Assembly (NCBI GenBank): GCA_963705305.1
Contig: OY970067.1
Span: 1,344,001 to 1,408,000 of the forward strand
Length of the DNA stretch: 64,000 nt
Direction: 5' to 3'
Source: an uncultured Methylomirabilota bacterium
Lineage (GTDB): Bacteria > Methylomirabilota > Methylomirabilia > Methylomirabilales > 2-02-FULL-66-22
Shown: positions 1-64,000 of the stretch, in pieces
Numbering within the stretch: position 1 is the stretch's first letter
Layout of the letters: every line of letters starts with the position of its first letter
Notes under the pieces: generated by a model
Told to the model about the DNA's origin: nothing
What the model saw: the letters and a program-made list of their open reading frames with translations, nothing else
Database searches by the model: none
Made by a program: the position numbers and the translations under genes

Positions 1-172
1 GATCACGATGCAAAGCGGGAGTGCCAGGAGCATCACAAGCGGCACGCTCCCCTCCATCCTCGGCTTCCCGGACGGGCTGCAGCAGTGGTGCCTCCGCACT
101 CGCCGTGACGGCGATCGCAGCTGCCGCCCGCATCTCGAGTTCGACCGGCTGCTCTGGCACGACAGAGCGGGC

Positions 173-499
173 TCAGCGACTCATCCAGAGGCCCATGACA
201 GCTCCGGCGATCCCGAGGAACAGGCCCACGGACACCCGCACAACCCACTCCATCGCGACGGCCTCGGCCACCGTCAATCCGAGCTTCCGGTGGGTCCAGG
301 CCCCCGCCTACATGAGACCGCTTTCGCCCTCCACCCCCTGTGTCCGTCGCAGCCACCAGCTCCGGGGGCAGAAGCAATAGTCGGCCAATTCGTTGGCGCC
401 CAAATCGGGGCGGTCCCCCCGCGGCGGTGGGATCCACGCCCCCCGCTTCTGCTGTCGCCAGCGTCACAGCGCCCCGCCTTTTGGTCCTTTGGATGTCAT
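173..499 (-). pseudogene. N-terminal half of a Cas4-like nuclease with C-terminal TM helix; two in-frame stops
   Basis: Manual translation from ATG 499: MTSKGPKGGAL*RWRQQKRGAWIPPPRGDRPDLGANELADYCFCPRSWWLRRTQGVEGESGLM*AGAWTHRKLG...VVRVSVGLFLGIAGAVMGLWMSR*. Contains a Cas4-type YxxCPR..W motif and G-x3-H. Start overlaps the upstream stop (ATGA). Absent from the ORF track. Confidence 0.65.
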
Positions 500-1099
500 C
501 CGCCCAACGCCTCATCGCAGACGTGGCGTAGCGCGCACCGCTGACATCTGGCCGGCGAGTGGTGGTCCGCGATGGAGATCCTTGTTGATTGCCAGGGCCC
601 GGCGCATCCGCTGGGCGGTCGCGAAGACCCCCTCCCGAATCTCCGGCGTGTTCTGAATGTGCACCTCACCGCGGGGAACCAGGGCCCCGCGTTCATCGAC
701 GTACCGAATCCAGCCCTCGGGGGGCGTCTGCCTCACCCGGCTGTCGCCCTGGCAGAGGACCAGAGCCGTGGCGAGCTGGAGGATGTGGCTCGGCCGGACC
801 TTCCCGGGCTCGAACCCCTGTCCTGCGGCCTTGTACTCGACCGGAAGCACGGCCCGAGTCGCGATGTGCTGCAGGAGCAAATCCACCTTTTCCGTGAGGC
901 TCCATTCATTGTCCCGGAGCAGGATGGCCCCGCGGCTGTCCATTCGGGCCTCCTGACCCAAGTCAGCCGAGAACACCCGGTAGCCTTTCGGGGTGTTGGC
1001 CTCGATCCCTGACCGCCTGCGACGCCAGACCGACAGGACCGGGAATCCGGTCAGAGCCAGGAAGAGGAGCGAGAGGGCTGCGAGCGTGCCTGCCTCCAC
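496..1099 (-). pseudogene. C-terminal half of a Cas4-like PD-(D/E)xK nuclease with N-terminal TM anchor; frameshift near 568
   Basis: N-terminal hydrophobic helix followed by RRRR; KVD...PVEYK...SHILQL nuclease motifs. The Cys triad HHSPARCQRCALRHVCDEAL lies in the adjacent frame (ORF 496..696). Confidence 0.7.
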
Positions 1100-1606
1100 T
1101 AACGGGGAAGCATACTCCGCCGCTTATGGAGAGGGCGATCCGCGACGGGGGGCTCTCTCAGGGGCAGTCGCCAACCCCATCAGAGAGAGGGGGGGCGCGA
1201 CCGGACCCCAATTCTCTCAACCCGCGCGTGCAGCGAAGAGGTGATGGCGCGCCACGCCATCGGACTCGCTCGGGTCAACGAGCCGCCGTACGCGGCGCAG
1301 GCGAGAAGGTGGTGAATGAGTTGTTCCCAGGGCAAGTATGGGGCTGTGCATCGGGGGACCAGGGGACTGGATCTGGCGGGGGTCAAGCTGTTTCGCAGGT
1401 GGGCCGCGGAAGCCACGGATAGCTCTATCAACTCCAGGTACCCTTATCATGGGATGGTCAACATCTATGGGTCCCGGATGAGCGTCCCGGCCGCGCTAGT
1501 GATCGGGCAGGCCACTTGGTCGGCGATCCGGCAGCGGGCGCGAAGCGATCGGGCCAGGGCGTTCCGTTCGATCTGGTTAGCGACTGTCTTCAAGACCGAA
1601 CGGCGC

Positions 1607-2767
1607 TTAGGCGGGATGTGAAGTAGGCGGCTCAGGTGCGGGGCCAGGGGATTCCGACTTCCCGCCGCCCTCGGGTGTTCCGCCGGTTGAGCCGGCCTCG
1701 GCGCCCCGCCGGAGATCGTCTCGGGTGAAGTGGACGTAACGGTCACTCGAGCGCCGGGAGCTGTGGCGAAGGAGGCCGGAGATCACCACGAGGTTCACGG
1801 CGTTGCGGAGGCGCTTGATCGCGAAATCGTGGCGCAGATCGTGCTGGCGCAGGTCCTTGATGTTCGCGGCGAGGCAAACGTCGTGGAAGACATGCGTGGC
1901 GTAGTCGACGGTCAGCGGGCGGCCGTCCGGCCAGCAGAACACCCAGTCGGAGCTGCGCGAGAGAGCCCCAAGAATCGCGACGGCCTTCTTGCTGAGGACC
2001 AGGTACTGCTTCTTGCCCGCCTTGGTTTCGGGCAGCTCAGCCAAGCGATCGCGCCAGAGAATCTTCGGCCACGTCAAGCCGGTCGCCTCTCCTGCCCGCG
2101 CACCGGTCTCGCCAAGGAACTCGAAGTATGGGTGGAGAACGGGAGGCTCGGTGGGGATTCCGGCCCAGAAGGCCTTCGCCTCCTCGGGGGTCATCTCTCG
2201 CGCGCGCTCGTTGTTCTCGGTCAGCAGCTCGACGGTGGCGAAGGGGCTGTGCAGGATCTTCCGTGCCTCCAGTGCGCGGTTCAGCACGGCCTTCAGGTCC
2301 TGCAAGAACCGATTGATACTCGCCGGCTTCCGCTTGCGTTTCCGCTTTTCGGTACGTGGGCCAACGGCCAGGTCGAGTTTGAGCTGCTCAATCTTGCTGG
2401 CCGGGATGTCCGTCGCCTCGATGTCGCCGAGCTTCTCAAGCACCTCGTCCAGCCTGCGCTCGATCACGTCGGCGGTCTTGTCGCCAGAGGCTTTCTTGGC
2501 GGTCATGTGCTCATTGATCAGCTGCTTCAGATGGACCGGCGGGAGGAATTTCTCTGGGAATCGCTGGCGGAGGACCTTCTCCGCCTTCTTGGCATCCCGA
2601 AACTCGACCGCCTGACTCTTCGTGCCGATGAGGGGACGATGGCGATTGCGGTCGCAGTCGTAGTACTCCACACCCCAATAACCCGGCTCCCGATTCGGAC
2701 CTACGCCCGGACCGGTGGGATCGGGTTTGAAGAAGAGGCCGCGGTCTTTCCCGCTCTTCCGTGCCAT
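1607..2767 (-). CDS. Tyrosine recombinase / phage-type integrase
   Basis: TGARAGE, TKAGK, HDLRH, LLRHS and RY catalytic motifs; KPASINR..LKA core-binding region; 386 aa. Confidence 0.92.
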   Translation of the reverse strand: MARKSGKDRGLFFKPDPTGPGVGPNREPGYWGVEYYDCDRNRHRPLIGTKSQAVEFRDAKKAEKVLRQRFPEKFLPPVHLKQLINEHMTAKKASGDKTADVIERRLDEVLEKLGDIEATDIPASKIEQLKLDLAVGPRTEKRKRKRKPASINRFLQDLKAVLNRALEARKILHSPFATVELLTENNERAREMTPEEAKAFWAGIPTEPPVLHPYFEFLGETGARAGEATGLTWPKILWRDRLAELPETKAGKKQYLVLSKKAVAILGALSRSSDWVFCWPDGRPLTVDYATHVFHDVCLAANIKDLRQHDLRHDFAIKRLRNAVNLVVISGLLRHSSRRSSDRYVHFTRDDLRRGAEAGSTGGTPEGGGKSESPGPAPEPPTSHPA

Positions 2768-2800
2768 GAGAGGTCTCGGACTGGATACCTGGTGATTGAG

Positions 2801-3073
2801 TTACGGCAGCGCTGTGTCGCGCGAAATCTGCGCGATGCGTTCACGATGGCGAGCGAGGTAGCGCTCCAGATCGATCCGGCGAAAGATGACACACCGGCCA
2901 ACCCGGATCACCGGAATGCGGTGCTTGGCTCGCCAGCGACGGTCTTCTAGCGTTCGTACCGAGACGCCGAGCAAATAGGCCGCATCCACGACGCGCAGCG
3001 ACTCGCGTAACGTCGGCTCTCTTGGATCGCTCGCCGCCCAAACTGGATCGCTGGCGCTTCCGAGGCCGCCCAT
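2801..3073 (-). CDS. Excisionase-like HTH_17 DNA-binding protein
   Basis: LRVVDAAYLLGVSVRTL...IPVIRVGRCVIFRRIDLE; directly upstream of the integrase. Start uncertain. Confidence 0.8.
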   Translation of the reverse strand: MGGLGSASDPVWAASDPREPTLRESLRVVDAAYLLGVSVRTLEDRRWRAKHRIPVIRVGRCVIFRRIDLERYLARHRERIAQISRDTALP

Positions 3074-3368
3074 CTGTGCTCTCCACGCTTGATCACTGCC
3101 GTGATCGAAGCTGGCACGAGCGTATGGGGCCCCTGGATTCAAACAAGGACACATTTCTGTTGGGCAGGCCGAAATCAGTCCGGCGGTCACTCTTCTTGGC
3201 CCCGACCGGACCAAGTCGCTTGGAACAAGAGCTTCATCTCGCTGCCGGCACGCGGCTCAAACGGGGCAGGGAGCAATTCAATTCCGTGATTGAGATGTGA
3301 TGGGCCGAGCTGCAGCAGGTGCGACACGGAAGGCGGGGGGCTACGTCGGGGGTCTGGGAACCGGTCCC

Positions 3369-3420
3369 TTTTGAGACAGAATCGCCATCGCTGTATTTCG
3401 GGGGCTTACGTGTCTCAAAA
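3369..3420. repeat. 10-bp perfect inverted repeat, candidate resolvase res subsite
   Basis: TTTTGAGACA (3369-3378) and TGTCTCAAAA (3411-3420) at the start of the resolvase. Confidence 0.5.
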
Positions 3421-3711
3421 TCCAGTCGCAAATCCAGCAAGACGAATTGGGTACGCCCGTGTCTCCACCGATGATCAAGATCCAGCCCTTCAAGTCGACG
3501 CCCTGCGCGGGGCGGGATGCACCGAGATCTTTGAGGATAAGATTTCAGGGGTGATCCGCAACCGTCCCGGGCTCGAGCGCGCCCTCGCTGCGGTGGAGCC
3601 CGGCGAAACTCTTGTCGTTTGGAAGCTCGACCGCCTTGGCCGGTCGCTGAGCGACTTGATCGACATCATCACAACGATAGGGAACTCCGGCTGCCATTTC
3701 CGCTCCCTCTC
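3410..3711 (+). pseudogene. Truncated serine resolvase/invertase (catalytic domain only)
   Basis: IGYARVSTDDQ...RPGL...LVVWKLDRLGRSL; similarity ends after FRSLS, and the E-helix and HTH are missing. Confidence 0.85.
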
Positions 3712-4396
3712 TTGGCGTCTCCAGGGCAACCCTATACCGGGCGTTGGCGCGACTTCCCGACTGAGAGCCCGGATGGCCGATGGCCGGGTGATTGGCGAGC
3801 GGACTTCTCGCTCGCGCTCAAGCACGGGAGGCCGCGATGCAGCCCGTTCAGTTGATTCGCACCGGGGAGACGCTGGTCCTCCATCAGACGGCACGGCGCA
3901 GTAGGACCGCCTCGTTTTCGAGGCGCAACTCCTTCTCGAACCGCAAGGCCGCCTTGTCGGGCGAGCAGGCCACGGCGCACTACCTGCGGGCACTCCACGG
4001 CATCGTCGAGCAGCAGGCGAGCGAGGTCCATGCGGCCGGACGCGGGGACAGAGGTGATGAACTGACGCAGTTTACCAACCTCCACACTCGCCGCACAAGC
4101 TTCGCATCCCGAGACTCGCCGTGATGCCGACGTGACTGCAATTCCCGCTCACTGCAATAGCTTGCGCTGACTCCTGCGGCTCTCGTGGGCAAGCGGCCGT
4201 GCCTCCGGGGAGACAGAGCAGCGCGAGGCTTGACGCTCAGTCTCGCCAGCCGTCAGCTTCTTCGCGGCGACCTCGGCCTTGACTTCGATCAGAGCAAGAG
4301 ATAGCCTTCGTTAGCATTCCACCGCTCGCACCTCCGCCTGCCCAGGCCCTCGGGCCTTTCATACGTTATGCAAACCTGACTGAGGGGGTGGGGCTC

Positions 4397-5176
4397 ATGA
4401 GCCGCCAAATCCTTCTTGAGCCACAGCAGGATCAGCTCTTCCGCGACTTGGTGGAAGCGGAACGCCGGGTGCCGCGCGAGCGGCGAGAACCGTTCTATGT
4501 CTTGAGAGTAAACATACCCACCGGCGTTCTCTTGATGCACGCGGGGTGGCAGGATCCCAACCGAGCGGTATTCGAAGGCGACATCGACACGCTCGCCCAG
4601 CGTGGGCTGATAGCAATCATGCAACGAGGGAACACCCCCTCGTTCTACGTCACGCCAGAGGGCTTCAACTATTATACCGAACTGATGGCGGCGATGGGCG
4701 AGCCGATGGAACGTCTCCAGAAGGTGACGCTCGACTATCTGAGCAACCCAGGGTTTCAATTGCGTTACCCGGCCGCCTTCGTAAAATGGGCCAAAGCGGA
4801 AGAGCTGCTGTGGGGCAGCGACAGTGCGGAAGAGTACACGACCATCGGCCACTTGCTGCGCGAGGCAATGCAAGAATTCGCGACGGAGCTGGTTGACCGC
4901 TTCCAACCACCGAATGTCGAGCAGGACAAGGCGAAGACAATCAAGCGAATCCGAGCGGTGATTGAAGCGAGGAGACGGAGCGAAGGCGTAGCGAAATTCC
5001 TTGAAGCACTCGTCTCCTACTGGGGAGCGGTAAGTGACCTCATCCAGCGACAAGAGCACGGCGGGCAGAAGGAAGGCGAGGCGCTCGGTTGGCCCGACGC
5101 CCGGCGAGCCGTGTTTCAGGTCGCGATAATTATGCTTGAGGTAAACAGCGCGCTGCTGAACGAGACAAAATCGTAA
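4397..5176 (+). CDS. Putative wHTH + HEPN/Abi_C-like protein
   Basis: N-terminal LAQRGLI...FYVTPEG wHTH-like segment; helical C-terminus with LREAMQEF and LIQRQEHG...DARRAV. Visibly lower GC than the core. Confidence 0.5.
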   Translation: MSRQILLEPQQDQLFRDLVEAERRVPRERREPFYVLRVNIPTGVLLMHAGWQDPNRAVFEGDIDTLAQRGLIAIMQRGNTPSFYVTPEGFNYYTELMAAMGEPMERLQKVTLDYLSNPGFQLRYPAAFVKWAKAEELLWGSDSAEEYTTIGHLLREAMQEFATELVDRFQPPNVEQDKAKTIKRIRAVIEARRRSEGVAKFLEALVSYWGAVSDLIQRQEHGGQKEGEALGWPDARRAVFQVAIIMLEVNSALLNETKS

Positions 5177-5225
5177 GTCGGGCTCGCGTTGGCAGTAAGT
5201 CGCTTGACGGCCCGTGGAGTACAAC

Positions 5226-6365
5226 ATGGCCGATGAATTCGAAGAGATCGCGCACTCCGGAGGAAAGATAAGCTTCACAATTCACACGGACGAAGAAGGC
5301 CGCACCACATATCAGATCAGCTTAACTGGCAGTCGGCCTGTGCCCATGACGCTGATGGCAGTCTACGCCTTGCCTCAAGGCGTGCCGGTCGAGACGATAC
5401 GCCTCGGCGGAATTGGGCAGCCGTGGAACCCGCCGCCCTTTCCTGGGTGCTTTGCCGTCCTCATCGCTTCCGACACGGAAGGGCAATTCGGGCACGTTTG
5501 CCCTGCCTGCAAAGGCTACTGGCGGAGTGGGCCGTTTCCTGGTCTGTGCCCATACTGTGCTTCACGCGGCAAGGCACACCAATTCATTTCGCTGGCTCAA
5601 CTTCGCTATGTCCGTCAGTACTGTACCGTCCTCAGCGACGCCCTTGCTGCCGCCGGCAACAGTGAAGTGGTGATAGATATGGATGCCGTCGCGGATGCTG
5701 TGGGCAAAGAAGGCGAAAAGCCGGCGTTCTACGTATCGGAGCAAAGCCAACAACGCAAATTCGATTGCCGGGCGTGCGGTGAATTCAACGATATTCTGGG
5801 TCGTTACGGCTACTGCTCGTCATGTGGGACGCGGAACGATCTGGCAGACTTTGAAGATCAGACCGCACGGAGCGTTCGTGAGCGAATAAACGCCGGGCAA
5901 GCACCTGAAGATTGCGTTAGAGATGCAGTCTCAGCCTTCGACTCCTTCATGGCCCAAATCGCTAATCAGTTGATAGAACTCGTGCCGATGACAGAACGTC
6001 GCAAGGAGCGGCTCTCCAGACACCGATTTCAGAACCTCGAAGAGGTACGGGAGACTTTCAGGGGTTGGTTTGACATTGACCCGTGCGCGGGGATGAGCGA
6101 GGAGGAGCGCAAGTTCGTAGCCTTGCTGTTTCATCGCCGGCATGTGTACGAGCATAAGGGTGGCGAGGTCGATCAGAAGTACCTCGACGACACCGGCGAC
6201 ACCACGGTACAGCTAAAGCAGCGGTTACACGAAACCCAGAGGGATGCGCACAGATTGGTCGGCCTCTTGGTCAAGATGGCCCGGAACGTTCACGCTACCT
6301 TCCACGAGATGTTCCCACCGATCTCTGAACCAATCGAGGATCACGCTCGGCGTCACCGTCGCTAA
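5226..6365 (+). CDS. Zinc-ribbon + HEPN domain protein
   Basis: Four CxxC motifs (CPAC, CPYC, CRAC, CSSC); C-terminal RRHVYEHKGGEVDQKY Rx4H HEPN motif. Confidence 0.65.
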   Translation: MADEFEEIAHSGGKISFTIHTDEEGRTTYQISLTGSRPVPMTLMAVYALPQGVPVETIRLGGIGQPWNPPPFPGCFAVLIASDTEGQFGHVCPACKGYWRSGPFPGLCPYCASRGKAHQFISLAQLRYVRQYCTVLSDALAAAGNSEVVIDMDAVADAVGKEGEKPAFYVSEQSQQRKFDCRACGEFNDILGRYGYCSSCGTRNDLADFEDQTARSVRERINAGQAPEDCVRDAVSAFDSFMAQIANQLIELVPMTERRKERLSRHRFQNLEEVRETFRGWFDIDPCAGMSEEERKFVALLFHRRHVYEHKGGEVDQKYLDDTGDTTVQLKQRLHETQRDAHRLVGLLVKMARNVHATFHEMFPPISEPIEDHARRHRR

Positions 6366-6952
6366 CCCCCGTAGCCCCGGCTTACTTCCCCACGCACCAC
6401 ACACCGGCCCTTTGCCTTCATGCGCCTTTCGTAGAACGTCTCCCCCGGCAAATCGGGATTGATCTACTGGCAGGATAGGGTTTCACAATGCGGGCCGTAG
6501 GAGTGCCTGGGGAGCGGCGTCAGTTGCGTGTGTGTCCTGGGCTCTTTACATTTGGGGTTCACGATCGCGGCGAGCCGGCTGTCGGGATGGCAGCGGACTC
6601 CAGGTCCGCGTTCTGAGCCAGGAAGTGTCGCCAGCCGTCGGTCCGGTCGGCTGCATGGGCGCGTTGACCTCACTCAGAGTTCGCCGCGGCCGTATTGGAG
6701 GACACACCATCATCGGCCTGGTGATTCATTGCAGTGCCTGGCTCCTTACCAGGAGTTCGCCTGCCAACGCTCGCGCTCGGGAGAGAGAACACCAGGAGCC
6801 AATACTATTTTAGGTGCTCCTAAACTTAGTGGCGGTTCGCTACAGAATTTGGCCGTATTTCATCGTACTGGACCGTACCGGTCCCCAAATACTAAGGCCA
6901 GCGCAACTCCTTGTCGCGCGGGCCTTTTCGTCGAAAAACCGTATCAAATCTG

Positions 6953-7027
6953 TGGCTCCCCGGGTAGGACTCGAACCTACAACCTAGCGGTTAACAGCCG
7001 CTCGCTCCACCATTGAGCTACCGGGGA
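6953..7027 (-). tRNA. tRNA-Asn (GTT)
   Basis: Cloverleaf TCCCCGG...CTGTTAA...GTTCGAGTCC...CCGGGGAGCCA. Confidence 0.97.
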
Positions 7028-7030
7028 ATA

Positions 7031-7381
7031 TTATCTTGTCTCGACCTGATCTCGCGGGGCCTGCTCCAAAACTTTCTTTAACCACTCGCGGCCGCGGCCC
7101 GACTTTAAGTATTTCTCGCGCCCCATTGCCTCCCGCCTCGACGGAAGGCGTTCAGCATGAACGAGGAGCCAGGGACCCGGGCTTCGTTTCGTAAATACGC
7201 TCCGATTCTTCTCCGGGTCATTGTGCTGCCTGAGGCGCCCCTCCAAGTTGTCCGTCTGCCCTACGTACAGCCTTCCGCTTGCTTGGCTGCGGATGACGTA
7301 GACCCAAAACCTCCCCGGTTCGCTGCGCCATTCACTGGGCTTCGGCAGATTGCTCCTCATCCGCCGCACTCGGCTCGTCAT
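7031..7381 (-). CDS. Small GIY-YIG nuclease (YhbQ/SLX1-like)
   Basis: WVYVI...LYVGQT.NL..RL.QHN...FTK...PW.L...EA..RE..LKSG.GR. Start uncertain. Confidence 0.9.
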   Translation of the reverse strand: MTSRVRRMRSNLPKPSEWRSEPGRFWVYVIRSQASGRLYVGQTDNLEGRLRQHNDPEKNRSVFTKRSPGPWLLVHAERLPSRREAMGREKYLKSGRGREWLKKVLEQAPRDQVETR

Positions 7382-7395
7382 TGAGCTACCGGGGA
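7311..7395 (-). ncRNA. tRNA-Asn-like element (acceptor stem and D arm only)
   Basis: 18-bp identity with the tRNA-Asn 5' end (7379-7396 vs 7011-7028); ends CCGGGGAG like the real tRNA; no T-loop, anticodon loop or CCA. Confidence 0.55.
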
Positions 7396-7415
7396 AAGCT
7401 GGGATGGCGCCGCGT

Positions 7416-7444
7416 ACTATACCAACAGTTCGTCCGTGCCGCAA
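7416..7444 (-). promoter_or_regulatory. Sigma70-type promoter for the tRNA-like/GIY-YIG/tRNA-Asn unit
   Basis: TTGCGG-17 bp-TATAGT on the minus strand. Confidence 0.6.
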
Positions 7445-7467
7445 GCCGGCGCTACGGGACGGGACGG

Positions 7468-8061
7468 CTAGGTCGTCATTTTCTTCCGGATGTCACCGAG
7501 GACCAGCTTGGCGCCCGCCTTCAGCGTCTCGAAGACGCCGACGCCCTTGGTGGCGCAGGCCTCGAAGGCCGGCACGCCCCGCGCGTTCAGGGCCGAGTCA
7601 AGGTCGCTCACGGAGACGATGTTGGGCAGGTCGCGCTTGTTGTACTGAAACACCAGGGGGAGATCCGACAGCTTCTGACTCTGCTCGGCCAGGTTCCCCT
7701 CCAGGTTCTCCATGCTCTCGACGTTCGCCTCCAGCCGCTCCAGTTGGGAGTCGGCCACGAAGATCACGCCGTCCACGCCGCGAAGGATGAGTTTCCGGCT
7801 GGCGTCGTAGAAGACCTGCCCCGGAACCGTGTAGAGGTGAAAGCGCGTCTTGAAGCCCCGGATGGTTCCCAGTTCCAGCGGGAGGAAGTCAAAGAAGAGC
7901 GTCCGTTCCGTCTCGGTGGCCAAGGAGATCAGCTTCCCCTTGGTGGCGGGATCCACCTTGGCATGGATGAACTGCAGGTTCGTGGTCTTCCCGCAGAGTC
8001 CCGGGCCGTAATAGACCAGCTTGCAGTTGATCTCTCGGGCGGCGTAATTGACGAAGGACAC
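7468..8061 (-). CDS. mglA: MglA small GTPase
   Basis: [33 protein letters not shown] motifs. Confidence 0.95.
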
Positions 8062-8070
8062 GCTGGCGCC

Positions 8071-8577
8071 TCAGTTCGATAGCAGTTTGTCGATGTCGTC
8101 GTCGGTGATCTCGCCCAGGGCGGCCCGCATGGCCGCCTGCTGGGGGCTGGCGCCCCCGGCGGCTCGCCGGTCGATCTGGACGAGCACCTGCCCTATGTCA
8201 TCAATGGCCCGCCGGATGCGGAGGCGGACCAGCCCCATGGGAGCCCGCCGGTCGAAGACCACGACCAGGATCAGGCGCCGCTCCACCGCGGTGATGTGCA
8301 GCCGGTCGGCGTCGCCCTCCAGGGACAGGGCCTGGAATCCGCTGGCGCCCATCAGGTCGGCCAGGCTGCCCGTGGCCGCCATGCTGCCGGCGACCAGCGA
8401 GGCCAGCGCCGTGATGTCGATGCCCGCGGACTCACCGGCCGCGGCCACCAGCCGCCCGTGGCGGTCGGTGAGAAACACGGCACGGCTGCCGGACTCGGCG
8501 CACAGCCACTGCAGCGTGGCCGTCAGGCGCCGCTCGTCCTCCTCGAAGAGCACCAGGTCCGTGGGAGGCGTGCTCAC
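8071..8577 (-). CDS. mglB: MglB roadblock/LC7 GAP
   Basis: Roadblock fold, GLVRLR motif, C-terminal ITDDDIDKL; adjacent to mglA. Confidence 0.9.
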   Translation of the reverse strand: MSTPPTDLVLFEEDERRLTATLQWLCAESGSRAVFLTDRHGRLVAAAGESAGIDITALASLVAGSMAATGSLADLMGASGFQALSLEGDADRLHITAVERRLILVVVFDRRAPMGLVRLRIRRAIDDIGQVLVQIDRRAAGGASPQQAAMRAALGEITDDDIDKLLSN

Positions 8578-8588
8578 CGGGCCGCTCC

Positions 8589-9191
8589 TTATCCGATCTC
8601 CCGTCGCCCCTCGAGCGCCCGGGCCAGCGTCGCCTCGTCGGCGTACTCGAGATCGCCGCCCATGGGCAGCCCGCGCGCGATGCGGGTCACCTTCACCGGA
8701 AACGGCTTCAGCAGCCGCAGCAGATAGAGCGCGGTCGCCTCGCCTTCCACGTTGGGATTCGTGGCCAGGATGACTTCCCGGGCCTCGGCCTCCTCCAAAC
8801 GCGCCACCAGCTCGCGCGCCCGGATCTGCTCGGGCCCGCGGCCGTCCAGCGGCGAGAGCGATCCGCCGAGGACGTGGTAGAGGCCGCGGAACTCCCGGGT
8901 CTTCTCGATGGCCAGGAGGTCATTGACCTCCTCCACCACGCACAGCACCGCCGCCTCGCGGCGCGGGTCCAGGCAGATGCCGCATAGCTCCCCTTCGGCG
9001 ATATTGAAGCAGCGCCGGCAGGACTGCGTACGATCCTTCAGGCCCACCACCGCCTCGGCCAGCGCCACGGCGTCCTCCCGCGGCGCCTTGAGGAGGTGGA
9101 AGGCCAGCCGCTGGGCCGTCTTGGGTCCGATGCCGGGCAGCCGGACGAGCTGATCGATCAGCGAGCCAAGGGCAGCGGGCATCAGTGGCAT
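8589..9191 (-). CDS. recR: Recombination mediator RecR
   Basis: LPGIGPKTAQRLA, C4 zinc finger, Toprim ATNPNVEGEATA. Confidence 0.96.
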   Translation of the reverse strand: MPLMPAALGSLIDQLVRLPGIGPKTAQRLAFHLLKAPREDAVALAEAVVGLKDRTQSCRRCFNIAEGELCGICLDPRREAAVLCVVEEVNDLLAIEKTREFRGLYHVLGGSLSPLDGRGPEQIRARELVARLEEAEAREVILATNPNVEGEATALYLLRLLKPFPVKVTRIARGLPMGGDLEYADEATLARALEGRREIG

Positions 9192-9212
9192 GCAGCTCTC
9201 CCCACTTACTGA

Positions 9213-9385
9213 CAGGCTGCTGAAAAACTCATTCTCGGTCAGGCTGCTCAAAAGGGCCCAGGTGCAAGGCGGCGCGCGATGAGCCGAGTGAGGCGTACTT
9301 CCGGTACGCCGCAGCGAGTGCCCGAGCGCGCGGGGCACCCATCCGAAGGATGGGTCTCGGCAGATGGGCCTTTTTCAGCAGCCTG
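9213..9385. mobile_element. MITE-like element with CAGGCTGCTGAAAAA terminal inverted repeats
   Basis: IRs at 9213-9227 and 9371-9385, with a nested second left end at 9240-9260; abuts CTAG at the ybaB stop; no transposase. Confidence 0.7.
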
Positions 9386-9697
9386 CTAGAACAGTCCCGG
9401 AAGGCCAAGGCCTCCGGCCAGCCGCGACACGTCCTGGGCGAGCAGCTCGCGCGCCTTCCGCAGCGCGTCATTGGCCGCCGCGGTGACCAGGTCCTGGAGC
9501 ATTTCCAGGTCGTCCCCCCGTACGACCTCGGGGTCGATCTTCACCGAGAGCAATTCGCCTTTGCCGTTGGCCACCGCCGTGACCATCCCGCCGCCGGCGC
9601 TTCCTTCCACGGTTTTGCCCGCCGCCTCCGCCTGGATGCGATCCATCTCGGCCTTCATCTTCTGGGCCTGCTTCATGATCTCACCGAGGTCCTTCAT
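9386..9697 (-). CDS. ybaB: YbaB/EbfC nucleoid-associated protein
   Basis: MKQAQKM...GSAGGGMV...DLEMLQDLV.AA.NDA; between dnaX and recR. Confidence 0.95.
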   Translation of the reverse strand: MKDLGEIMKQAQKMKAEMDRIQAEAAGKTVEGSAGGGMVTAVANGKGELLSVKIDPEVVRGDDLEMLQDLVTAAANDALRKARELLAQDVSRLAGGLGLPGLF

Positions 9698-9706
9698 GCC
9701 CCCTCC

Positions 9707-11359
9707 TCACGCCCCGACTTCCCGAACGACCGTCCCCCCGAACAGGGCCAGCGCCTCGCGGACCAGCGGATGGTCCTGCGGGCGCGCCGACCTCTGCGAC
9801 GCCGCGGGGGCAGGGGCCACGAACCGGTACTCGATCCGAAGGCGCCGCCCGAAAGCCTGGGTCGCCGCCTCCCCGATGACGCGGCGGCTCTCCGCCTCCT
9901 CCAGCGTGTCCCGCACGTAGGCGTTGCCGTTGGGCACCTCCAGCGTCAGCCGGTCGGCGTCCAGCTCGGCGGCACGGACCTCGGTCAGGACGGAGGCCAG
10001 GCGCTTGCGTCCCCGCAGCTGCTCGACGGCGGCCGCCCAGCCCTGGTCCATGTCCGCCGGCCCGCCCGGCGCAAGCGGACGCGCCCCGCCCTCCGCCGCG
10101 CGCGGGGGCTGGGCCTCCGGGGCCGCCGGCGCCCGGCGCGGCTGCGCACCCGCCGCGGGCCCGAACAGCGGCAGCTCCGCCACGGCGGCGGCCGGCGCAG
10201 GCGCGGGGCCGCCGGACGGGCGACCGGCCAGCGCGGTGAGTCGATCCAGAATGTTCCCCAGGCTTTCCAGGTGCCGGATCTCCGTCAGGCGGATCAGGGC
10301 CATCTCCAGCGAGTACCGCGGCTGGGCGGCCCGGCGCATCTCCGCCTCCGCCTGCAGCAGGGTCTTGAACATGAGCTCCAGCTCCGGCAGCGTCGCCCCC
10401 TCGGCCTGGCGGCGGGCCGCCTCCAGCCCCACGCGTCCCCCTTCCAGCAGGTGCCCCGGTTCCGGGCACACCTTGAGGATCGCCAGGTCGCGCAGGTGCG
10501 CCGCCAGCTCCACCGCGAACTGGCGCAGGTCCTGCCCGCAGCCCACGAGGCGGTCCACCAGCCCCAGCGCCGCCGCCGCATCCCGGGCCAGGATCGCATC
10601 GGCCGCCTCCGTCAGCACCTCGGCCCGCACCAGCCCCAGGAGGTCGGCCACCTTTCCGGCCTCCAGTCGGCTCCCCAGGCAGGCGATGGCCTGATCCAAA
10701 AGGCTCTGGGCGTCGCGAAGGCTGCCGCCCGCCGCCCGGGCCAGGAGGGTCACGCTCCCCTCGTCGGCGTCGACCCCTTCGGCTTGCAGGATCTCGCGCA
10801 GGCGGCCGGTGATCTCGGCCACCCCCAGGAGGCGGAAATCGTGCCGCTGGCAGCGCGACTGGATGGTGGCGGGGATGCGGTGGGGCTCCGTCGTGGCCAG
10901 GATGAAGATCACGCGAGCCGGGGGCTCCTCCAGCGTCTTCAGCAGCGCGTTGAAGGAGCTGGTGGAGAGCATGTGGGCTTCGTCGATGATATAGACCTTG
11001 TGCCGGCCTCGCGAGGGGGCGTACTGGACCGTCTCCAGGAGATCGCGGGTCTTTTCCACCTGGGTGTTGGAGGCGGCGTCCACCTCGATGCAATCCAGGG
11101 ATCGTCCGGCAGCGATCTCTTTGCAGGCGGGGCAGACGCCGCAGGGGGAGGGCGTGGGCCCTTGGGCGCAGTTCAGCGCCTTGGCCACGATCCGCGCGGT
11201 CGTTGTCTTCCCGACGCCCCGGGCTCCGGCGAAGAGCAGGGCGTGGGCCATGCGATCGCCGGCCAGGGCGTTCTTGAGGGTGTCGGTGACATGGCGCTGG
11301 CCCACGACCTCGTTGAAGGTCTGCGGCCGCCAGCGTCGTGCGATGACTTGATATGCCAT
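9707..11359 (-). CDS. dnaX: DNA polymerase III gamma/tau
   Basis: YQVIARRWRPQTF, GARGVGKTT, DEAHML, SRC motifs. Confidence 0.97.
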   Translation of the reverse strand: MAYQVIARRWRPQTFNEVVGQRHVTDTLKNALAGDRMAHALLFAGARGVGKTTTARIVAKALNCAQGPTPSPCGVCPACKEIAAGRSLDCIEVDAASNTQVEKTRDLLETVQYAPSRGRHKVYIIDEAHMLSTSSFNALLKTLEEPPARVIFILATTEPHRIPATIQSRCQRHDFRLLGVAEITGRLREILQAEGVDADEGSVTLLARAAGGSLRDAQSLLDQAIACLGSRLEAGKVADLLGLVRAEVLTEAADAILARDAAAALGLVDRLVGCGQDLRQFAVELAAHLRDLAILKVCPEPGHLLEGGRVGLEAARRQAEGATLPELELMFKTLLQAEAEMRRAAQPRYSLEMALIRLTEIRHLESLGNILDRLTALAGRPSGGPAPAPAAAVAELPLFGPAAGAQPRRAPAAPEAQPPRAAEGGARPLAPGGPADMDQGWAAAVEQLRGRKRLASVLTEVRAAELDADRLTLEVPNGNAYVRDTLEEAESRRVIGEAATQAFGRRLRIEYRFVAPAPAASQRSARPQDHPLVREALALFGGTVVREVGA

Positions 11360-11412
11360 ATGCTTCCAGGGACCCCCGGAACGGGGGGGCGCCGGACGGC
11401 CCGGGCAGCTCC

Positions 11413-11509
11413 GATCGGGACCCCTCGCGGCACCGGCCGCTCGCTGTTTACCGTTGCTTCCTTCCGGACCTGGCGGGGTTCACAGGGCTACCTTGCGCGA
11501 GACCCGATC
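11413..11509 (-). ncRNA. ffs: Small SRP RNA (4.5S)
   Basis: GAACCCCGCCAGGTCCGGAAGGAAGCAACGG core in a long hairpin upstream of dnaX; ends approximate. Confidence 0.93.
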
Positions 11510-11620
11510 CTCATCGCTGCTCAAACCGCCCGGCGCCCGGGTGATCGGCGGCCCGGACCGCCGAAAGGCCTAACAGACTGCTCTGCCGGAAGGCGCGTCC
11601 GCCAAGCCCGAGGCAACGGC

Positions 11621-11710
11621 TGGCGGAGAGGCCGGGATTCGAACCCGGGGTGGAGTTTCCCCCACACACGCTCTCCAGGCGTGCTCCTTCAACCACTCGG
11701 ACACCTCTCC
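11621..11710 (-). tRNA. tRNA-Ser (GGA)
   Basis: Class II cloverleaf, anticodon loop CTGGAGA, CCA end. Confidence 0.96.
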
Positions 11711-11786
11711 GTGGCCCCCCGTCAGTCATGCGTTCTCCGGCGTCGCGGACCGCCCGCCCCCGGCAGGCGCCCTGCGGTCGACGGCG

Positions 11787-11877
11787 TGGCGGAGAGGGTG
11801 GGATTCGAACCCACGTGGGAGTTGCCCCCCAACCCGCTTTCGAGGCGGGCCCGTTACGACCACTTCGGTACCTCTCC
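11787..11877 (-). tRNA. tRNA-Ser (CGA)
   Basis: Class II cloverleaf, anticodon loop CTCGAAA, CCA end. Confidence 0.96.
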
Positions 11878-11913
11878 CCGACACCGGCGCTTGTTTGCGT
11901 TTGTGGGGCGTCG

Positions 11914-12519
11914 CTAGCCGGCGGGCACGCCCTGGATCAGGGTGACCCGGTACTTGGCGTGCTCGAACGGCTGCATATCCGGGAACTTGGCGAAGAGCCA
12001 TCCCCGGTAGATCTCCTTCTTGTCCTCGAAGACCGTCACCGCCACGGCGGGGTTGGTCGGCTCGTTCGAGGCCGAGGTGATCTCGTTGCTATCCACCCGA
12101 AGCGCCGGCAGGAAATCTCCGACCCGCACATGGAGGCTGCTCCCCGGAATGTCCAGCTCGCCCCCCAGCGGCACCGTGAAGATCCGGGGTGGCCCGCCCC
12201 CATCCTTCTCCTCCACCTGGAGCTTCACGGCCTTCCACTTGCCCCTGACCGACCCGGGGACCCGCACCGTCCGGCTGCTGCTCCCCACGGGGGGATGCCG
12301 CTGTTCCGACGCGCTCTCGCCCGGCATGCCGATGGGCGGATGGCCGGGGGGCAGCGTCGCCTGGGCCGACTCGCCCCCCGCGGCCGCGGGAGGCGGCGGA
12401 GGCGGGGCCACCACGGCGAAGTAGAGCGCCACCGCCGCCAGCGGGACGGCCACCGCCAGGCCGATGAGGATCAGCCTTCGCGTGGACGGCCTCGGCGTGC
12501 TCCCGTCTGTGGAATTCAT
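11914..12519 (-). CDS. Membrane-anchored DUF2155-like protein
   Basis: N-terminal TM helix, LPPGHPP linker, C-terminal GWLFAKFP..PFEH.KYRV.L. Confidence 0.7.
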   Translation of the reverse strand: MNSTDGSTPRPSTRRLILIGLAVAVPLAAVALYFAVVAPPPPPPAAAGGESAQATLPPGHPPIGMPGESASEQRHPPVGSSSRTVRVPGSVRGKWKAVKLQVEEKDGGGPPRIFTVPLGGELDIPGSSLHVRVGDFLPALRVDSNEITSASNEPTNPAVAVTVFEDKKEIYRGWLFAKFPDMQPFEHAKYRVTLIQGVPAG

Positions 12520-12631
12520 CGATCCTGCCCCGCAGCCAAATAGAAAAACCGGCCCTGCCCCGAGGGCTGCCGGCGGGCCCGTGGCGTGGCCGACAGGCGC
12601 CGTTCTCTTTCTCTGCTCGTTCTGTCTGGGT

Positions 12632-12723
12632 TGGCGGAGAGGCCGGGATTCGAACCCGGGGGCCAGTTTTACCCGACCAACCGCTTAGCAGGCGGTTGCC
12701 TTCGGCCGCTCGGCCACCTCTCC
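12632..12723 (-). tRNA. tRNA-Ser (GCT)
   Basis: Class II cloverleaf, anticodon loop CTGCTAA, CCA end. Confidence 0.96.
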
Positions 12724-12816
12724 AGCATGCTCCGTCTATCTGCCGGTCGCGCCCCTCAATCGGGCCCCCGTTTTGCGCGGGGCCGCGTTGTCGCGCGACA
12801 CCCCATCGCGCGTCGC

Positions 12817-12902
12817 TGGCGGAGGGGGTAGGATTCGAACCCACGGACCTTGCGGTCTTCCCGTTTCAAGCGGGATGCCTTCAACCACTCGGCCACCCCT
12901 CC
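12817..12902 (-). tRNA. tRNA-Ser (TGA)
   Basis: Class II cloverleaf, anticodon loop CTTGAAA, CCA end. Confidence 0.95.
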
Positions 12903-13028
12903 CCTGCGGGATCCTGCCGCCATCCCTCCGGCGAGCGTCTCGGTGCCGCGCCGCGACGTCTCCAGGCCCCCGCCGGCCCTCTTATCATAGGAAACCCCGC
13001 GCACAAAGGGAAGCGGAAATGTGGGCAG

Positions 13029-14315
13029 CTAGGGTTTGGGGATGCGCTCCAGCCCGTCCATGTACGGCCGTAGCGCCTCCGGGATGCGTACGCTGCCGTC
13101 CGCCTCCTGGAAGTTCTCCAGGATGGCCAGCCAGGTGCGGCCCACCGCCACCCCCGACCCGTTCAGCGTGTGGGCGTATTCCACCGGGGCCTTGGGGGCC
13201 GGCCGAAAGCGGATGTTGGCCCGCCGGGCCTGAAAGTCTTCGCAGTTGCTCACGGAGGAGATCTCCCGGTAGCCTCCCCCGCCCGGTTGGCCGGGCAGCC
13301 ACACCTCAAGATCGTAGGTCTTAGCGGAGGCAAACCCCATGTCCCCGGTACACAGCACCACCACCCGGTAGGGAAGCCCCAGCCCCTGCAGCACCGCTTC
13401 GGCGTCGCGCGTCATCTGCTCCAGCGCCTCGCACGATCGGTTGGGCTCGGTGAACTTCACCAGCTCCACCTTGTTGAACTGGTGCTGTCGAACGAGCCCC
13501 CGCGTGTCCTTCCCATAGGACCCGGCCTCCCGCCGGAAGCAGGGCGTAAACGCCACGTAGGATCGGGGCAGGCTGCCAGGAGGCAGGATCTCGTCCCGGT
13601 GGAGGTTGGTGAGCGGGACCTCGGCGGTCGGGATCATGTAGAGGGACTCGTCCTTGGTCTTGAACAGCTCCTCCTCGAACTTGGGCAGCTGGCCGGCCCC
13701 CGTCATGGCGGCCGCATTGACCAAAAGCGGGGGGAGCACCTCCGTGTAGCCGTGCTCCCGCACGTGCAGGTCCAGCATGAAGTTGATGAGCGCCCGCTCC
13801 AGGCGGGCCCCCGGACCGATGAGAACGGCAAAGCGCGCCTGGGCCATGCGCGTGGCGCGCTCGAAGTCCAGCAGTCCCAGCGCCTCACCGATCTCCCAGT
13901 GGGGCCTGGGGGGAAAATCGAACTTTCGGGGGGATCCCCAGCGCCGGACCTCCGTGTTCCCGCTGCCGTCCGGGGCCACCGGCACCGAGGCGTGGGGGAG
14001 ATTCGGCACGCCCAGGAGGAAGCGCTTGACCTGCTCCTCGCAGCGTCGCACGGCCTCGTCCAGGCTCTTGATCCGCTCTCCCGCCTCCCGCATCTCGGCG
14101 ATGAGATCCTGGGCGTCCTGCCCGGCCCGCTTGCGCCGGCCGACCTCCTCCGACACGGCGTTGCGCCGATGCTTGAGCTGCTCCACCTCGGCCAGGAGAC
14201 GGCGGCGGCCCGCCTCGGCCTCCAGGAATTCGCCGAAGTCCAGTCGCAGCCCGCGACTTTGCAGGCGCTGCTGAACCGCCTCCAGGTTGTCCCGAACGAA
14301 TTTTGCGTCGAGCAT
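13029..14315 (-). CDS. serS: Seryl-tRNA synthetase
   Basis: [35 protein letters not shown] motifs. Confidence 0.98.
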
Positions 14316-14333
14316 CGTCGCGTCGCCCTGCCG

Positions 14334-16835
14334 TTAGCCCTGGGGCTCCTCGGCGTCCGACCCGCTTCCGTTCGCCTCGCCCTCGGCCTCTTCGGCCACC
14401 AGGCTGGTGACCGCCGCCACCCGGTCGTTGGCCTCCAGGCCCTGCAGGCGCACCCCCTGGGTGGCCCGCCCGATCACGCTGATCTCGCGGACATTCAGCC
14501 GGTTCACCTTTCCTTCCTGCGAGATCATCATGGCCTGGTCCTGCTCCTGGACCTGGAGAATGCTGACCACCGGCCCGTTCTTGTCCGTCACCCGCACGTT
14601 GATGATGCCCTTGCCGCCCCGGCCCTGGAGGCGGTATTCTTCCAGGGCGGTGCGCTTCCCGTAGCCGTGCTCGTTCACCGTCAGGATGGTGGTGCCGGGC
14701 CGGACCACCTCGGCGGCCACGACCTTGTCCTCGTCCTCCAGGGCGATGCCGATGACTCCCCGCCCCGTGCGCCCGATGGACCGCACCTCCTCCTCGCCGA
14801 ACCGGATGGCCATACCCTGCCGCGTGGCCAGGAAGATCTCGTCTCCCTCCGAGGTCAGCCGGACGGCGATCAGCTCGTCCCCCTCGTCCAGCGTCAGCGC
14901 GATGATGCCGCCGGCGCGCGGATTGGCGTAGGCGCTGAGCTCCGTCTTCTTCACGACCCCCCCGCGCGTGGCCATGAAGAGGTACTTGTCCACCTCGAAC
15001 TGGCGGATCGGGATCATGGCCGTGACGTTCTCGCCCGGCTGCACCTGCAGGAAGTTGACCAGCGCCTTGCCCTTGGCGGCCCGGCCCACCTGCGGCACCT
15101 CGTGCACTTTCAGCCAGTGCACCCGGCCCAGGTTCGTGAAGAGGAGCATGTAGCTGTGCGTGGTCGCCACGAAGAGGTACTCCACGTAGTCCTCTTCCTT
15201 GGTGGCCATCCCGGTGGTGCCCTTGCCGCCCCGCCGCTGCGACCGGTAGATCGTCAGCGGGCTGCGCTTGATGTAGCCGCCGTGCGTGACGGTGACCACC
15301 ATCTCCTCGTCGGCCACCATGTCCTCGAAGGAGATCTCGGCCGTCTCCTCCAGGATCTGGGTGCGGCGGGGGTCGCCGTACTGGTCCTTCAGGGCCGTCA
15401 GCTCGTCCCGCACAATCCCCCGGACCAAGGCCTCGTTGCCGAGGATCGCCTCCAGGCGGGCGATCAGCTGGATGGTCTCCTGGTACTCGTCCTGGATCTT
15501 CTGGCGCTCCAGCTGGGTGAGGCGCTGCAGGCGGAGGTCCAGGACAGCCTGCGCCTGGATCGTGGTCATGCCGAACTGCTGCACCAGGCCCTCGCGGGCC
15601 TCGTCCACCGAGCGGGACCGCCGGATGAGCTGGATGACCGCGTCCAGGTGGTCCAGGGCGATCCGGTAGCCCTCCAGAAGATGGGCCCGCGCCTCGGCCT
15701 GGCGAAGCTCGAAGCGGGTCCGGCGGACCACCACTGTCTTCCGGTGGTCGATGAAGTGTCCGACCACCTGCTTGAGATCCAGCACCCGGGGCTGGTTGTC
15801 CACCAGGGCCAGCATGATCACCCCGAAGGTGGACTGCATCGCCGTGTGCTTGTAGAGCGTGTTCAGGATGGGGGGGGCCGGCTCGTCCTTCTTGAGCTCC
15901 AGCACGATGCGCATGCCCTCCCGGTCGGACTCGTCGCGCAGATCCGAGACGCCGTCGATGCGCTTCTCGCGGATGAGCTCCGCGATCCGCTCCACCAGCC
16001 TGGCCTTGTTCACCTGGTAGGGCAGCTCGGTCACCACGATGCTGTCCCGCCCGCCGCGCCCCTTCTCGATGACCGCCTTGGCGCGCACCTGGATGAGTCC
16101 CCGCCCGGTCCGGTAGGCATCCAGGATCCCCTGCCGCCCGTGGATGTAGCCGGCGGTGGGGAAGTCCGGCCCGGGCAGGTGGTGCATCAGCTCGTCGATG
16201 GTGATATCGCCATTCTCCAGCTGGGCGATGACGGCGTCCACCACCTCTCCCAGGTTGTGGGGCGGGATGTTGGTGGCCATACCCACGGCGATGCCCGCCG
16301 AGCCGTTGATCAGCAGGTTCGGCAGGACCGCGGGCAGCACCAGCGGCTCCTGCGTGGACTCGTCGTAGTTGGGGCTGAAGTCCACCGTCTCCTTGTCGAT
16401 GTCCCGCAGCATCTCCTGGGACAGGCGGGCCAGGCGGACCTCCGTGTAGCGCATGGCCGCGGGCGCATCCCCGTCCACGGAGCCGAAGTTCCCCTGCCCG
16501 TCGATCAGGGGGTAGCGCATGGAGAAGTCCTGCACCAGGCGCACGATGGTGTCGTAGACGGCGCTGTCGCCGTGCGGGTGGTATTTCCCCAGGACGTCGC
16601 CCACGACGCGGGCCGACTTGCGGTAGGGGCGGTTGAAGCTCAGCCCCATCTCGTCCATGGAGTAGAGCACGCGGCGGTGCACCGGCTTCAGGCCGTCCCG
16701 CACGTCCGGCAGGGCCCGGCCGATGATGACGCTCATGGCGTAGTCCAGGTAGGACCGCCGCATCTCCTCGTGGATGTCGGTGGGGTGAACCTCGCCTACG
16801 CGCTGCTGGGCGATCCCGTCGTTCTGTTCGGGCAC
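14334..16835 (-). CDS. gyrA: DNA gyrase subunit A
   Basis: [14 protein letters not shown], GyrA-box QRRGGKG. Confidence 0.98.
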
Positions 16836-16911
16836 GACTCGTCCGTCCTCTCAGGCCGCCGGGCGGGCGGCTGCCGCTTGCCGCCGGCCGGCGCCCGGTC
16901 TGCGCGAGCCA

Positions 16912-19440
<2,529 letters not shown>

Positions 19441-19609
19441 TCAGCGCCGGCGGCCGGCGCGCCGCGTGCCGACAGGCTTGGGCTGCCGTTGGGGGGGAGG
19501 TCAGCCCGCACGTTTCCGTTGAATCGTGCCGCCCTCGCCGCCGGTCGGTTCCGCGGGCGCCCGGGAACCGGTGATCCGCCGGGGAGGGCGACGATCGCCG
19601 GCGGCAACA

Positions 19610-20710
19610 TCAGATGCGCATGGGCATGATGACGCAGCTGTAGGCCTCGTCGCCGCCCGGGCGAAAGATCGCGGGGCTGAGTGGATCGTTGATTTGCACG
19701 GTAATCTGAGCGGCATCTATCGCCGAGAGAAACTCCATCACGTAGCGCGCATTGAAGCCGACCTTGAAGCCGTCGCCGGCGTAGGATGTCTCCACCTCTT
19801 CGTGCGCTTCGCCTAAGTCCATGTTGACGCACGAGACCAGAACCCGACCCGGCTGGAAGTCGAATTCCGTGGGCGTGGTCCGCTCGCCCATGATCGCCGA
19901 GGTTCGCCGTAGCGCCCCGTAGAGCGCGTCTCGATCCAGCGTGATGTGGCTCGCCGTGGCGCTGGGAATGACCTGCTCGTAGTTCGGAAACTGGCCATCA
20001 ATGAGGCGCGCCACCAGCGTCGTGGTGCGCTGCCGGAGGATGAGTTGATTCTCGGCGATGTGCAGGCGAACGTCCCCGTCCCCGTCGCGAGCGATCTTCG
20101 CAGCCTCTGCCATCCCCTTTTTTGGTATCAAGGCCTCCAGGGTTGTTTCGGAGCCGTCGCCGCGCGCAGCCCGCACCAGCGCGAGGCGATGGCCGTCCGT
20201 TGCCACCATACTGACCTCGCCGGCGCGCACCTGGAGAAGAATCCCGGTGAGCGCGTAGCGGGTCTGGTCCGATGAGACGGCAAACAGTGTCTTGCGGACC
20301 ATGTCGCGGAAGATTCCCGCTTGAAGCGCCACCTCTTTGTTCGGCACGAGATTGGGTAGTGATGGAAATTCGTCCTTGGGGAGCCCCTTCATGCGAAAAT
20401 TCGAGCGCTCGCAGGTGATGGTCACCTGGAGATCCGCATCCGCTGCAAACTCGACCGGGGCTTGGGGGAGCTCGCGAGCCACCTCGTAAAGTTTTTTGGC
20501 TGCAAGTGCCACAGTGCCCGGTTGGATGACTTCGGCCGGGACCTGGCTGCGGAGTCCGACGTCCAGATCGGTGCCGAAAAGATACACCCCTTCAGGCGTT
20601 GCTTCCAAAAGAACATGAGAGAGGATCGGGAGAGTCTTTTTGGCCTCGACAACACCCTGGACGGGACCTAAGGCATCCACGAATGCGTCACGTTCCACAC
20701 GAATTCGCAT
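19610..20710 (-). CDS. dnaN: DNA polymerase III beta clamp
   Basis: LPILS, ATDGHRLA, FPNY, C-terminal IMPMRI. Confidence 0.97.
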   Translation of the reverse strand: MRIRVERDAFVDALGPVQGVVEAKKTLPILSHVLLEATPEGVYLFGTDLDVGLRSQVPAEVIQPGTVALAAKKLYEVARELPQAPVEFAADADLQVTITCERSNFRMKGLPKDEFPSLPNLVPNKEVALQAGIFRDMVRKTLFAVSSDQTRYALTGILLQVRAGEVSMVATDGHRLALVRAARGDGSETTLEALIPKKGMAEAAKIARDGDGDVRLHIAENQLILRQRTTTLVARLIDGQFPNYEQVIPSATASHITLDRDALYGALRRTSAIMGERTTPTEFDFQPGRVLVSCVNMDLGEAHEEVETSYAGDGFKVGFNARYVMEFLSAIDAAQITVQINDPLSPAIFRPGGDEAYSCVIMPMRI

Positions 20711-20814
20711 GAGACTCCCTCGCTCACCTATGCGTGAAGCAACTGACGGACATTGGGAAGAGGATTGTATGGCGACGCGACACGCGCGAGGTCACGCTGG
20801 TGGCGCACTTCTGG

Positions 20815-21375
20815 GTAGCTTTAATAATATAAGTAAATCCATTAGTAGTAAGAGTCATAGGTTAATGAATAGTGTGGATAGCGTCTCAACCGCGCATAAT
20901 ACGCGGTCCCCGTTATTTAGGCGTTTGTGGATGGTGTGTGGGTAGCCTCGCAACGCACCACCTTTCCGGGCAGAACCGGGCCAATGTGTGGAAATGGATC
21001 GGCAAATATAAAAGTCTAACCACATATTTTACAAGATTATACGCAATAATGTCAACAAGAGGTTGCTCGACTTCGGCGCGGCATTTTGGTATCGGAGAAA
21101 CCCCACACTATCCATCGAATTCTCTAGCGAAGGCCACGAGCATTCAAGGACAGGACGCCCCATTCATCAGCTCATATACCAAACACATGAATGGTAATAA
21201 TTGATAAAGAGCGCGGGGGCGGATGGCGAACGGCGGGATCACGAAATGGCGTTATGGAAGACGCCAATAAAAAGTCGCCGAGTCCTTTGGTACGCTTTGA
21301 GCACCATTGTCCCGAGAATAAACGATTTAAGCCGATGGTTACACACAGGGTTTTCCACAGATGTGGATAAGTAAT
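20815..21375. other. Putative oriC
   Basis: AT-rich region. DnaA boxes TGTGGATAA (21362-21370, perfect), TTTTCCACA (21351-21359), TGTGGATAG (20873-20881) and several 2-mismatch boxes. Trio-like (TAG/TAA) tract and AT-rich unwinding region at 20820-20865 upstream of dnaN. Confidence 0.8.
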
Positions 21376-21817
21376 GTACTCATTAAGATTCAATGGGTTA
21401 TGGTCGAGCCGTAGCGAATCTTTGTCATGTATCAGCTAAACCGACAGGCATATTTACTGTTGCGTCATGGGCATTGGTATGAGGTTGGAGACTGCCGCAA
21501 AAGCAGCCTCCAATGCGGACGCGTCAGGTGCTCGGCGAGAGGATCGAGCCCGCCGACAGGTCGCCTGCGGGTTTAAACGCCTGAGCGCTCCGAGGAGTGG
21601 AGTGGCATGCCTGAGTGGCCGCCCAACAAGACGCTGTGGCGCGGAGAGCCTGATCAGATGAACCATCTCCGGGCGACCGCGCGAAGCGTCAACAGGCTCC
21701 CAGCGCCCGCGGAACACGCCGGTGGCCGAGACCTCAGAAGCCCGAGGGGGAATGCCCCGGTGAGAGCAGGGCTCCGAGTGGCCCCGGGAAAGACTTTGTG
21801 ATTGTGCGCGGACCTGC

Positions 21818-21846
21818 TTGACATTCAGACTCGTCCGAAATAGGAT
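21818..21846 (+). promoter_or_regulatory. Sigma70 promoter of the rpmH operon
   Basis: TTGACA-17 bp-TAGGAT. Confidence 0.7.
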
Positions 21847-21881
21847 AGATGCTTTGCGGTACCGGCGAACAGGGAGGAACC

Positions 21882-22016
21882 ATGAAGCGAACGTATCAGC
21901 CAAACCGGAGCAAGCGAAAGGCATCTCACGGGTTCATGAAAAGGATGAGCACGCCCGGCGGCCGCAAGACGATCGCACGGCGCCGCGCCAAGGGGCGCTA
22001 TCGGTTGACGGTGTAG
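21882..22016 (+). CDS. rpmH: 50S ribosomal protein L34
   Basis: Manual translation [53 protein letters not shown]. Below the ORF-track size cutoff. Confidence 0.97.
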
Positions 22017-22032
22017 AAGAAAGCAGTCCGGA

Positions 22033-22386
22033 ATGCCAAGACAGACCACACGAGCGGGGGCGACGAGGCTGCGTCGTTCCGGCGTTCGAACTCACAGCGG
22101 GCCCTGGACGGTCTGCGCTGCGCATGGCAGCAGCAGTGCCGGGCGACTCGTCGTTTCTCTGGGCCGGGCGGCGGGAAGCGCGGTTGCGCGGAGCCGGATC
22201 CGGCGAATCGCCCGCAGCGTCTTTTATGAGAAGGCGGATTCCGCCGCGCCCGTAGACCTATTGCTGTTGGCGCGCCGGAGCGTGGCCGGCGAGCCGCGCA
22301 GGCGCGTGCGGGCCGAGTTGAGCGAGCTTCTGGCCCGCGCCACGATGCGGCTAGCCGGTCGGACGGGAGAGGCGGGCGGTGTTTAG
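22033..22386 (+). CDS. rnpA: RNase P protein component (divergent)
   Basis: GRLVVSL.R.AGSAVARSRIRR (RNR-like motif); position between rpmH and yidD. Confidence 0.75.
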   Translation: MPRQTTRAGATRLRRSGVRTHSGPWTVCAAHGSSSAGRLVVSLGRAAGSAVARSRIRRIARSVFYEKADSAAPVDLLLLARRSVAGEPRRRVRAELSELLARATMRLAGRTGEAGGV

Positions 22387-22396
22387 ATTGTCCCGA

Positions 22397-22597
22397 ATGG
22401 TTGTTGCCACCATTCGCATATATCAGCGCTGGGTTTCCCCGGCCCTGACGCCGGCTTGTCGATTTGCCCCGACCTGCTCCGAATATGCGGCCCAAGCCAT
22501 CTTGCGCCATGGATTGGTGCACGGTCTCTGGTTAGGCACCCGCCGCTTGTTGAAGTGCCACCCATATCATCCCGGCGGACTGGATCCTGTCCCTTAA
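22397..22597 (+). CDS. yidD: Membrane protein insertion efficiency factor
   Basis: YQRWVSP..CRF.PTCSEYA...CHP..PGG.DPVP. Confidence 0.95.
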   Translation: MVVATIRIYQRWVSPALTPACRFAPTCSEYAAQAILRHGLVHGLWLGTRRLLKCHPYHPGGLDPVP

Positions 22598-22625
22598 CCT
22601 CGCGTCGCGGCTTCCGGAGTTCGGC

Positions 22626-24317
22626 ATGGAACGAAACGCCATTATTGCGACGGCGCTCGTCATCGCAATCCTCATCGGATACCAATGGTACCTGTCGGAG
22701 TTCGAAGCTCCTCCGCCCCCCGCCCCGCGTGAGCAGACGACGACCGCTTCGGCACCCACTCCGGCCGCAGCGCCCGCGGCAGTTCCGACGCCGGCGCCCC
22801 CTCTCCCGAGGCCGGAGACCGTGGCGCCTCAGGCCAAGCGATTTCCTGCCGAGCCTCCAGCCGGGACACCCGCCAGAGACATCATCGTGGACACACCGCT
22901 GTACCACGTCGTTTTCTCCACAGCGGGGGCCCGGGCTGTTCATTGGGAACTGAAGAAGTACCGGCTGGAGGGGGGCGCGCCTGTTGACTTGGTGGCGCAG
23001 CAGCCCTTGGGGACAGGACAAGGGCCGCTGGAGGGGTGGGTTGACGGAGAGCCGGAAGCCGGGGCGGCCTTCCGGGCCAGCCAGGATCGCATTGATCTCG
23101 CCGTCGCAGGCCAATCGGCAACCCTGACCTTCAAGCGCAGCACCGAGTCGGGAATTGAAATCCAGAAGCAGCTCACCTTCTATGCCGATCGGTACCCGGT
23201 GGACGTTGCCCTCTCTGCGAAGAACCTCTCCGGGCAGCCAGTCACCATACAGCCGCATTTGGCGTGGGGTCCCGGGTTCCGCGATGACGCTGGGGCAAAT
23301 TCTCACAGCGTCAAGCCGCCGACGCTCTGGGTGGATGGGAAGCGGGTCGAACAGGACCTTTCCAAGGTTTCCGGCCAGAAGGTCGTCCACGGCGACATTT
23401 CCTGGGCCGCCCTGGAGGACACGTATTTTGCCGCCGCCCTTCTCCCGAAAGAAAAGGGGATGGACGCCTTTGTGCAGAAAGTTGACGGGCACCCGATGGT
23501 GGGACTGACCCTCCCTCAGCAAAATCTGGCCGCCGGGGCCGAAGTAACGCTGCGCGCCCAGGTCTTCGGCGGCCCCAAGGACCTCCAGCTGCTGAAGAGT
23601 GCCGGCCAAAACCTTGACGAGCTAGTGAATCTGGGCTGGTTCACCTTTCTGGCCCGACCGGCCCTGTGGCTCCTGAAATTCCTGTTTAACTACACGGGGA
23701 ACTACGGCGTGGCGATCATCCTCGTCACAATTCTCCAGAAGATCGCGTTCCACCCCCTCACCGTCAAGAGCATGAAGTCCATGAAGGCCATGCAGGCCGT
23801 CCAGCCTAAGGTGCAGGCCATCCAAGAGCGCTTCAAGAACAATCCTCAGAAGAAGCAAGAGGAAACGATGGCGCTGTACCGGAAATATGGTGTCAATCCC
23901 ATGGGGGGATGCCTGCCCATGCTTGTGCAGATCCCCATCTTCATCGCCCTGTATGACGCCCTGGGTGGCTCTGTCGAGATGTGGCAGGCACATTTTCTTT
24001 GGATTCGAGATCTTACGAAGCCGGACACGTTGTTTACCATGACCATCTGGGGTGGCCGCGCGTTTCCCTTCAACCTTCTGGCCATCCTCATGGGCATCAG
24101 TATGTTCCTACAGCAAAAGATGTCCCCGACGAGCGGTGATCCGCGTCAGGCCAAAATGATGCTGTGGACGATGCCCATCGTCTTCACCTTCATGTTCTGG
24201 GGCTTTCCTTCGGGCCTTGTCTTGTACTGGCTGGTGAACAACGTTCTGCAGGTCGGCCAGCAGTGGTTGATCAACAGGACGCCGGCGACCCCTGCGGTCG
24301 AGGGTCAAGCCGCCTAG
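22626..24317 (+). CDS. yidC: Membrane protein insertase YidC
   Basis: GNYGVAII, NPMGGCLPMLVQIPIF, PSGLVLYW motifs. Confidence 0.97.
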   Translation: MERNAIIATALVIAILIGYQWYLSEFEAPPPPAPREQTTTASAPTPAAAPAAVPTPAPPLPRPETVAPQAKRFPAEPPAGTPARDIIVDTPLYHVVFSTAGARAVHWELKKYRLEGGAPVDLVAQQPLGTGQGPLEGWVDGEPEAGAAFRASQDRIDLAVAGQSATLTFKRSTESGIEIQKQLTFYADRYPVDVALSAKNLSGQPVTIQPHLAWGPGFRDDAGANSHSVKPPTLWVDGKRVEQDLSKVSGQKVVHGDISWAALEDTYFAAALLPKEKGMDAFVQKVDGHPMVGLTLPQQNLAAGAEVTLRAQVFGGPKDLQLLKSAGQNLDELVNLGWFTFLARPALWLLKFLFNYTGNYGVAIILVTILQKIAFHPLTVKSMKSMKAMQAVQPKVQAIQERFKNNPQKKQEETMALYRKYGVNPMGGCLPMLVQIPIFIALYDALGGSVEMWQAHFLWIRDLTKPDTLFTMTIWGGRAFPFNLLAILMGISMFLQQKMSPTSGDPRQAKMMLWTMPIVFTFMFWGFPSGLVLYWLVNNVLQVGQQWLINRTPATPAVEGQAA

Positions 24318-24348
24318 GGTGTGCTGGAATGGCCCAGGAGTTCCGGGC

Positions 24349-25035
24349 GTGGAGAATGCGCCGGAAGGGAGCCTCCAACCCGATGACCTCCTCGTCACGG
24401 GGGCCAAGGCGCTTGGCGTTGCGCTGGATCGCGTGCAGCTTGCAGCCTTTGGGGTCTACCGGGAAGAAATCCTCCGCTGGTCTCTCCGGACCAACATTAC
24501 GGCCCTGCGAAGTCCGGCCGATATCGTCAGGGATGGATTTCTGGACTCGCTGGTGTGCTTTCCGCTCATTCCGGAGACCACGCAGCGCATCCTCGACATC
24601 GGCTCTGGCGCTGGATTTCCAGCCCTGCCTATTGCCATCGTCTGCCCTCGTTTTCAACTCACGCTCGTCGAGGCCTCTCGCAGGAAAACCTCTTTTCTCC
24701 GCCACATGGTGCGGACTCTCCAGCTGTCTCACGTTCGAGTCCTCCAGGGCCGTGCCGAATCGCTGTCGGCCGAACCGGAGCATGCCGCCGCCTACGACAT
24801 TGCCTTCGCGCGCGCCGTCGGGCCGCCGCTGAAGGTCTGTGCGCTAGCGCGCCCGTTTCTCGTCCCGAGCGGTCTGTTCCTGGCGCAAACGGGAGAAGAC
24901 TTCCCGCTTGGGGACCTCGAGGGGTTGCGCTCGCTCGGACTCGAGGTGGCGGGGCAGCGAGACGTCCCACCAGCGGCCGGCAAGCCCGGACGGCACGTGA
25001 CGGTTCTCAAGAGGGTGCAGGAGGCAGCGCGGTAG
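24349..25035 (+). CDS. rsmG: 16S rRNA m7G527 methyltransferase
   Basis: NITA, LDSL, DIGSGAGFP, RAE, ARAV motifs. Confidence 0.92.
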   Translation: MENAPEGSLQPDDLLVTGAKALGVALDRVQLAAFGVYREEILRWSLRTNITALRSPADIVRDGFLDSLVCFPLIPETTQRILDIGSGAGFPALPIAIVCPRFQLTLVEASRRKTSFLRHMVRTLQLSHVRVLQGRAESLSAEPEHAAAYDIAFARAVGPPLKVCALARPFLVPSGLFLAQTGEDFPLGDLEGLRSLGLEVAGQRDVPPAAGKPGRHVTVLKRVQEAAR

Positions 25036-25038
25036 GAT

Positions 25039-25054
25039 CGTTTCACGTGAAACA
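25039..25054. promoter_or_regulatory. parS site
   Basis: cGTTTCACGTGAAACA, 15/16 match to the parS consensus, just upstream of parA. Confidence 0.92.
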
Positions 25055-25121
25055 CCGCGTTCCCTCTTGGACCCGGCACCTCGAATGTGCTATGGTCCCC
25101 GGGAAAAAGCCGAGGCTGCCA

Positions 25122-25898
25122 GTGGCCAGAATCATCGCGGTAGCAAACCAGAAGGGCGGGGTAGGGAAGACCACCACGGCGGTCAACCTGTCCGCGTCGT
25201 TGGCGGCAGCGGAGCGGCCGACGCTCTTGGTAGATATCGACCCCCAGGGAAACGCCAGCACCGGTGTCGGCATAGATGTGGGCGCGCTCGATCGCCACAT
25301 CTACCACGTGCTTCTCGGCGAGCTGGGGGTGCGAGAGGCGGCGCTTCCCACGGCGCTCCCCGCCCTCCAGGTCTTACCCGCGAAGCGAGAGCTGGTGGGG
25401 GCGGAGATAGAGCTGGTTGAGCTGCCAGACCGGGAGCGTCGTCTGGAGCACGGGCTGGCGTCTGTAGCCGAGCGATACGAGTACATCCTCGTTGATTGTC
25501 CACCCTCCCTCGGATTTCTGACATTGAACGCCCTGGTGGCGGCGGACTCGGTGCTGATCCCCCTCCAGTGCGAATATTACGCCCTGGAAGGACTGGGACA
25601 GATCCTGGATACAGTGAGGATCTGCCGGCAGACCTTGAACCCGCGACTCGAGGTAGAGGGCATTCTTCTGACCATGTACGACGGACGGGTGAACCTCGCG
25701 GGGCAGGTGGCAAAAGAGGTGCGCGATCATTTTGGGGACCGCGTGTTTCGAACGGTCATTCCGCGGAATGTGCGGCTGAGCGAGGCGCCGAGCCACGGCC
25801 AGCCGGTCATCCTCTACGACATTCGTTGCCCCGGGGCCGAAGGATACTTGCAGCTGGCACGGGAGGTGATCGATGGTGCAAAAGCGCGGGCTCGGTAA
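25122..25898 (+). CDS. parA: ParA/Soj ATPase
   Basis: NQKGGVGKTT, DIDPQGN, DCPPSLG, QCEYYALEG. Confidence 0.96.
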   Translation: MARIIAVANQKGGVGKTTTAVNLSASLAAAERPTLLVDIDPQGNASTGVGIDVGALDRHIYHVLLGELGVREAALPTALPALQVLPAKRELVGAEIELVELPDRERRLEHGLASVAERYEYILVDCPPSLGFLTLNALVAADSVLIPLQCEYYALEGLGQILDTVRICRQTLNPRLEVEGILLTMYDGRVNLAGQVAKEVRDHFGDRVFRTVIPRNVRLSEAPSHGQPVILYDIRCPGAEGYLQLAREVIDGAKARAR

Positions 25899-26721
25899 GG
25901 GGCTCGGAGCGCTCATCCCTGGGGCTGAAGGATTGGGTCCTGGGACCCGGGAGATCCCCCTGGAAGAGCTGGAGAGGAATCCGTTTCAGCCGCGCCGGCA
26001 CTTCGACCAGGCGGCCCTCGAGGAATTGGCGGCCACGATTCGGGAGCACGGCATCCTCACCCCGGTGGTGGTCCGCCGTGTGGCGGGCGGATATCAGGTC
26101 GTTGCCGGCGAGCGTCGAATTCGGGCTGCCAGGCTGGCCGGCCTGACCAGGGTTCCTGCGGTGGTGCGGGAGGCGAGCGACGCCCAGGCCCTGGAAATGG
26201 CGCTGGTTGAAAACCTGCAGCGCGAGGATCTGAATCCGCTGGAATCGGCCGAGGCATACCAACGCCTGATCGAGGAGTTCAGCCTGACCCAAGAAGAGGT
26301 CGCTGAGCGGCTTGGTCGTGACCGCTCTTCGGTGGCCAACACCCTCCGCCTGTTGCGACTTCCGCAGCGGATTCAAGAGGATGTGGCATCCGGAACGCTG
26401 TCCGAGGGGCACGCACGGGCCTTGTTGGGCCTGGAGAAAGCGGCCGATCAACTGAAGGTCCGAGACCTCGTTGTCAAGAAAGGCCACACCGTCCGGGCGA
26501 CGGAGGCCCTGGTCCGTCGATGGAGAGACGGCACGGTGCGGAAGACGTCCAAGCGGCGCACCACGGATCCGAACGTCGGCGCGCTGGAGGATCGGCTGCG
26601 GACCGCCCTAGGAACTAAAGTCCGGATCGTGCGCGAAGGGAAAGGCGGGATCTTACAGATCAGCTTCTTTTCGGCCGACGACCTAACCCGGATTGCCGAC
26701 CACATCCTCGAGGGCCGCTAG
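25873..26721 (+). CDS. parB: ParB/Spo0J
   Basis: GLGKGL.ALI, NPFQPR, GERR.RA, ENLQREDL. Confidence 0.96.
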   Translation: MVQKRGLGKGLGALIPGAEGLGPGTREIPLEELERNPFQPRRHFDQAALEELAATIREHGILTPVVVRRVAGGYQVVAGERRIRAARLAGLTRVPAVVREASDAQALEMALVENLQREDLNPLESAEAYQRLIEEFSLTQEEVAERLGRDRSSVANTLRLLRLPQRIQEDVASGTLSEGHARALLGLEKAADQLKVRDLVVKKGHTVRATEALVRRWRDGTVRKTSKRRTTDPNVGALEDRLRTALGTKVRIVREGKGGILQISFFSADDLTRIADHILEGR

Positions 26722-26724
26722 GCG

Positions 26725-27420
26725 ATGCAGTTGCGAATCAAGGCCTCGATCCTTTTTCCGTTGAAGGGGAAGGACTGGATTAAGAGACTCCTGATTGGCG
26801 GAGCCATTGGCCTCGCCATCGAGCTGATATTCGTAGGTCTGACATTTCTGGTTTCGGAGGAGGCCACGTTCGGGATCGCCCCCCTGGTCGCAGTTTTCAA
26901 CTTTCCGGCGCTCGGTTTCATTCTCCAGGTGTACCGTGGTACGCTACGATGGGAGGAGGGAGAGGTCCCGGCGTGGGAGAACTGGCCCACGCTTTTTCGC
27001 TGGGGCCTCGTGGGCTTCGGCATTGGTCTTGCCTATGGGATGATTCCGCTCTTGCTGGTTTTGGTGGGTCTTGGGTTGCTGGTAAAGGGAGGCGTGCTTC
27101 TCTTTCTGGGCATGGTCCTCATGGTTTTGGGTGTGCTCGCCGGCGTCTTTACGCTGTTCTTTTTCCCGATGGCCGTGGCCCGGTACGTCAGTCAACAAAG
27201 AATCGAAGCGGCCTTCCATCCGGTGCTGGTGTGGGACGGGATCAACCTGGTCCTCGCCGAATACGTGGCGGCATATCTTCTGAGCGTTGGATCCTACATC
27301 GTGGCGGGACTAGTGGCCGTCGTGCCGTATGTCGGAGGAGTCGTCTGGCCGGTCCTCTGGTTCTACATCAGCCTGGTGCAGGCTCGACTGTTCGGGGAAG
27401 TGTGCGCGAGGGCGATCTGA
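26725..27420 (+). CDS. DUF4013-like integral membrane protein
   Basis: FPLKGKDWIKRLLIG...PAWENW..LF..G pattern; about 6 TM helices. Confidence 0.7.
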   Translation: MQLRIKASILFPLKGKDWIKRLLIGGAIGLAIELIFVGLTFLVSEEATFGIAPLVAVFNFPALGFILQVYRGTLRWEEGEVPAWENWPTLFRWGLVGFGIGLAYGMIPLLLVLVGLGLLVKGGVLLFLGMVLMVLGVLAGVFTLFFFPMAVARYVSQQRIEAAFHPVLVWDGINLVLAEYVAAYLLSVGSYIVAGLVAVVPYVGGVVWPVLWFYISLVQARLFGEVCARAI

Positions 27421-27493
27421 GAAGCTTTCGATCGCGGCTATCGGAGCGATAGCGGGGGAGCTGTCGCGACGCGCGCGCATGGGCGGAGGGTGC

Positions 27494-29137
27494 ATGGCGT
27501 CAACAGCGGAGGTTCTGGTGGCCTTCCTGGCAACAGCCGGGGTGCGTCGAATCTACGGCATCCCAGGCGCCGGAAGCACCCTGGATGTCATCGAGGCCGG
27601 CCGGCACCAAGGTATCGAGTTTGTGCTGGCGCACCACGGGGCTGCCGCGGCCATCATGGCAGCCACCGAAGGCGACCTCGCCGGGCGACCAGGTGTCTGT
27701 CTGGCTGCGCAGGGACCGGGAGCGGCCGGCGTGGTCAGCGGGGCGGCGCAGGCCCTGCTGGACCGCGCCCCCCTGCTGATCCTCACGGATCGTTCCCCCC
27801 AGGCCGGTCTCCGTTCGCCCGCGCGCCAGGAGCTGAGCCACTTGCGCCTACTTGCCGAAGCGGTGAAGAAGGGAGCGACCGTCACCGCCCCGCGGGCGGA
27901 CTGGCTGGCCCACTGGGCTTGGCGGACCGCCCTGCAGCCTCCCCGCGGACCCGTGCACCTGGACCTGCCGGCTGACGAGGCCCAGCGTCCGGCCAGGCGG
28001 CGCGCGATTGCGAGCCGGCGGATGCGTCGGCGGTCGCCCTCGCCGAGCGCCGTCCGCTGGGGGGCGCGTCTCCTCACGCGGTCGGGCCGGACCGTCGTGG
28101 TGGCCGGGAGCGGCTGCCGGGAGGCGCCGGCAGCCCGGGCGCTCCGAGATCTGCTGGAGCATCTGGGCGCACCGGTGCTGATGACCCCGCGGGCGAAAGG
28201 GGCGATCGCAGAGGATCATCCGCTGGCGGCCGGCGTGTTCACGGCCGCCCCCCTAGAAAACGAACTGCTCGAGAAGGCCGATGCGATCTTGACGGTAGGT
28301 CTGGACCCGGCGGAGCTGCTGCCGGGTTCTTGGAAGTCCAGCCGGCCCGTCGTGGCGCTGGAAGAGTATCGCGTGGGTCCGCGAACGCGCGAGACGGCTT
28401 GTGAAGTCGTCGCCGACCTGCCGACAGCCCTCCAGGCGCTTCGCCAGGCTTTGCCGCCGGGCGGCGGATGGAGCCTGGCCAGCTGGGCCGGCCGCGGAGA
28501 AGAGTTCAAGGTCCGCTGCCGGCTGCGCCTGGCGGAGGCGAGCGCCGGCCGGACCCATGCAGCCATCCCGCCCCATCGGGCCGTGCAAATCGCCCGGGAG
28601 ATCTACCCGCACGACACCCTGCTGGCCGTCGACACTGGAGCCCACGCCATCGCCGCGAACCTGTTCTGGGAGGCATACCAGCCCAAGGACTACCTGTGCT
28701 CGGCCGGTCTGGCGCCGCTGGGGTACGCCATCCCGGCGGCCATCGCCGCCAAGCTGGCCGCGCCAGAGCGGCCGGTCCTGGCTTTCGTCGGGGACGGGGG
28801 CTTGCTGGCGCATCTCGCCGAGGTGGCCACCGCCGCCCGCTTAGGGCTCCCGCTGACGATCCTCGTGTTCGCCGACGAATCGCTGAGCTCGATCCGCGCG
28901 CTCCAGGAGCAGCGACGGTTTGCGCCGGTCGGGACTTCGCTGGGGCATGCCGACATTCCCAAGCTGGCAGAAGGCCTGGGGGCGCTCGGGACGGAGGTGG
29001 AAGACGAGGAGGGCCTCCGAGCGGCCCTCCAGGATGCCCTCGGAACGACGCAGCCGGCGATCATCGTCGCCCGCATCCGCTCCAGCGGCTACCGCCGGAT
29101 GCTGGACATCCTGTGCGGCCGGCCGGATGCCGGATGA
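27494..29137 (+). CDS. ThDP-binding protein (acetolactate synthase-like)
   Basis: YGIPG, GPG, PRGPVHLDLP, GDGG motifs. Confidence 0.85.
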   Translation: MASTAEVLVAFLATAGVRRIYGIPGAGSTLDVIEAGRHQGIEFVLAHHGAAAAIMAATEGDLAGRPGVCLAAQGPGAAGVVSGAAQALLDRAPLLILTDRSPQAGLRSPARQELSHLRLLAEAVKKGATVTAPRADWLAHWAWRTALQPPRGPVHLDLPADEAQRPARRRAIASRRMRRRSPSPSAVRWGARLLTRSGRTVVVAGSGCREAPAARALRDLLEHLGAPVLMTPRAKGAIAEDHPLAAGVFTAAPLENELLEKADAILTVGLDPAELLPGSWKSSRPVVALEEYRVGPRTRETACEVVADLPTALQALRQALPPGGGWSLASWAGRGEEFKVRCRLRLAEASAGRTHAAIPPHRAVQIAREIYPHDTLLAVDTGAHAIAANLFWEAYQPKDYLCSAGLAPLGYAIPAAIAAKLAAPERPVLAFVGDGGLLAHLAEVATAARLGLPLTILVFADESLSSIRALQEQRRFAPVGTSLGHADIPKLAEGLGALGTEVEDEEGLRAALQDALGTTQPAIIVARIRSSGYRRMLDILCGRPDAG

Positions 29138-29296
29138 TCGGACCCGCCACCGAAGTCGAGAAGCAGCGGCCCGCCATCACCGGCGACACCTACTAAGACG
29201 GCTCCAGCGGAGTGTCGGCCTTCGCACCTGCCCCCGGACGCCCCGTGAAACTCGCCGGCTTTCAGAGCCCTGCGGCCAGCCCCGCTCGCGCCGTCC

Positions 29297-29340
29297 TTGA
29301 CACGCTCTTGAGACGCTCTTGACACTCTATTGACACGCAG
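29297..29340 (+). repeat. Four phased 11-bp direct repeats overlapping the ABC operon promoter
   Basis: TTGACACGCTC TTGAGACGCTC TTGACACTCTA TTGACACGCAG, then TATGTT at 29354. Confidence 0.8.
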
Positions 29341-29485
29341 CACAAATGGGGGGTATGTTCAAATCCTGCCACCCTCCATCGCTTTGGCACTCGTCTCACG
29401 TGTTGGACCGCCGGGAATTGATTTGCGGGCCGACGACGGTGTCCCGGCCATTTAGTCCTCGGCCCCCCATCTAGGAGGAGGCGCT

Positions 29486-30895
29486 ATGAAGAAAAAGGCG
29501 TCCTGGAAGATGGACCGACGCGGGTTTCTCAAGGCTGCCGGCACCGGTCTGGCTGGTGCCGGTCTGGCCGGTCTGGGTGCGCCGCGGAGGGCGCGCGCAG
29601 CGCAGGAAAAGCTGGTGGTTTGGTGGAACAAGGGGTATTACCCCGAAGAAGATCAGGGCATGCAGAAAATCGCGGAGGCGTTCGCCCACGAGAACAACGT
29701 GGACATGGAGCTCACGTTCACAATCCAGGATGACCTGGGCCCCAAGATCATCAGTGCCCTGATTGCGGGGGTGGTGCCTGACGTTGCCTTCTGCTTCTTC
29801 AACGACTGGATGATCTCGCCCAAGTTCGCCTGGCAGAACCAGCTGCTGGACATGAGCGACATCATCAACCAGCTCAAGCCCCGCTACTTCGAGTCCATGC
29901 TGAAAACCAGCTGGCTCTACAACAACGGCGAGAAGAAATGGAGCTACTACTCCGTTCCCATCGAGTCACAGGCACTGGCCACCCAGTACTGGAGGCCCCT
30001 GGTGGAGGCGGCGGGTCTGAACGGGGATCCCAAGAAGATCCCGATGACATGGAACGAGCATTGGGCCTTCTGGAAGAAGGTGCAAGCCAACCTGCGGAAG
30101 AAGGAGCCGGCCAAGTACGGCAAGACCTACGGGATCGGCATGACCGAGTCCAGCCGCTCGACGGACACCTTCTACGATTTCGAGCAGTATCTCCTGGCCT
30201 TCCATGGGGAGATCGTCTCGCCGGACGGGAAGGTCGTGGCGGGAGAGGCCAAGAATCGCGAGGCCCTCATCAAGAACCTGACCTTCTTCAGCGGGATTTA
30301 CAATGAGGGGTACGTTCCGCCGGACGCCCTGACCTGGACGGATGCCGACAACAACGTGAACTTCGGCAACAAGACCGTGGTGATGACGCCCAACCCGTCC
30401 ATCTCCATCCCGGCCGCGGCGTTCTTCACCAACAAGGACGACTACTTCCACAACATCGTGACGATCCTCCAGCCGACGTCTCCCATCGACGGGAAGGGCT
30501 ATCCCTACCTGATCGCGGTGAAGCCGATCATCGTCCCGAAGGCGGCCAAGAATCCGGACCTGGCCAAGAAGTTTATCCTGTACCTGTTGCAGCCGGAACG
30601 GTTCACCCGGTACGTGACGGCGTCCCACGGGCGCTGGTTCCCTGCCTTCAAGGATGTGGCGGCGGCCCCCTTCTTCAACGATCCAAAGGACCCGCACGTC
30701 TACACGGCGACCCAGCAGTACAAATACCCCACCCAGCCGTTCTACTACAGCTATACGCCGGCATACTCGCAGGTGTATGCAGAGAACGTCTGGGGCAAGG
30801 CCATCTCGCGCGTGGCGACCGATAAGTGGAGCAACGAGCAGGCAGTAGACGAGGCCGTCAAGCGGGTCCAGACTATCGTCCAGAACTGGAAACAG
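29486..30895 (+). CDS. Tat-exported carbohydrate ABC substrate-binding protein (stop apparently lost; reads through)
   Basis: RRGFLK Tat signal; WWNKGYY, PDVA motifs; AGGAGG RBS. End inferred at NWK-CAG. Confidence 0.8.
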
Positions 30896-30920
30896 CCGCA
30901 GATCCGTTCTGCGCCGCAAC

Positions 30921-30952
30921 GCGTGCGGGAGGCCGGCCGGCCTCCCGCACGC
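30921..30952. terminator. Perfect 32-bp palindrome between the SBP and permease regions
   Basis: GCGTGCGGGAGGCCGG|CCGGCCTCCCGCACGC. Confidence 0.6.
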
Positions 30953-30967
30953 AGTAGGTTTTGCCCT

Positions 30968-31837
30968 ATGAATGAGACTGCCTCGACGGCCGCAGCCCCA
31001 TCTCTCGTGGTCCGGCGCGAGCACTGGGTTCGCCGCACGCTCCTCGGGGTGAGCTTCTGCTCCCCCCTCATCTTTATTTTCGCCTTCCTGGTGATTGTTC
31101 CCATTCTGTACATGATCTACCTGGGGACCGACTGGTCGATCTACCCGGCGATCTTTTCCGACCCCATCTTCCAGCAGACCGTGTGGAACACCGTTATCTT
31201 CGTCGGGATCGGCGTCAACGTGAAGATGTTCCTGGCCCTGGTGCTTTCGGCCCTCTTCTCGACCGAGCACCGCGCGGCCAAGGCCCTGAGCGGCCTCTTC
31301 CTGCTCCCCTGGGCCATCCCTGCGCTTCCTGGCATCCTTGCCTTTCGGTGGATGCTCAACGGGGAGTGGGGAATCGTGAACCACTTGTTGAACGTGGTGG
31401 GCCTCCCGGGATATCCATGGCTCGTTCGACGGCCCACGGCCCTGGGCGCTGCCATCGTCTACCACGTCTGGAAGTACCTCCCGTTTTGGACGCTGATCTT
31501 CCTGGCCGGGCGGCGCAGCATCCCCAAGGAGCTGTACGAGGCCGGCGAGATGGACGGCACGTCGCCCCTTCAGAAGTTCCGGTTCATCACGTTTCCCATG
31601 CTGCGGAACCTGTACCTCATGTGCTCATTGCTCTCCATGGTCTTTACGCTGGGTGATTTCGTCGTGATCTGGATCATGACGGGCGGTGCGCCGGGTGACT
31701 CCACCCACGTTCTGGCGACCCTGGCATATCGCTACACATTCCGCATGGGCCAACTGGGCTGGGGGATCGGGACGTTCATGGTGGCCCTGCCGGTTACACT
31801 GCTTTTCATCTTTATCCTGATCCGCTGGGTCAAGTAG
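30968..31837 (+). CDS. Carbohydrate ABC permease (MalF-like)
   Basis: LPWAIP, IPKELYEAGEMDG EAA motif; about 6 TM helices. Confidence 0.88.
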   Translation: MNETASTAAAPSLVVRREHWVRRTLLGVSFCSPLIFIFAFLVIVPILYMIYLGTDWSIYPAIFSDPIFQQTVWNTVIFVGIGVNVKMFLALVLSALFSTEHRAAKALSGLFLLPWAIPALPGILAFRWMLNGEWGIVNHLLNVVGLPGYPWLVRRPTALGAAIVYHVWKYLPFWTLIFLAGRRSIPKELYEAGEMDGTSPLQKFRFITFPMLRNLYLMCSLLSMVFTLGDFVVIWIMTGGAPGDSTHVLATLAYRYTFRMGQLGWGIGTFMVALPVTLLFIFILIRWVK

Positions 31838-31846
31838 GAGCAGGCC

Positions 31847-32689
31847 ATGCGCCTCGGAGGCTGGAAGCTCTTCGGGTTTTACGCCGCCTGCCTGGTCATC
31901 CTGGTCTGGACGATCTTCCCCGCCTACTATATGTTGTCGCTGGCCCTGGTGCCCGAGAAGGATCTGTTCAAGCCCAGCCTCTACGTTGCCCACCCGACGC
32001 TCGCCAACTACCGGGCCCTCGTTACCGAGAGCAACTACCTCGTGAACTATTTCTGGCCCCAAATGTACAACAGCGTCGTCGTCGGTCTCGCGACCACGCT
32101 GATCGTCATGGTCGTGGGAAGCCTGGCCAGCTTCGCCCTGGCGCGCATCCGCTTTCGAGGCGGGCGCACCATCGCCTCGATGGCCCTCTTCACGTACATT
32201 ATTCCCTCCTCGTTCCTCTCCATCCCGCTGTTCAAGCTCATGGCGGAGTACGGACTGCTCAACACCAAGACAGCACTCATTTTCGCGATGATCACCTTCA
32301 CCTCGCCCTACGCTGTGTGGATCCTGTGGGACTACGGCAAAACCATACCCGCGGACATCGATGAGGCGGCGGCCATCGATGGAGCGGGCCCCCTGGCTCT
32401 CTTTTTCCGGATCTACCTGCCGCTCATCATGCCGGCACTGTTCGCCATCGCCACTTATGCCTTCCTCTACTCGTGGAACGAGTACCTGTACGCGGTCCTC
32501 ATGTTGTCGGGGGATCCCAACACCACCATTCCTGTCGGCATGGGGAACTTCCTGGCCACGGACAATCCGCCCTGGAACCTGCTCATGGCGGAGTCGGTCC
32601 TGTATTCCGTTCCGCCGGTCATCCTGTACTACATGTTCCGGCGACAACTCACCACCGGTCTGGTCACAGGGTCCGTAGCGGGGGCATAA
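31847..32689 (+). CDS. Carbohydrate ABC permease (MalG-like)
   Basis: IPADIDEAAAIDGA, WNEYLYA. Confidence 0.92.
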   Translation: MRLGGWKLFGFYAACLVILVWTIFPAYYMLSLALVPEKDLFKPSLYVAHPTLANYRALVTESNYLVNYFWPQMYNSVVVGLATTLIVMVVGSLASFALARIRFRGGRTIASMALFTYIIPSSFLSIPLFKLMAEYGLLNTKTALIFAMITFTSPYAVWILWDYGKTIPADIDEAAAIDGAGPLALFFRIYLPLIMPALFAIATYAFLYSWNEYLYAVLMLSGDPNTTIPVGMGNFLATDNPPWNLLMAESVLYSVPPVILYYMFRRQLTTGLVTGSVAGA

Positions 32690-32860
32690 TCCCGGCACTG
32701 GCGGGGCGGCGGCTGCGGATCACTGGCGACTTTGGAATTGACAGCCCCGAAATGCTTTGTTACCGTGACCCCACTCGGGGTCGGTTTGGGGGCGCGCAGG
32801 TCCCGCCACAGAGCTGAGGCGTCATTGTCTTCATCACGGAGTGCCTCCCCGGAGGGGATC

Positions 32861-33298
32861 GTGCTGAAACGCGAAAAGGAGCGGGTCGGACCGGACTTTG
32901 GCGAAATCCGCGCCTTTCTCGGCGAGGGAACGCAGTTCAAGGGGGTCTTGAGCTTTGCCGGCGCGGTGCGGGTTGACGGCCAGCTGGAGGGAGAGATCGT
33001 CGGCGACGAGGTGCTCATCATCGGCGAGCCCGGCCAGGTCAAAGCGGATGTCGAGGTGGGAACCCTCGTGGTCAGCGGCCGGCTTCATGGTTCCGTGGTG
33101 GCGCGCCAGCGCGTCGAGCTCTTGCGGCCGAGCCGGGTGACCGGCACGATCCGGACTCCGTGTTTGGTGGTGGCCGAGGGGGCGGTGTTCAACGGGAATT
33201 GCGAGATGCCCGGCTCGGACACGGAGACGGCTCCATCCCCCCAGCCGCCGGAAGGGGCACCCCAGGGGACCCCGGACAGCCCGGGCCCGGGAGCCTGA
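32861..33298 (+). CDS. Bactofilin
   Basis: AFLGEGT.F.G.L.F.G.VRVDG...GAVFNGNCEM. Confidence 0.9.
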   Translation: MLKREKERVGPDFGEIRAFLGEGTQFKGVLSFAGAVRVDGQLEGEIVGDEVLIIGEPGQVKADVEVGTLVVSGRLHGSVVARQRVELLRPSRVTGTIRTPCLVVAEGAVFNGNCEMPGSDTETAPSPQPPEGAPQGTPDSPGPGA

Positions 33299-33487
33299 TC
33301 GTCCAGGCGCCGGGGCGCCCGGGCGCTCCGGGATATGCATATCAGCACCCTTCCTGTTCTTCCGGCACCTGTCGCCTGCGTTCTTCCCCCCTCCCGGCCG
33401 AGTCGTTCCAGCCAATCGCCCCGACGTGTGCTGCGACTTCGGACCGAATGCCTCGCGGGAGGCCATGAACCCGAACAGGACAGACCA

Positions 33488-33633
33488 ACCGCAAAGCAGC
33501 CACGGGCCGCACCGGGACCCCTGCCGTGCGACGAGCGGAGGCCGGCAATCCTGGAGCATGATCGGAGCCTTCCGTTTCGACGGTTCCTCCGGCCGGATGG
33601 GGCGCGGCGACCCCTTGGCGCCCTTGGCGGTGA
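33488..33633. repeat. MITE-like element with degenerate AACCGC(C/A)AAG..GCCAAG inverted ends
   Basis: AACCGCAAAGCAGCCACGG ... CTTGGCGCCCTTGGCGGTGA. Confidence 0.45.
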
Positions 33634-33643
33634 AGATTCCGAG

Positions 33644-34816
33644 ATGAACGTCTATCTGGACCACAACGCCACCACGCCGCTGCACCCGGAGGTGCTGGCC
33701 GACATGCTCCCCTACCTGCGGGAGCGGTTCGGCAACGCCAGCTCCGTGCACGCCTGGGGCCGCGAAGCGCGGCATGCGCTGGAGGCGGCGCGGGCGGGCC
33801 TTGCGCGCGCCCTGGGGGCGGCCGACAAGGACACGGTTCTGTTCACGGCGGGCGGAACCGAAGCCGACAATCTGGCCCTTCAGGGCGTGGCCGCAGCCAC
33901 TGGGGAGCGCGGCGGACACCTGATCATCTCGGCGGTCGAGCATCACGCGGTCCTGAACACCGCTGACCATCTGGCGCGGCGCGGCTTTGAGATCACCACG
34001 CTTCCCGTGGACCAGGACGGCCGGCTCGACCCCGACGATCTCCGGCGAGCCATCCGGGCCAATACCATCCTGGTGAGCCTGATGCACGCCAACAACGAGA
34101 CCGGCGTCCTCTTCCCCCTGGCGGAGCTGAGCCGAATCTGCCGGGAGCGGGGTGTTCCATTCCACACCGACGCCGTGCAGAGCTTCGGCAAGGTCCCGCT
34201 GGATGTGGAGGTGCTGGGGGTCGACCTGCTCTCGCTTTCGGGCCACAAGATTCACGGACCCAAGGGGGTGGGCGCGCTGTTCGTCCGCCGCGGCACCCGC
34301 ATGCAGGCGCTCTTCCACGGCGGGACGCAAGAGCGGTCGCGACGCGCCGGGACGGAAGACGTGGCGGGCGCCGTCGGGTTGGCGCGGGCGGCATGTCTCA
34401 TGCTGGAAGCGCTGGCGGCGGATTGCACCGGCGCCCTCCGCGACCACTTGGAGGCGAGCCTCATGGCGGCCCTGCCCGGCGTGTGTCGCAACGGGGCGGC
34501 GGGCGGGCGCCTGCCCAACACCAGCAGCCTCGCCTTCGACGGGATCGAGGCGGAGTCCCTCGTCCTGGCGCTGGATCTCCAAGGGATTGCCGTGTCGTCT
34601 GGCGCGGCCTGCAGCTCTGGCTCGGTGGAGCCCTCCCATGTCCTGACGGCCATGGGGCTTCCGCGGGATCGCGTGGCGGCGTCGGTTCGCTTCTCGCTGG
34701 GGCGGGAGACCACACGCCAGGAGATAGATCGCGTGCTGGAGATCCTGCCCCCGATCGTGAGGCGGATGCGCCGGGTCGGCACGGAGCACAGCCAGCCGGC
34801 GGGGGCGCGGGCATGA
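33644..34816 (+). CDS. iscS: Cysteine desulfurase (IscS/NifS)
   Basis: YLDHNATT, SGHKIHGPKG, SSGAACSS. Confidence 0.93.
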   Translation: MNVYLDHNATTPLHPEVLADMLPYLRERFGNASSVHAWGREARHALEAARAGLARALGAADKDTVLFTAGGTEADNLALQGVAAATGERGGHLIISAVEHHAVLNTADHLARRGFEITTLPVDQDGRLDPDDLRRAIRANTILVSLMHANNETGVLFPLAELSRICRERGVPFHTDAVQSFGKVPLDVEVLGVDLLSLSGHKIHGPKGVGALFVRRGTRMQALFHGGTQERSRRAGTEDVAGAVGLARAACLMLEALAADCTGALRDHLEASLMAALPGVCRNGAAGGRLPNTSSLAFDGIEAESLVLALDLQGIAVSSGAACSSGSVEPSHVLTAMGLPRDRVAASVRFSLGRETTRQEIDRVLEILPPIVRRMRRVGTEHSQPAGARA

Positions 34817-35955
34817 GCATGCCGGTCCCGACAGACCAGCCGGTGGTCGTGGCGATGAGCGGCGGCGTTGACTCGGCCGTGGCGGCGGCGCTCCTCGTGC
34901 GGCAGGGCTGCAAGGTGGTGGGCATCACGCTGCGCATCTGGCCCGGCCTTCGCCCCGACGAGGCGGAGCGGCGGTTCGACAGCTGCTGCTCCCCCCAGGC
35001 GGTGGAGGATGCGCGCCAGGTGGCCCAGCAGCTGGGCATTCCGCACTATGTTCTGAACTACGAGGACGAGTTCGATCGCGAGGTGATCCGCTACTTCACC
35101 GACGCCTACCTGCACGGGGAAACCCCCAACCCCTGCGTGCCCTGCAATGCCCGCCTCAAGTTTGGGTCGCTCCTGACTCGCGCCAGGGGCTGGGGGGCCG
35201 ACCGGGTGGCCACCGGGCACTATGCCCGCGTGGTCTTCGAGCCGGCCTCCGGGCGGTACTGCCTGCTCCGCGGGCTGGACCCGCGCAAGGATCAGAGCTA
35301 CTTCCTCGCCACTCTCACCCAGGACCAGCTGGCAGCCTCGCTGTTTCCCCTGGGCGGACTGCGAAAAGAGGAGACCCGGCGCATCGCGGCTGAGATGAAC
35401 CTGCCGGTAGCCGGCAAGCCGGAGAGCCAGGAAATCTGCTTCGTCTCCCGTGACTACCGGGACTATCTCCGCGCCCGTGTGGGGGAGGCCATCCGGCCCG
35501 GCACGATCCGCGACACCGCCGGAGCCGTGTGCGGGCGACATCAGGGGGTGCCGTTCTATACGGTCGGCCAGCGGCGGGGCCTGGGGCTCGGAAACCCGGA
35601 GCCCCTCTACGTGATCGGGCTGGATCCGGCCCGGAACGAGGTCATTGTCGGTCGAGAGCGGGACCTGCTCGTCCCCGCGGTGGACGTCGAGCCGGTCAAT
35701 TTCATCGCCGTCGAGCGGCTCGATGCCCCCCGGCGCGTGCTGGCGAAGGTCCGCTACGCCCAGCCGGCGGCGCCGGCGACACTCGCCCCTGTCGACCTGC
35801 ATCGCGTCCGGCTCTGCTTCGACGAGCCCCAGCGGGCGGTGGCGCCGGGACAGATCGCCGTCTTCTATGATGGGACGGTTCCGGATGTGGTCGTGGGAGG
35901 GGGGACGATCTGCCGGCCCGGCTCCCAGGGCAACGGGGACGTTGAACCGCCATGA
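34813..35955 (+). CDS. mnmA: tRNA 2-thiouridylase
   Basis: AMSGGVDS, TPNPCV.CN, ATGHY, KDQSYFL, ESQEICF. Confidence 0.97.
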   Translation: MSMPVPTDQPVVVAMSGGVDSAVAAALLVRQGCKVVGITLRIWPGLRPDEAERRFDSCCSPQAVEDARQVAQQLGIPHYVLNYEDEFDREVIRYFTDAYLHGETPNPCVPCNARLKFGSLLTRARGWGADRVATGHYARVVFEPASGRYCLLRGLDPRKDQSYFLATLTQDQLAASLFPLGGLRKEETRRIAAEMNLPVAGKPESQEICFVSRDYRDYLRARVGEAIRPGTIRDTAGAVCGRHQGVPFYTVGQRRGLGLGNPEPLYVIGLDPARNEVIVGRERDLLVPAVDVEPVNFIAVERLDAPRRVLAKVRYAQPAAPATLAPVDLHRVRLCFDEPQRAVAPGQIAVFYDGTVPDVVVGGGTICRPGSQGNGDVEPP

Positions 35956-36113
35956 CGCCAAGGCCCTACAGTTCAGGGTTCCCCGCGGCTGTGATTCGAG
36001 ACATGGGAACGCCCCACCAGGGGATGCGACACGAGTCCAGTCCTTTCGCATTTTGCCCATTCCAGCCGTGCAATCCCGGGTACCCAACGCGAGCGTTGGG
36101 TGTCCTTGGCGGT
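35945..36113. repeat. Second MITE-like element of the same type
   Basis: AACCGCCATGACGCCAAG ... TTGGGTGTCCTTGGCGGT; left end overlaps the mnmA stop. Confidence 0.5.
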
Positions 36114-36464
36114 GAGATATCTTCGGATTGGGGTTAATCCTGTCCTGACAGGGCGAGGCGGAGGGGACGGATGCGGACCGGATCCCGGAGGATCCGCCGG
36201 CGCGGGTCCCGGGGCATCCGGCCTCGCCGGCCCTGCTCCAGGAGGGGATGTCGCGGGTCGGCGAGCGGGCATTGGCGGCCCGCACGGGGAGCCGCGGGGG
36301 CCCTTCGGGGGCCCCGAAACCCCTTGACATCATTCTGAATCGCGTGGTACCTATAACCGGTTTTCAAATACACGGACGGATGATCGCGAGGGTCCTTCTC
36401 GTCCGCCGGCTGGGCGGACGGCGGACCGGGGCGGGCATCGCACCCTCACCCCTCACTCCTGACC

Positions 36465-36839
36465 TTGGACGAGCGAGAAGCGTTTGTACGCGGAACCCTT
36501 GTCGGGGCATCGATCGTGGCCGCGGCAGGGGTAGCCGTGCTTTTGCTATTGGGGCGGGGGGCGTGGGCGGTCGGTTTCGGCGTCGGTGCGGCTGTTAGCC
36601 TGGGGAGCTTTCAGCTGATCGCCCGCGCCGTGGGACGATTGACCGAGCCGGGCGTGACCCGGCAGGCCGGTCTCCTCTGGAAAGGCGCCCTCATCCGGTT
36701 TGCCATCGTCGGGGCCGTGCTGTTCCTGGCGCTGATCGTACTCCGCGTGGCTCTCCTGGCCCTCCTGGCCGGACTGCTCCTCACGCATGCCACCATGATC
36801 GGCCACTGGCTCGTGTACTCCCTGCGGGCCAAGACGTGA
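36465..36839 (+). CDS. atpI: ATP synthase protein I
   Basis: Small 4-TM protein heading the atp operon. Confidence 0.7.
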   Translation: MDEREAFVRGTLVGASIVAAAGVAVLLLLGRGAWAVGFGVGAAVSLGSFQLIARAVGRLTEPGVTRQAGLLWKGALIRFAIVGAVLFLALIVLRVALLALLAGLLLTHATMIGHWLVYSLRAKT

Positions 36840-36930
36840 GCCCGAGGCTGGCGACCAGCCTTTCCGGTGCGACATCCGGATGGGGGCGGAAATCCGAAGG
36901 CGTGGACCCCGCGTACCACCAGGAGGCTGC

Positions 36931-37536
36931 ATGAGAGGCCTGGCAACGTTCACGCGCCGCGTCGTGTCCGTCTGGCTCCTGTGGCTTGCCGCCCTGGCGC
37001 CCGGGGCGGCCCTGGCCGCCGAGGGGGCCGTCGCGCACGAGCAGCCCGGCATCATCAACCTGAATGTCACCGTCCTCATCCAGGCGGTGAACTTCCTCAT
37101 CCTCATCGCCCTCCTGTCGAAGTTCCTGTTCAAGCCGCTGACGCGCTTCCTGAAAGAGCGGGCCGACGGGATCGAGCGCTCTCTCACGGAGGCGCGGGCC
37201 GCCCGCGAGGCGGCGGCCAGGGCGCAGGAGGAGTATCGGACCCAGATCCAGTCCGCCCAACGCGAGGTCGCTGCCATTCGCGAGCAGGCCCAGCGGGACG
37301 TGGAGGCCGAGCGGCAGCGTCTGCTGCAGGCCGCCCGGGAGGAGACGGAGCGCCTGCTGGCCGGGGCGCGGGCCGAGATCGAGGCGGAGACGCGCCAGGC
37401 CCGCGCCCGGCTGCGAGAGGAGGCCGCCGATCTGTCGGTGGCCGCCGCGGAGCGCCTGCTGGGCCGCGCCCTCACCGGGGACGATCAGCGGCGACTGGTC
37501 GAGCAGTACGTCCGGGAGCTGGAGGGCAAAAATTGA
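36931..37536 (+). CDS. atpF: ATP synthase F0 subunit b
   Basis: NFLILI.LL.KFLFKPL..FL.ER followed by coiled coil; signal-peptide-like N-terminal extension. Confidence 0.9.
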   Translation: MRGLATFTRRVVSVWLLWLAALAPGAALAAEGAVAHEQPGIINLNVTVLIQAVNFLILIALLSKFLFKPLTRFLKERADGIERSLTEARAAREAAARAQEEYRTQIQSAQREVAAIREQAQRDVEAERQRLLQAAREETERLLAGARAEIEAETRQARARLREEAADLSVAAAERLLGRALTGDDQRRLVEQYVRELEGKN

Positions 37537-38081
37537 TCGCCGGGTCGCTGGCCAAGCGCTATGCGGGGGCCCTGGTCGAGGTGGCCTCCGCCGCCGGCGA
37601 GCAGGAGCTGGAGGCCGTCCGCGAGGACCTCGCTCTGTTCGCCGACGTCCTGCGCGAGCATCGGGACCTGTGGCGGTATCTGCGAGATCCGGCGGCGCAG
37701 CGTCCGGACAAGCTGCGGACCGTCGGCGAGTTGGCGGCGACCCTGGGCCTGCGGCAGCTGGCGGCGACCTTCCTGCGCATGCTCCAGGAGCACGACCGGC
37801 TGACGGCGCTGGATCAGATCCGGCGCGCCTACGAGGCGCTGATGGACGAGCGGCTGGGTCGCACCAAGGCGGTCGTCACCGCGGCGGCGCCGCTGGACGC
37901 CGAGCAGGAGGCGCGACTGCGGGCAGAGCTGGGGCGCGTCACCGGGAAGCAGGTCTACCTGGAGGTCCGCCAGGACCCCGGCCTGCTGGGTGGCCTGATC
38001 GCCCAGATCGGCAGCCGGGTGTACGACGGGAGCCTGCGAACGCAGCTGCGACGGCTGCGGGAGCGGCTCGCCGGCGGATAG
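37533..38081 (+). CDS. atpH: ATP synthase F1 delta
   Basis: AKRYA.AL...DPGLLGG...GSRVYDGSL; TTG start overlaps the atpF stop. Confidence 0.92.
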   Translation: MIAGSLAKRYAGALVEVASAAGEQELEAVREDLALFADVLREHRDLWRYLRDPAAQRPDKLRTVGELAATLGLRQLAATFLRMLQEHDRLTALDQIRRAYEALMDERLGRTKAVVTAAAPLDAEQEARLRAELGRVTGKQVYLEVRQDPGLLGGLIAQIGSRVYDGSLRTQLRRLRERLAGG

Positions 38082-38139
38082 GATGCGGCCGCGGATCGCC
38101 CGGGTCGCCGGCGCGGGAGTCCGACGGCAGAGGTGAGGC

Positions 38140-39666
38140 ATGGCACAGATCAAGGCAGAGGAGATCAGTCAGGTCATCCGGCAGCAACTGGCCTCGTACG
38201 AGGCGGCCATCGACCTGGCCGAGGTCGGCACCGTCCTCGAGGTCGGTGACGGCATCGCCCGCATCTACGGCCTCGAAAATGCCATGGCCATGGAGATGCT
38301 GGAGTTTCCCGATGGCATCTTCGGCATGGTCCTGAACCTGGAAGAGGATAACGTCGGCGCGGTGCTCCTGGGCGACGACACCTCCATCAAGGAGGGGGAC
38401 CAGGTCAAGCGGACCGGGCGGGTCGCCTCGGTGCCGGTGGGCGAGGCGGTGGTCGGCCGCGTGGTGAACGCCCTGGGGCAGCCGCTGGACGGCAAGGGCC
38501 CCATCGAGGCCGCGGAGCTCCGCCCCATCGAGCGGCTGGCGCCCGGCGTGGTGGACCGGAGGCCGGTGAAGGAGCCGCTGCAGACGGGCATCAAGGCGAT
38601 CGACGCCATGATCCCCATCGGGCGCGGACAGCGCGAGCTGATCATCGGGGACCGCCAGACGGGAAAGACCGCCATCGCGGTGGATACCATCATCAACCAG
38701 AAGGGGAAGGGGGTCTACTGCTTCTACGTGGCGACGGGACAGAAGCGGTCCACCGTGGCCCAGGTGGTAAAGGTGCTGGAAGACGCCGGGGCCATGGAGT
38801 ACACCACAGTGGTAGTGGCCTCGGCTTCCGAGCCGGCCCCCCTGCTGTACATCTCCCCCTACGCCGGCTGCACGATGGGCGAGTACTTCCGCGACACCAA
38901 ACGTCACGCCCTGTGCATCTACGACGACCTGACCAAGCACGCTGCCGCCTACCGCCAGCTCTCGCTCCTGCTGCGACGCCCCCCGGGCCGCGAGGCCTAT
39001 CCCGGCGACGTGTTCTACCTCCATTCCCGGCTGCTGGAGCGGGCGGCGAAGCTGAACGACGAGCTGGGGGGCGGCTCCCTGACGGCGCTGCCCATCATCG
39101 AGACGCAGCTGGGGGACGTCTCCGCCTACATCCCAACCAACGTCATCTCCATCACGGACGGCCAGATCTACCTGGAGACGGACCTGTTCTTCGCGGGCGT
39201 GCGGCCGGCGGTGAACGTCGGCCTGTCCGTCTCGCGCGTCGGCGGCAGTGCCCAGATCAAGGCCATGAAGCAGGTGGCGGGAAAGCTCAGGCTGGACCTG
39301 GCCCAGTACCGGGACATGGCTGCCTTCGCCCAGTTCGGGTCGGAGCTGGACAAGGCCACCCAGGCCCAGCTCAACCGGGGCCAGCGGATGGTGGAGATCC
39401 TGAAACAGAAGCAGTACACGCCGCTGCCGATCGAGAGGCAGGTCCTCCTCATTCATGCGGGCAGCGCCGGACACCTCGACGATCTGCCGGTCGAGCGCAT
39501 CACGGCGTTCGAGGAGGCGCTGTTCAAGTTCGCCGAGCTCCGCAATCCCGAGATCATCCGGGAGCTGGCGGAGAAGAAAGAGATCACCGACGCCCTGCGC
39601 GGCCGCATGGATGAGTGCATCCGCGGGTGCAGGGCGGAGTTCCTGGCGACCGCCAGGACGGCCTGA
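38140..39666 (+). CDS. atpA: ATP synthase F1 alpha
   Basis: [29 protein letters not shown]. Confidence 0.98.
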
Positions 39667-39683
39667 GCAGGTCGGCGGCATCC

Positions 39684-40565
39684 ATGGCGACCCTCCGCGA
39701 TATCCGGCGGCGCATCAACAGCGTCAAGAGCACCCAGCAGATCACGCGCGCCATGAAGCTGGTGGCGGCGGCCAAGCTGCGGCGCGCCCAGGAGCGGATC
39801 CAGGAGGCCCGGCCTTACGCCTCCAGCATGGGCGAGGTCGTCGCGAGCCTGGCCCTGCGGTCGCCGCGCACGCTGCACCCCCTTTTGCAGGAGCGGCCGG
39901 CCCGCCGGAAGCTGCTGCTGGTCGTCAGCGGGGACCGGGGGCTCTGCGGGGCCTTCAACAGCAACATCATCCGCCGCTCCCTGGAGGTGATGCGCTCCGG
40001 GGGGCAGGATCCGGACGTGAGCCTGACCCTCATCGTGGTCGGCCGGAAGATCCGGGATTTTTACCGCCGGCGCGGGCAGGTGACGGTGCGGGCCGAGTAC
40101 GCCAACTTCTTCGAGCGGCTGGCGTACGGCCACGCGGCCGAGATCGGGCAGGGGGTGGTGGCCGCCTACGCGGAGGACGAGGTCGACGAGGTGCAGCTCG
40201 TCTACAATGAGTTCAAGTCCGTGGCGGCGCAGCGGGTGGTGGCCCAGCAGCTCCTCCCCATCCAGCCCCTCCGCACGCCCGGGGAAACCCCCGTGGCCGA
40301 CTTCGTGTTCGAGCCGTCGCCGACGGCCGTCCTGGAGCGCCTGCTGCCCAAGCACGTGGAGGTGCAAATCTACCGCGCGCTCATGGAGTCGCTGGCGGCG
40401 GAGTACGCCGCCCGCATGACCGCCATGGATAACGCCACCAGGAACGCCTCCGAGATGATCGACCTGCTGACCCTCCAGTTCAACAAGGCGCGGCAGGAGC
40501 GCATCACCAAAGAGCTGCTGGAGATCGTCGGGGGCGCGGAAGCCCTCCGGCAGGCGCGGGGCTGA
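39684..40565 (+). CDS. atpG: ATP synthase F1 gamma
   Basis: ITRAMKLVAAAK, DRGLCG, RQERITKEL. Confidence 0.97.
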   Translation: MATLRDIRRRINSVKSTQQITRAMKLVAAAKLRRAQERIQEARPYASSMGEVVASLALRSPRTLHPLLQERPARRKLLLVVSGDRGLCGAFNSNIIRRSLEVMRSGGQDPDVSLTLIVVGRKIRDFYRRRGQVTVRAEYANFFERLAYGHAAEIGQGVVAAYAEDEVDEVQLVYNEFKSVAAQRVVAQQLLPIQPLRTPGETPVADFVFEPSPTAVLERLLPKHVEVQIYRALMESLAAEYAARMTAMDNATRNASEMIDLLTLQFNKARQERITKELLEIVGGAEALRQARG

Positions 40566-40649
40566 GCCGTGCCCGAGCGACGGACGGCTCGGAGACGACT
40601 CGGCGCGGGAAGACGCATTGCCCCTTGTGCGGTCGAACACGGCCGGTGA

Positions 40650-42104
<1,455 letters not shown>

Positions 42105-42140
42105 CCTTCCGGCATCTTCCGGACAGGAGCCGCAGGACCC

Positions 42141-42569
42141 ATGGCAGAGGCGATACGGACCACCTTTGAGCTGGAGATCGTGACCCCGGACCGTCTGCTG
42201 GTGCGGGACGAGGTAAGCGAGCTGGTGGCCCCGGGGGCCGAGGGATACTTCGGTGTGCTCCCGGACCACATGCCGTTCATCACCACGCTGAAGATCGGCG
42301 TCCTCAGCTACTGGAAGGGCGGCCTGGAGCGCCATCTGGCCGTGGCCTGGGGGTACGTCGAGGTGCGGGGGGACAAGGTCCTGGTCCTGGCAGAGCGCGC
42401 CGAGCGCCCGGAAGAGATCGACGTGGGGCGGGCCGAGCGAGCGCGCGAGCGGGCCGAGCGGTTCCTCCATGAGTACACCGGGGGCAACGAATCCATCGAC
42501 TTCGCCCGGGCACAGGCCGCCCTCCAGCGGGCGCTGACTCGCCTGGAAGCGGCCCGCCTGGGCCGCTGA
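42141..42569 (+). CDS. atpC: ATP synthase F1 epsilon
   Basis: LEIVTPDR, G.FGVLP.H.P, ID..RA..A.ERAE. Confidence 0.96.
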   Translation: MAEAIRTTFELEIVTPDRLLVRDEVSELVAPGAEGYFGVLPDHMPFITTLKIGVLSYWKGGLERHLAVAWGYVEVRGDKVLVLAERAERPEEIDVGRAERARERAERFLHEYTGGNESIDFARAQAALQRALTRLEAARLGR

Positions 42570-42584
42570 GGCTCGCCCGCCAGA

Positions 42585-42956
42585 CTAGAGGTCGTCGCCA
42601 AGATCGTTCCCCGGGCCGCCTCCCGGGGGCGATCCGGCTGCCCCTTCATCCATCGCCTCTTCCATGGCCTGGTCGAAGTCCTCGCCGAGATCCTCCCCCA
42701 GCTCCTTCCCCATTTTTTTGGCCCAGCGGGCCACGCTTTGGGGATCGCTCTCGTCCAGATCCCCGAATTTCCCGGGATCGGCGAGGGCGTCCAGGCGGTC
42801 GTCCTCGGATCGGACGCGCGTGAACCGTGACATGAGGCGTTCGAGGCGGCGGCCCCCGCAACGCGGGCAGGCCGGCGTGCCGGGATTATTGATGCTCCGC
42901 ACCAGGATGCTCACCCGGCGTCGACAATCCTGGCACAGGTACTCGTAGATCGGCAC
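42585..42956 (-). CDS. FmdB-family zinc-ribbon protein
   Basis: MPIYEYLCQDC...CPRCG...RLMS; acidic C-terminal tail. Confidence 0.88.
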   Translation of the reverse strand: MPIYEYLCQDCRRRVSILVRSINNPGTPACPRCGGRRLERLMSRFTRVRSEDDRLDALADPGKFGDLDESDPQSVARWAKKMGKELGEDLGEDFDQAMEEAMDEGAAGSPPGGGPGNDLGDDL

Positions 42957-43015
42957 GGCGACACCACCTCCAAGGCGGCCTCCAGGGCCGCGCGCGACGA
43001 CGCGGACGGCCCGGA

Positions 43016-43990
43016 TCACGCACCCCTCCGTCCCCGCTCGGACGAGTCGGGGGACGGAGGGGCGTGCCGGCCCAGAATGATCCCGGCGATCCGATGCATC
43101 TCCTGGCGCAGGTCGGCCGGCTCGAGAACTTCGACTGCCTCGCCGCAGGCCAGGAGCCAGGGGACCAACTCCTCTGCTCGCATGGCCGCCAGGGTAAAGA
43201 TCACACTGCCCTCGGCCCCCTCTTCCGCCGCCACCATTCCCATGGGTGGGCGCTCGCGAAGCGCCTGGGCCAGCGGCGGCCGGCAGATCAGGCGAACCTG
43301 CTGCGGCCCAACGCGACCGGGCGGAGCCCCGTGCAGGTGGCGCTCGAGCAGGCGGGCGGGCAAGGGCCGGAAGCGCCGCTGCAGGATGCTCACCTCCGCC
43401 AGGCGCGACACGGGAATCCGCACCATGCGCCGCCGGTCGTGGGAATAGGCCAAGAGCTCCAAGCCGCGCAGTGTGCCGAGCAGCCGGTAGGGGTCCGCCC
43501 GATGCCAGCCGGGGTCTTGCCGGGATGGCGGACGGTACGCCAGCTTCACCGGCCGCCGCTCCGCGATGGCCGCGGTGAGGGCCGCGACACACGCCTCGGT
43601 TTGGGGGTCGCGAACCGGCAGTTCCAACGCCAGCTGCCGTTCTGCGGGAGGATCCGGCGGCTTGACCGCCAGCGCCTGCTGCAGTTTTTCTGCGGCCAAC
43701 GTCAGCGTCCGGGCCGTGGCCGGCTCGGCGCGGGCGGCCGCCGTCTGGGCCGCCAGGCGCAGCGCCAGCGCCTCGTCTGCCGCCAGGGTGACCGGCGGCA
43801 GGAGCGTGGGTGCCGCCAGGCGATACCCGTGGTCGAAATAGACCGGAAATCCGGAGGCGCTCAGGGCGTCCAGATCGCGCAGGAGCGTCCGGGGCGAGAT
43901 CCCGCAGGCGCGGGCCAGGACATCCGTCTCGGCCCCCGGTCGGTCCTGCAGCAGCTGCAGCAGCCTGATCAACCGCTTCGAACGGGGCAC
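43016..43990 (-). CDS. HTH-WYL-WCX transcriptional regulator (PafBC/YafY-like)
   Basis: RLIRLLQLL...SPRTLLRDLDAL...GYRL HTH; DPYRL...ELLAY...R WYL-like domain; WLL..G..VEVLEP..LR WCX domain. Confidence 0.88.
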   Translation of the reverse strand: MPRSKRLIRLLQLLQDRPGAETDVLARACGISPRTLLRDLDALSASGFPVYFDHGYRLAAPTLLPPVTLAADEALALRLAAQTAAARAEPATARTLTLAAEKLQQALAVKPPDPPAERQLALELPVRDPQTEACVAALTAAIAERRPVKLAYRPPSRQDPGWHRADPYRLLGTLRGLELLAYSHDRRRMVRIPVSRLAEVSILQRRFRPLPARLLERHLHGAPPGRVGPQQVRLICRPPLAQALRERPPMGMVAAEEGAEGSVIFTLAAMRAEELVPWLLACGEAVEVLEPADLRQEMHRIAGIILGRHAPPSPDSSERGRRGA

Positions 43991-44172
43991 AGCCGCCCTG
44001 CCCGGTCCGCCAACCCGCCGTCGCGGCCGGCATGATTGCGAGATCCGGGCCTCCTTCTGCAAGGGCAAATAGCAGATTGCTTCGGCCGTGTCAAGCCGTT
44101 GCGAGGCGCAGGCGAAGGGGCGGGCGGGCGCGGGACGCGTGGCGGAAGGGCAGGCAAACGGGCCAATTCCCC

Positions 44173-44201
44173 TTGACACCACCCCCCAATTTCAGTACCG
44201 T
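44173..44201 (+). promoter_or_regulatory. Sigma70 promoter of tRNA-Phe
   Basis: TTGACA-17 bp-TACCGT. Confidence 0.6.
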
Positions 44202-44245
44202 ACCGCTCGTTTCCGCATGTGGCGTCCCACCAGAATTCTCCGGAT

Positions 44246-44321
44246 GGGCAGGTAGCTCAGTTGGTAGAGCACGGGACTGAAAATCCCGGTGTCGGCAGTT
44301 CAATTCTGCCCCTGCCCACCA
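44246..44321 (+). tRNA. tRNA-Phe (GAA)
   Basis: 76-nt cloverleaf, anticodon loop CTGAAAA, CCA end. Confidence 0.97.
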
Positions 44322-46027
44322 CCTTTTCGGCCGGAAATCCCGCACCTAGAGCGGGTTGTCCGGCCGAGTTGCTTTCCCGCTAACTCCCGCCAATTCCCGC
44401 AAATTCCCCGAGGTCCTGTACCGAAATCTGCACCGATATTCTTGTGTCATCCTCCCCCCGTACGAGCCCGAATCAGCGGCTTCTCGGCGGCTCAATCCCA
44501 GAACCGGCCCGTGCGGTGGATCTCCTCCAGGCGGCGCAGGGTCGGGCCGGGCGTGAAGTCGATGGTGGTGGTGAATCCGGAGGTCGCCTTCTGGTAGTAG
44601 TAGCCGAGCGTCGACGGGGGCGTGTACGGGCGCTCCTGGAGTGTCCCCGGGGCGGCCAGCTCGTGCTTGCCCGACGCAAACATCCGGGACAGCTCCCGGT
44701 CGGTCTCCTCGACGGCCCGGCGCTTCTCGGCCTTGACGGCCTCGGAGTCCCAGTCGAGCGGGATGAGGTTCTGGACGTCGGCACGCATCCGGGTGATCGT
44801 CTCGATCAGGACCTTGGTCTCGAGATCGCGGAGCTTGCTCTTGGTCCGCTCGACGACCACGGCCCGCTGCATCTCGTCGGCGAAGGCCACGTCCACCGCC
44901 CAGGGCATGCCCACGATCCGCACGGCCGCGGTGAGGTCCTGCAGGGCACTCCGGGAATAGAACAGGGTCTGCAACACGCTGGCGAGCCGCTCCAACTCGG
45001 TGATCCGCCGCTCCACCGGCACGCGGGGCGGCGCGTCCGCCGGCTTGTGGGCGGTGCTCACGCATCCCCACCCGTCCCCCTCGTATTTCCGGCACTTCGT
45101 CCCGGACTTGCAGTAGCCCCCGTCCCCGCAGGTCATGGAGCCAGCGGGCCGGCAGCCGTGTTCGCCGCATTCCTCCCCGGCCTGGCACGTGTAGCTCCCG
45201 CAGTCCACCGGGCCGTTCTTGACGCATCGCTCGTTCGCCCCGCAGTGGCTCCCCGCGGGGCAGGCGTAGCTCCCGCAGTCCACGGCGTCCGCCGCCATGC
45301 AGCCGCCGTCCTTCCGACAAACAGCCCCGGCCTTACAGATGTGGCCGTCCCCGCAGTCAGCCTCGTCGGGCTTCCGGCACCTCCCGCCCGAGGCGCAGAG
45401 GTCTCCCACCGGGCAGCTGTAAGTGCCGCAGTCGGTGGATCCGGGCTCCAGGCACCGGCCGCCCGAGGCGCATGACCGGTCGCTCGGGCAGGAATGGCCG
45501 TCCCCGCAGTCCCGTCGGCCCTGGTCCATGCAGATGTTTCGTGACCCGCAGAACATGCCGGAGCGGCAGTAGTGCCCCGCGCCGCACTCCATGCTCCCGA
45601 GCGGAATGCACCCGCCGGACGGCGCGCAGACCTCCCCTGCCCGGCAGAAGCGCCCGTTCCCGCAGTCGGTCATGTCCGGCGTCCGGCAGGTGCCGCCCGA
45701 GCCGCAGAGCTGTCCCACCGGGCAGCTAAAGGTCCCGCAGTCGGCCTCCCCGCGGCGCAGGCATCCGTACGGGCGGCAGGTGGACCCGGCGGCGCAGGCG
45801 GTGCCGTTGCCGCAGTCGACATCGGTGGGTGCGAGGCACCGGAACCGGGAACCGCTGATTGTGTCAACCTGATTTGGCCCCTTTGTGATGCTCTGATTTG
45901 GTCCCACCTCCTTTCAGGGGATTAGTACTTGTGAGACAACGTCAGTATCCGTGTCCCATCCTCTATCAGGAGCATCAGCAGCATTCCCTCCGGTTCCCTA
46001 CACGTTGAGAGAGCAGCCTCGGCGCAC

Positions 46028-46897
46028 TCATCGGGCCTCCCGGGCATCATGTTGAGGAGAGATGGGGACCTCCTTGCCGGCTCCGGAGGCGGAGGGAGGA
46101 GGACTCTCCCGGGGGCGGGGCCTCGATCGGGTCTTCGGCTGCCGCTGCTCCAGGCTGCGGCGGAAGCGGTAGGACTCCGTCCCCGTGTCGATGATGTGCG
46201 CTCGGTCAGTGAGCCGGTCGAGCAGGGCCTTGCAGAGCCGGGCGTTGGGGAACACCGTGGTCCACTCCGAGAAGGGCAGGTTGGTCGTGGCGATCAGCGC
46301 GGCCTTCTCCGCCCGCTCGGCGATGAGCTGGAACAGGAGTTCGGCCCCGAGGTCCGCCACGGCCACGTAGGCCAACTCGTCGATGACGATCAGCTCGACG
46401 CGGGCCCAGCGGTTGATGACGCGGCTGAGCTGGTGCTGGTGCTGCGCTTCGACCAGGTCGTTGACGAGCGCCGCCGCGGTCGTGAAGCGCACCCGGCGCC
46501 GCTGCCGGCAGGCCGCCACCGCGAGGCCGATGGCGAGATGCGTCTTGCCGGTGCCGGGCTCGCCCAGGAAGAGGACCGGCTCCGCCTGCGCGAGGTACGC
46601 GCCCTCGGCCAAGGTCCGGACCGTGGCGGCCGGGATGGTGGGCGCCTCTGCGAAGGAGAACTCCTCCAAGGTCTTCAGGACGGGGAAGTGCGCCTCCTGG
46701 ATCCGGCGGTCGATGAGCCGGCGCGTCCGCTCCTCGACCTCGGCCCCGAGCAGGGCCTCGAGGTAGGTCAGGTGATCCTGCTGGGCCAGGGCGGCCTCGG
46801 TGGCGAGGCCGGCGCACTGGGCCCCCACCGCGGGCAGGTGGAGCTGCTTGCAGTGCTGGCGGATGACGGCGAGCCGGAGCTCCGTGGGGGCGCTCAT
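46028..46897 (-). CDS. istB: IS21 helper ATPase IstB
   Basis: [31 protein letters not shown]. Confidence 0.95.
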
Positions 46898-48435
46898 GGC
46901 CGGCCCTCCCGGGCGCCCAGCAGTTGATCGTACCGCGCGACGCTCGGCTGCGGCCGGTCATAAGCGGCGAGGGGGCCGCCGACCTCCAGCGCCATCGGCG
47001 ATTGGCGCTCCAGCGTCGCCGCGGTGAGCAGGTACCGCACCGCCGCGGGATCGGCGGCCCCGCAGGCCAGGGCCTGCGCCACGCAGGGGGCCAGGCGCGC
47101 GTAGCCGTGCACCCGCCCGAGCTGGAGGAGGCCGATCATCGCCCGGGTGCCGGCCTGGTGCCCCTGGCGCGCCTGCAAGCGGGCCCAGAGTTCGTCGTAG
47201 CAGGCGGGCCACCGGCCCTGCGCCCGCCACTGGGCGAGCGGGGTCGCCCCGGCCAAGGCGCCCGGCTTGTGCACGAGCACGTCCAGGTAGTGCTCGAGGT
47301 CGAGGACCTGTTGCTGGCGGCCGTAGCAGCGCGCGTGGGTGGCGACGCGCTGCCCGGCGTGCCAGATCTCCACCCGGGTCGGGTAGACGCGGGCGTCGAC
47401 TTGGGTGCCGGGCCGCAGGGGGACCGAGTAGCCGTTCGTCCGCACCCGGACGCAGCCGAGGCCGTCCACCGTGGGGAAGCTCACCTCGGCGAGATCAAAA
47501 TCCTCGGCGGCCAGGGGCAGGAGGTGCGGCTGCTCGCGCTGCACGAGGACCCCGACCGGGTCGGCCCGGCCGGCGAGCACCCGCTGCTGGTCGGCCTGGC
47601 AGCCCTCCAGGAGCTGCGCGTTCAACGCGGCGAGGCCGGCGGCCACCGGGATCGGCACCCCGTGGTTGCGGCGGAAGTAGCCGGCTTCGCCTTCGATCCC
47701 GCCCTTCTCGTGGCCCGCCCCGGGGGTGCAGAACTCGGCGGCGAAGCGCCAGTGGGAGCGGAAGGCGATAAACCGGGTGGTCTGCTCGCGCTCCCGGCCG
47801 CGCAGGATCCGCTTGATCGCGAGCGGCAAGTTGTCGTACCGCAGGCGATGGAAGACCCCGCCAAAGTAGTGGAAGGCCAGTTCATGCGCCTCCAGGAACG
47901 CCTGCTGGGTGGCGTGGGTGTAGGCGCGGTGGAAGGCAGCGCCGCTCGCCATGCTGCGGAGGCCGAAGACCTGCAGGGGCTGCCGCACGCCGCCGAGCTC
48001 GGCCACCGCCTCGTACCAGTCGACCTGGCCCTCGCTGCCCCAGGCATAGCTCTGGGGGATGCAGGTCACCTTGCCGCTGAGCCCGAGCGCGCGCTTCTGC
48101 TCCCGCACGTACTCCCGCACGGTCGACTCCGCCACGGGGAAGCCCGGCAGTTCCTGGCGCAGCCGGTGGAAGATCCGCCGGGCCGTATGCCGCTGCTTGC
48201 GGGGCGCGGTGCGGTCGGCGGCCAGGATCGCATCAATGACCGGGATCACCGGGGCCAGCCTCGGCCGGGCGCGCTGCGCGCGCTTGCGCTCCGGCGGCAG
48301 CGCCTGGGCGGCGGCTTCCCGGACTAACCGGCGATGGACGCCGAACTTGCGGGCAACACCCCGGATGGTCCCGATCCCGAACTCGTACTCTCGGCGCAGC
48401 TGCTCGAACAGTTCCACTTTGCCTCTCCTCTCCAC
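46894..48435 (-). CDS. istA: IS21 transposase IstA
   Basis: [25 protein letters not shown] motifs; ATGA overlap with istB. Confidence 0.95.
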
Positions 48436-48851
48436 CGTCCCTCCGTTCTAGGGCTATGCCCCCGCCCAGAGTAGACGGCGATGGTCGAGAGGTGGGGCCA
48501 AATCAGAGCATCACAAAGGGGCCAATTGAGAGTATCAAACTCAGGGAACCGCACCGGAATCCGGGATCGCAGTACCCCCCGGAGCCGCACTCGGTAGCCC
48601 CCGGCGGCATGCACCCGCCGTTCGACATCAGCACCCAGCCCGGATCGCAGCGGGGGCCGCCCCCGCCGCTCCTGCCGGCGCCATTGCAGCTGATCGTATC
48701 GGCGTTCGGCACGCCCCCCATGCACTCGCACCAGCGGGCGTACTGCCGCCACCAGGCGGAGCCGAAGCCCTGGGGCGGGGCGCCGCAGCTCTGGGCGGCG
48801 GCCGGAGCAGCGACAGCCAGGGTGAGGAGGATGCCGAGCGTGACCAGGAGG

Positions 48852-49304
48852 CTAGCCTGGCCGAGTCGTCGTACGGGTAAGCGTCCGCGCATGGGTGTCC
48901 TCCAGGACCAGGCCGAACCGCGGGAAGTCGTCGGTGGTCCTATCGGCCGTCGAGGGCTGGAGCAACCTGCCGATTCCTGCGGTCTGCATGCCTACAGCTT
49001 GCCGTGCGTATCCGGCGGCTGGATCCGGCCCGGCGTCGAGGGCCTGCCGGAGTTCTCGCAGGAAATCTCGCAAGGACGAGAGGACTGCGGGCAGGTCCGG
49101 GGCGCAGTCCTCCTCCAGGCTGGCCGCAGCAATCTCCAGATCGTTCACCAAGCTGCGCTCCCGGAGCCGCCAGGCATAGGGGAGACCCTTGAGGGCAGCA
49201 ATGGCCCCGCGGAACTCGGGAAGGAATTGCGGGATCGCCCCGTGACCGGCGGCGAGGAGGCCCAGGCACCGGTCGAGCCGGTCGAGGATCGACGCAATCG
49301 CCAC
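48852..49304 (-). CDS. Hypothetical helical protein
   Basis: Strong AAGGAGG RBS and operon position. Confidence 0.55.
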   Translation of the reverse strand: MAIASILDRLDRCLGLLAAGHGAIPQFLPEFRGAIAALKGLPYAWRLRERSLVNDLEIAAASLEEDCAPDLPAVLSSLRDFLRELRQALDAGPDPAAGYARQAVGMQTAGIGRLLQPSTADRTTDDFPRFGLVLEDTHARTLTRTTTRPG

Positions 49305-49316
49305 GCACCCTCCTCC

Positions 49317-50690
49317 TTAGCTCCGGGTATCCAGCCCCCACGCCAGCAGCGCGGCGAAGGGGCGCATGGCCAGGTGGACCAGTCCGGCCACGCCCGCGCC
49401 GAGCCACAGCGGGGGCCAGGCCTGGAGAGCGATATAGGCCAGGCCGACGAGCGCGGCAACAGTGAGCAGGGGGCTGTAATGGCTGAGAATGCCCACCAGG
49501 ACGCCCACGCCCCAGAGCAGGAACACGCTCACGAAGGCCATCCAGATCCCCGTGCCGAGTGACCACACCGCCGGATACCAGACCAGTTGGAGGCAGGCGG
49601 CCGCAACCAGCGCGGAGAACGCCAGGTGGGCGACCCATCCCGTCCGGTAGGCACTGAAGCCCTCCCGGCTGGGGATGCGAAAATACCAGGTCAATGGCCG
49701 TCGGATGGCATCGAGGCGGTCCCGGAATCCCAGCGGCGGAAGGGTCACCGACACCCCGGCCCGGGCCAGGGTCCGGAGGGCCCCCCGGACCTGGCGCCGC
49801 ACGCCGGGATCGGGGTCCGCCGCATGGGCGAGGAGCGGCCCCACGGCCTCGGGGCGTCCAGAGTTCCCGAGGAGATGCGCGGTCGCTATACGAAGCGCGG
49901 GCGTTGGGTCGTCAAGGTGCCGGGCGATCGCGGCTGGCCGGACCCCGGTCACCCCCCGCAGCCCCTCCAGGGGGCGGACGTGGTCTTTGAGGCGCTGCAT
50001 CACGTCCAGGATCGTTGGCATGTGCTCCGCGGCCCCGAGATCCACTAGGCACTCGGCCATTCCCCGAAGGATGAGTTCCGCCTTCTCCCCGGGGAGGGCC
50101 GCCGCGATGCGGGTGGCGGCCTCGGGGTGCCTGCTCGTTACCAGGGCGCGGGCCGCCGCATAGCGCGTCGCCGCGTCTGGATCGGAGAGGAGGGGGGCCA
50201 GGATTGAAAAGGCCGCCGGCCCGCCCAGCCGAGCTGCCGTGGCCAGGGCCGTGGCCCGCGCGGGATCCGTGCGGGTCTGGATGATCCGGGCGAGGTCGGG
50301 CAGGAGCGCGGCGCTGGCCCGTTCACCGAGGGCCGTCAGGGCCGCCTCCGCGGCAGACCGCTTGCCGGTCTCGGCGATGGTGAGGAGCGCTTTCCAGAGG
50401 GTGGGGTCCCGCGTGGACGCAAGGTGCCGGGCCGCCGCGAAGTCCGCGTAGCCCCCCTCGGCCACCGCCCGGAGCAGATGCGGGATTGTGGCGGGGGTCC
50501 CGATCCCGATCAGCACCCGGACGGCCGTCCCCTGGGTCGAGACGTCGGCCTCGGGGGTGAAGAGGACGGCCGCCACCGGCTCGATGGCCGCCTCCCCCAG
50601 GGCGAGGAGGCGCGCCTCGGCGCGGCGCTGCCGGCGGGTGAAGGGCCGCCGCAGATCCCTCAGGAGCTGTCGCAGGCTGGTGGCGTTCAC
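49317..50690 (-). CDS. HEAT (PBS-lyase-like) repeat protein with C-terminal TM helices
   Basis: Repeated L.DPD..VR..AA.AL units; 4-5 hydrophobic C-terminal segments. Confidence 0.8.
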   Translation of the reverse strand: MNATSLRQLLRDLRRPFTRRQRRAEARLLALGEAAIEPVAAVLFTPEADVSTQGTAVRVLIGIGTPATIPHLLRAVAEGGYADFAAARHLASTRDPTLWKALLTIAETGKRSAAEAALTALGERASAALLPDLARIIQTRTDPARATALATAARLGGPAAFSILAPLLSDPDAATRYAAARALVTSRHPEAATRIAAALPGEKAELILRGMAECLVDLGAAEHMPTILDVMQRLKDHVRPLEGLRGVTGVRPAAIARHLDDPTPALRIATAHLLGNSGRPEAVGPLLAHAADPDPGVRRQVRGALRTLARAGVSVTLPPLGFRDRLDAIRRPLTWYFRIPSREGFSAYRTGWVAHLAFSALVAAACLQLVWYPAVWSLGTGIWMAFVSVFLLWGVGVLVGILSHYSPLLTVAALVGLAYIALQAWPPLWLGAGVAGLVHLAMRPFAALLAWGLDTRS

Positions 50691-51580
50691 GGGCAGTCCC
50701 CCATCCCGGGGAGTTGGCGCTGCATCCTCGCGATCTCCTCCTCACTCACCTGGGCCACCACGGGGGCGTCGGGCGGGCAGGGCGTCTGCCGGTCGTGGAC
50801 CGCGATCATGCGGATCTTCTCCGAGGCGTCCGCCCGGGTCGAGGGCTGGGTGGTGAGGAGGTTGTACGGGAAGAAGGGGAAGCGCGTGCCCGGAAACATG
50901 AGGAGGGTGAACCCGCTGCCGTCGGGAGCGTACTCGATGCTCGCGCTGGCCGGGAGCCGCACGGGGCAGGTGCTCCCGGCCGGGCGGTCCCCCGGGATGC
51001 GGCGCACCTGGGCGCGTCCCGTCCGCGCCTGCTCCTCACGGGCCACGGCCAGCTGGTACGCCACGAATTCCCGAAGGGCCTGCTGACGGGGGCCGTCGGG
51101 GCGCGGCCAGTAGCCCACGAAGGCCACCACCAGCCCAAGCAGGAAAGCCGTCCCAAGGAGCAGGACCGCTCCCGCGGGCACCAGGCGGTGCGAGGACGCC
51201 CTGGCGAGGTGGACGGGCCGCTCGCGCCCGGGGCGGGCCTGGAGCCCCCACCGGACCATCTGGACGCCGCGCTGGAGCGCAAGGGCCCCGAAGATGGCCG
51301 CCACGAGGAAGGCGATCCCGCCGCTCGCCCCGGACAGGAGGATGGCGAGGACGGCGCTCGCGGTCCGCAGGACGCGCCAGCGGCAGGCGGTGGGGCGCAG
51401 CGCGCGGAGGATCGCGTAGGCGCCCCCGGCCAGGCTGAGGACGATCATGAGGGGGAGGAGGCCCACCTCGGCCAGCAGGAGCTGGGGGCCGGGCGGCTGG
51501 TTCGCCTCGGCGGCAGTCGCGGGTCCGATCAGGGCAACGGCTCCGAGCACGGCAAGCAATCGGCTGCGGCGGTAGGTCAT
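50687..51580 (-). CDS. Hypothetical membrane protein with signal peptide
   Basis: MTYRRSRLLAVLG...AEA|NQPPG followed by 3-4 TM helices; ATGA/GTGA overlaps with neighbours. Confidence 0.65.
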   Translation of the reverse strand: MTYRRSRLLAVLGAVALIGPATAAEANQPPGPQLLLAEVGLLPLMIVLSLAGGAYAILRALRPTACRWRVLRTASAVLAILLSGASGGIAFLVAAIFGALALQRGVQMVRWGLQARPGRERPVHLARASSHRLVPAGAVLLLGTAFLLGLVVAFVGYWPRPDGPRQQALREFVAYQLAVAREEQARTGRAQVRRIPGDRPAGSTCPVRLPASASIEYAPDGSGFTLLMFPGTRFPFFPYNLLTTQPSTRADASEKIRMIAVHDRQTPCPPDAPVVAQVSEEEIARMQRQLPGMGDCP

Positions 51581-52216
51581 GGATGGCCCCCCTTCGCGAC
51601 ATCTGGCAGCGGCTCCCAGGCAAAGCGCCAGTCGTCCGGCGGCATGAAGTCCCTCCGCTCGAATGCCCATCCCGTCGCGGTGCGCTCCAGCGGGTAGCTG
51701 CTCCGTTGCAGCCGCACGCCCTCGGTCGCAACCGTGTAGGTGGCCGCCGCCAGCGGGCGGCGCCAGGGCCGCGTCGTGGTCAGGAGGTACCGGCCCTCGT
51801 GGGTCGGCGCGTGCTGCCGGTAGTCCACGCTGACCTGGACCTCTTCCAACGGGCCGAAGCGCAGCTCCGCCCCGATCGCGCCGAGCACGGTGCGGACCGG
51901 GAGGGGCTCCGGGCGCGGCGTGAGCCGGGCAACCGCGACCTCCGTCGGGATCGGGTGCTCGCGATCCACGGGCAACGGGACGGCAAGCCCCTGGACGACA
52001 GGCACCGGCCAGGGATTCCGGTACACGTAGACCCCGTGCACGCGGACCTCGTCGGGGGCGAGGGTGACGTTCGATCCGCTCGCGGACGAAGCGCACGGTG
52101 GGCACGAGTCCGGCCAAAAACGGGAGGAGGCAGAGCAGGGCCACCGCCGCCAGCCACGGTCCCGCCGTGTCCGCCAGCGAGGCGCGGTCGCCGCGAGTTC
52201 GCGCGCCGGTGGTCAT
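51577..52216 (-). pseudogene. Membrane-anchored DUF4424-like protein, frameshift near 52070
   Basis: N-terminal MTTG...VRFVRERIE continues in another frame as VTLAPDEVRVHGVYVYRN...YLLTTT..W...DFMP..D; span is 640 nt. Confidence 0.6.
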
Positions 52217-52635
52217 CGGATCTCGAATCCTCCCTGCCGGCAGAAGGCGATCAGCTCCCGGATGGCCGCCTTGTTCGGGCCGCTCAGGGCCTCGATGGGC
52301 GAGATCGGCGCCCCGACCGGGACCAGGACGCTCGTGGGCCGGTCCTCCGGCCCCTCGGTGACGGCCTTGTGTCCCGCCGCGTAGGCGTCCGGGAGGTCGG
52401 GCAGGCCCCGCTCGAGGGCGGCGGCCAGGGCGCGGGCATCGGCGTCCTGCACCCGCTGGTTGCCGTTCAACGTATAGTTCCCGTCCCAGGCGGCGCGCTC
52501 CTCCTCGTCCGCCTCCTCGGCGGGGAGGGTCCCCGCCGGCGCCCACCCGTAGAGCTGGGCGAACTTCAGGACCTCGGCCCAGACGTACACGGTGAAGGAC
52601 AGGTACTCTTTTCCGCGCACCAAGTCGATGGACAT
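52213..52635 (-). CDS. Hypothetical protein
   Basis: W..VL..A..YGW.P.GT...W.G.Y..N..Q.V...DA..LA.ALE...FC..GGF.I pattern; overlaps the next start. Confidence 0.7.
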   Translation of the reverse strand: MSIDLVRGKEYLSFTVYVWAEVLKFAQLYGWAPAGTLPAEEADEEERAAWDGNYTLNGNQRVQDADARALAAALERGLPDLPDAYAAGHKAVTEGPEDRPTSVLVPVGAPISPIEALSGPNKAAIRELIAFCRQGGFEIR

Positions 52636-52876
52636 GTTACCGCCGCCATGCCATATATCGGCACTTGCCTGGCGGTCCGCCAAGGGTGCCGTCACCGGCT
52701 TATTCCTTGGGCCAGACCTGCTTGCCACTCCGGTCGGTGTAGCGGAGCGCCTTACTCCCGGGCAGCTCCAGCTGGGCGAGCTCGCCGTCCTGTCCTGTCT
52801 CCGTATCGACTCTCGAGGGTGCCCCGAGCACCGGGACACACCCCTTCCCCGAACGGCTCTTTCTGCCCGCTCGCAG

Positions 52877-53194
52877 CTAGAGCAGCGACCAGACCACGAC
52901 CACCCCGACGAACCAGAACAGCGACCCTACGACGACTAGGCGGTCCCTCCAGAACACTCCCCAGGACGGGTTGTTGGTCTTGCCATAGAGGTAGCTCCCC
53001 AGCCGGTTGAGGCCCACCCAGACGACGGGGCAGGTGAAGAACAGGAGCCCGATGAGCGCCAGCACCTCGTTGCCCGTCCCGAACAGCGCGGGATTGGTCG
53101 GGGGCTGCGCGGCCGCCGCACCGGCGCGGAGACCCAGGGCCAGCCCTAGTTCCGCCCCCGCCCAGGGTCTCCGAAAGCATCTCCGTCGGTGCAC
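52877..53194 (-). CDS. Small membrane protein
   Basis: GAGGAGG RBS; signal-like segment and two TM helices. Confidence 0.5.
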   Translation of the reverse strand: MHRRRCFRRPWAGAELGLALGLRAGAAAAQPPTNPALFGTGNEVLALIGLLFFTCPVVWVGLNRLGSYLYGKTNNPSWGVFWRDRLVVVGSLFWFVGVVVVWSLL

Positions 53195-53237
53195 GTGCGG
53201 CCTCCTCTCTGGCGGGCCGGGACGCCCGGCCACCCTC

Positions 53238-53798
53238 CTACCGGCCCTCCCGGTCGGCGCCCGTGGCCGGACCCGCCTTCCACGGCTGCCGGTCGAGCAC
53301 GTCCTGGATCGTCCGGACGAGGGCCTGGACCGCGGGGGTGGCCCTGGAGACGACCCCGTACCGGAACTCGCGGGACGCTCCGTCCACGCTCACCACCAGC
53401 GTGTGGCCGCAGGCGTCGGGGGTGGGCCGGGCCCCGAGGCAGGGCGGCCGGTCCTCGTCCGGGAGCACCGTCGTCTGCGCCGTCCGGCTGGCCTCCGCGA
53501 TGTGCGTCAGGTCCGCGTGCGAGAGCCGCTTCCAGCGGTCCGGCTTCGCGGGGGCGGGCGCGGCTCCGTGGGATGCCGTGAAGAGCTGGACCAGGCCGGT
53601 CGGATCCACCGTGAGGAGCGTCCGGCGCACCGTACGCGGGCGGATGGTGCGGAGCGCAATGCGCGGCCCGGAGGCCACGGTGGTGATGGGGGCGGCCCCG
53701 GCCACCCTGGCACCGCACGGGGCGAAGAGCAGGGGGCCGGCGGCAAGCAGGATGGCGAGCGACCATCGGCGAGCCACGGTGTTCCTCCGCCAGGGCAT
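53238..53798 (-). CDS. Secreted protein, weakly emfourin-like
   Basis: Signal peptide; ...PDACGHTLVVSVDG..REF...P.VQALV pattern. Confidence 0.55.
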   Translation of the reverse strand: MPWRRNTVARRWSLAILLAAGPLLFAPCGARVAGAAPITTVASGPRIALRTIRPRTVRRTLLTVDPTGLVQLFTASHGAAPAPAKPDRWKRLSHADLTHIAEASRTAQTTVLPDEDRPPCLGARPTPDACGHTLVVSVDGASREFRYGVVSRATPAVQALVRTIQDVLDRQPWKAGPATGADREGR

Positions 53799-53803
53799 CG
53801 CGC

Positions 53804-54157
53804 TTACCAGACCACTTGGACGCCCGAGCAGTGGTCCTTGATCCAGCGCCAGTCGGCGCAGGCGGGCGCGCTCGGCTGGTTCACCTTCGGCATGCAGTCG
53901 AGGATGCCGGGTTTCGGACAGGCCTTCGACCCCTCCGGCGGCTCGGTCGCTGCGGGGGGCTTGGTGCCCTTGTCGTCCTTCACCTCCGGAGCGGGGAGAT
54001 CCTTGATCGTCGGCGTGAGCGTCGGCGGCGATAAGGGGACGAGCTGCGCGACCGGGGTGGCGGGCGGCTCGCCCGCCAGGGCCGGTGCCGGGAGGAGGAG
54101 GGCTGCGCCGGTCAGGAGGAGCACGGCTCCGACAAGGCAGCGGGTTCCGTGTCGCAT
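53804..54157 (-). CDS. Secreted Pro-rich protein with C-terminal 4-Cys mini-domain
   Basis: Signal peptide, AGGAG RBS; CPKPGILDCMP...CADWRWIKDHCSGV. Confidence 0.7.
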   Translation of the reverse strand: MRHGTRCLVGAVLLLTGAALLLPAPALAGEPPATPVAQLVPLSPPTLTPTIKDLPAPEVKDDKGTKPPAATEPPEGSKACPKPGILDCMPKVNQPSAPACADWRWIKDHCSGVQVVW

Positions 54158-54194
54158 GACCTTGGTCTCCTTTGTCTCGCCACCAGGGCGGCGC

Positions 54195-55439
54195 TCACGG
54201 CTTGGGGTCGGTCACGCGGCCCTGGAAGAGGGTCACCCCGGTCGCGTCGTGCTGGATGAACACCAGGAACGGGTGGTCGGCGATGAAGGTGATCGGCTTC
54301 GGCCGGTTGGGGTCCTTCCGGGCGGCGAGCAGCTCCATCGTCGCCGCCGTCGCCGCCGCGGCCTCGGTCCCTTCCTCGGCCACCGCCACGTAGGTCTGGT
54401 GGTAGACCTCGGCGAGCTTGAGGTCCTTCCCGCCGGTCATCGTGGAGAAGTCCGCGTCCCGCCCGAAGGCGTCGGTCATCCCGAGGGCCTTCAGGGCCCC
54501 GGAGAGGGCCATCTGGGAGCGGAAGGTGAACGTGGGGAGCGCGATCATCACGTCCGCAAACCTGGCCTGGTGCTCCAGCGTCCAGAGGCTCTCGGCCGTC
54601 AGGCTTCGCTCCACGGTCGCCAGGCCGTTACGCTCCTTCGGGAGGACGATCCACATCGTGCAGTCGCCCCCCGCGTACCCCATCCCGAGCAGCTGGAGCG
54701 TCCCGGTCTCCGCGTACTGGTACTTCCCCGTGCGCGACATGGTCGGGACCTCGGCCTTCGTCTTGCCGCGCACGAAGAAATCGTCCTCGTGCGTGTGGTT
54801 CGGATCGAACGGCTGGCCCCACTTGTTCTTGAAGTAGAGGGCGTTGGCGAGGACCAGCCGCGTGTCCGTCCCGACCCCGCCCTGCGGGATCAAGTTCTGG
54901 ATCTTGTCGGCGGTGACCTCCTCCACCCAGCCGTTGATCGCCCGGCGGGCCCGTTCGGGGTCCTTCGCGAAGTCGGCCGAGCTGACCTTCCCCCGATAGG
55001 GGCCCTCGGCCGTCCGCCGGAACGCCGGGAGGAAAGGGTACCCCTCCTGCGCCCACAGGCCGTTGGCGGCCCTGAGGATGCCCTCTGCCGTTCCCTGCCC
55101 GCTGCTGCCAATCTGGAGGCTCCCCTGGATGGCCCCGAATCCCGCGTCGACACCCGCGATGCCGGCCAGGTGGAGGGCGGCGTCCATCTGGACCAAGGTC
55201 CGCCCCTGGGCCCCCGCCCGCACCATCGCCAGGGCCGTGGCGATCGAGGAGGGCGAGACCAAGAGGTTCTCGTTCGGCTGCCCCGCCTGGCGCAGGATCT
55301 CGAAGCCAAACGCGTTCACGGCCTGGGCGGCCGCCGCCCGGTCCGGCGGGGGGGCGCCGTGCGCCGGTCCCGCCCAGCTCGTTCCGAGTCCAGCGATGAG
55401 GACTGCGCACACCCACGTCACGTTTCGGCGCGCATGCAT
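54195..55439 (-). CDS. Secreted serpin
   Basis: NLLVSPSSI, LANALYFK..W..PF, hinge EEGTEAAAAT, FIADHPFL.FI...LF.GR..DP. Confidence 0.95.
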   Translation of the reverse strand: MHARRNVTWVCAVLIAGLGTSWAGPAHGAPPPDRAAAAQAVNAFGFEILRQAGQPNENLLVSPSSIATALAMVRAGAQGRTLVQMDAALHLAGIAGVDAGFGAIQGSLQIGSSGQGTAEGILRAANGLWAQEGYPFLPAFRRTAEGPYRGKVSSADFAKDPERARRAINGWVEEVTADKIQNLIPQGGVGTDTRLVLANALYFKNKWGQPFDPNHTHEDDFFVRGKTKAEVPTMSRTGKYQYAETGTLQLLGMGYAGGDCTMWIVLPKERNGLATVERSLTAESLWTLEHQARFADVMIALPTFTFRSQMALSGALKALGMTDAFGRDADFSTMTGGKDLKLAEVYHQTYVAVAEEGTEAAAATAATMELLAARKDPNRPKPITFIADHPFLVFIQHDATGVTLFQGRVTDPKP

Positions 55440-55786
55440 GATGGCCTCCACGGTCGTGATCGGCCTCGCAGAGCGCAACCGCGAGCGCCTAGGCCCCGTT
55501 CGGGAGAGACGGGACTGGCGAACAGTAGCCCGACTCCGCCCGGAGCCGTTTGATTACCGGCCGCCTTCTTCTCTTCTCTTGGACACCCGTGCGGCCATTT
55601 GGTTCCGGGATCCGCCGTTCACGTTCGCGGCGCCGGTTTCGAGAGCGGAAGCAGCTCGTCAGCCGGCGCGAAGTCCTGGCAGAGCTCAAACGGCTGCGGG
55701 CCCGGACGCCGAAGAGGGGACAGGCGGCCCCCACCAAGTCCGGACCCGCTACTCGGCTCATCTCCGTGACCCTGCGATCCCCCGGC

Positions 55787-56305
55787 CTAGTTCCACCTGG
55801 GCCCGAGAGGCACGGGCGGAGCCTCCCGCAGCAGGAAGTGCTCGCCGACGCAGAACTCGGCCTCGCACCGCTGCTCCTGCTGGCGCTTCGGGTCGGGAGC
55901 GGCCGCCGCCGCGAGCGTGGCCTCCGGCGTACTCTGGCCCAGGCACAACGAGACCACCGGCCCGGGCCAGCTCTGGAGGGCCAGGCGCGGGGCGTTCTTT
56001 TCCAGCGTAACCCGGCCGTCCTGCCCGGCCCGCACCTGGGCGAGGTGGAGCCAGAGGGCCGCGTAGGCATCCGTTGGGGAGAGTTCCAGCGCCTTGGCCA
56101 CATCCAGCGCTGCGGCCCGGAAGTTGCCGCCATAGAACTGCATCCTGCCGCGGTTTTTGTACGCGTGGGGGTAGTCGGGCTTCAGCCGGAGCGCCTGGCC
56201 GTAGTCCGCGATGGCCCGGTCGTACTCCCCCTTCTCGTCGTACACGGTGCCGCGGTTGTTGTAGGCGGCGGCCAGATCCGCCCCGGAGAGCTGCCCCGAC
56301 TGCTC
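55787..56305 (-). pseudogene. TPR (NlpI-like) protein fragment
   Basis: AYNNRG...AIADY..AL.L.P; WPGPV; RCEA.F.VG. N-terminus missing, C-terminus breaks off. Confidence 0.7.
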
Positions 56306-57023
56306 CGGCATCCTGCCGAACACGGGTGGCGGTGTCAACGGGGAAGGAAGGGCGGATTGGGTCCTCGGTCAAATGGGAAGCCCGGGGAGACTCGACCGTC
56401 TCTCTCTTGCGGTGGGAGCCTAAAGCGGCCCGCCCCCAGACCCTGAATGGACCAATCAGTGCGGGCCGGTCAATCCCGGGGCCCTCGAGAATCGCGGCAG
56501 GCCTTGTCCGCGTTGCCCGGTTCGATCCGGTCATCGTGGGGGGCTTGGCCCGGGCGCGGGAGTTCGATGTGGGCACCCCTGTCTACGCCTCGAACATGTC
56601 GGGCCCCCAGGTCCGACAGCAACTGGGGGTGGGGCGTCGCATTACCGCCGGGTTTAGCACAAAGGGGGTCCGGTGATATTCTGCGCCACAAGACCTCGTC
56701 GTTAGAGATCGTCGGATCATCGGCCCACGGCATGGGTTGGGCGAGAGGCTCCGATGTTGACTCACATCGTCGCAGCAAACGCTAGCGGTCGAGGCAACGC
56801 CGCGGTCGAGCAACGCCGGCTCGGCCGGGAAGTCGATTGGCGGGGCCACGATTGCAGGCAGCACGTTCGCGCAGCCACCGAGTGGGCAATGTTTGGTGAA
56901 GCTTGTCAAGGCGAGTGCGGCGTTGTTGGGATGGCATGTTGATGATACCATGCGCCGAAATAGCCCGAGCGGCCCGGCGCCTGACGGGCAAATATCTTCA
57001 GACTCATCCTGGAGGTGCATACC

Positions 57024-58238
57024 ATGCCGAGAGCATTGGAGGGCGTCCGCGTTGTCGACCTCAGCCACGTGCTGGCGGCCCCGACGGCGAGCATGTTCCT
57101 GGCCGACCTGGGAGCCGATGTGATCCACGTCGAGCGGGACATCGGCGATGACGCGCGCGAGTTCGGGCCGTTCGTGGGCGGCCACGACAAGAACCGGAGC
57201 GCCTACTTCATCAGCCTGAACCGGAACAAGAAGAGCCTGGTCCTGGACCTGAAGAGCGCCAAGGGCAGGGAGATCCTGCGCGATCTCATCCGGGCGTCGG
57301 ACGTTGTGCTGGAAAACTTCCGGCCGGACACCATGGACAAGCTGGGCTTCGGCTGGGAGGCCATCCAAAAGATCAATCCGCGGGCGATCTACTGCTCGAT
57401 CTGCGGCTTCGGCCACGACTCGCTGCCGGAATACGGCAGCCGGCCCGCCTACGACATGGTGGCCCAGGCGTACAGCGGCATCATGAGCATCACCGGCCCC
57501 GAGGGCGGGCCCCCGTGCCGCGTGGGCTCGTCCGTGGGGGACATCATCGCCGGCCATCAGGCGGCGATCGGGATCCTGGCGGCCCTGCTCTACCGCGAGC
57601 GGACCGGCCGGGGCCAGTACGTCGACATTGCCATGGTGGACGGCCTCTTCTCGGTGCTGGAGAACGCGGTGGCCCGGTACGTGAACACGGGGGAGATCCC
57701 CGGCCCGCTGGGCGGCGCGCACCCCTCCATCACGCCGTTTCAGGGATTCAAGACCAAGGACGGCCAGTGGGTGATCGCGGCCATCGGGAACGACAAGCTG
57801 TGGGCGCAGTACTGCACGATCCTCGGCCGCCCGGACCTGATCGCGCCCCCCAAGTTCAAGACGAACCCGCTGCGCTGCGACAATCGCAAAGAGCTCATCG
57901 CGATCCTGGACAAGGAGATGGAGAAGAAGACGGCGAAGGAGTGGTGCGAGATCTTCGAGCAGCACGCGATTCCCTACTCGCCCATCAATAATCTGCAGCA
58001 GATCTGCGAGGACCGCCACATCGCCCACCGGAACATGCTGGTGGAGATCGACCAGCCGGTGGTGGGAAAGATGCGGATCTGCGCCTCGCCCCTGAAGCTG
58101 TCCGAGACGCCCGGGGAGGTGTACGCGCCCGCCCCGGTCCTGGGTCAGCACTCCGAGCAGGTCCTGCGGGAGGTCCTGGGATACTCCGCAGAGCAGATCG
58201 GCCAGCTGAAGACGGAGGGCGTCATCGGGGGGGCCTGA
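57024..58238 (+). CDS. CoA-transferase family III (CaiB/BaiF)
   Basis: LADLGADVI, LNRNKKSL.LDL, ENFRP, GD motifs. Confidence 0.95.
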   Translation: MPRALEGVRVVDLSHVLAAPTASMFLADLGADVIHVERDIGDDAREFGPFVGGHDKNRSAYFISLNRNKKSLVLDLKSAKGREILRDLIRASDVVLENFRPDTMDKLGFGWEAIQKINPRAIYCSICGFGHDSLPEYGSRPAYDMVAQAYSGIMSITGPEGGPPCRVGSSVGDIIAGHQAAIGILAALLYRERTGRGQYVDIAMVDGLFSVLENAVARYVNTGEIPGPLGGAHPSITPFQGFKTKDGQWVIAAIGNDKLWAQYCTILGRPDLIAPPKFKTNPLRCDNRKELIAILDKEMEKKTAKEWCEIFEQHAIPYSPINNLQQICEDRHIAHRNMLVEIDQPVVGKMRICASPLKLSETPGEVYAPAPVLGQHSEQVLREVLGYSAEQIGQLKTEGVIGGA

Positions 58239-58327
58239 TCCCTCCAGGCGCGAGCGGGTTCGGAGGATCCACGCCTGTTCCGGAGCTCCCGAAGCGGCAG
58301 GGCACCCGCGCTGGCCGGCGCGTCGAG

Positions 58328-59380
58328 CTATCGGGTCCGGTCGTTGGCGACGCTTTCGTAGAGGTCGAAGCTTTCACCCAGCTTGTCCATCAGCGGCTGG
58401 GTTTCCCGATTGAGTCGCCGGATGATATCCAGGGGCAGCGGCTCGGCCGCGGCCTGAACATCCTCCTCGAGCTTCTGCACGCTCCGCGCGCCGACGAGGC
58501 AGCAGCTGATCCCCTCTCCGGCCAGGGCCCACTTGGTCGCCAGCGCCGGCATGGTCAGGCCGCATTCTCTCGCCACGGCCCGGATCGCCGCCAGGGCGGC
58601 GTTGGTCTCGTCCTCGGCCCCCGCCTCGCCGTGCCGGCTCAGCGGCGAGCGCTCGGCCGCGAAATGTCGCGTCCGCCGCTGGTAGGGCGGCACATCCTCG
58701 AGGGTGGGGTAGAGGTCCGCCAGCACCCCCTGGAGCAGGACCATGTAACCGATCACACCCACGCCCAGCCGCCGGCAGCGGGGAAGAATCGCCCGCTCGA
58801 TTCCGCGCGCCAGCAGGCTGTAAGGCAGCTGATTCACCACCAGGTCCGGACAGAGCCGCAGGGCCTCATCCAGCCGCTCGACGCCGAAGTTGCTGACGCC
58901 GATACGGCGGATCTTCCCCTGCTCTCGCAGGCGCAGGAGCGCGGCCAGGGCCTCCTCGACGCGAGGCGGGTTCCGGATGACCCGCTCGTCCTGGGTGAAG
59001 TGGCGGATGGAGTGGGGGTGGATGGGCCAGTGGATCATGTAGAGGTCCACATAGTCCAGGGCAAGCCGCCTGAGCGAGGCCTCGCAGTGGCGCGGCAGGG
59101 TGTCGGCGTAGCAGTTCGAAGGTGAGACCTTGCTGCCGATCAGCAGCCGGTCGCGGGGGAGCCCCCGCAAGGCCTGTCCCAGCGACTCTTCGCTCCGGCC
59201 GTCGTTATACGCCTCGGCGGCGTCGAAATAGTTGATCCCCAACTCGACGGCGCGGCGCACCACCGCGCCCACGGCCCGCTGGTCCGTCTCGCCCCAATAG
59301 GCCCCTCCGCCGAACGACCAGCAGCCCAGTCCCAGGGCCGACAGCCGAAGATCGGACCGGCCGCATTGCCTGCGCTCCAC
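58328..59380 (-). CDS. Aldo/keto reductase
   Basis: GLGCW, D.A..Y, SL.RL..DYVDLY.IHWP, IGVSNF. Confidence 0.93.
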   Translation of the reverse strand: MERRQCGRSDLRLSALGLGCWSFGGGAYWGETDQRAVGAVVRRAVELGINYFDAAEAYNDGRSEESLGQALRGLPRDRLLIGSKVSPSNCYADTLPRHCEASLRRLALDYVDLYMIHWPIHPHSIRHFTQDERVIRNPPRVEEALAALLRLREQGKIRRIGVSNFGVERLDEALRLCPDLVVNQLPYSLLARGIERAILPRCRRLGVGVIGYMVLLQGVLADLYPTLEDVPPYQRRTRHFAAERSPLSRHGEAGAEDETNAALAAIRAVARECGLTMPALATKWALAGEGISCCLVGARSVQKLEEDVQAAAEPLPLDIIRRLNRETQPLMDKLGESFDLYESVANDRTR

Positions 59381-59658
59381 GCATCCTCCTGGTCGCGCGT
59401 CCGGCGCCCGCCCTGCGCCGCGCGCTATCGCCAGCCCATCATCGACCCGCCGTCGAGCCCGGGTCAAGCGCTTTCCGACGGGTGCCACCGGCTGATTGCA
59501 CGGGCGGCAGGACGAGGGTGTCCGGTGTCTGGACATCGGACAGGGATCGATGGTATGTCTCACAGTGCAGCCCGCACCGCGGGAGGCACCGGGCCGTCTG
59601 CGCGTCCGGCGTCCGGACCCCCCGGGCGGCTGTCCTGCGACAGCGAAAGGAGACTCCC

Positions 59659-60339
59659 GTGCTGACCGTCATCGATCTGGCCCAGATGATCGACCACTCC
59701 ATCCTCTTGCCGGCCCAAACCGAGAAGGACCTGGAGGAGGGCGTCGCGATCGCCCGGACGTACCGGGTCAAATGCGTCGTGCCCAAGGCCTTCCAGGCGG
59801 CCCGGACCAAGAAGCTGCTGGAAGGCTCCGAGGTCCGCCTCTGCATTCCCATCGCATTCCCGCAAGGCCTCAATCCACCCGAGGTGAAGCGGTACGAGGC
59901 GGAGTGGGCTCTCGACCGCGGGGCCCAGGAGCTGGACATGGTGATCAACATCAGCGCCCTGAAGTCCGGGGACCACGACTTCGTGGAGCGCGACATCGCC
60001 GGCGTGGTGGAGGCCGCCGCCCGATACCGGGCGCCGGTGAAGGCCATCCTGGAGACATATCTCCTGACCGACGAGGAGAAAGCCGCCGCCTGCCGGATCG
60101 CCGAGCGGGCGGGCGTCGCCTTCGTGAAGACGTCGACCGCCACGCAGCCGGGCGGGGCCACCGTGGCGGACATCCGCCTGATGCGGGCGACCGTCGGTCC
60201 CAAGGTCATCGTCAAAGCCTCGGCCTTCGTCACCGACATCGACAAGGCGCTGGCCCTGTACGAGGCCGGCGCGCGGCGCTTCGGCACGGCCTATACCGTG
60301 GATATCCTGGAGGGGCTCAAAAAGAAGCTGGCCGGGTAG
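59659..60339 (+). CDS. deoC: DeoC-family class I aldolase
   Basis: IDHS.L, ELDMVIN, VKAILET, FVKTST, VKAS. Confidence 0.8.
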   Translation: MLTVIDLAQMIDHSILLPAQTEKDLEEGVAIARTYRVKCVVPKAFQAARTKKLLEGSEVRLCIPIAFPQGLNPPEVKRYEAEWALDRGAQELDMVINISALKSGDHDFVERDIAGVVEAAARYRAPVKAILETYLLTDEEKAAACRIAERAGVAFVKTSTATQPGGATVADIRLMRATVGPKVIVKASAFVTDIDKALALYEAGARRFGTAYTVDILEGLKKKLAG

Positions 60340-60395
60340 GGCCCCGGCACCCACCCGCTGGCCCGGGGCGCCCCGGGCCGGCCGTGAGGGACCCG

Positions 60396-61457
60396 ATGAT
60401 CGAGCCGAACTTCGACCGGCTGCGAACCGTGCTGCTGCGGGCCGGCGAGCCCGATTACGTCCCGCTGGGCGACATCAGCGTGCATCCGCTCCTGAAGGCC
60501 GCCACCCTGGGACGGCCGGTGCAGCGCCTGGAGGACGAGGTGGCGTTCTGGTCGGCGGCGGGCTACGACCACGTGCCGGTGGAGCAGGGCCTCCAGCTGA
60601 CCGAGGTCATCCGGCAGCGGGCCATGCAAGAGCTCGAGGGCCGGTACGCCCCGAACACGGACGCCACGCAACGGCGCACTTGGGCCGCGGAAGGACAGGG
60701 GCTGATCACAACCTGGGAGGACTTCGAGGCGTTCCGGTGGCCGAACCCGGATGCCCTGGACTTCAGCGCATTCGAGCGGATCGGCGCCCTGCTGCCGCCC
60801 AAGGTGAAGGTCGTGGCCGTGCTGGGCAAGATCTTCACCTGCGTCTGGTGGCTCATGGGATTGGAGGGGATGAGCTTCGCGCTGGCGGACGAACCGGATC
60901 TGGTGGCCCGGCTGTTCAAAAAGGTCGGGCAGTTTCAGTACCGCGTCTTCGAGCACATGCTGCGCTACGACTGCGTGGGCCTCGTCTGGCACGCCGACGA
61001 CATCGCCTACTCCACGCAGCTGCTGGTCCGGCCCGAGATTCTGCGCAAGCACGTATTCCCATGGTATGCGGAGATGACCCGCGTGGCCCACGCCCGCGGC
61101 CGCCTGGCCGTCTACCACAGCGATGGGGCGCTCCAGGAGGTCATGGAGGACATCCTCGGCTGCGGCTTCGACGGCCTCAATCCCATCGAGCCCAAGGCCA
61201 TGGATATCAACTGGGTCAAGCGCGCCTACGGCTCCCGCATCGCGCTGCTGGGAAACATCGACCTGGGGTACACGCTGACCCGGGGCACGCCCGAGGAGGT
61301 CCGGGCGGAGGTCCGGCAGCGCATTCACGATCTGGCGCCCGGCGGCGGCTACGCCGTGGCGTCCAGCAACTCCATCCCGGAATACGTGCCGCTGGCCAAC
61401 TTCAACGCCCTGCGCGAAGCGACCTTCGCAAACGGCCAATATCCGATCTTGGTATAA
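60396..61457 (+). CDS. Uroporphyrinogen decarboxylase/MtaA-CmuA family protein
   Basis: EPDYVP, DDIA, HSDG, LLGNID, GGGY..SSNSI. Confidence 0.85.
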   Translation: MIEPNFDRLRTVLLRAGEPDYVPLGDISVHPLLKAATLGRPVQRLEDEVAFWSAAGYDHVPVEQGLQLTEVIRQRAMQELEGRYAPNTDATQRRTWAAEGQGLITTWEDFEAFRWPNPDALDFSAFERIGALLPPKVKVVAVLGKIFTCVWWLMGLEGMSFALADEPDLVARLFKKVGQFQYRVFEHMLRYDCVGLVWHADDIAYSTQLLVRPEILRKHVFPWYAEMTRVAHARGRLAVYHSDGALQEVMEDILGCGFDGLNPIEPKAMDINWVKRAYGSRIALLGNIDLGYTLTRGTPEEVRAEVRQRIHDLAPGGGYAVASSNSIPEYVPLANFNALREATFANGQYPILV

Positions 61458-61520
61458 TCTGCGCTTCAGGGGCCCTCGCGGATGGCGCGGGCGATGGGGC
61501 AGGGAGCGCAGGGCTCGCCG

Positions 61521-61757
61521 CTAGCCCCCGGCTCGCTGGTTGTAGTCCTCGGGCACCCGATCCCAGGCCGGCATGAAGATCCAGAGGAGGAGATAGAGGA
61601 GACCCCCCAAACCGTAGGCGAACAGGAGAACCGTCCAGATCAGTCGCACGATCCAGGTCGGCATGCGCAGCCAATAACCGATGCCGGCGCACACCCCCCC
61701 GATCCACCGTCTTCCCTTCACGCGCCGCAGCTTGGGCCGGACGGCCATGTTCTCCAT
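61521..61757 (-). CDS. PspC domain protein
   Basis: KL.R...R.IGGVCAGIG...VRL...LLYLLLWIFMP. Confidence 0.9.
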   Translation of the reverse strand: MENMAVRPKLRRVKGRRWIGGVCAGIGYWLRMPTWIVRLIWTVLLFAYGLGGLLYLLLWIFMPAWDRVPEDYNQRAGG

Positions 61758-61829
61758 GGCTGACACCGATCCCCGCGACCCTGTGTTGGCCGAGCCGGAA
61801 TGAGGCCGGCAGCCCCGGCCCGACCCGGG

Positions 61830-62123
61830 TCAATCGTGGCGAGACTTGAAGAGCACGATGGAGTTCTTGTTGATCGACAGGAAATCCCCCTGCCAGAGCC
61901 GCTGCCCGTCCACCGAGGAGAGCGTCACGTCCGTCAGGGCCACGAACTGCCGAGCGGGCAGGCTCAGGAAGTCCGACACTCTGACTTCGACCCCCTTGAT
62001 GATCGTGGGGATGTGAACGCTTCCCGAGATGATGTACCGCTCGGTCCACACCTCCACCGGCACGACCTCGAACGACTCCTTCTCCTCGACATCCAACTGG
62101 ACCTCGGCTTGCCTTTCGGGCAT
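61830..62123 (-). CDS. Small conserved protein (DUF6812-like)
   Basis: I.G.VH....RVSDFL...F.ALTD...FL.INK..I; AGGAG RBS. Confidence 0.65.
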   Translation of the reverse strand: MPERQAEVQLDVEEKESFEVVPVEVWTERYIISGSVHIPTIIKGVEVRVSDFLSLPARQFVALTDVTLSSVDGQRLWQGDFLSINKNSIVLFKSRHD

Positions 62124-62393
62124 CCCAGGCTCCTCCTGCGGCGACGAATCGCTCCCGATCGCCCGCCGCCGCTCCGCCCGCCGTTCCCCGCTTCGGCGGA
62201 CCTCCGTGGGAAGGCTAGGTGCGGGCCGGGAAGCCGTCAAGAAGAAAGCCGCTCGAGGGCTGTTGAGGCCCCGAGCAGTCCTTGACATTCGTTCGGCATC
62301 TGGCTACCTTTCGACGGGAGTCCGTGTGGAGCCAGGGCGGGGAGTTGGGGAAGGCGTGGACCCGGGGGAAGCAGTCGACCGCGGAGGTCAGGT

Positions 62394-63785
62394 ATGTATC
62401 TGGAGAGCCTGCATCGTTCGGCCCAGGGAAGGACCGTCCGCGCGCTGGTGATCGGAGCGGGCGAATACGGATTCTCGTTCGTCGCCCAGTCCCAACGGAC
62501 GCCCGGCCTGGCGGTTTCCGCCGTGCACGCCCGGCGCGTCGAGCGGGGAGTGGCCGCCTTCCGGCATGCCGGTGTGCCGAACGAGGCCATCCGGATATGC
62601 GAGACCCGCGGCGAAGCCCGGACGGCGCTGGAGGCGGGGAAGGTGGTGGTCTCGGCCGACGCCCCCATGCTGATCCAGCTCCCGGTCGACATCGTCGTCG
62701 AGGCCACGGGCGCCCCGGAGGCGGCGGCCATCCACGCCGATCTGGCCCTGCGCAACGGCAGGCACGTAGCCATGGTGTCCAAGGAGGCGGACATCGTCGT
62801 CGGGCCGCTCCTCCATCGCCGCGCCAAGGCCGCCGGTCTGGTCTACACGCCGGTGGACGGCGATCAGCCTGGCCTGCTGATGCAGCTGGTGATGTGGGCG
62901 CGCGTCGTGGGCCTCGAAATCCTCTGTGCGGGGAAGGCCAGCGAGTATGACTTCATCTACGATCCTCGGGAGGAGCGCGTGACCAGCCTGGACCGCGCAG
63001 TGGACGCCCCCGGCTTCGACGCGCTCTGGGATCTCGGCTCTCGGGATGCGAGGACGATCGTCGCGGCGAGGGCGGACGCCTTGGCGGCGATCCCGCAGCA
63101 CACTGTCCCGGACTTGGTGGAGATGGGGCTGGTCGCGAACGCCACCGGTCTCGCCCCGGACGTCCCGGCTTTCCACGCCCCCATCGTGCGCACGCCGGAG
63201 GTTGCCAACGTCCTCGTTCCCGGCAGCATGGGCGGCATTCTGGGCGGGGAAGGCCGGATAGACGTTGTGAACTCGCTGCGACGCCCCGACGAGGCCAGCC
63301 TGGCCGGCGGCGTGCTGGTGGTCGTCCGGTGCGAGGATCGACAGTCCTGGGAAGTCCTGCGAGCCAAGGGTCACGTGGTAGGCCGCGCCGGGCAGGCGGC
63401 CATGATCTACCGGCCGTCGCATCTCTTGGGGGTGGAGTCGGCCACCACGGTGCTTTCGGCGGTGCTTCACGGCCGCTCGTCGGGGCCGGACGACGTCCGG
63501 CCGCGCTTCGACGTGGTCGGCCGCACGACCAGGCCCCTTGCAGCCGGCACCCGGCTTTCGGCGACCGGCCATCATCACGAAATTGAGGGGGTGGAGGGCC
63601 TGCTCGTCGAGGCCCGCAGGGCCGCGGGCGCGAACCCCGTCCCCTTCTATCTCATGGCGGACAACACCTTGGTGCGGGACGTTCCAGCCGGAGCCGCCAT
63701 CAGCGCGGACATGATCGAGCGCCCAAGCGACTCGCTGCTCTGGACGCTCCGGCGGGAGATGGAGGAGACCTTCGGGCTTCACTGA
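62394..63785 (+). CDS. Homoserine dehydrogenase-like oxidoreductase with C-terminal SAF domain
   Basis: IGAGEYG, VEATG.P, KEAD..VGP.L, GDQP, CAGK, RP.HLLG.E motifs. Confidence 0.88.
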   Translation: MYLESLHRSAQGRTVRALVIGAGEYGFSFVAQSQRTPGLAVSAVHARRVERGVAAFRHAGVPNEAIRICETRGEARTALEAGKVVVSADAPMLIQLPVDIVVEATGAPEAAAIHADLALRNGRHVAMVSKEADIVVGPLLHRRAKAAGLVYTPVDGDQPGLLMQLVMWARVVGLEILCAGKASEYDFIYDPREERVTSLDRAVDAPGFDALWDLGSRDARTIVAARADALAAIPQHTVPDLVEMGLVANATGLAPDVPAFHAPIVRTPEVANVLVPGSMGGILGGEGRIDVVNSLRRPDEASLAGGVLVVVRCEDRQSWEVLRAKGHVVGRAGQAAMIYRPSHLLGVESATTVLSAVLHGRSSGPDDVRPRFDVVGRTTRPLAAGTRLSATGHHHEIEGVEGLLVEARRAAGANPVPFYLMADNTLVRDVPAGAAISADMIERPSDSLLWTLRREMEETFGLH

Positions 63786-64000
63786 GGCGGCCGAAGGGTG
63801 GCTCCCGGACACCGAGACTTCACGGAGTCATCACGCCGGCCCAGGGACGTGCGCATGCGCGCCGTGGAAATTAGGGCTCCCATGTGCGAGCGGTGGCCCC
63901 CCTGGACTGAAAGGTCCTGAGAAGCGGACCTGCCCAGAATTGGCGTTGTTGGGAGGGACTTGGCCGGGCATATTCTTTCTATCTCTATCGCGAGAGCCCG

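Follow-up and report, generated by a model that had tools for sequence, protein, structure and literature searches.

A putative split, order-swapped and doubly membrane-anchored Cas4-like nuclease module of conjugative elements, decayed in a Methylomirabilota genome

The known nucleases of the Cas4 family are soluble enzymes made of a single chain, with roles in CRISPR adaptation, in repair and in phage recombination. In the DNA analysed here (the window: 64,000 nucleotides from an uncultured Methylomirabilota bacterium, GenBank assembly GCA_963705305.1, contig OY970067.1, positions 1,344,001 to 1,408,000), parts resembling such an enzyme lie in two adjacent broken genes, in reverse order and each with its own membrane helix. 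This raises the question of whether a Cas4-like nuclease can exist as two membrane-anchored chains and, if so, what it might do. We consider it probable that the locus is a decayed copy of a split, swapped, doubly membrane-anchored Cas4-like module, A-B-C, of conjugative elements. The features concerned are these:

1..57, minus strand: gene C, 5' part, with two membrane helices; start ATG 57 or GTG 45, frame intact
173..499, minus strand: gene B, pseudogene; its ATG (499-497) overlaps the stop of gene A (ATGA), own stop 175-173
308..310, minus strand: in-frame TAG in gene B; CGG in relatives, two substitutions
464..466, minus strand: in-frame TGA in gene B; CGA in relatives
496..568, minus strand: C-terminal piece of gene A in the shifted frame, with the Cys triad CxxCx5C; letters DHHSPARCQRCALRHVCDEALGG, stop TGA 498-496
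512..1099, minus strand: gene A, first frame, pseudogene; ORF call of 195 aa with a GTG start
569..570, minus strand: extra base (frameshift) in gene A; relatives CAT CAG GAC, window CAT CGC G GAC
1607..2767, minus strand: tyrosine integrase of the element remnant carrying A-B-C (PF00589, E 1.2e-20)

Gene A spans 1099-496 on the minus strand, its frames broken by a +1 shift. It opens with MEAGTLAALSLLFLALTGFPVLSVWRRRR, a hydrophobic helix followed by an arginine run, and this N-terminal membrane helix leads into a PD-(D/E)xK core (D, ExK and a QL helix) whose letters are EKVDLL...PVEYK in the window and GKVDLL...VEYK in the general form; HILQLATALVLC is present in the same ORF, 1099..512. The first frame is 90% identical to the intact 196-aa protein P0001. 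The Cys triad, CQRCALRHVC, sits in a different frame (ORF 696..496), in a C-terminal piece that matches the C-termini of P0001, P0002 and P0004. Gene B reads MTSKGPKGGAL, stop, RWRQQ...ANELADYCFCPRSWWLRR...GLM, stop, AGAWTHRK...VGLFLGIAGAVMGLWMSR, stop, and carries the N-terminal Cys of Cas4 (YCFCPRSWW), the G-x3-H motif (GAWTH) and a C-terminal membrane helix. The first-pass annotation had described A as a membrane helix, PD-(D/E)xK motifs and a Cys triad across one frameshift, and B as the missing N-terminal Cas4 piece with a C-terminal helix, starting at an ATGA overlap; both descriptions can be read directly in the two ORFs of A and in the minus-strand frame 499-173. A Pfam scan of the window's own broken A and B pieces gave zero matches, and their sole NCBIfam result was a weak match of gene B to the cas4 model TIGR00372 (positions 6-64, E 1.4e-4). 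Gene C continues past the window edge to a stop about 186-188 bases beyond the window's first base. Family scans of it (Pfam, NCBIfam, PADLOC) yielded no meaningful match and the ESM Atlas no usable lead (best score 0.85); gene B fell there into unnamed clusters, mostly from Chloroflexota.

The lesions were defined by DNA alignment of the window with its two closest relatives, L007 and L016, the latter of which keeps the gene B frame open from the identical ATGA start. Programmed frameshifting or stop read-through was rejected as an account of this copy because the relatives read sense codons, with no shift, at those sites. The earlier view of a dead copy is supported because one frameshift and two stops coincide with the absence of transfer genes from the element remnant; this genome has a single copy each of the coupling protein, TraG and TraH, at 3.20-3.21 Mb. 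From its sequence the window copy looks dead, the decayed remains of a three-gene module conserved among conjugative elements. We regard it as highly improbable that the copy is alive and that the frameshift and stops are assembly errors or recoding. Such a reading could appeal to the nature of the frameshift, one extra base within a G/C-rich stretch, to the intact gene C, and to the public contigs of the same strain, which span 605-755 and 703-1193 and so miss all three lesion sites. Set against it are three independent lesions within 330 bases, one requiring two substitutions (CGG to TAG), the lack of any recoding signal in the relatives, the loss of all transfer genes, the truncation of a neighbouring SSB gene, and the likewise broken B of L007, the closest relative. 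At 466, the plus strand of a related contig from run X3 carries G, which gives CGA there. The claim that the pair has no CRISPR context also holds: Cas1 (PF01867) is absent from the whole 98.9% complete single-contig genome (a control search was positive in 7 of 14 reference genomes), no CRISPR-like array was found in window positions 1-20000, and no cas genes were found among the scanned neighbours of the module.

An intact paralogous set, A'-B'-C', is encoded in the same genome at 3.2 Mb (G000 3207510-3208673, with A'-B' at 3207510-3208415), and intact coupled pairs, which the first-pass annotation had proposed to look for, recur elsewhere. Among distinct related loci that offer 300 bp or more of room, gene B directly follows gene A in 16 of 17 (intact in 13, broken in L007, L018 and the window), and C follows B in all 14 loci with room. 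The intact products measure about 196 aa (A), about 92-108 aa (B) and 77-170 aa (C). D69, E84 and K86 of A are invariant in alignment A1 (26 of 26 sequences), as is the Cys triad C181, C184 and C190; C112 is a fourth invariant Cys in the 26 A sequences of the ICE branch. For B, alignment A2 shows invariant C28, W32, W33, G50 and H54. Values of dN/dS are below 1 for both B (0.17-0.61) and C (0.06-0.66).

Judged in this way, the features of A and B are far beyond chance, because there are 27 homologues of A, 143 small B-like proteins and such dN/dS values for B and C. The opposite reading, an ordinary cas4 that has been rearranged and broken, or open frames that arose by chance where G+C is high, could draw on the many spurious ORFs that such DNA yields and on the broken state of the window copy. 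It is refuted by the homologues and by intact copies in identical arrangement across many records, under purifying selection, and the genome lacks Cas1; we give it practically no weight. The distribution is patchy: of 251 genomes from the phylum, just 3 (G000, G015 and G018) have a clear copy, a fourth genome having a degenerate copy and a fifth an ordinary CRISPR cas4. A scan of genome contigs found one related locus, a plasmid tblastn one distant pair, in Paludisphaera, and a search of viral contigs with the B profile zero matches. Several candidate relatives were set aside, namely the metagenome matches L020 and L021 (41-42% over 46 residues), which the A, B or C profiles did not recover, a degenerate fragment (L025) and an ordinary cas1-cas2-cas4 locus (L026).

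The intact proteins cover Cas4 models in a complementary manner. A' residues 52-190 aligned with positions 56-178 of the 180 in TIGR00372 (E 1.1e-8) and B' residues 21-62 with positions 5-47 (E 1e-3), at 35.2 and 18.9 bits, both under the curated cut-off of 65; coverage of this model, of PADLOC Cas4 and of PF12705 by A and B did not overlap. The anticipated Cas4/PD-(D/E)xK match was therefore found for both chains, and the description "split, order-swapped" stands, the N-terminal Cas4 piece being encoded after the C-terminal one. PF12705 (PDDEXK_1) matched 23 of 26 A sequences at E no greater than 0.1 (best 6.5e-10) and, over positions 2-50, 7 of 11 B sequences; PF01930 matched just 4 of 26 A sequences (best E 0.02), and P0006 was without a Pfam match at E 0.1. 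No PADLOC model besides Cas4 and DruK was matched. Against PDB sequences, the best match of the A profile was the Cas4-Cas1 fusion 7mi4 (E 0.021), and the top two of the B profile were Cas4 8d3l (residues 9-49) and 4r5q (E 0.13 and 0.17). In a Foldseek search with the A' model (pLDDT 78.6) the top ranks went to 7mi4, MGME1, 8d3l, 4ic1, AdnAB and Dna2. When A' is modelled alone, its Cys-triad region is poor (pLDDT below 50 at 175-180 and 187-196). The set of four cysteines, one N-terminal and three C-terminal, is complete only across the two chains, as B C28 with A C181/C184/C190.

We co-folded A' residues 28-196 with B' residues 1-70 and a 4Fe-4S cluster. The ipSAE was 0.79, 0.78 and 0.78, versus 0.14 for the best control; among 157 solved complexes 116 reach the mark applied, as do 2 among 215 mismatched pairs, in a calibration from which this co-fold differs in its custom alignments and riding ligand. 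Runs shared at least 76% of contacts, with a partner pLDDT of at least 59. In the predicted complex B Cys28 touches A residues 173-175 and 180, beside the triad region, while A Cys184 and Cys190 lie within the interface. The convergence of cysteines and the heterodimer that the first-pass annotation had envisaged are thus both supported by a model (ipSAE 0.78 versus 0.14), which may, however, pass through its likeness to solved Cas4 structures, as halves of a known fold can.

Taken together, the motifs, the positive-inside rule and the co-fold suggest an assembly in which A and B would come together at the inner membrane, on its cytoplasmic side, to restore a single Cas4-like domain. One [4Fe-4S] ligand and probably the metal-binding His would come from B, and the D/ExK residues plus three cluster ligands from A; with ligands and catalytic residues shared in this way, neither chain should be complete alone. 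Because B His54 and Gly50 are absent from the confidently placed interface residues, support for the putative composite active site comes from conservation and from what the corresponding His does in SSO0001, as quoted in PMC13621843. Fe-S binding, nuclease activity, membrane insertion and A-B contact are all predicted. A point against this reading is the report in one paper of a solo Cas4 that remained active when its cluster was lacking.

A could alternatively be self-sufficient, with Cys112 as its fourth cluster ligand and with B and C as unrelated small membrane proteins travelling along. C112 is indeed invariant in the 26 A sequences, and two loci have no intact B: in L010, A is present with no B or C within 8 kb, and in L007 an intact A is followed by a B with a frameshift at the Cys codon. 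A may work alone in these two loci, or those copies may be decaying too. Wider A-type relatives, however, have V or L at the C112 position, whereas the Cys, Gly and His of B are invariant, and the matches of B to the Cas4/PDDEXK_1 models are confined to the N-terminal 45-50 positions, the very part missing from A. Moreover, in unsplit relatives a single chain bears the B-type motif as well, A and B are fused in P0149, and the co-fold would set B Cys28 beside the triad. We therefore consider a self-sufficient A highly improbable and continue with the two-chain enzyme.

The nearest relatives of A make up a large clade of membrane-embedded Cas4-like nucleases. From an A-profile search among 1.84 billion representatives, we classified the best 150 matches by hydropathy and a motif scan: 93 were A-type (membrane helix, core, Cys triad), 28-31 were unsplit, running from the N-terminal Cys motif through membrane helices to the core, one was a natural A-B fusion in swapped order (P0149), and just one was canonical, with no membrane helices. 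The unsplit relatives have 2-8 membrane helices inserted after the G-x3-H helix and before the nuclease core; in the A/B pair the helices stand at the chain ends, at the same point of the fold. On the Paludisphaera plasmid PALBO2 the pair is ordered B then A with an ATGA overlap and adjoins a DNA methyltransferase; this plasmid has a MobF relaxase and is without C or TraG. A quick tree of 133 cores, most of whose branches are weak, grouped the ICE branch otherwise only with split A-type forms (support 54, weak). On sequence grounds, the A-B design looks like a fission of unsplit relatives at the helix-insertion point, with the gene order then swapped in the ICE branch. Membrane-embedded Cas4-like proteins number in the thousands, mostly in Chloroflexota and archaea, and are automatically labelled "CRISPR-associated Cas4" or "hypothetical protein"; Chloroflexota contributed 4761 A-type proteins. 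Our literature search, subscription journals and supplements aside, found no description of a membrane-anchored or split Cas4, and none is reported in the portions covered of PMC5704561, PMC13621843, PMC10541130, PMC12904381 and PMC11493245.

Which DNA such an enzyme would meet is suggested by its neighbours. A coupling protein gene lies upstream of the module in five loci (L006, L008, L010, L015 and L029), and TraG_N and TraH genes lie downstream in three (L001, L008 and L029), where C ends beside the 3' end of the TraG_N gene; the window copy is without a TraG neighbour. The first-pass annotation's idea of action on DNA of the element fits this context of the intact relatives, beside the coupling protein and TraG/TraH. 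We infer a nuclease acting on DNA at the membrane, and base any more specific function on gene position alone. Tentatively, and with some doubt, the membrane tether might limit the nuclease to DNA that crosses the membrane, either mating-channel DNA, in exclusion or against competitors, or injected phage DNA. In the covered part of PMC11493245, the exclusion genes of F, SXT/R391, IncP, IncW and IncN adjoin the VirB6/TraG gene, and in that of PMC12904381 membrane localisation lets the nucleases of SNIPE, Zorya and Kiwa strike entering DNA only. A, B and C had no exclusion-family match in Pfam, NCBIfam or PADLOC; such proteins diverge fast. To our knowledge, none of the known exclusion factors is a nuclease. 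It is a speculative and rather unlikely extension that A and B, perhaps together with C, are obligate partners in a multi-chain Fe-S nuclease, assembled in the membrane alone with an active site from two polypeptides, which conjugative elements would use as a gate by the mating channel to degrade entering competitor or phage DNA; exclusion by degradation is so far undescribed.

The module could also be a conjugation accessory and not a barrier, its membrane-held nuclease processing the transferred strand, trimming ends or aiding establishment. Cas4-family enzymes have single-stranded DNA and DNA ends as their substrates, the module sits inside the transfer cluster beside the coupling protein and TraG/TraH, and one L010 relative adjoins genes for a methyltransferase (judged by eye) and ParB_N, with a recombination directionality factor gene about 3.5 kb further on. 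The patchiness of the family across the 251 genomes speaks against such a role, as does a plasmid that is typed non-mobilizable and carries the pair with neither TraG nor C, and we hold it to be unlikely.

For the preferred reading, a split Cas4-like nuclease at the membrane, the contrast with the soluble single-chain enzymes is marked: the fold is cut into two membrane-anchored chains, in reverse gene order, in a conjugative transfer region. If the chains must meet to form the Fe-S and catalytic sites, this would be a natural nuclease whose activity depends on membrane assembly, a simple way, if true, to spare the chromosome and hit only membrane-crossing DNA. A-B would then also offer a handle on the larger membrane-embedded Cas4-like clade. 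A nuclease design of two membrane-anchored pieces carried by gene-transfer elements is apparently undescribed in print; what is new is the swap in gene order, the presence of gene C and the setting in conjugation loci. The value of the window pseudogene lies solely in pointing to the intact set at 3.2 Mb. The intact paralogue, the conserved gene C, the conjugative-element setting and the large membrane-embedded Cas4-like family all go beyond the first-pass annotation.

Among known systems, SNIPE and Zorya (ZorAB with ZorD), as covered in part of PMC12904381, share with the module the idea of an inner-membrane nuclease that meets only entering DNA; the proteins of A-B-C are, however, unrelated to theirs, and a sensor or a domain that binds injection machinery is not evident. 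Entry-exclusion factors (TraS of F, Eex of SXT/R391 and EexC of IncC; PMC11493245, in part) are small inner-membrane proteins encoded next to TraG of an F/SXT-like transfer system, as those of the module are predicted to be; no sequence similarity of A, B and C to them was found in Pfam, NCBIfam or PADLOC. The PF12705 Cas4-like nucleases that are solo or carried by MGEs (Hudaiberdiev et al. 2017, PMC5704561, in part) also stand outside CRISPR on mobile elements, one Cas4 clade there being linked to Burkholderiales conjugative plasmids; "transmembrane", "split" and "permut" never occur in the main text of that paper, supplements aside. Cas4 itself (TIGR00372 / PF01930), solved as SSO0001 (4IC1), Pcal_0546 (4R5Q), type I-C Cas4 (8D3L) and Cas4-Cas1 (7MI4), is the best sequence and fold match of A and B and shares with them the PD-(D/E)xK core, the Q-helix, the 1+3 cysteines and G-x3-H. 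In contrast to Cas4, A and B distribute the fold over two chains in reverse gene order with a membrane helix on each, score under the curated cut-offs, replace the Y of the QhxxY motif in the ICE branch, and occur in a genome without cas1, cas2 or CRISPR. The closest comparison is with the membrane-embedded Cas4-like nucleases, unsplit or split small-then-large, which belong to the same clade and have their helices at the same point of the fold; relative to these, A-B has the large half first, gene C attached and a conjugative transfer cluster around it, and P0149 is a fused form in this swapped order.

The pair under study lies on the minus strand at window positions 173-1099 and comprises gene A, encoding a nuclease core, and gene B, encoding a small N-terminal Cas4 piece; a third gene, C, encodes two membrane helices.

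Reading frames of A and B in the window copy
GTG 1099 to 512, minus strand: gene A, first frame; hydrophobic helix, then RRRR, then PD-(D/E)xK motifs
Second frame closing at TGA 498-496, minus strand: gene A, Cys triad CQRCALRHVC
ATG 499-497 (ATGA, overlapping the A stop) to stop 175-173, minus strand: gene B, with a terminal hydrophobic helix

Read on the minus strand of window 1-1200, gene A carries the nuclease motifs …KVDLLL…, …PVEYK… and …HILQLATALVLC…, while the gene B frame contains …ANELADYCFCPRSWWLRR…GAWTH…, the terminal helix and two in-frame stops. Both genes were thus seen as the first-pass annotation had described them: A with an N-terminal helix, PD-(D/E)xK motifs and a Cys triad past a frameshift, and B opening at the ATGA overlap with Cas4 N-terminal motifs and a terminal helix. 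Its view of the copy as dead through two stops and one frameshift was also supported: aligned with the DNA of the two nearest relatives (loci L007 and L016), the window shows an extra base in A at about 570-569, TGA 466-464 in B against CGA in the relatives, and TAG 310-308 in B against CGG. The window copy is a pseudogene. At 1087-1085 the window has ACG where the relatives have the start ATG; the upstream GTG at 1099, common to the window and L007, may be the start of A. The first part of C lies at 57-1 and the gene continues, intact, past the window edge.

Protein searches with A returned 27 homologues of 143-198 aa (mostly 193-198 aa), named at source as Cas4 (RecB family) or PD-(D/E)XK nuclease of Candidatus Methylomirabilota. 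By tblastn, we located a second copy at 3.2 Mb of the window's genome, with three open frames: A′ (protein P0006, 196 aa, 73% identity to window A), B′ (92 aa, with YCARSWW, GTQAH and a terminal helix) and C′ (77 aa, with two hydrophobic helices). The related loci came from a single genome scan, a single metagenome scan and a phylum search. Of the distinct loci that leave 300 bp or more of room, 17 in number, 16 have B immediately 3′ of A; 13 of these B genes are intact, and those of L007, L018 and the window are broken. The homologues are thus adjacent, and intact coupled pairs, which the earlier annotation had proposed to look for, do occur. Where room allowed, C came after B in every locus (14 of 14), and dN/dS ranges from 0.17 to 0.61 for B and from 0.06 to 0.66 for C. 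Two loci nevertheless argue against a tight dependence of A on B. In L010, the one locus with room where B is absent directly after A, neither B nor C occurs within 8 kb of the full-length A homologue P0022 (L010:8001-8579); in L007 (L007:1018-1355), which is closest to the window copy, A is intact and 90% identical to window A, while B has a one-base deletion exactly at the conserved Cys codon. Downstream of P0022 lie a Dam-like methyltransferase (recognized by eye), a ParB_N protein and a recombination directionality factor. The A profile matched in 5 of 251 genomes of the phylum, one match being an ordinary cas1-cas2-cas4 locus and another a degenerate fragment, so the module is patchy, as expected for mobile DNA.

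Family models cover A′ and B′ in complementary parts, in agreement with the proposal of one Cas4 fold split over two genes. On TIGR00372 (cas4, 180 positions), A′ residues 52-190 align with positions 56-178 (E 1.1e-8) and B′ residues 21-62 with positions 5-47 (E 1e-3), and nine PADLOC Cas4/Cas1-fusion models gave the same complementary coverage. PF12705 matched 23 of 26 A and 7 of 11 B sequences, with B′ spanning positions 2-50 of 247. All of these family-model scores fell below the curated Cas4 cut-off. PDB sequence searches gave weak matches (E 0.02-0.17), aligned at the Cys and G-x3-H positions, the best being the Cas4-Cas1 fusion 7mi4 for the A profile and Cas4 8d3l (residues 9-49) and 4r5q as the top two for the B profile. 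The AlphaFold model of A′ (mean pLDDT 78.6) is confident apart from the Cys-triad tail, and its best fold matches are the Cas4, MGME1, SSO0001, AdnAB and Dna2 nuclease domains. Invariant residues are D69, E84, K86, C181, C184 and C190 in A, plus C112 in the ICE branch (A relatives of conjugative elements), and the RxDRPD stretch, C28, W32, W33, G50, H54 and G58 in B. C112 (P0006 numbering), in the Q-helix, is invariant in 26 of 26 ICE-branch sequences and V or L in wider relatives. In SSO0001 the metal ligands include the G-x3-H helix histidine, as quoted in PMC13621843; B would therefore probably contribute to the active site in addition to providing one cluster ligand.

Co-folding of A′ 28-196, B′ 1-70 and a 4Fe-4S cluster gave ipSAE values of 0.79, 0.78 and 0.78, with contact agreement of at least 76% and partner pLDDT of at least 59; the best of three controls scored 0.14. 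Of 157 solved complexes, 116 attain the mark reached by A′-B′, as do 2 of 215 mismatched pairs; this calibration differs from our runs, which used their own alignments and a riding ligand. In the model, B Cys28 contacts A 173-175 and 180, beside C181, and A 184 and 190 lie within the interface, in keeping with the predicted convergence of the Cys residues; B 50-54 falls outside the confidently placed residues. The prediction supports A-B binding, with the caveat that likeness to solved Cas4 structures can let halves of a known fold pass.

On one side, A′-B′-C′ is separated by a methyltransferase gene and an unassigned ORF from a type IV coupling protein gene on the opposite strand; the other flank holds TraG_N, TraH and a DsbC-like gene, also on the opposite strand. 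Pfam placed a coupling protein upstream in L006, L008, L010, L015 and L029, and TraG_N and TraH downstream in L001, L008 and L029. By NCBIfam, the coupling protein is related to SXT TraD, and TraG and TraH to F-type proteins; a large HD-domain protein accompanies the coupling protein. In L013 and the window, a tyrosine integrase lies upstream in place of the coupling protein. Coupling protein, TraG and TraH are single-copy in the window's genome, at 3.20-3.21 Mb only, so the window element is without transfer machinery. Further genes of this element lie just outside the window start (G000:C1:1329001-1344000): a truncated SSB (model positions 1-46 of 104), RadC, a 401-aa UvrD-like helicase, a DUF6094 methyltransferase and an SNF2-like helicase. 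They share 65-77% DNA identity with the far end of the intact element (3.26-3.30 Mb) and run in inverted orientation with respect to A. Judged from the missing transfer genes, the truncated SSB and this inversion, the window copy lies in a rearranged, decaying remnant, consistent with its three lesions.

Past the integrase are an HTH_17 (excisionase-like) ORF (2801-3214, minus) and a serine-recombinase ORF (3290-3904, plus) with a Resolvase match on the N-terminal domain only. G+C falls to 0.59-0.60 at 4-8 kb, and a tRNA-Asn gene occupies 6953-7027; the island may have inserted at this tRNA gene. The segment at 9209-9397 belongs to a repeat about 100-190 bases long, present in some hundred copies across the genome at 66-99% identity, and resembles a small dispersed repeat or a MITE-like element. 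Two tRNA-Ser genes (GGA and CGA anticodons) stand 77 bases apart at 11621-11877, and further stretches of about 77% identity lie near 12629-12723.

Searched against 1.84 billion representative proteins, the A profile gave 405 matches at E<=0.001, 76 of them at E<=1e-10; the best 150 of the 405 were sorted by hydropathy and motifs.

Forms among the best 150 matches
A-type (N-terminal helix, core and Cys triad, without the N-terminal Cys motif): 93
Unsplit (N-terminal Y-x-Y-C-P-L-S-W-W motif, membrane helices and core in a chain of 264-596 aa): 28
Multi-helix, not caught by the regular expression: 10
Apparent natural A-B fusion in swapped order (P0149, 315 aa): 1
Canonical form without membrane helices: 1
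Apparent fragments: 17

An N-terminal motif variant occurs in 3 of the 10 multi-helix proteins. Unsplit forms, in the sequences inspected, carry 2 to about 8 inserted helices, of which the first and last correspond to the helices of B and A; the split thus looks like a fission in an outer loop. P0149, a metagenome representative, reads helix, core, Cys triad, 50-residue linker, B-type Cys motif and terminal helix, and looks like a natural swapped-order fusion, which would be circularly permuted relative to the unsplit form; an artefact of gene calling or sequencing is another possibility. In a quick midpoint-rooted tree of 133 cores (17 of the 150 being left out as fragments or unclassifiable), most branches of which are weak, the ICE branch including P0149 formed one group of 12 (SH-aLRT 98) inside a weak group (support 54) otherwise of split A-type forms only, and 32 of 35 unsplit forms fell in another group. 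With the B profile, 143 small proteins were recovered, many of them about 79 aa long and of Chloroflexota origin. An A-type profile (A5) matched 4761 proteins among 8000 candidates scored, many pipeline-named 'CRISPR-associated protein Cas4'. The Paludisphaera borealis plasmid PALBO2 has the pair with B ahead of A, the two sharing an ATGA overlap, and C is missing. At record 30615-31396, the B-type gene, annotated 'hypothetical protein', runs into the first bases of the A-type gene, annotated 'PD-(D/E)XK nuclease family protein'; the pair adjoins a 960-aa DNA methyltransferase, and the plasmid carries umuDC and a MobF relaxase.

A has 0-5 residues ahead of its helix and a basic stretch behind, and B is basic ahead of its terminal helix with 0-4 residues behind, so by the positive-inside rule both soluble parts would be cytoplasmic. 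Fe-S clusters are assembled in the cytoplasm. Beyond the observed architecture, conservation, synteny, context and decay of the module, we infer with fair support that A and B would assemble at the cytoplasmic membrane face into one Cas4-like Fe-S nuclease. Its target might, by analogy, be DNA crossing the membrane. The module sits beside traG, the place of exclusion genes in F, SXT/R391, IncP, IncW and IncN elements according to PMC11493245, and membrane localisation is described in PMC12904381 as a specificity device of defence nucleases such as SNIPE and Zorya. These likenesses tentatively suggest a role in exclusion or defence; that the module serves transfer or establishment is unlikely.

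In the openly accessible article texts that our literature search covered, neither a membrane-anchored nor a split Cas4 is described, and the terms 'transmembrane', 'split' and 'permut' are absent from the main text of a Cas4 phylogenomics paper (PMC5704561). By fold and sequence motifs, A-B is a Cas4-family nuclease that departs from the family in single-chain Cys ligation, curated score and CRISPR linkage. What is particular to the A-B-C module is that its gene order is reversed, that gene C is attached to it and that it resides in conjugative elements.
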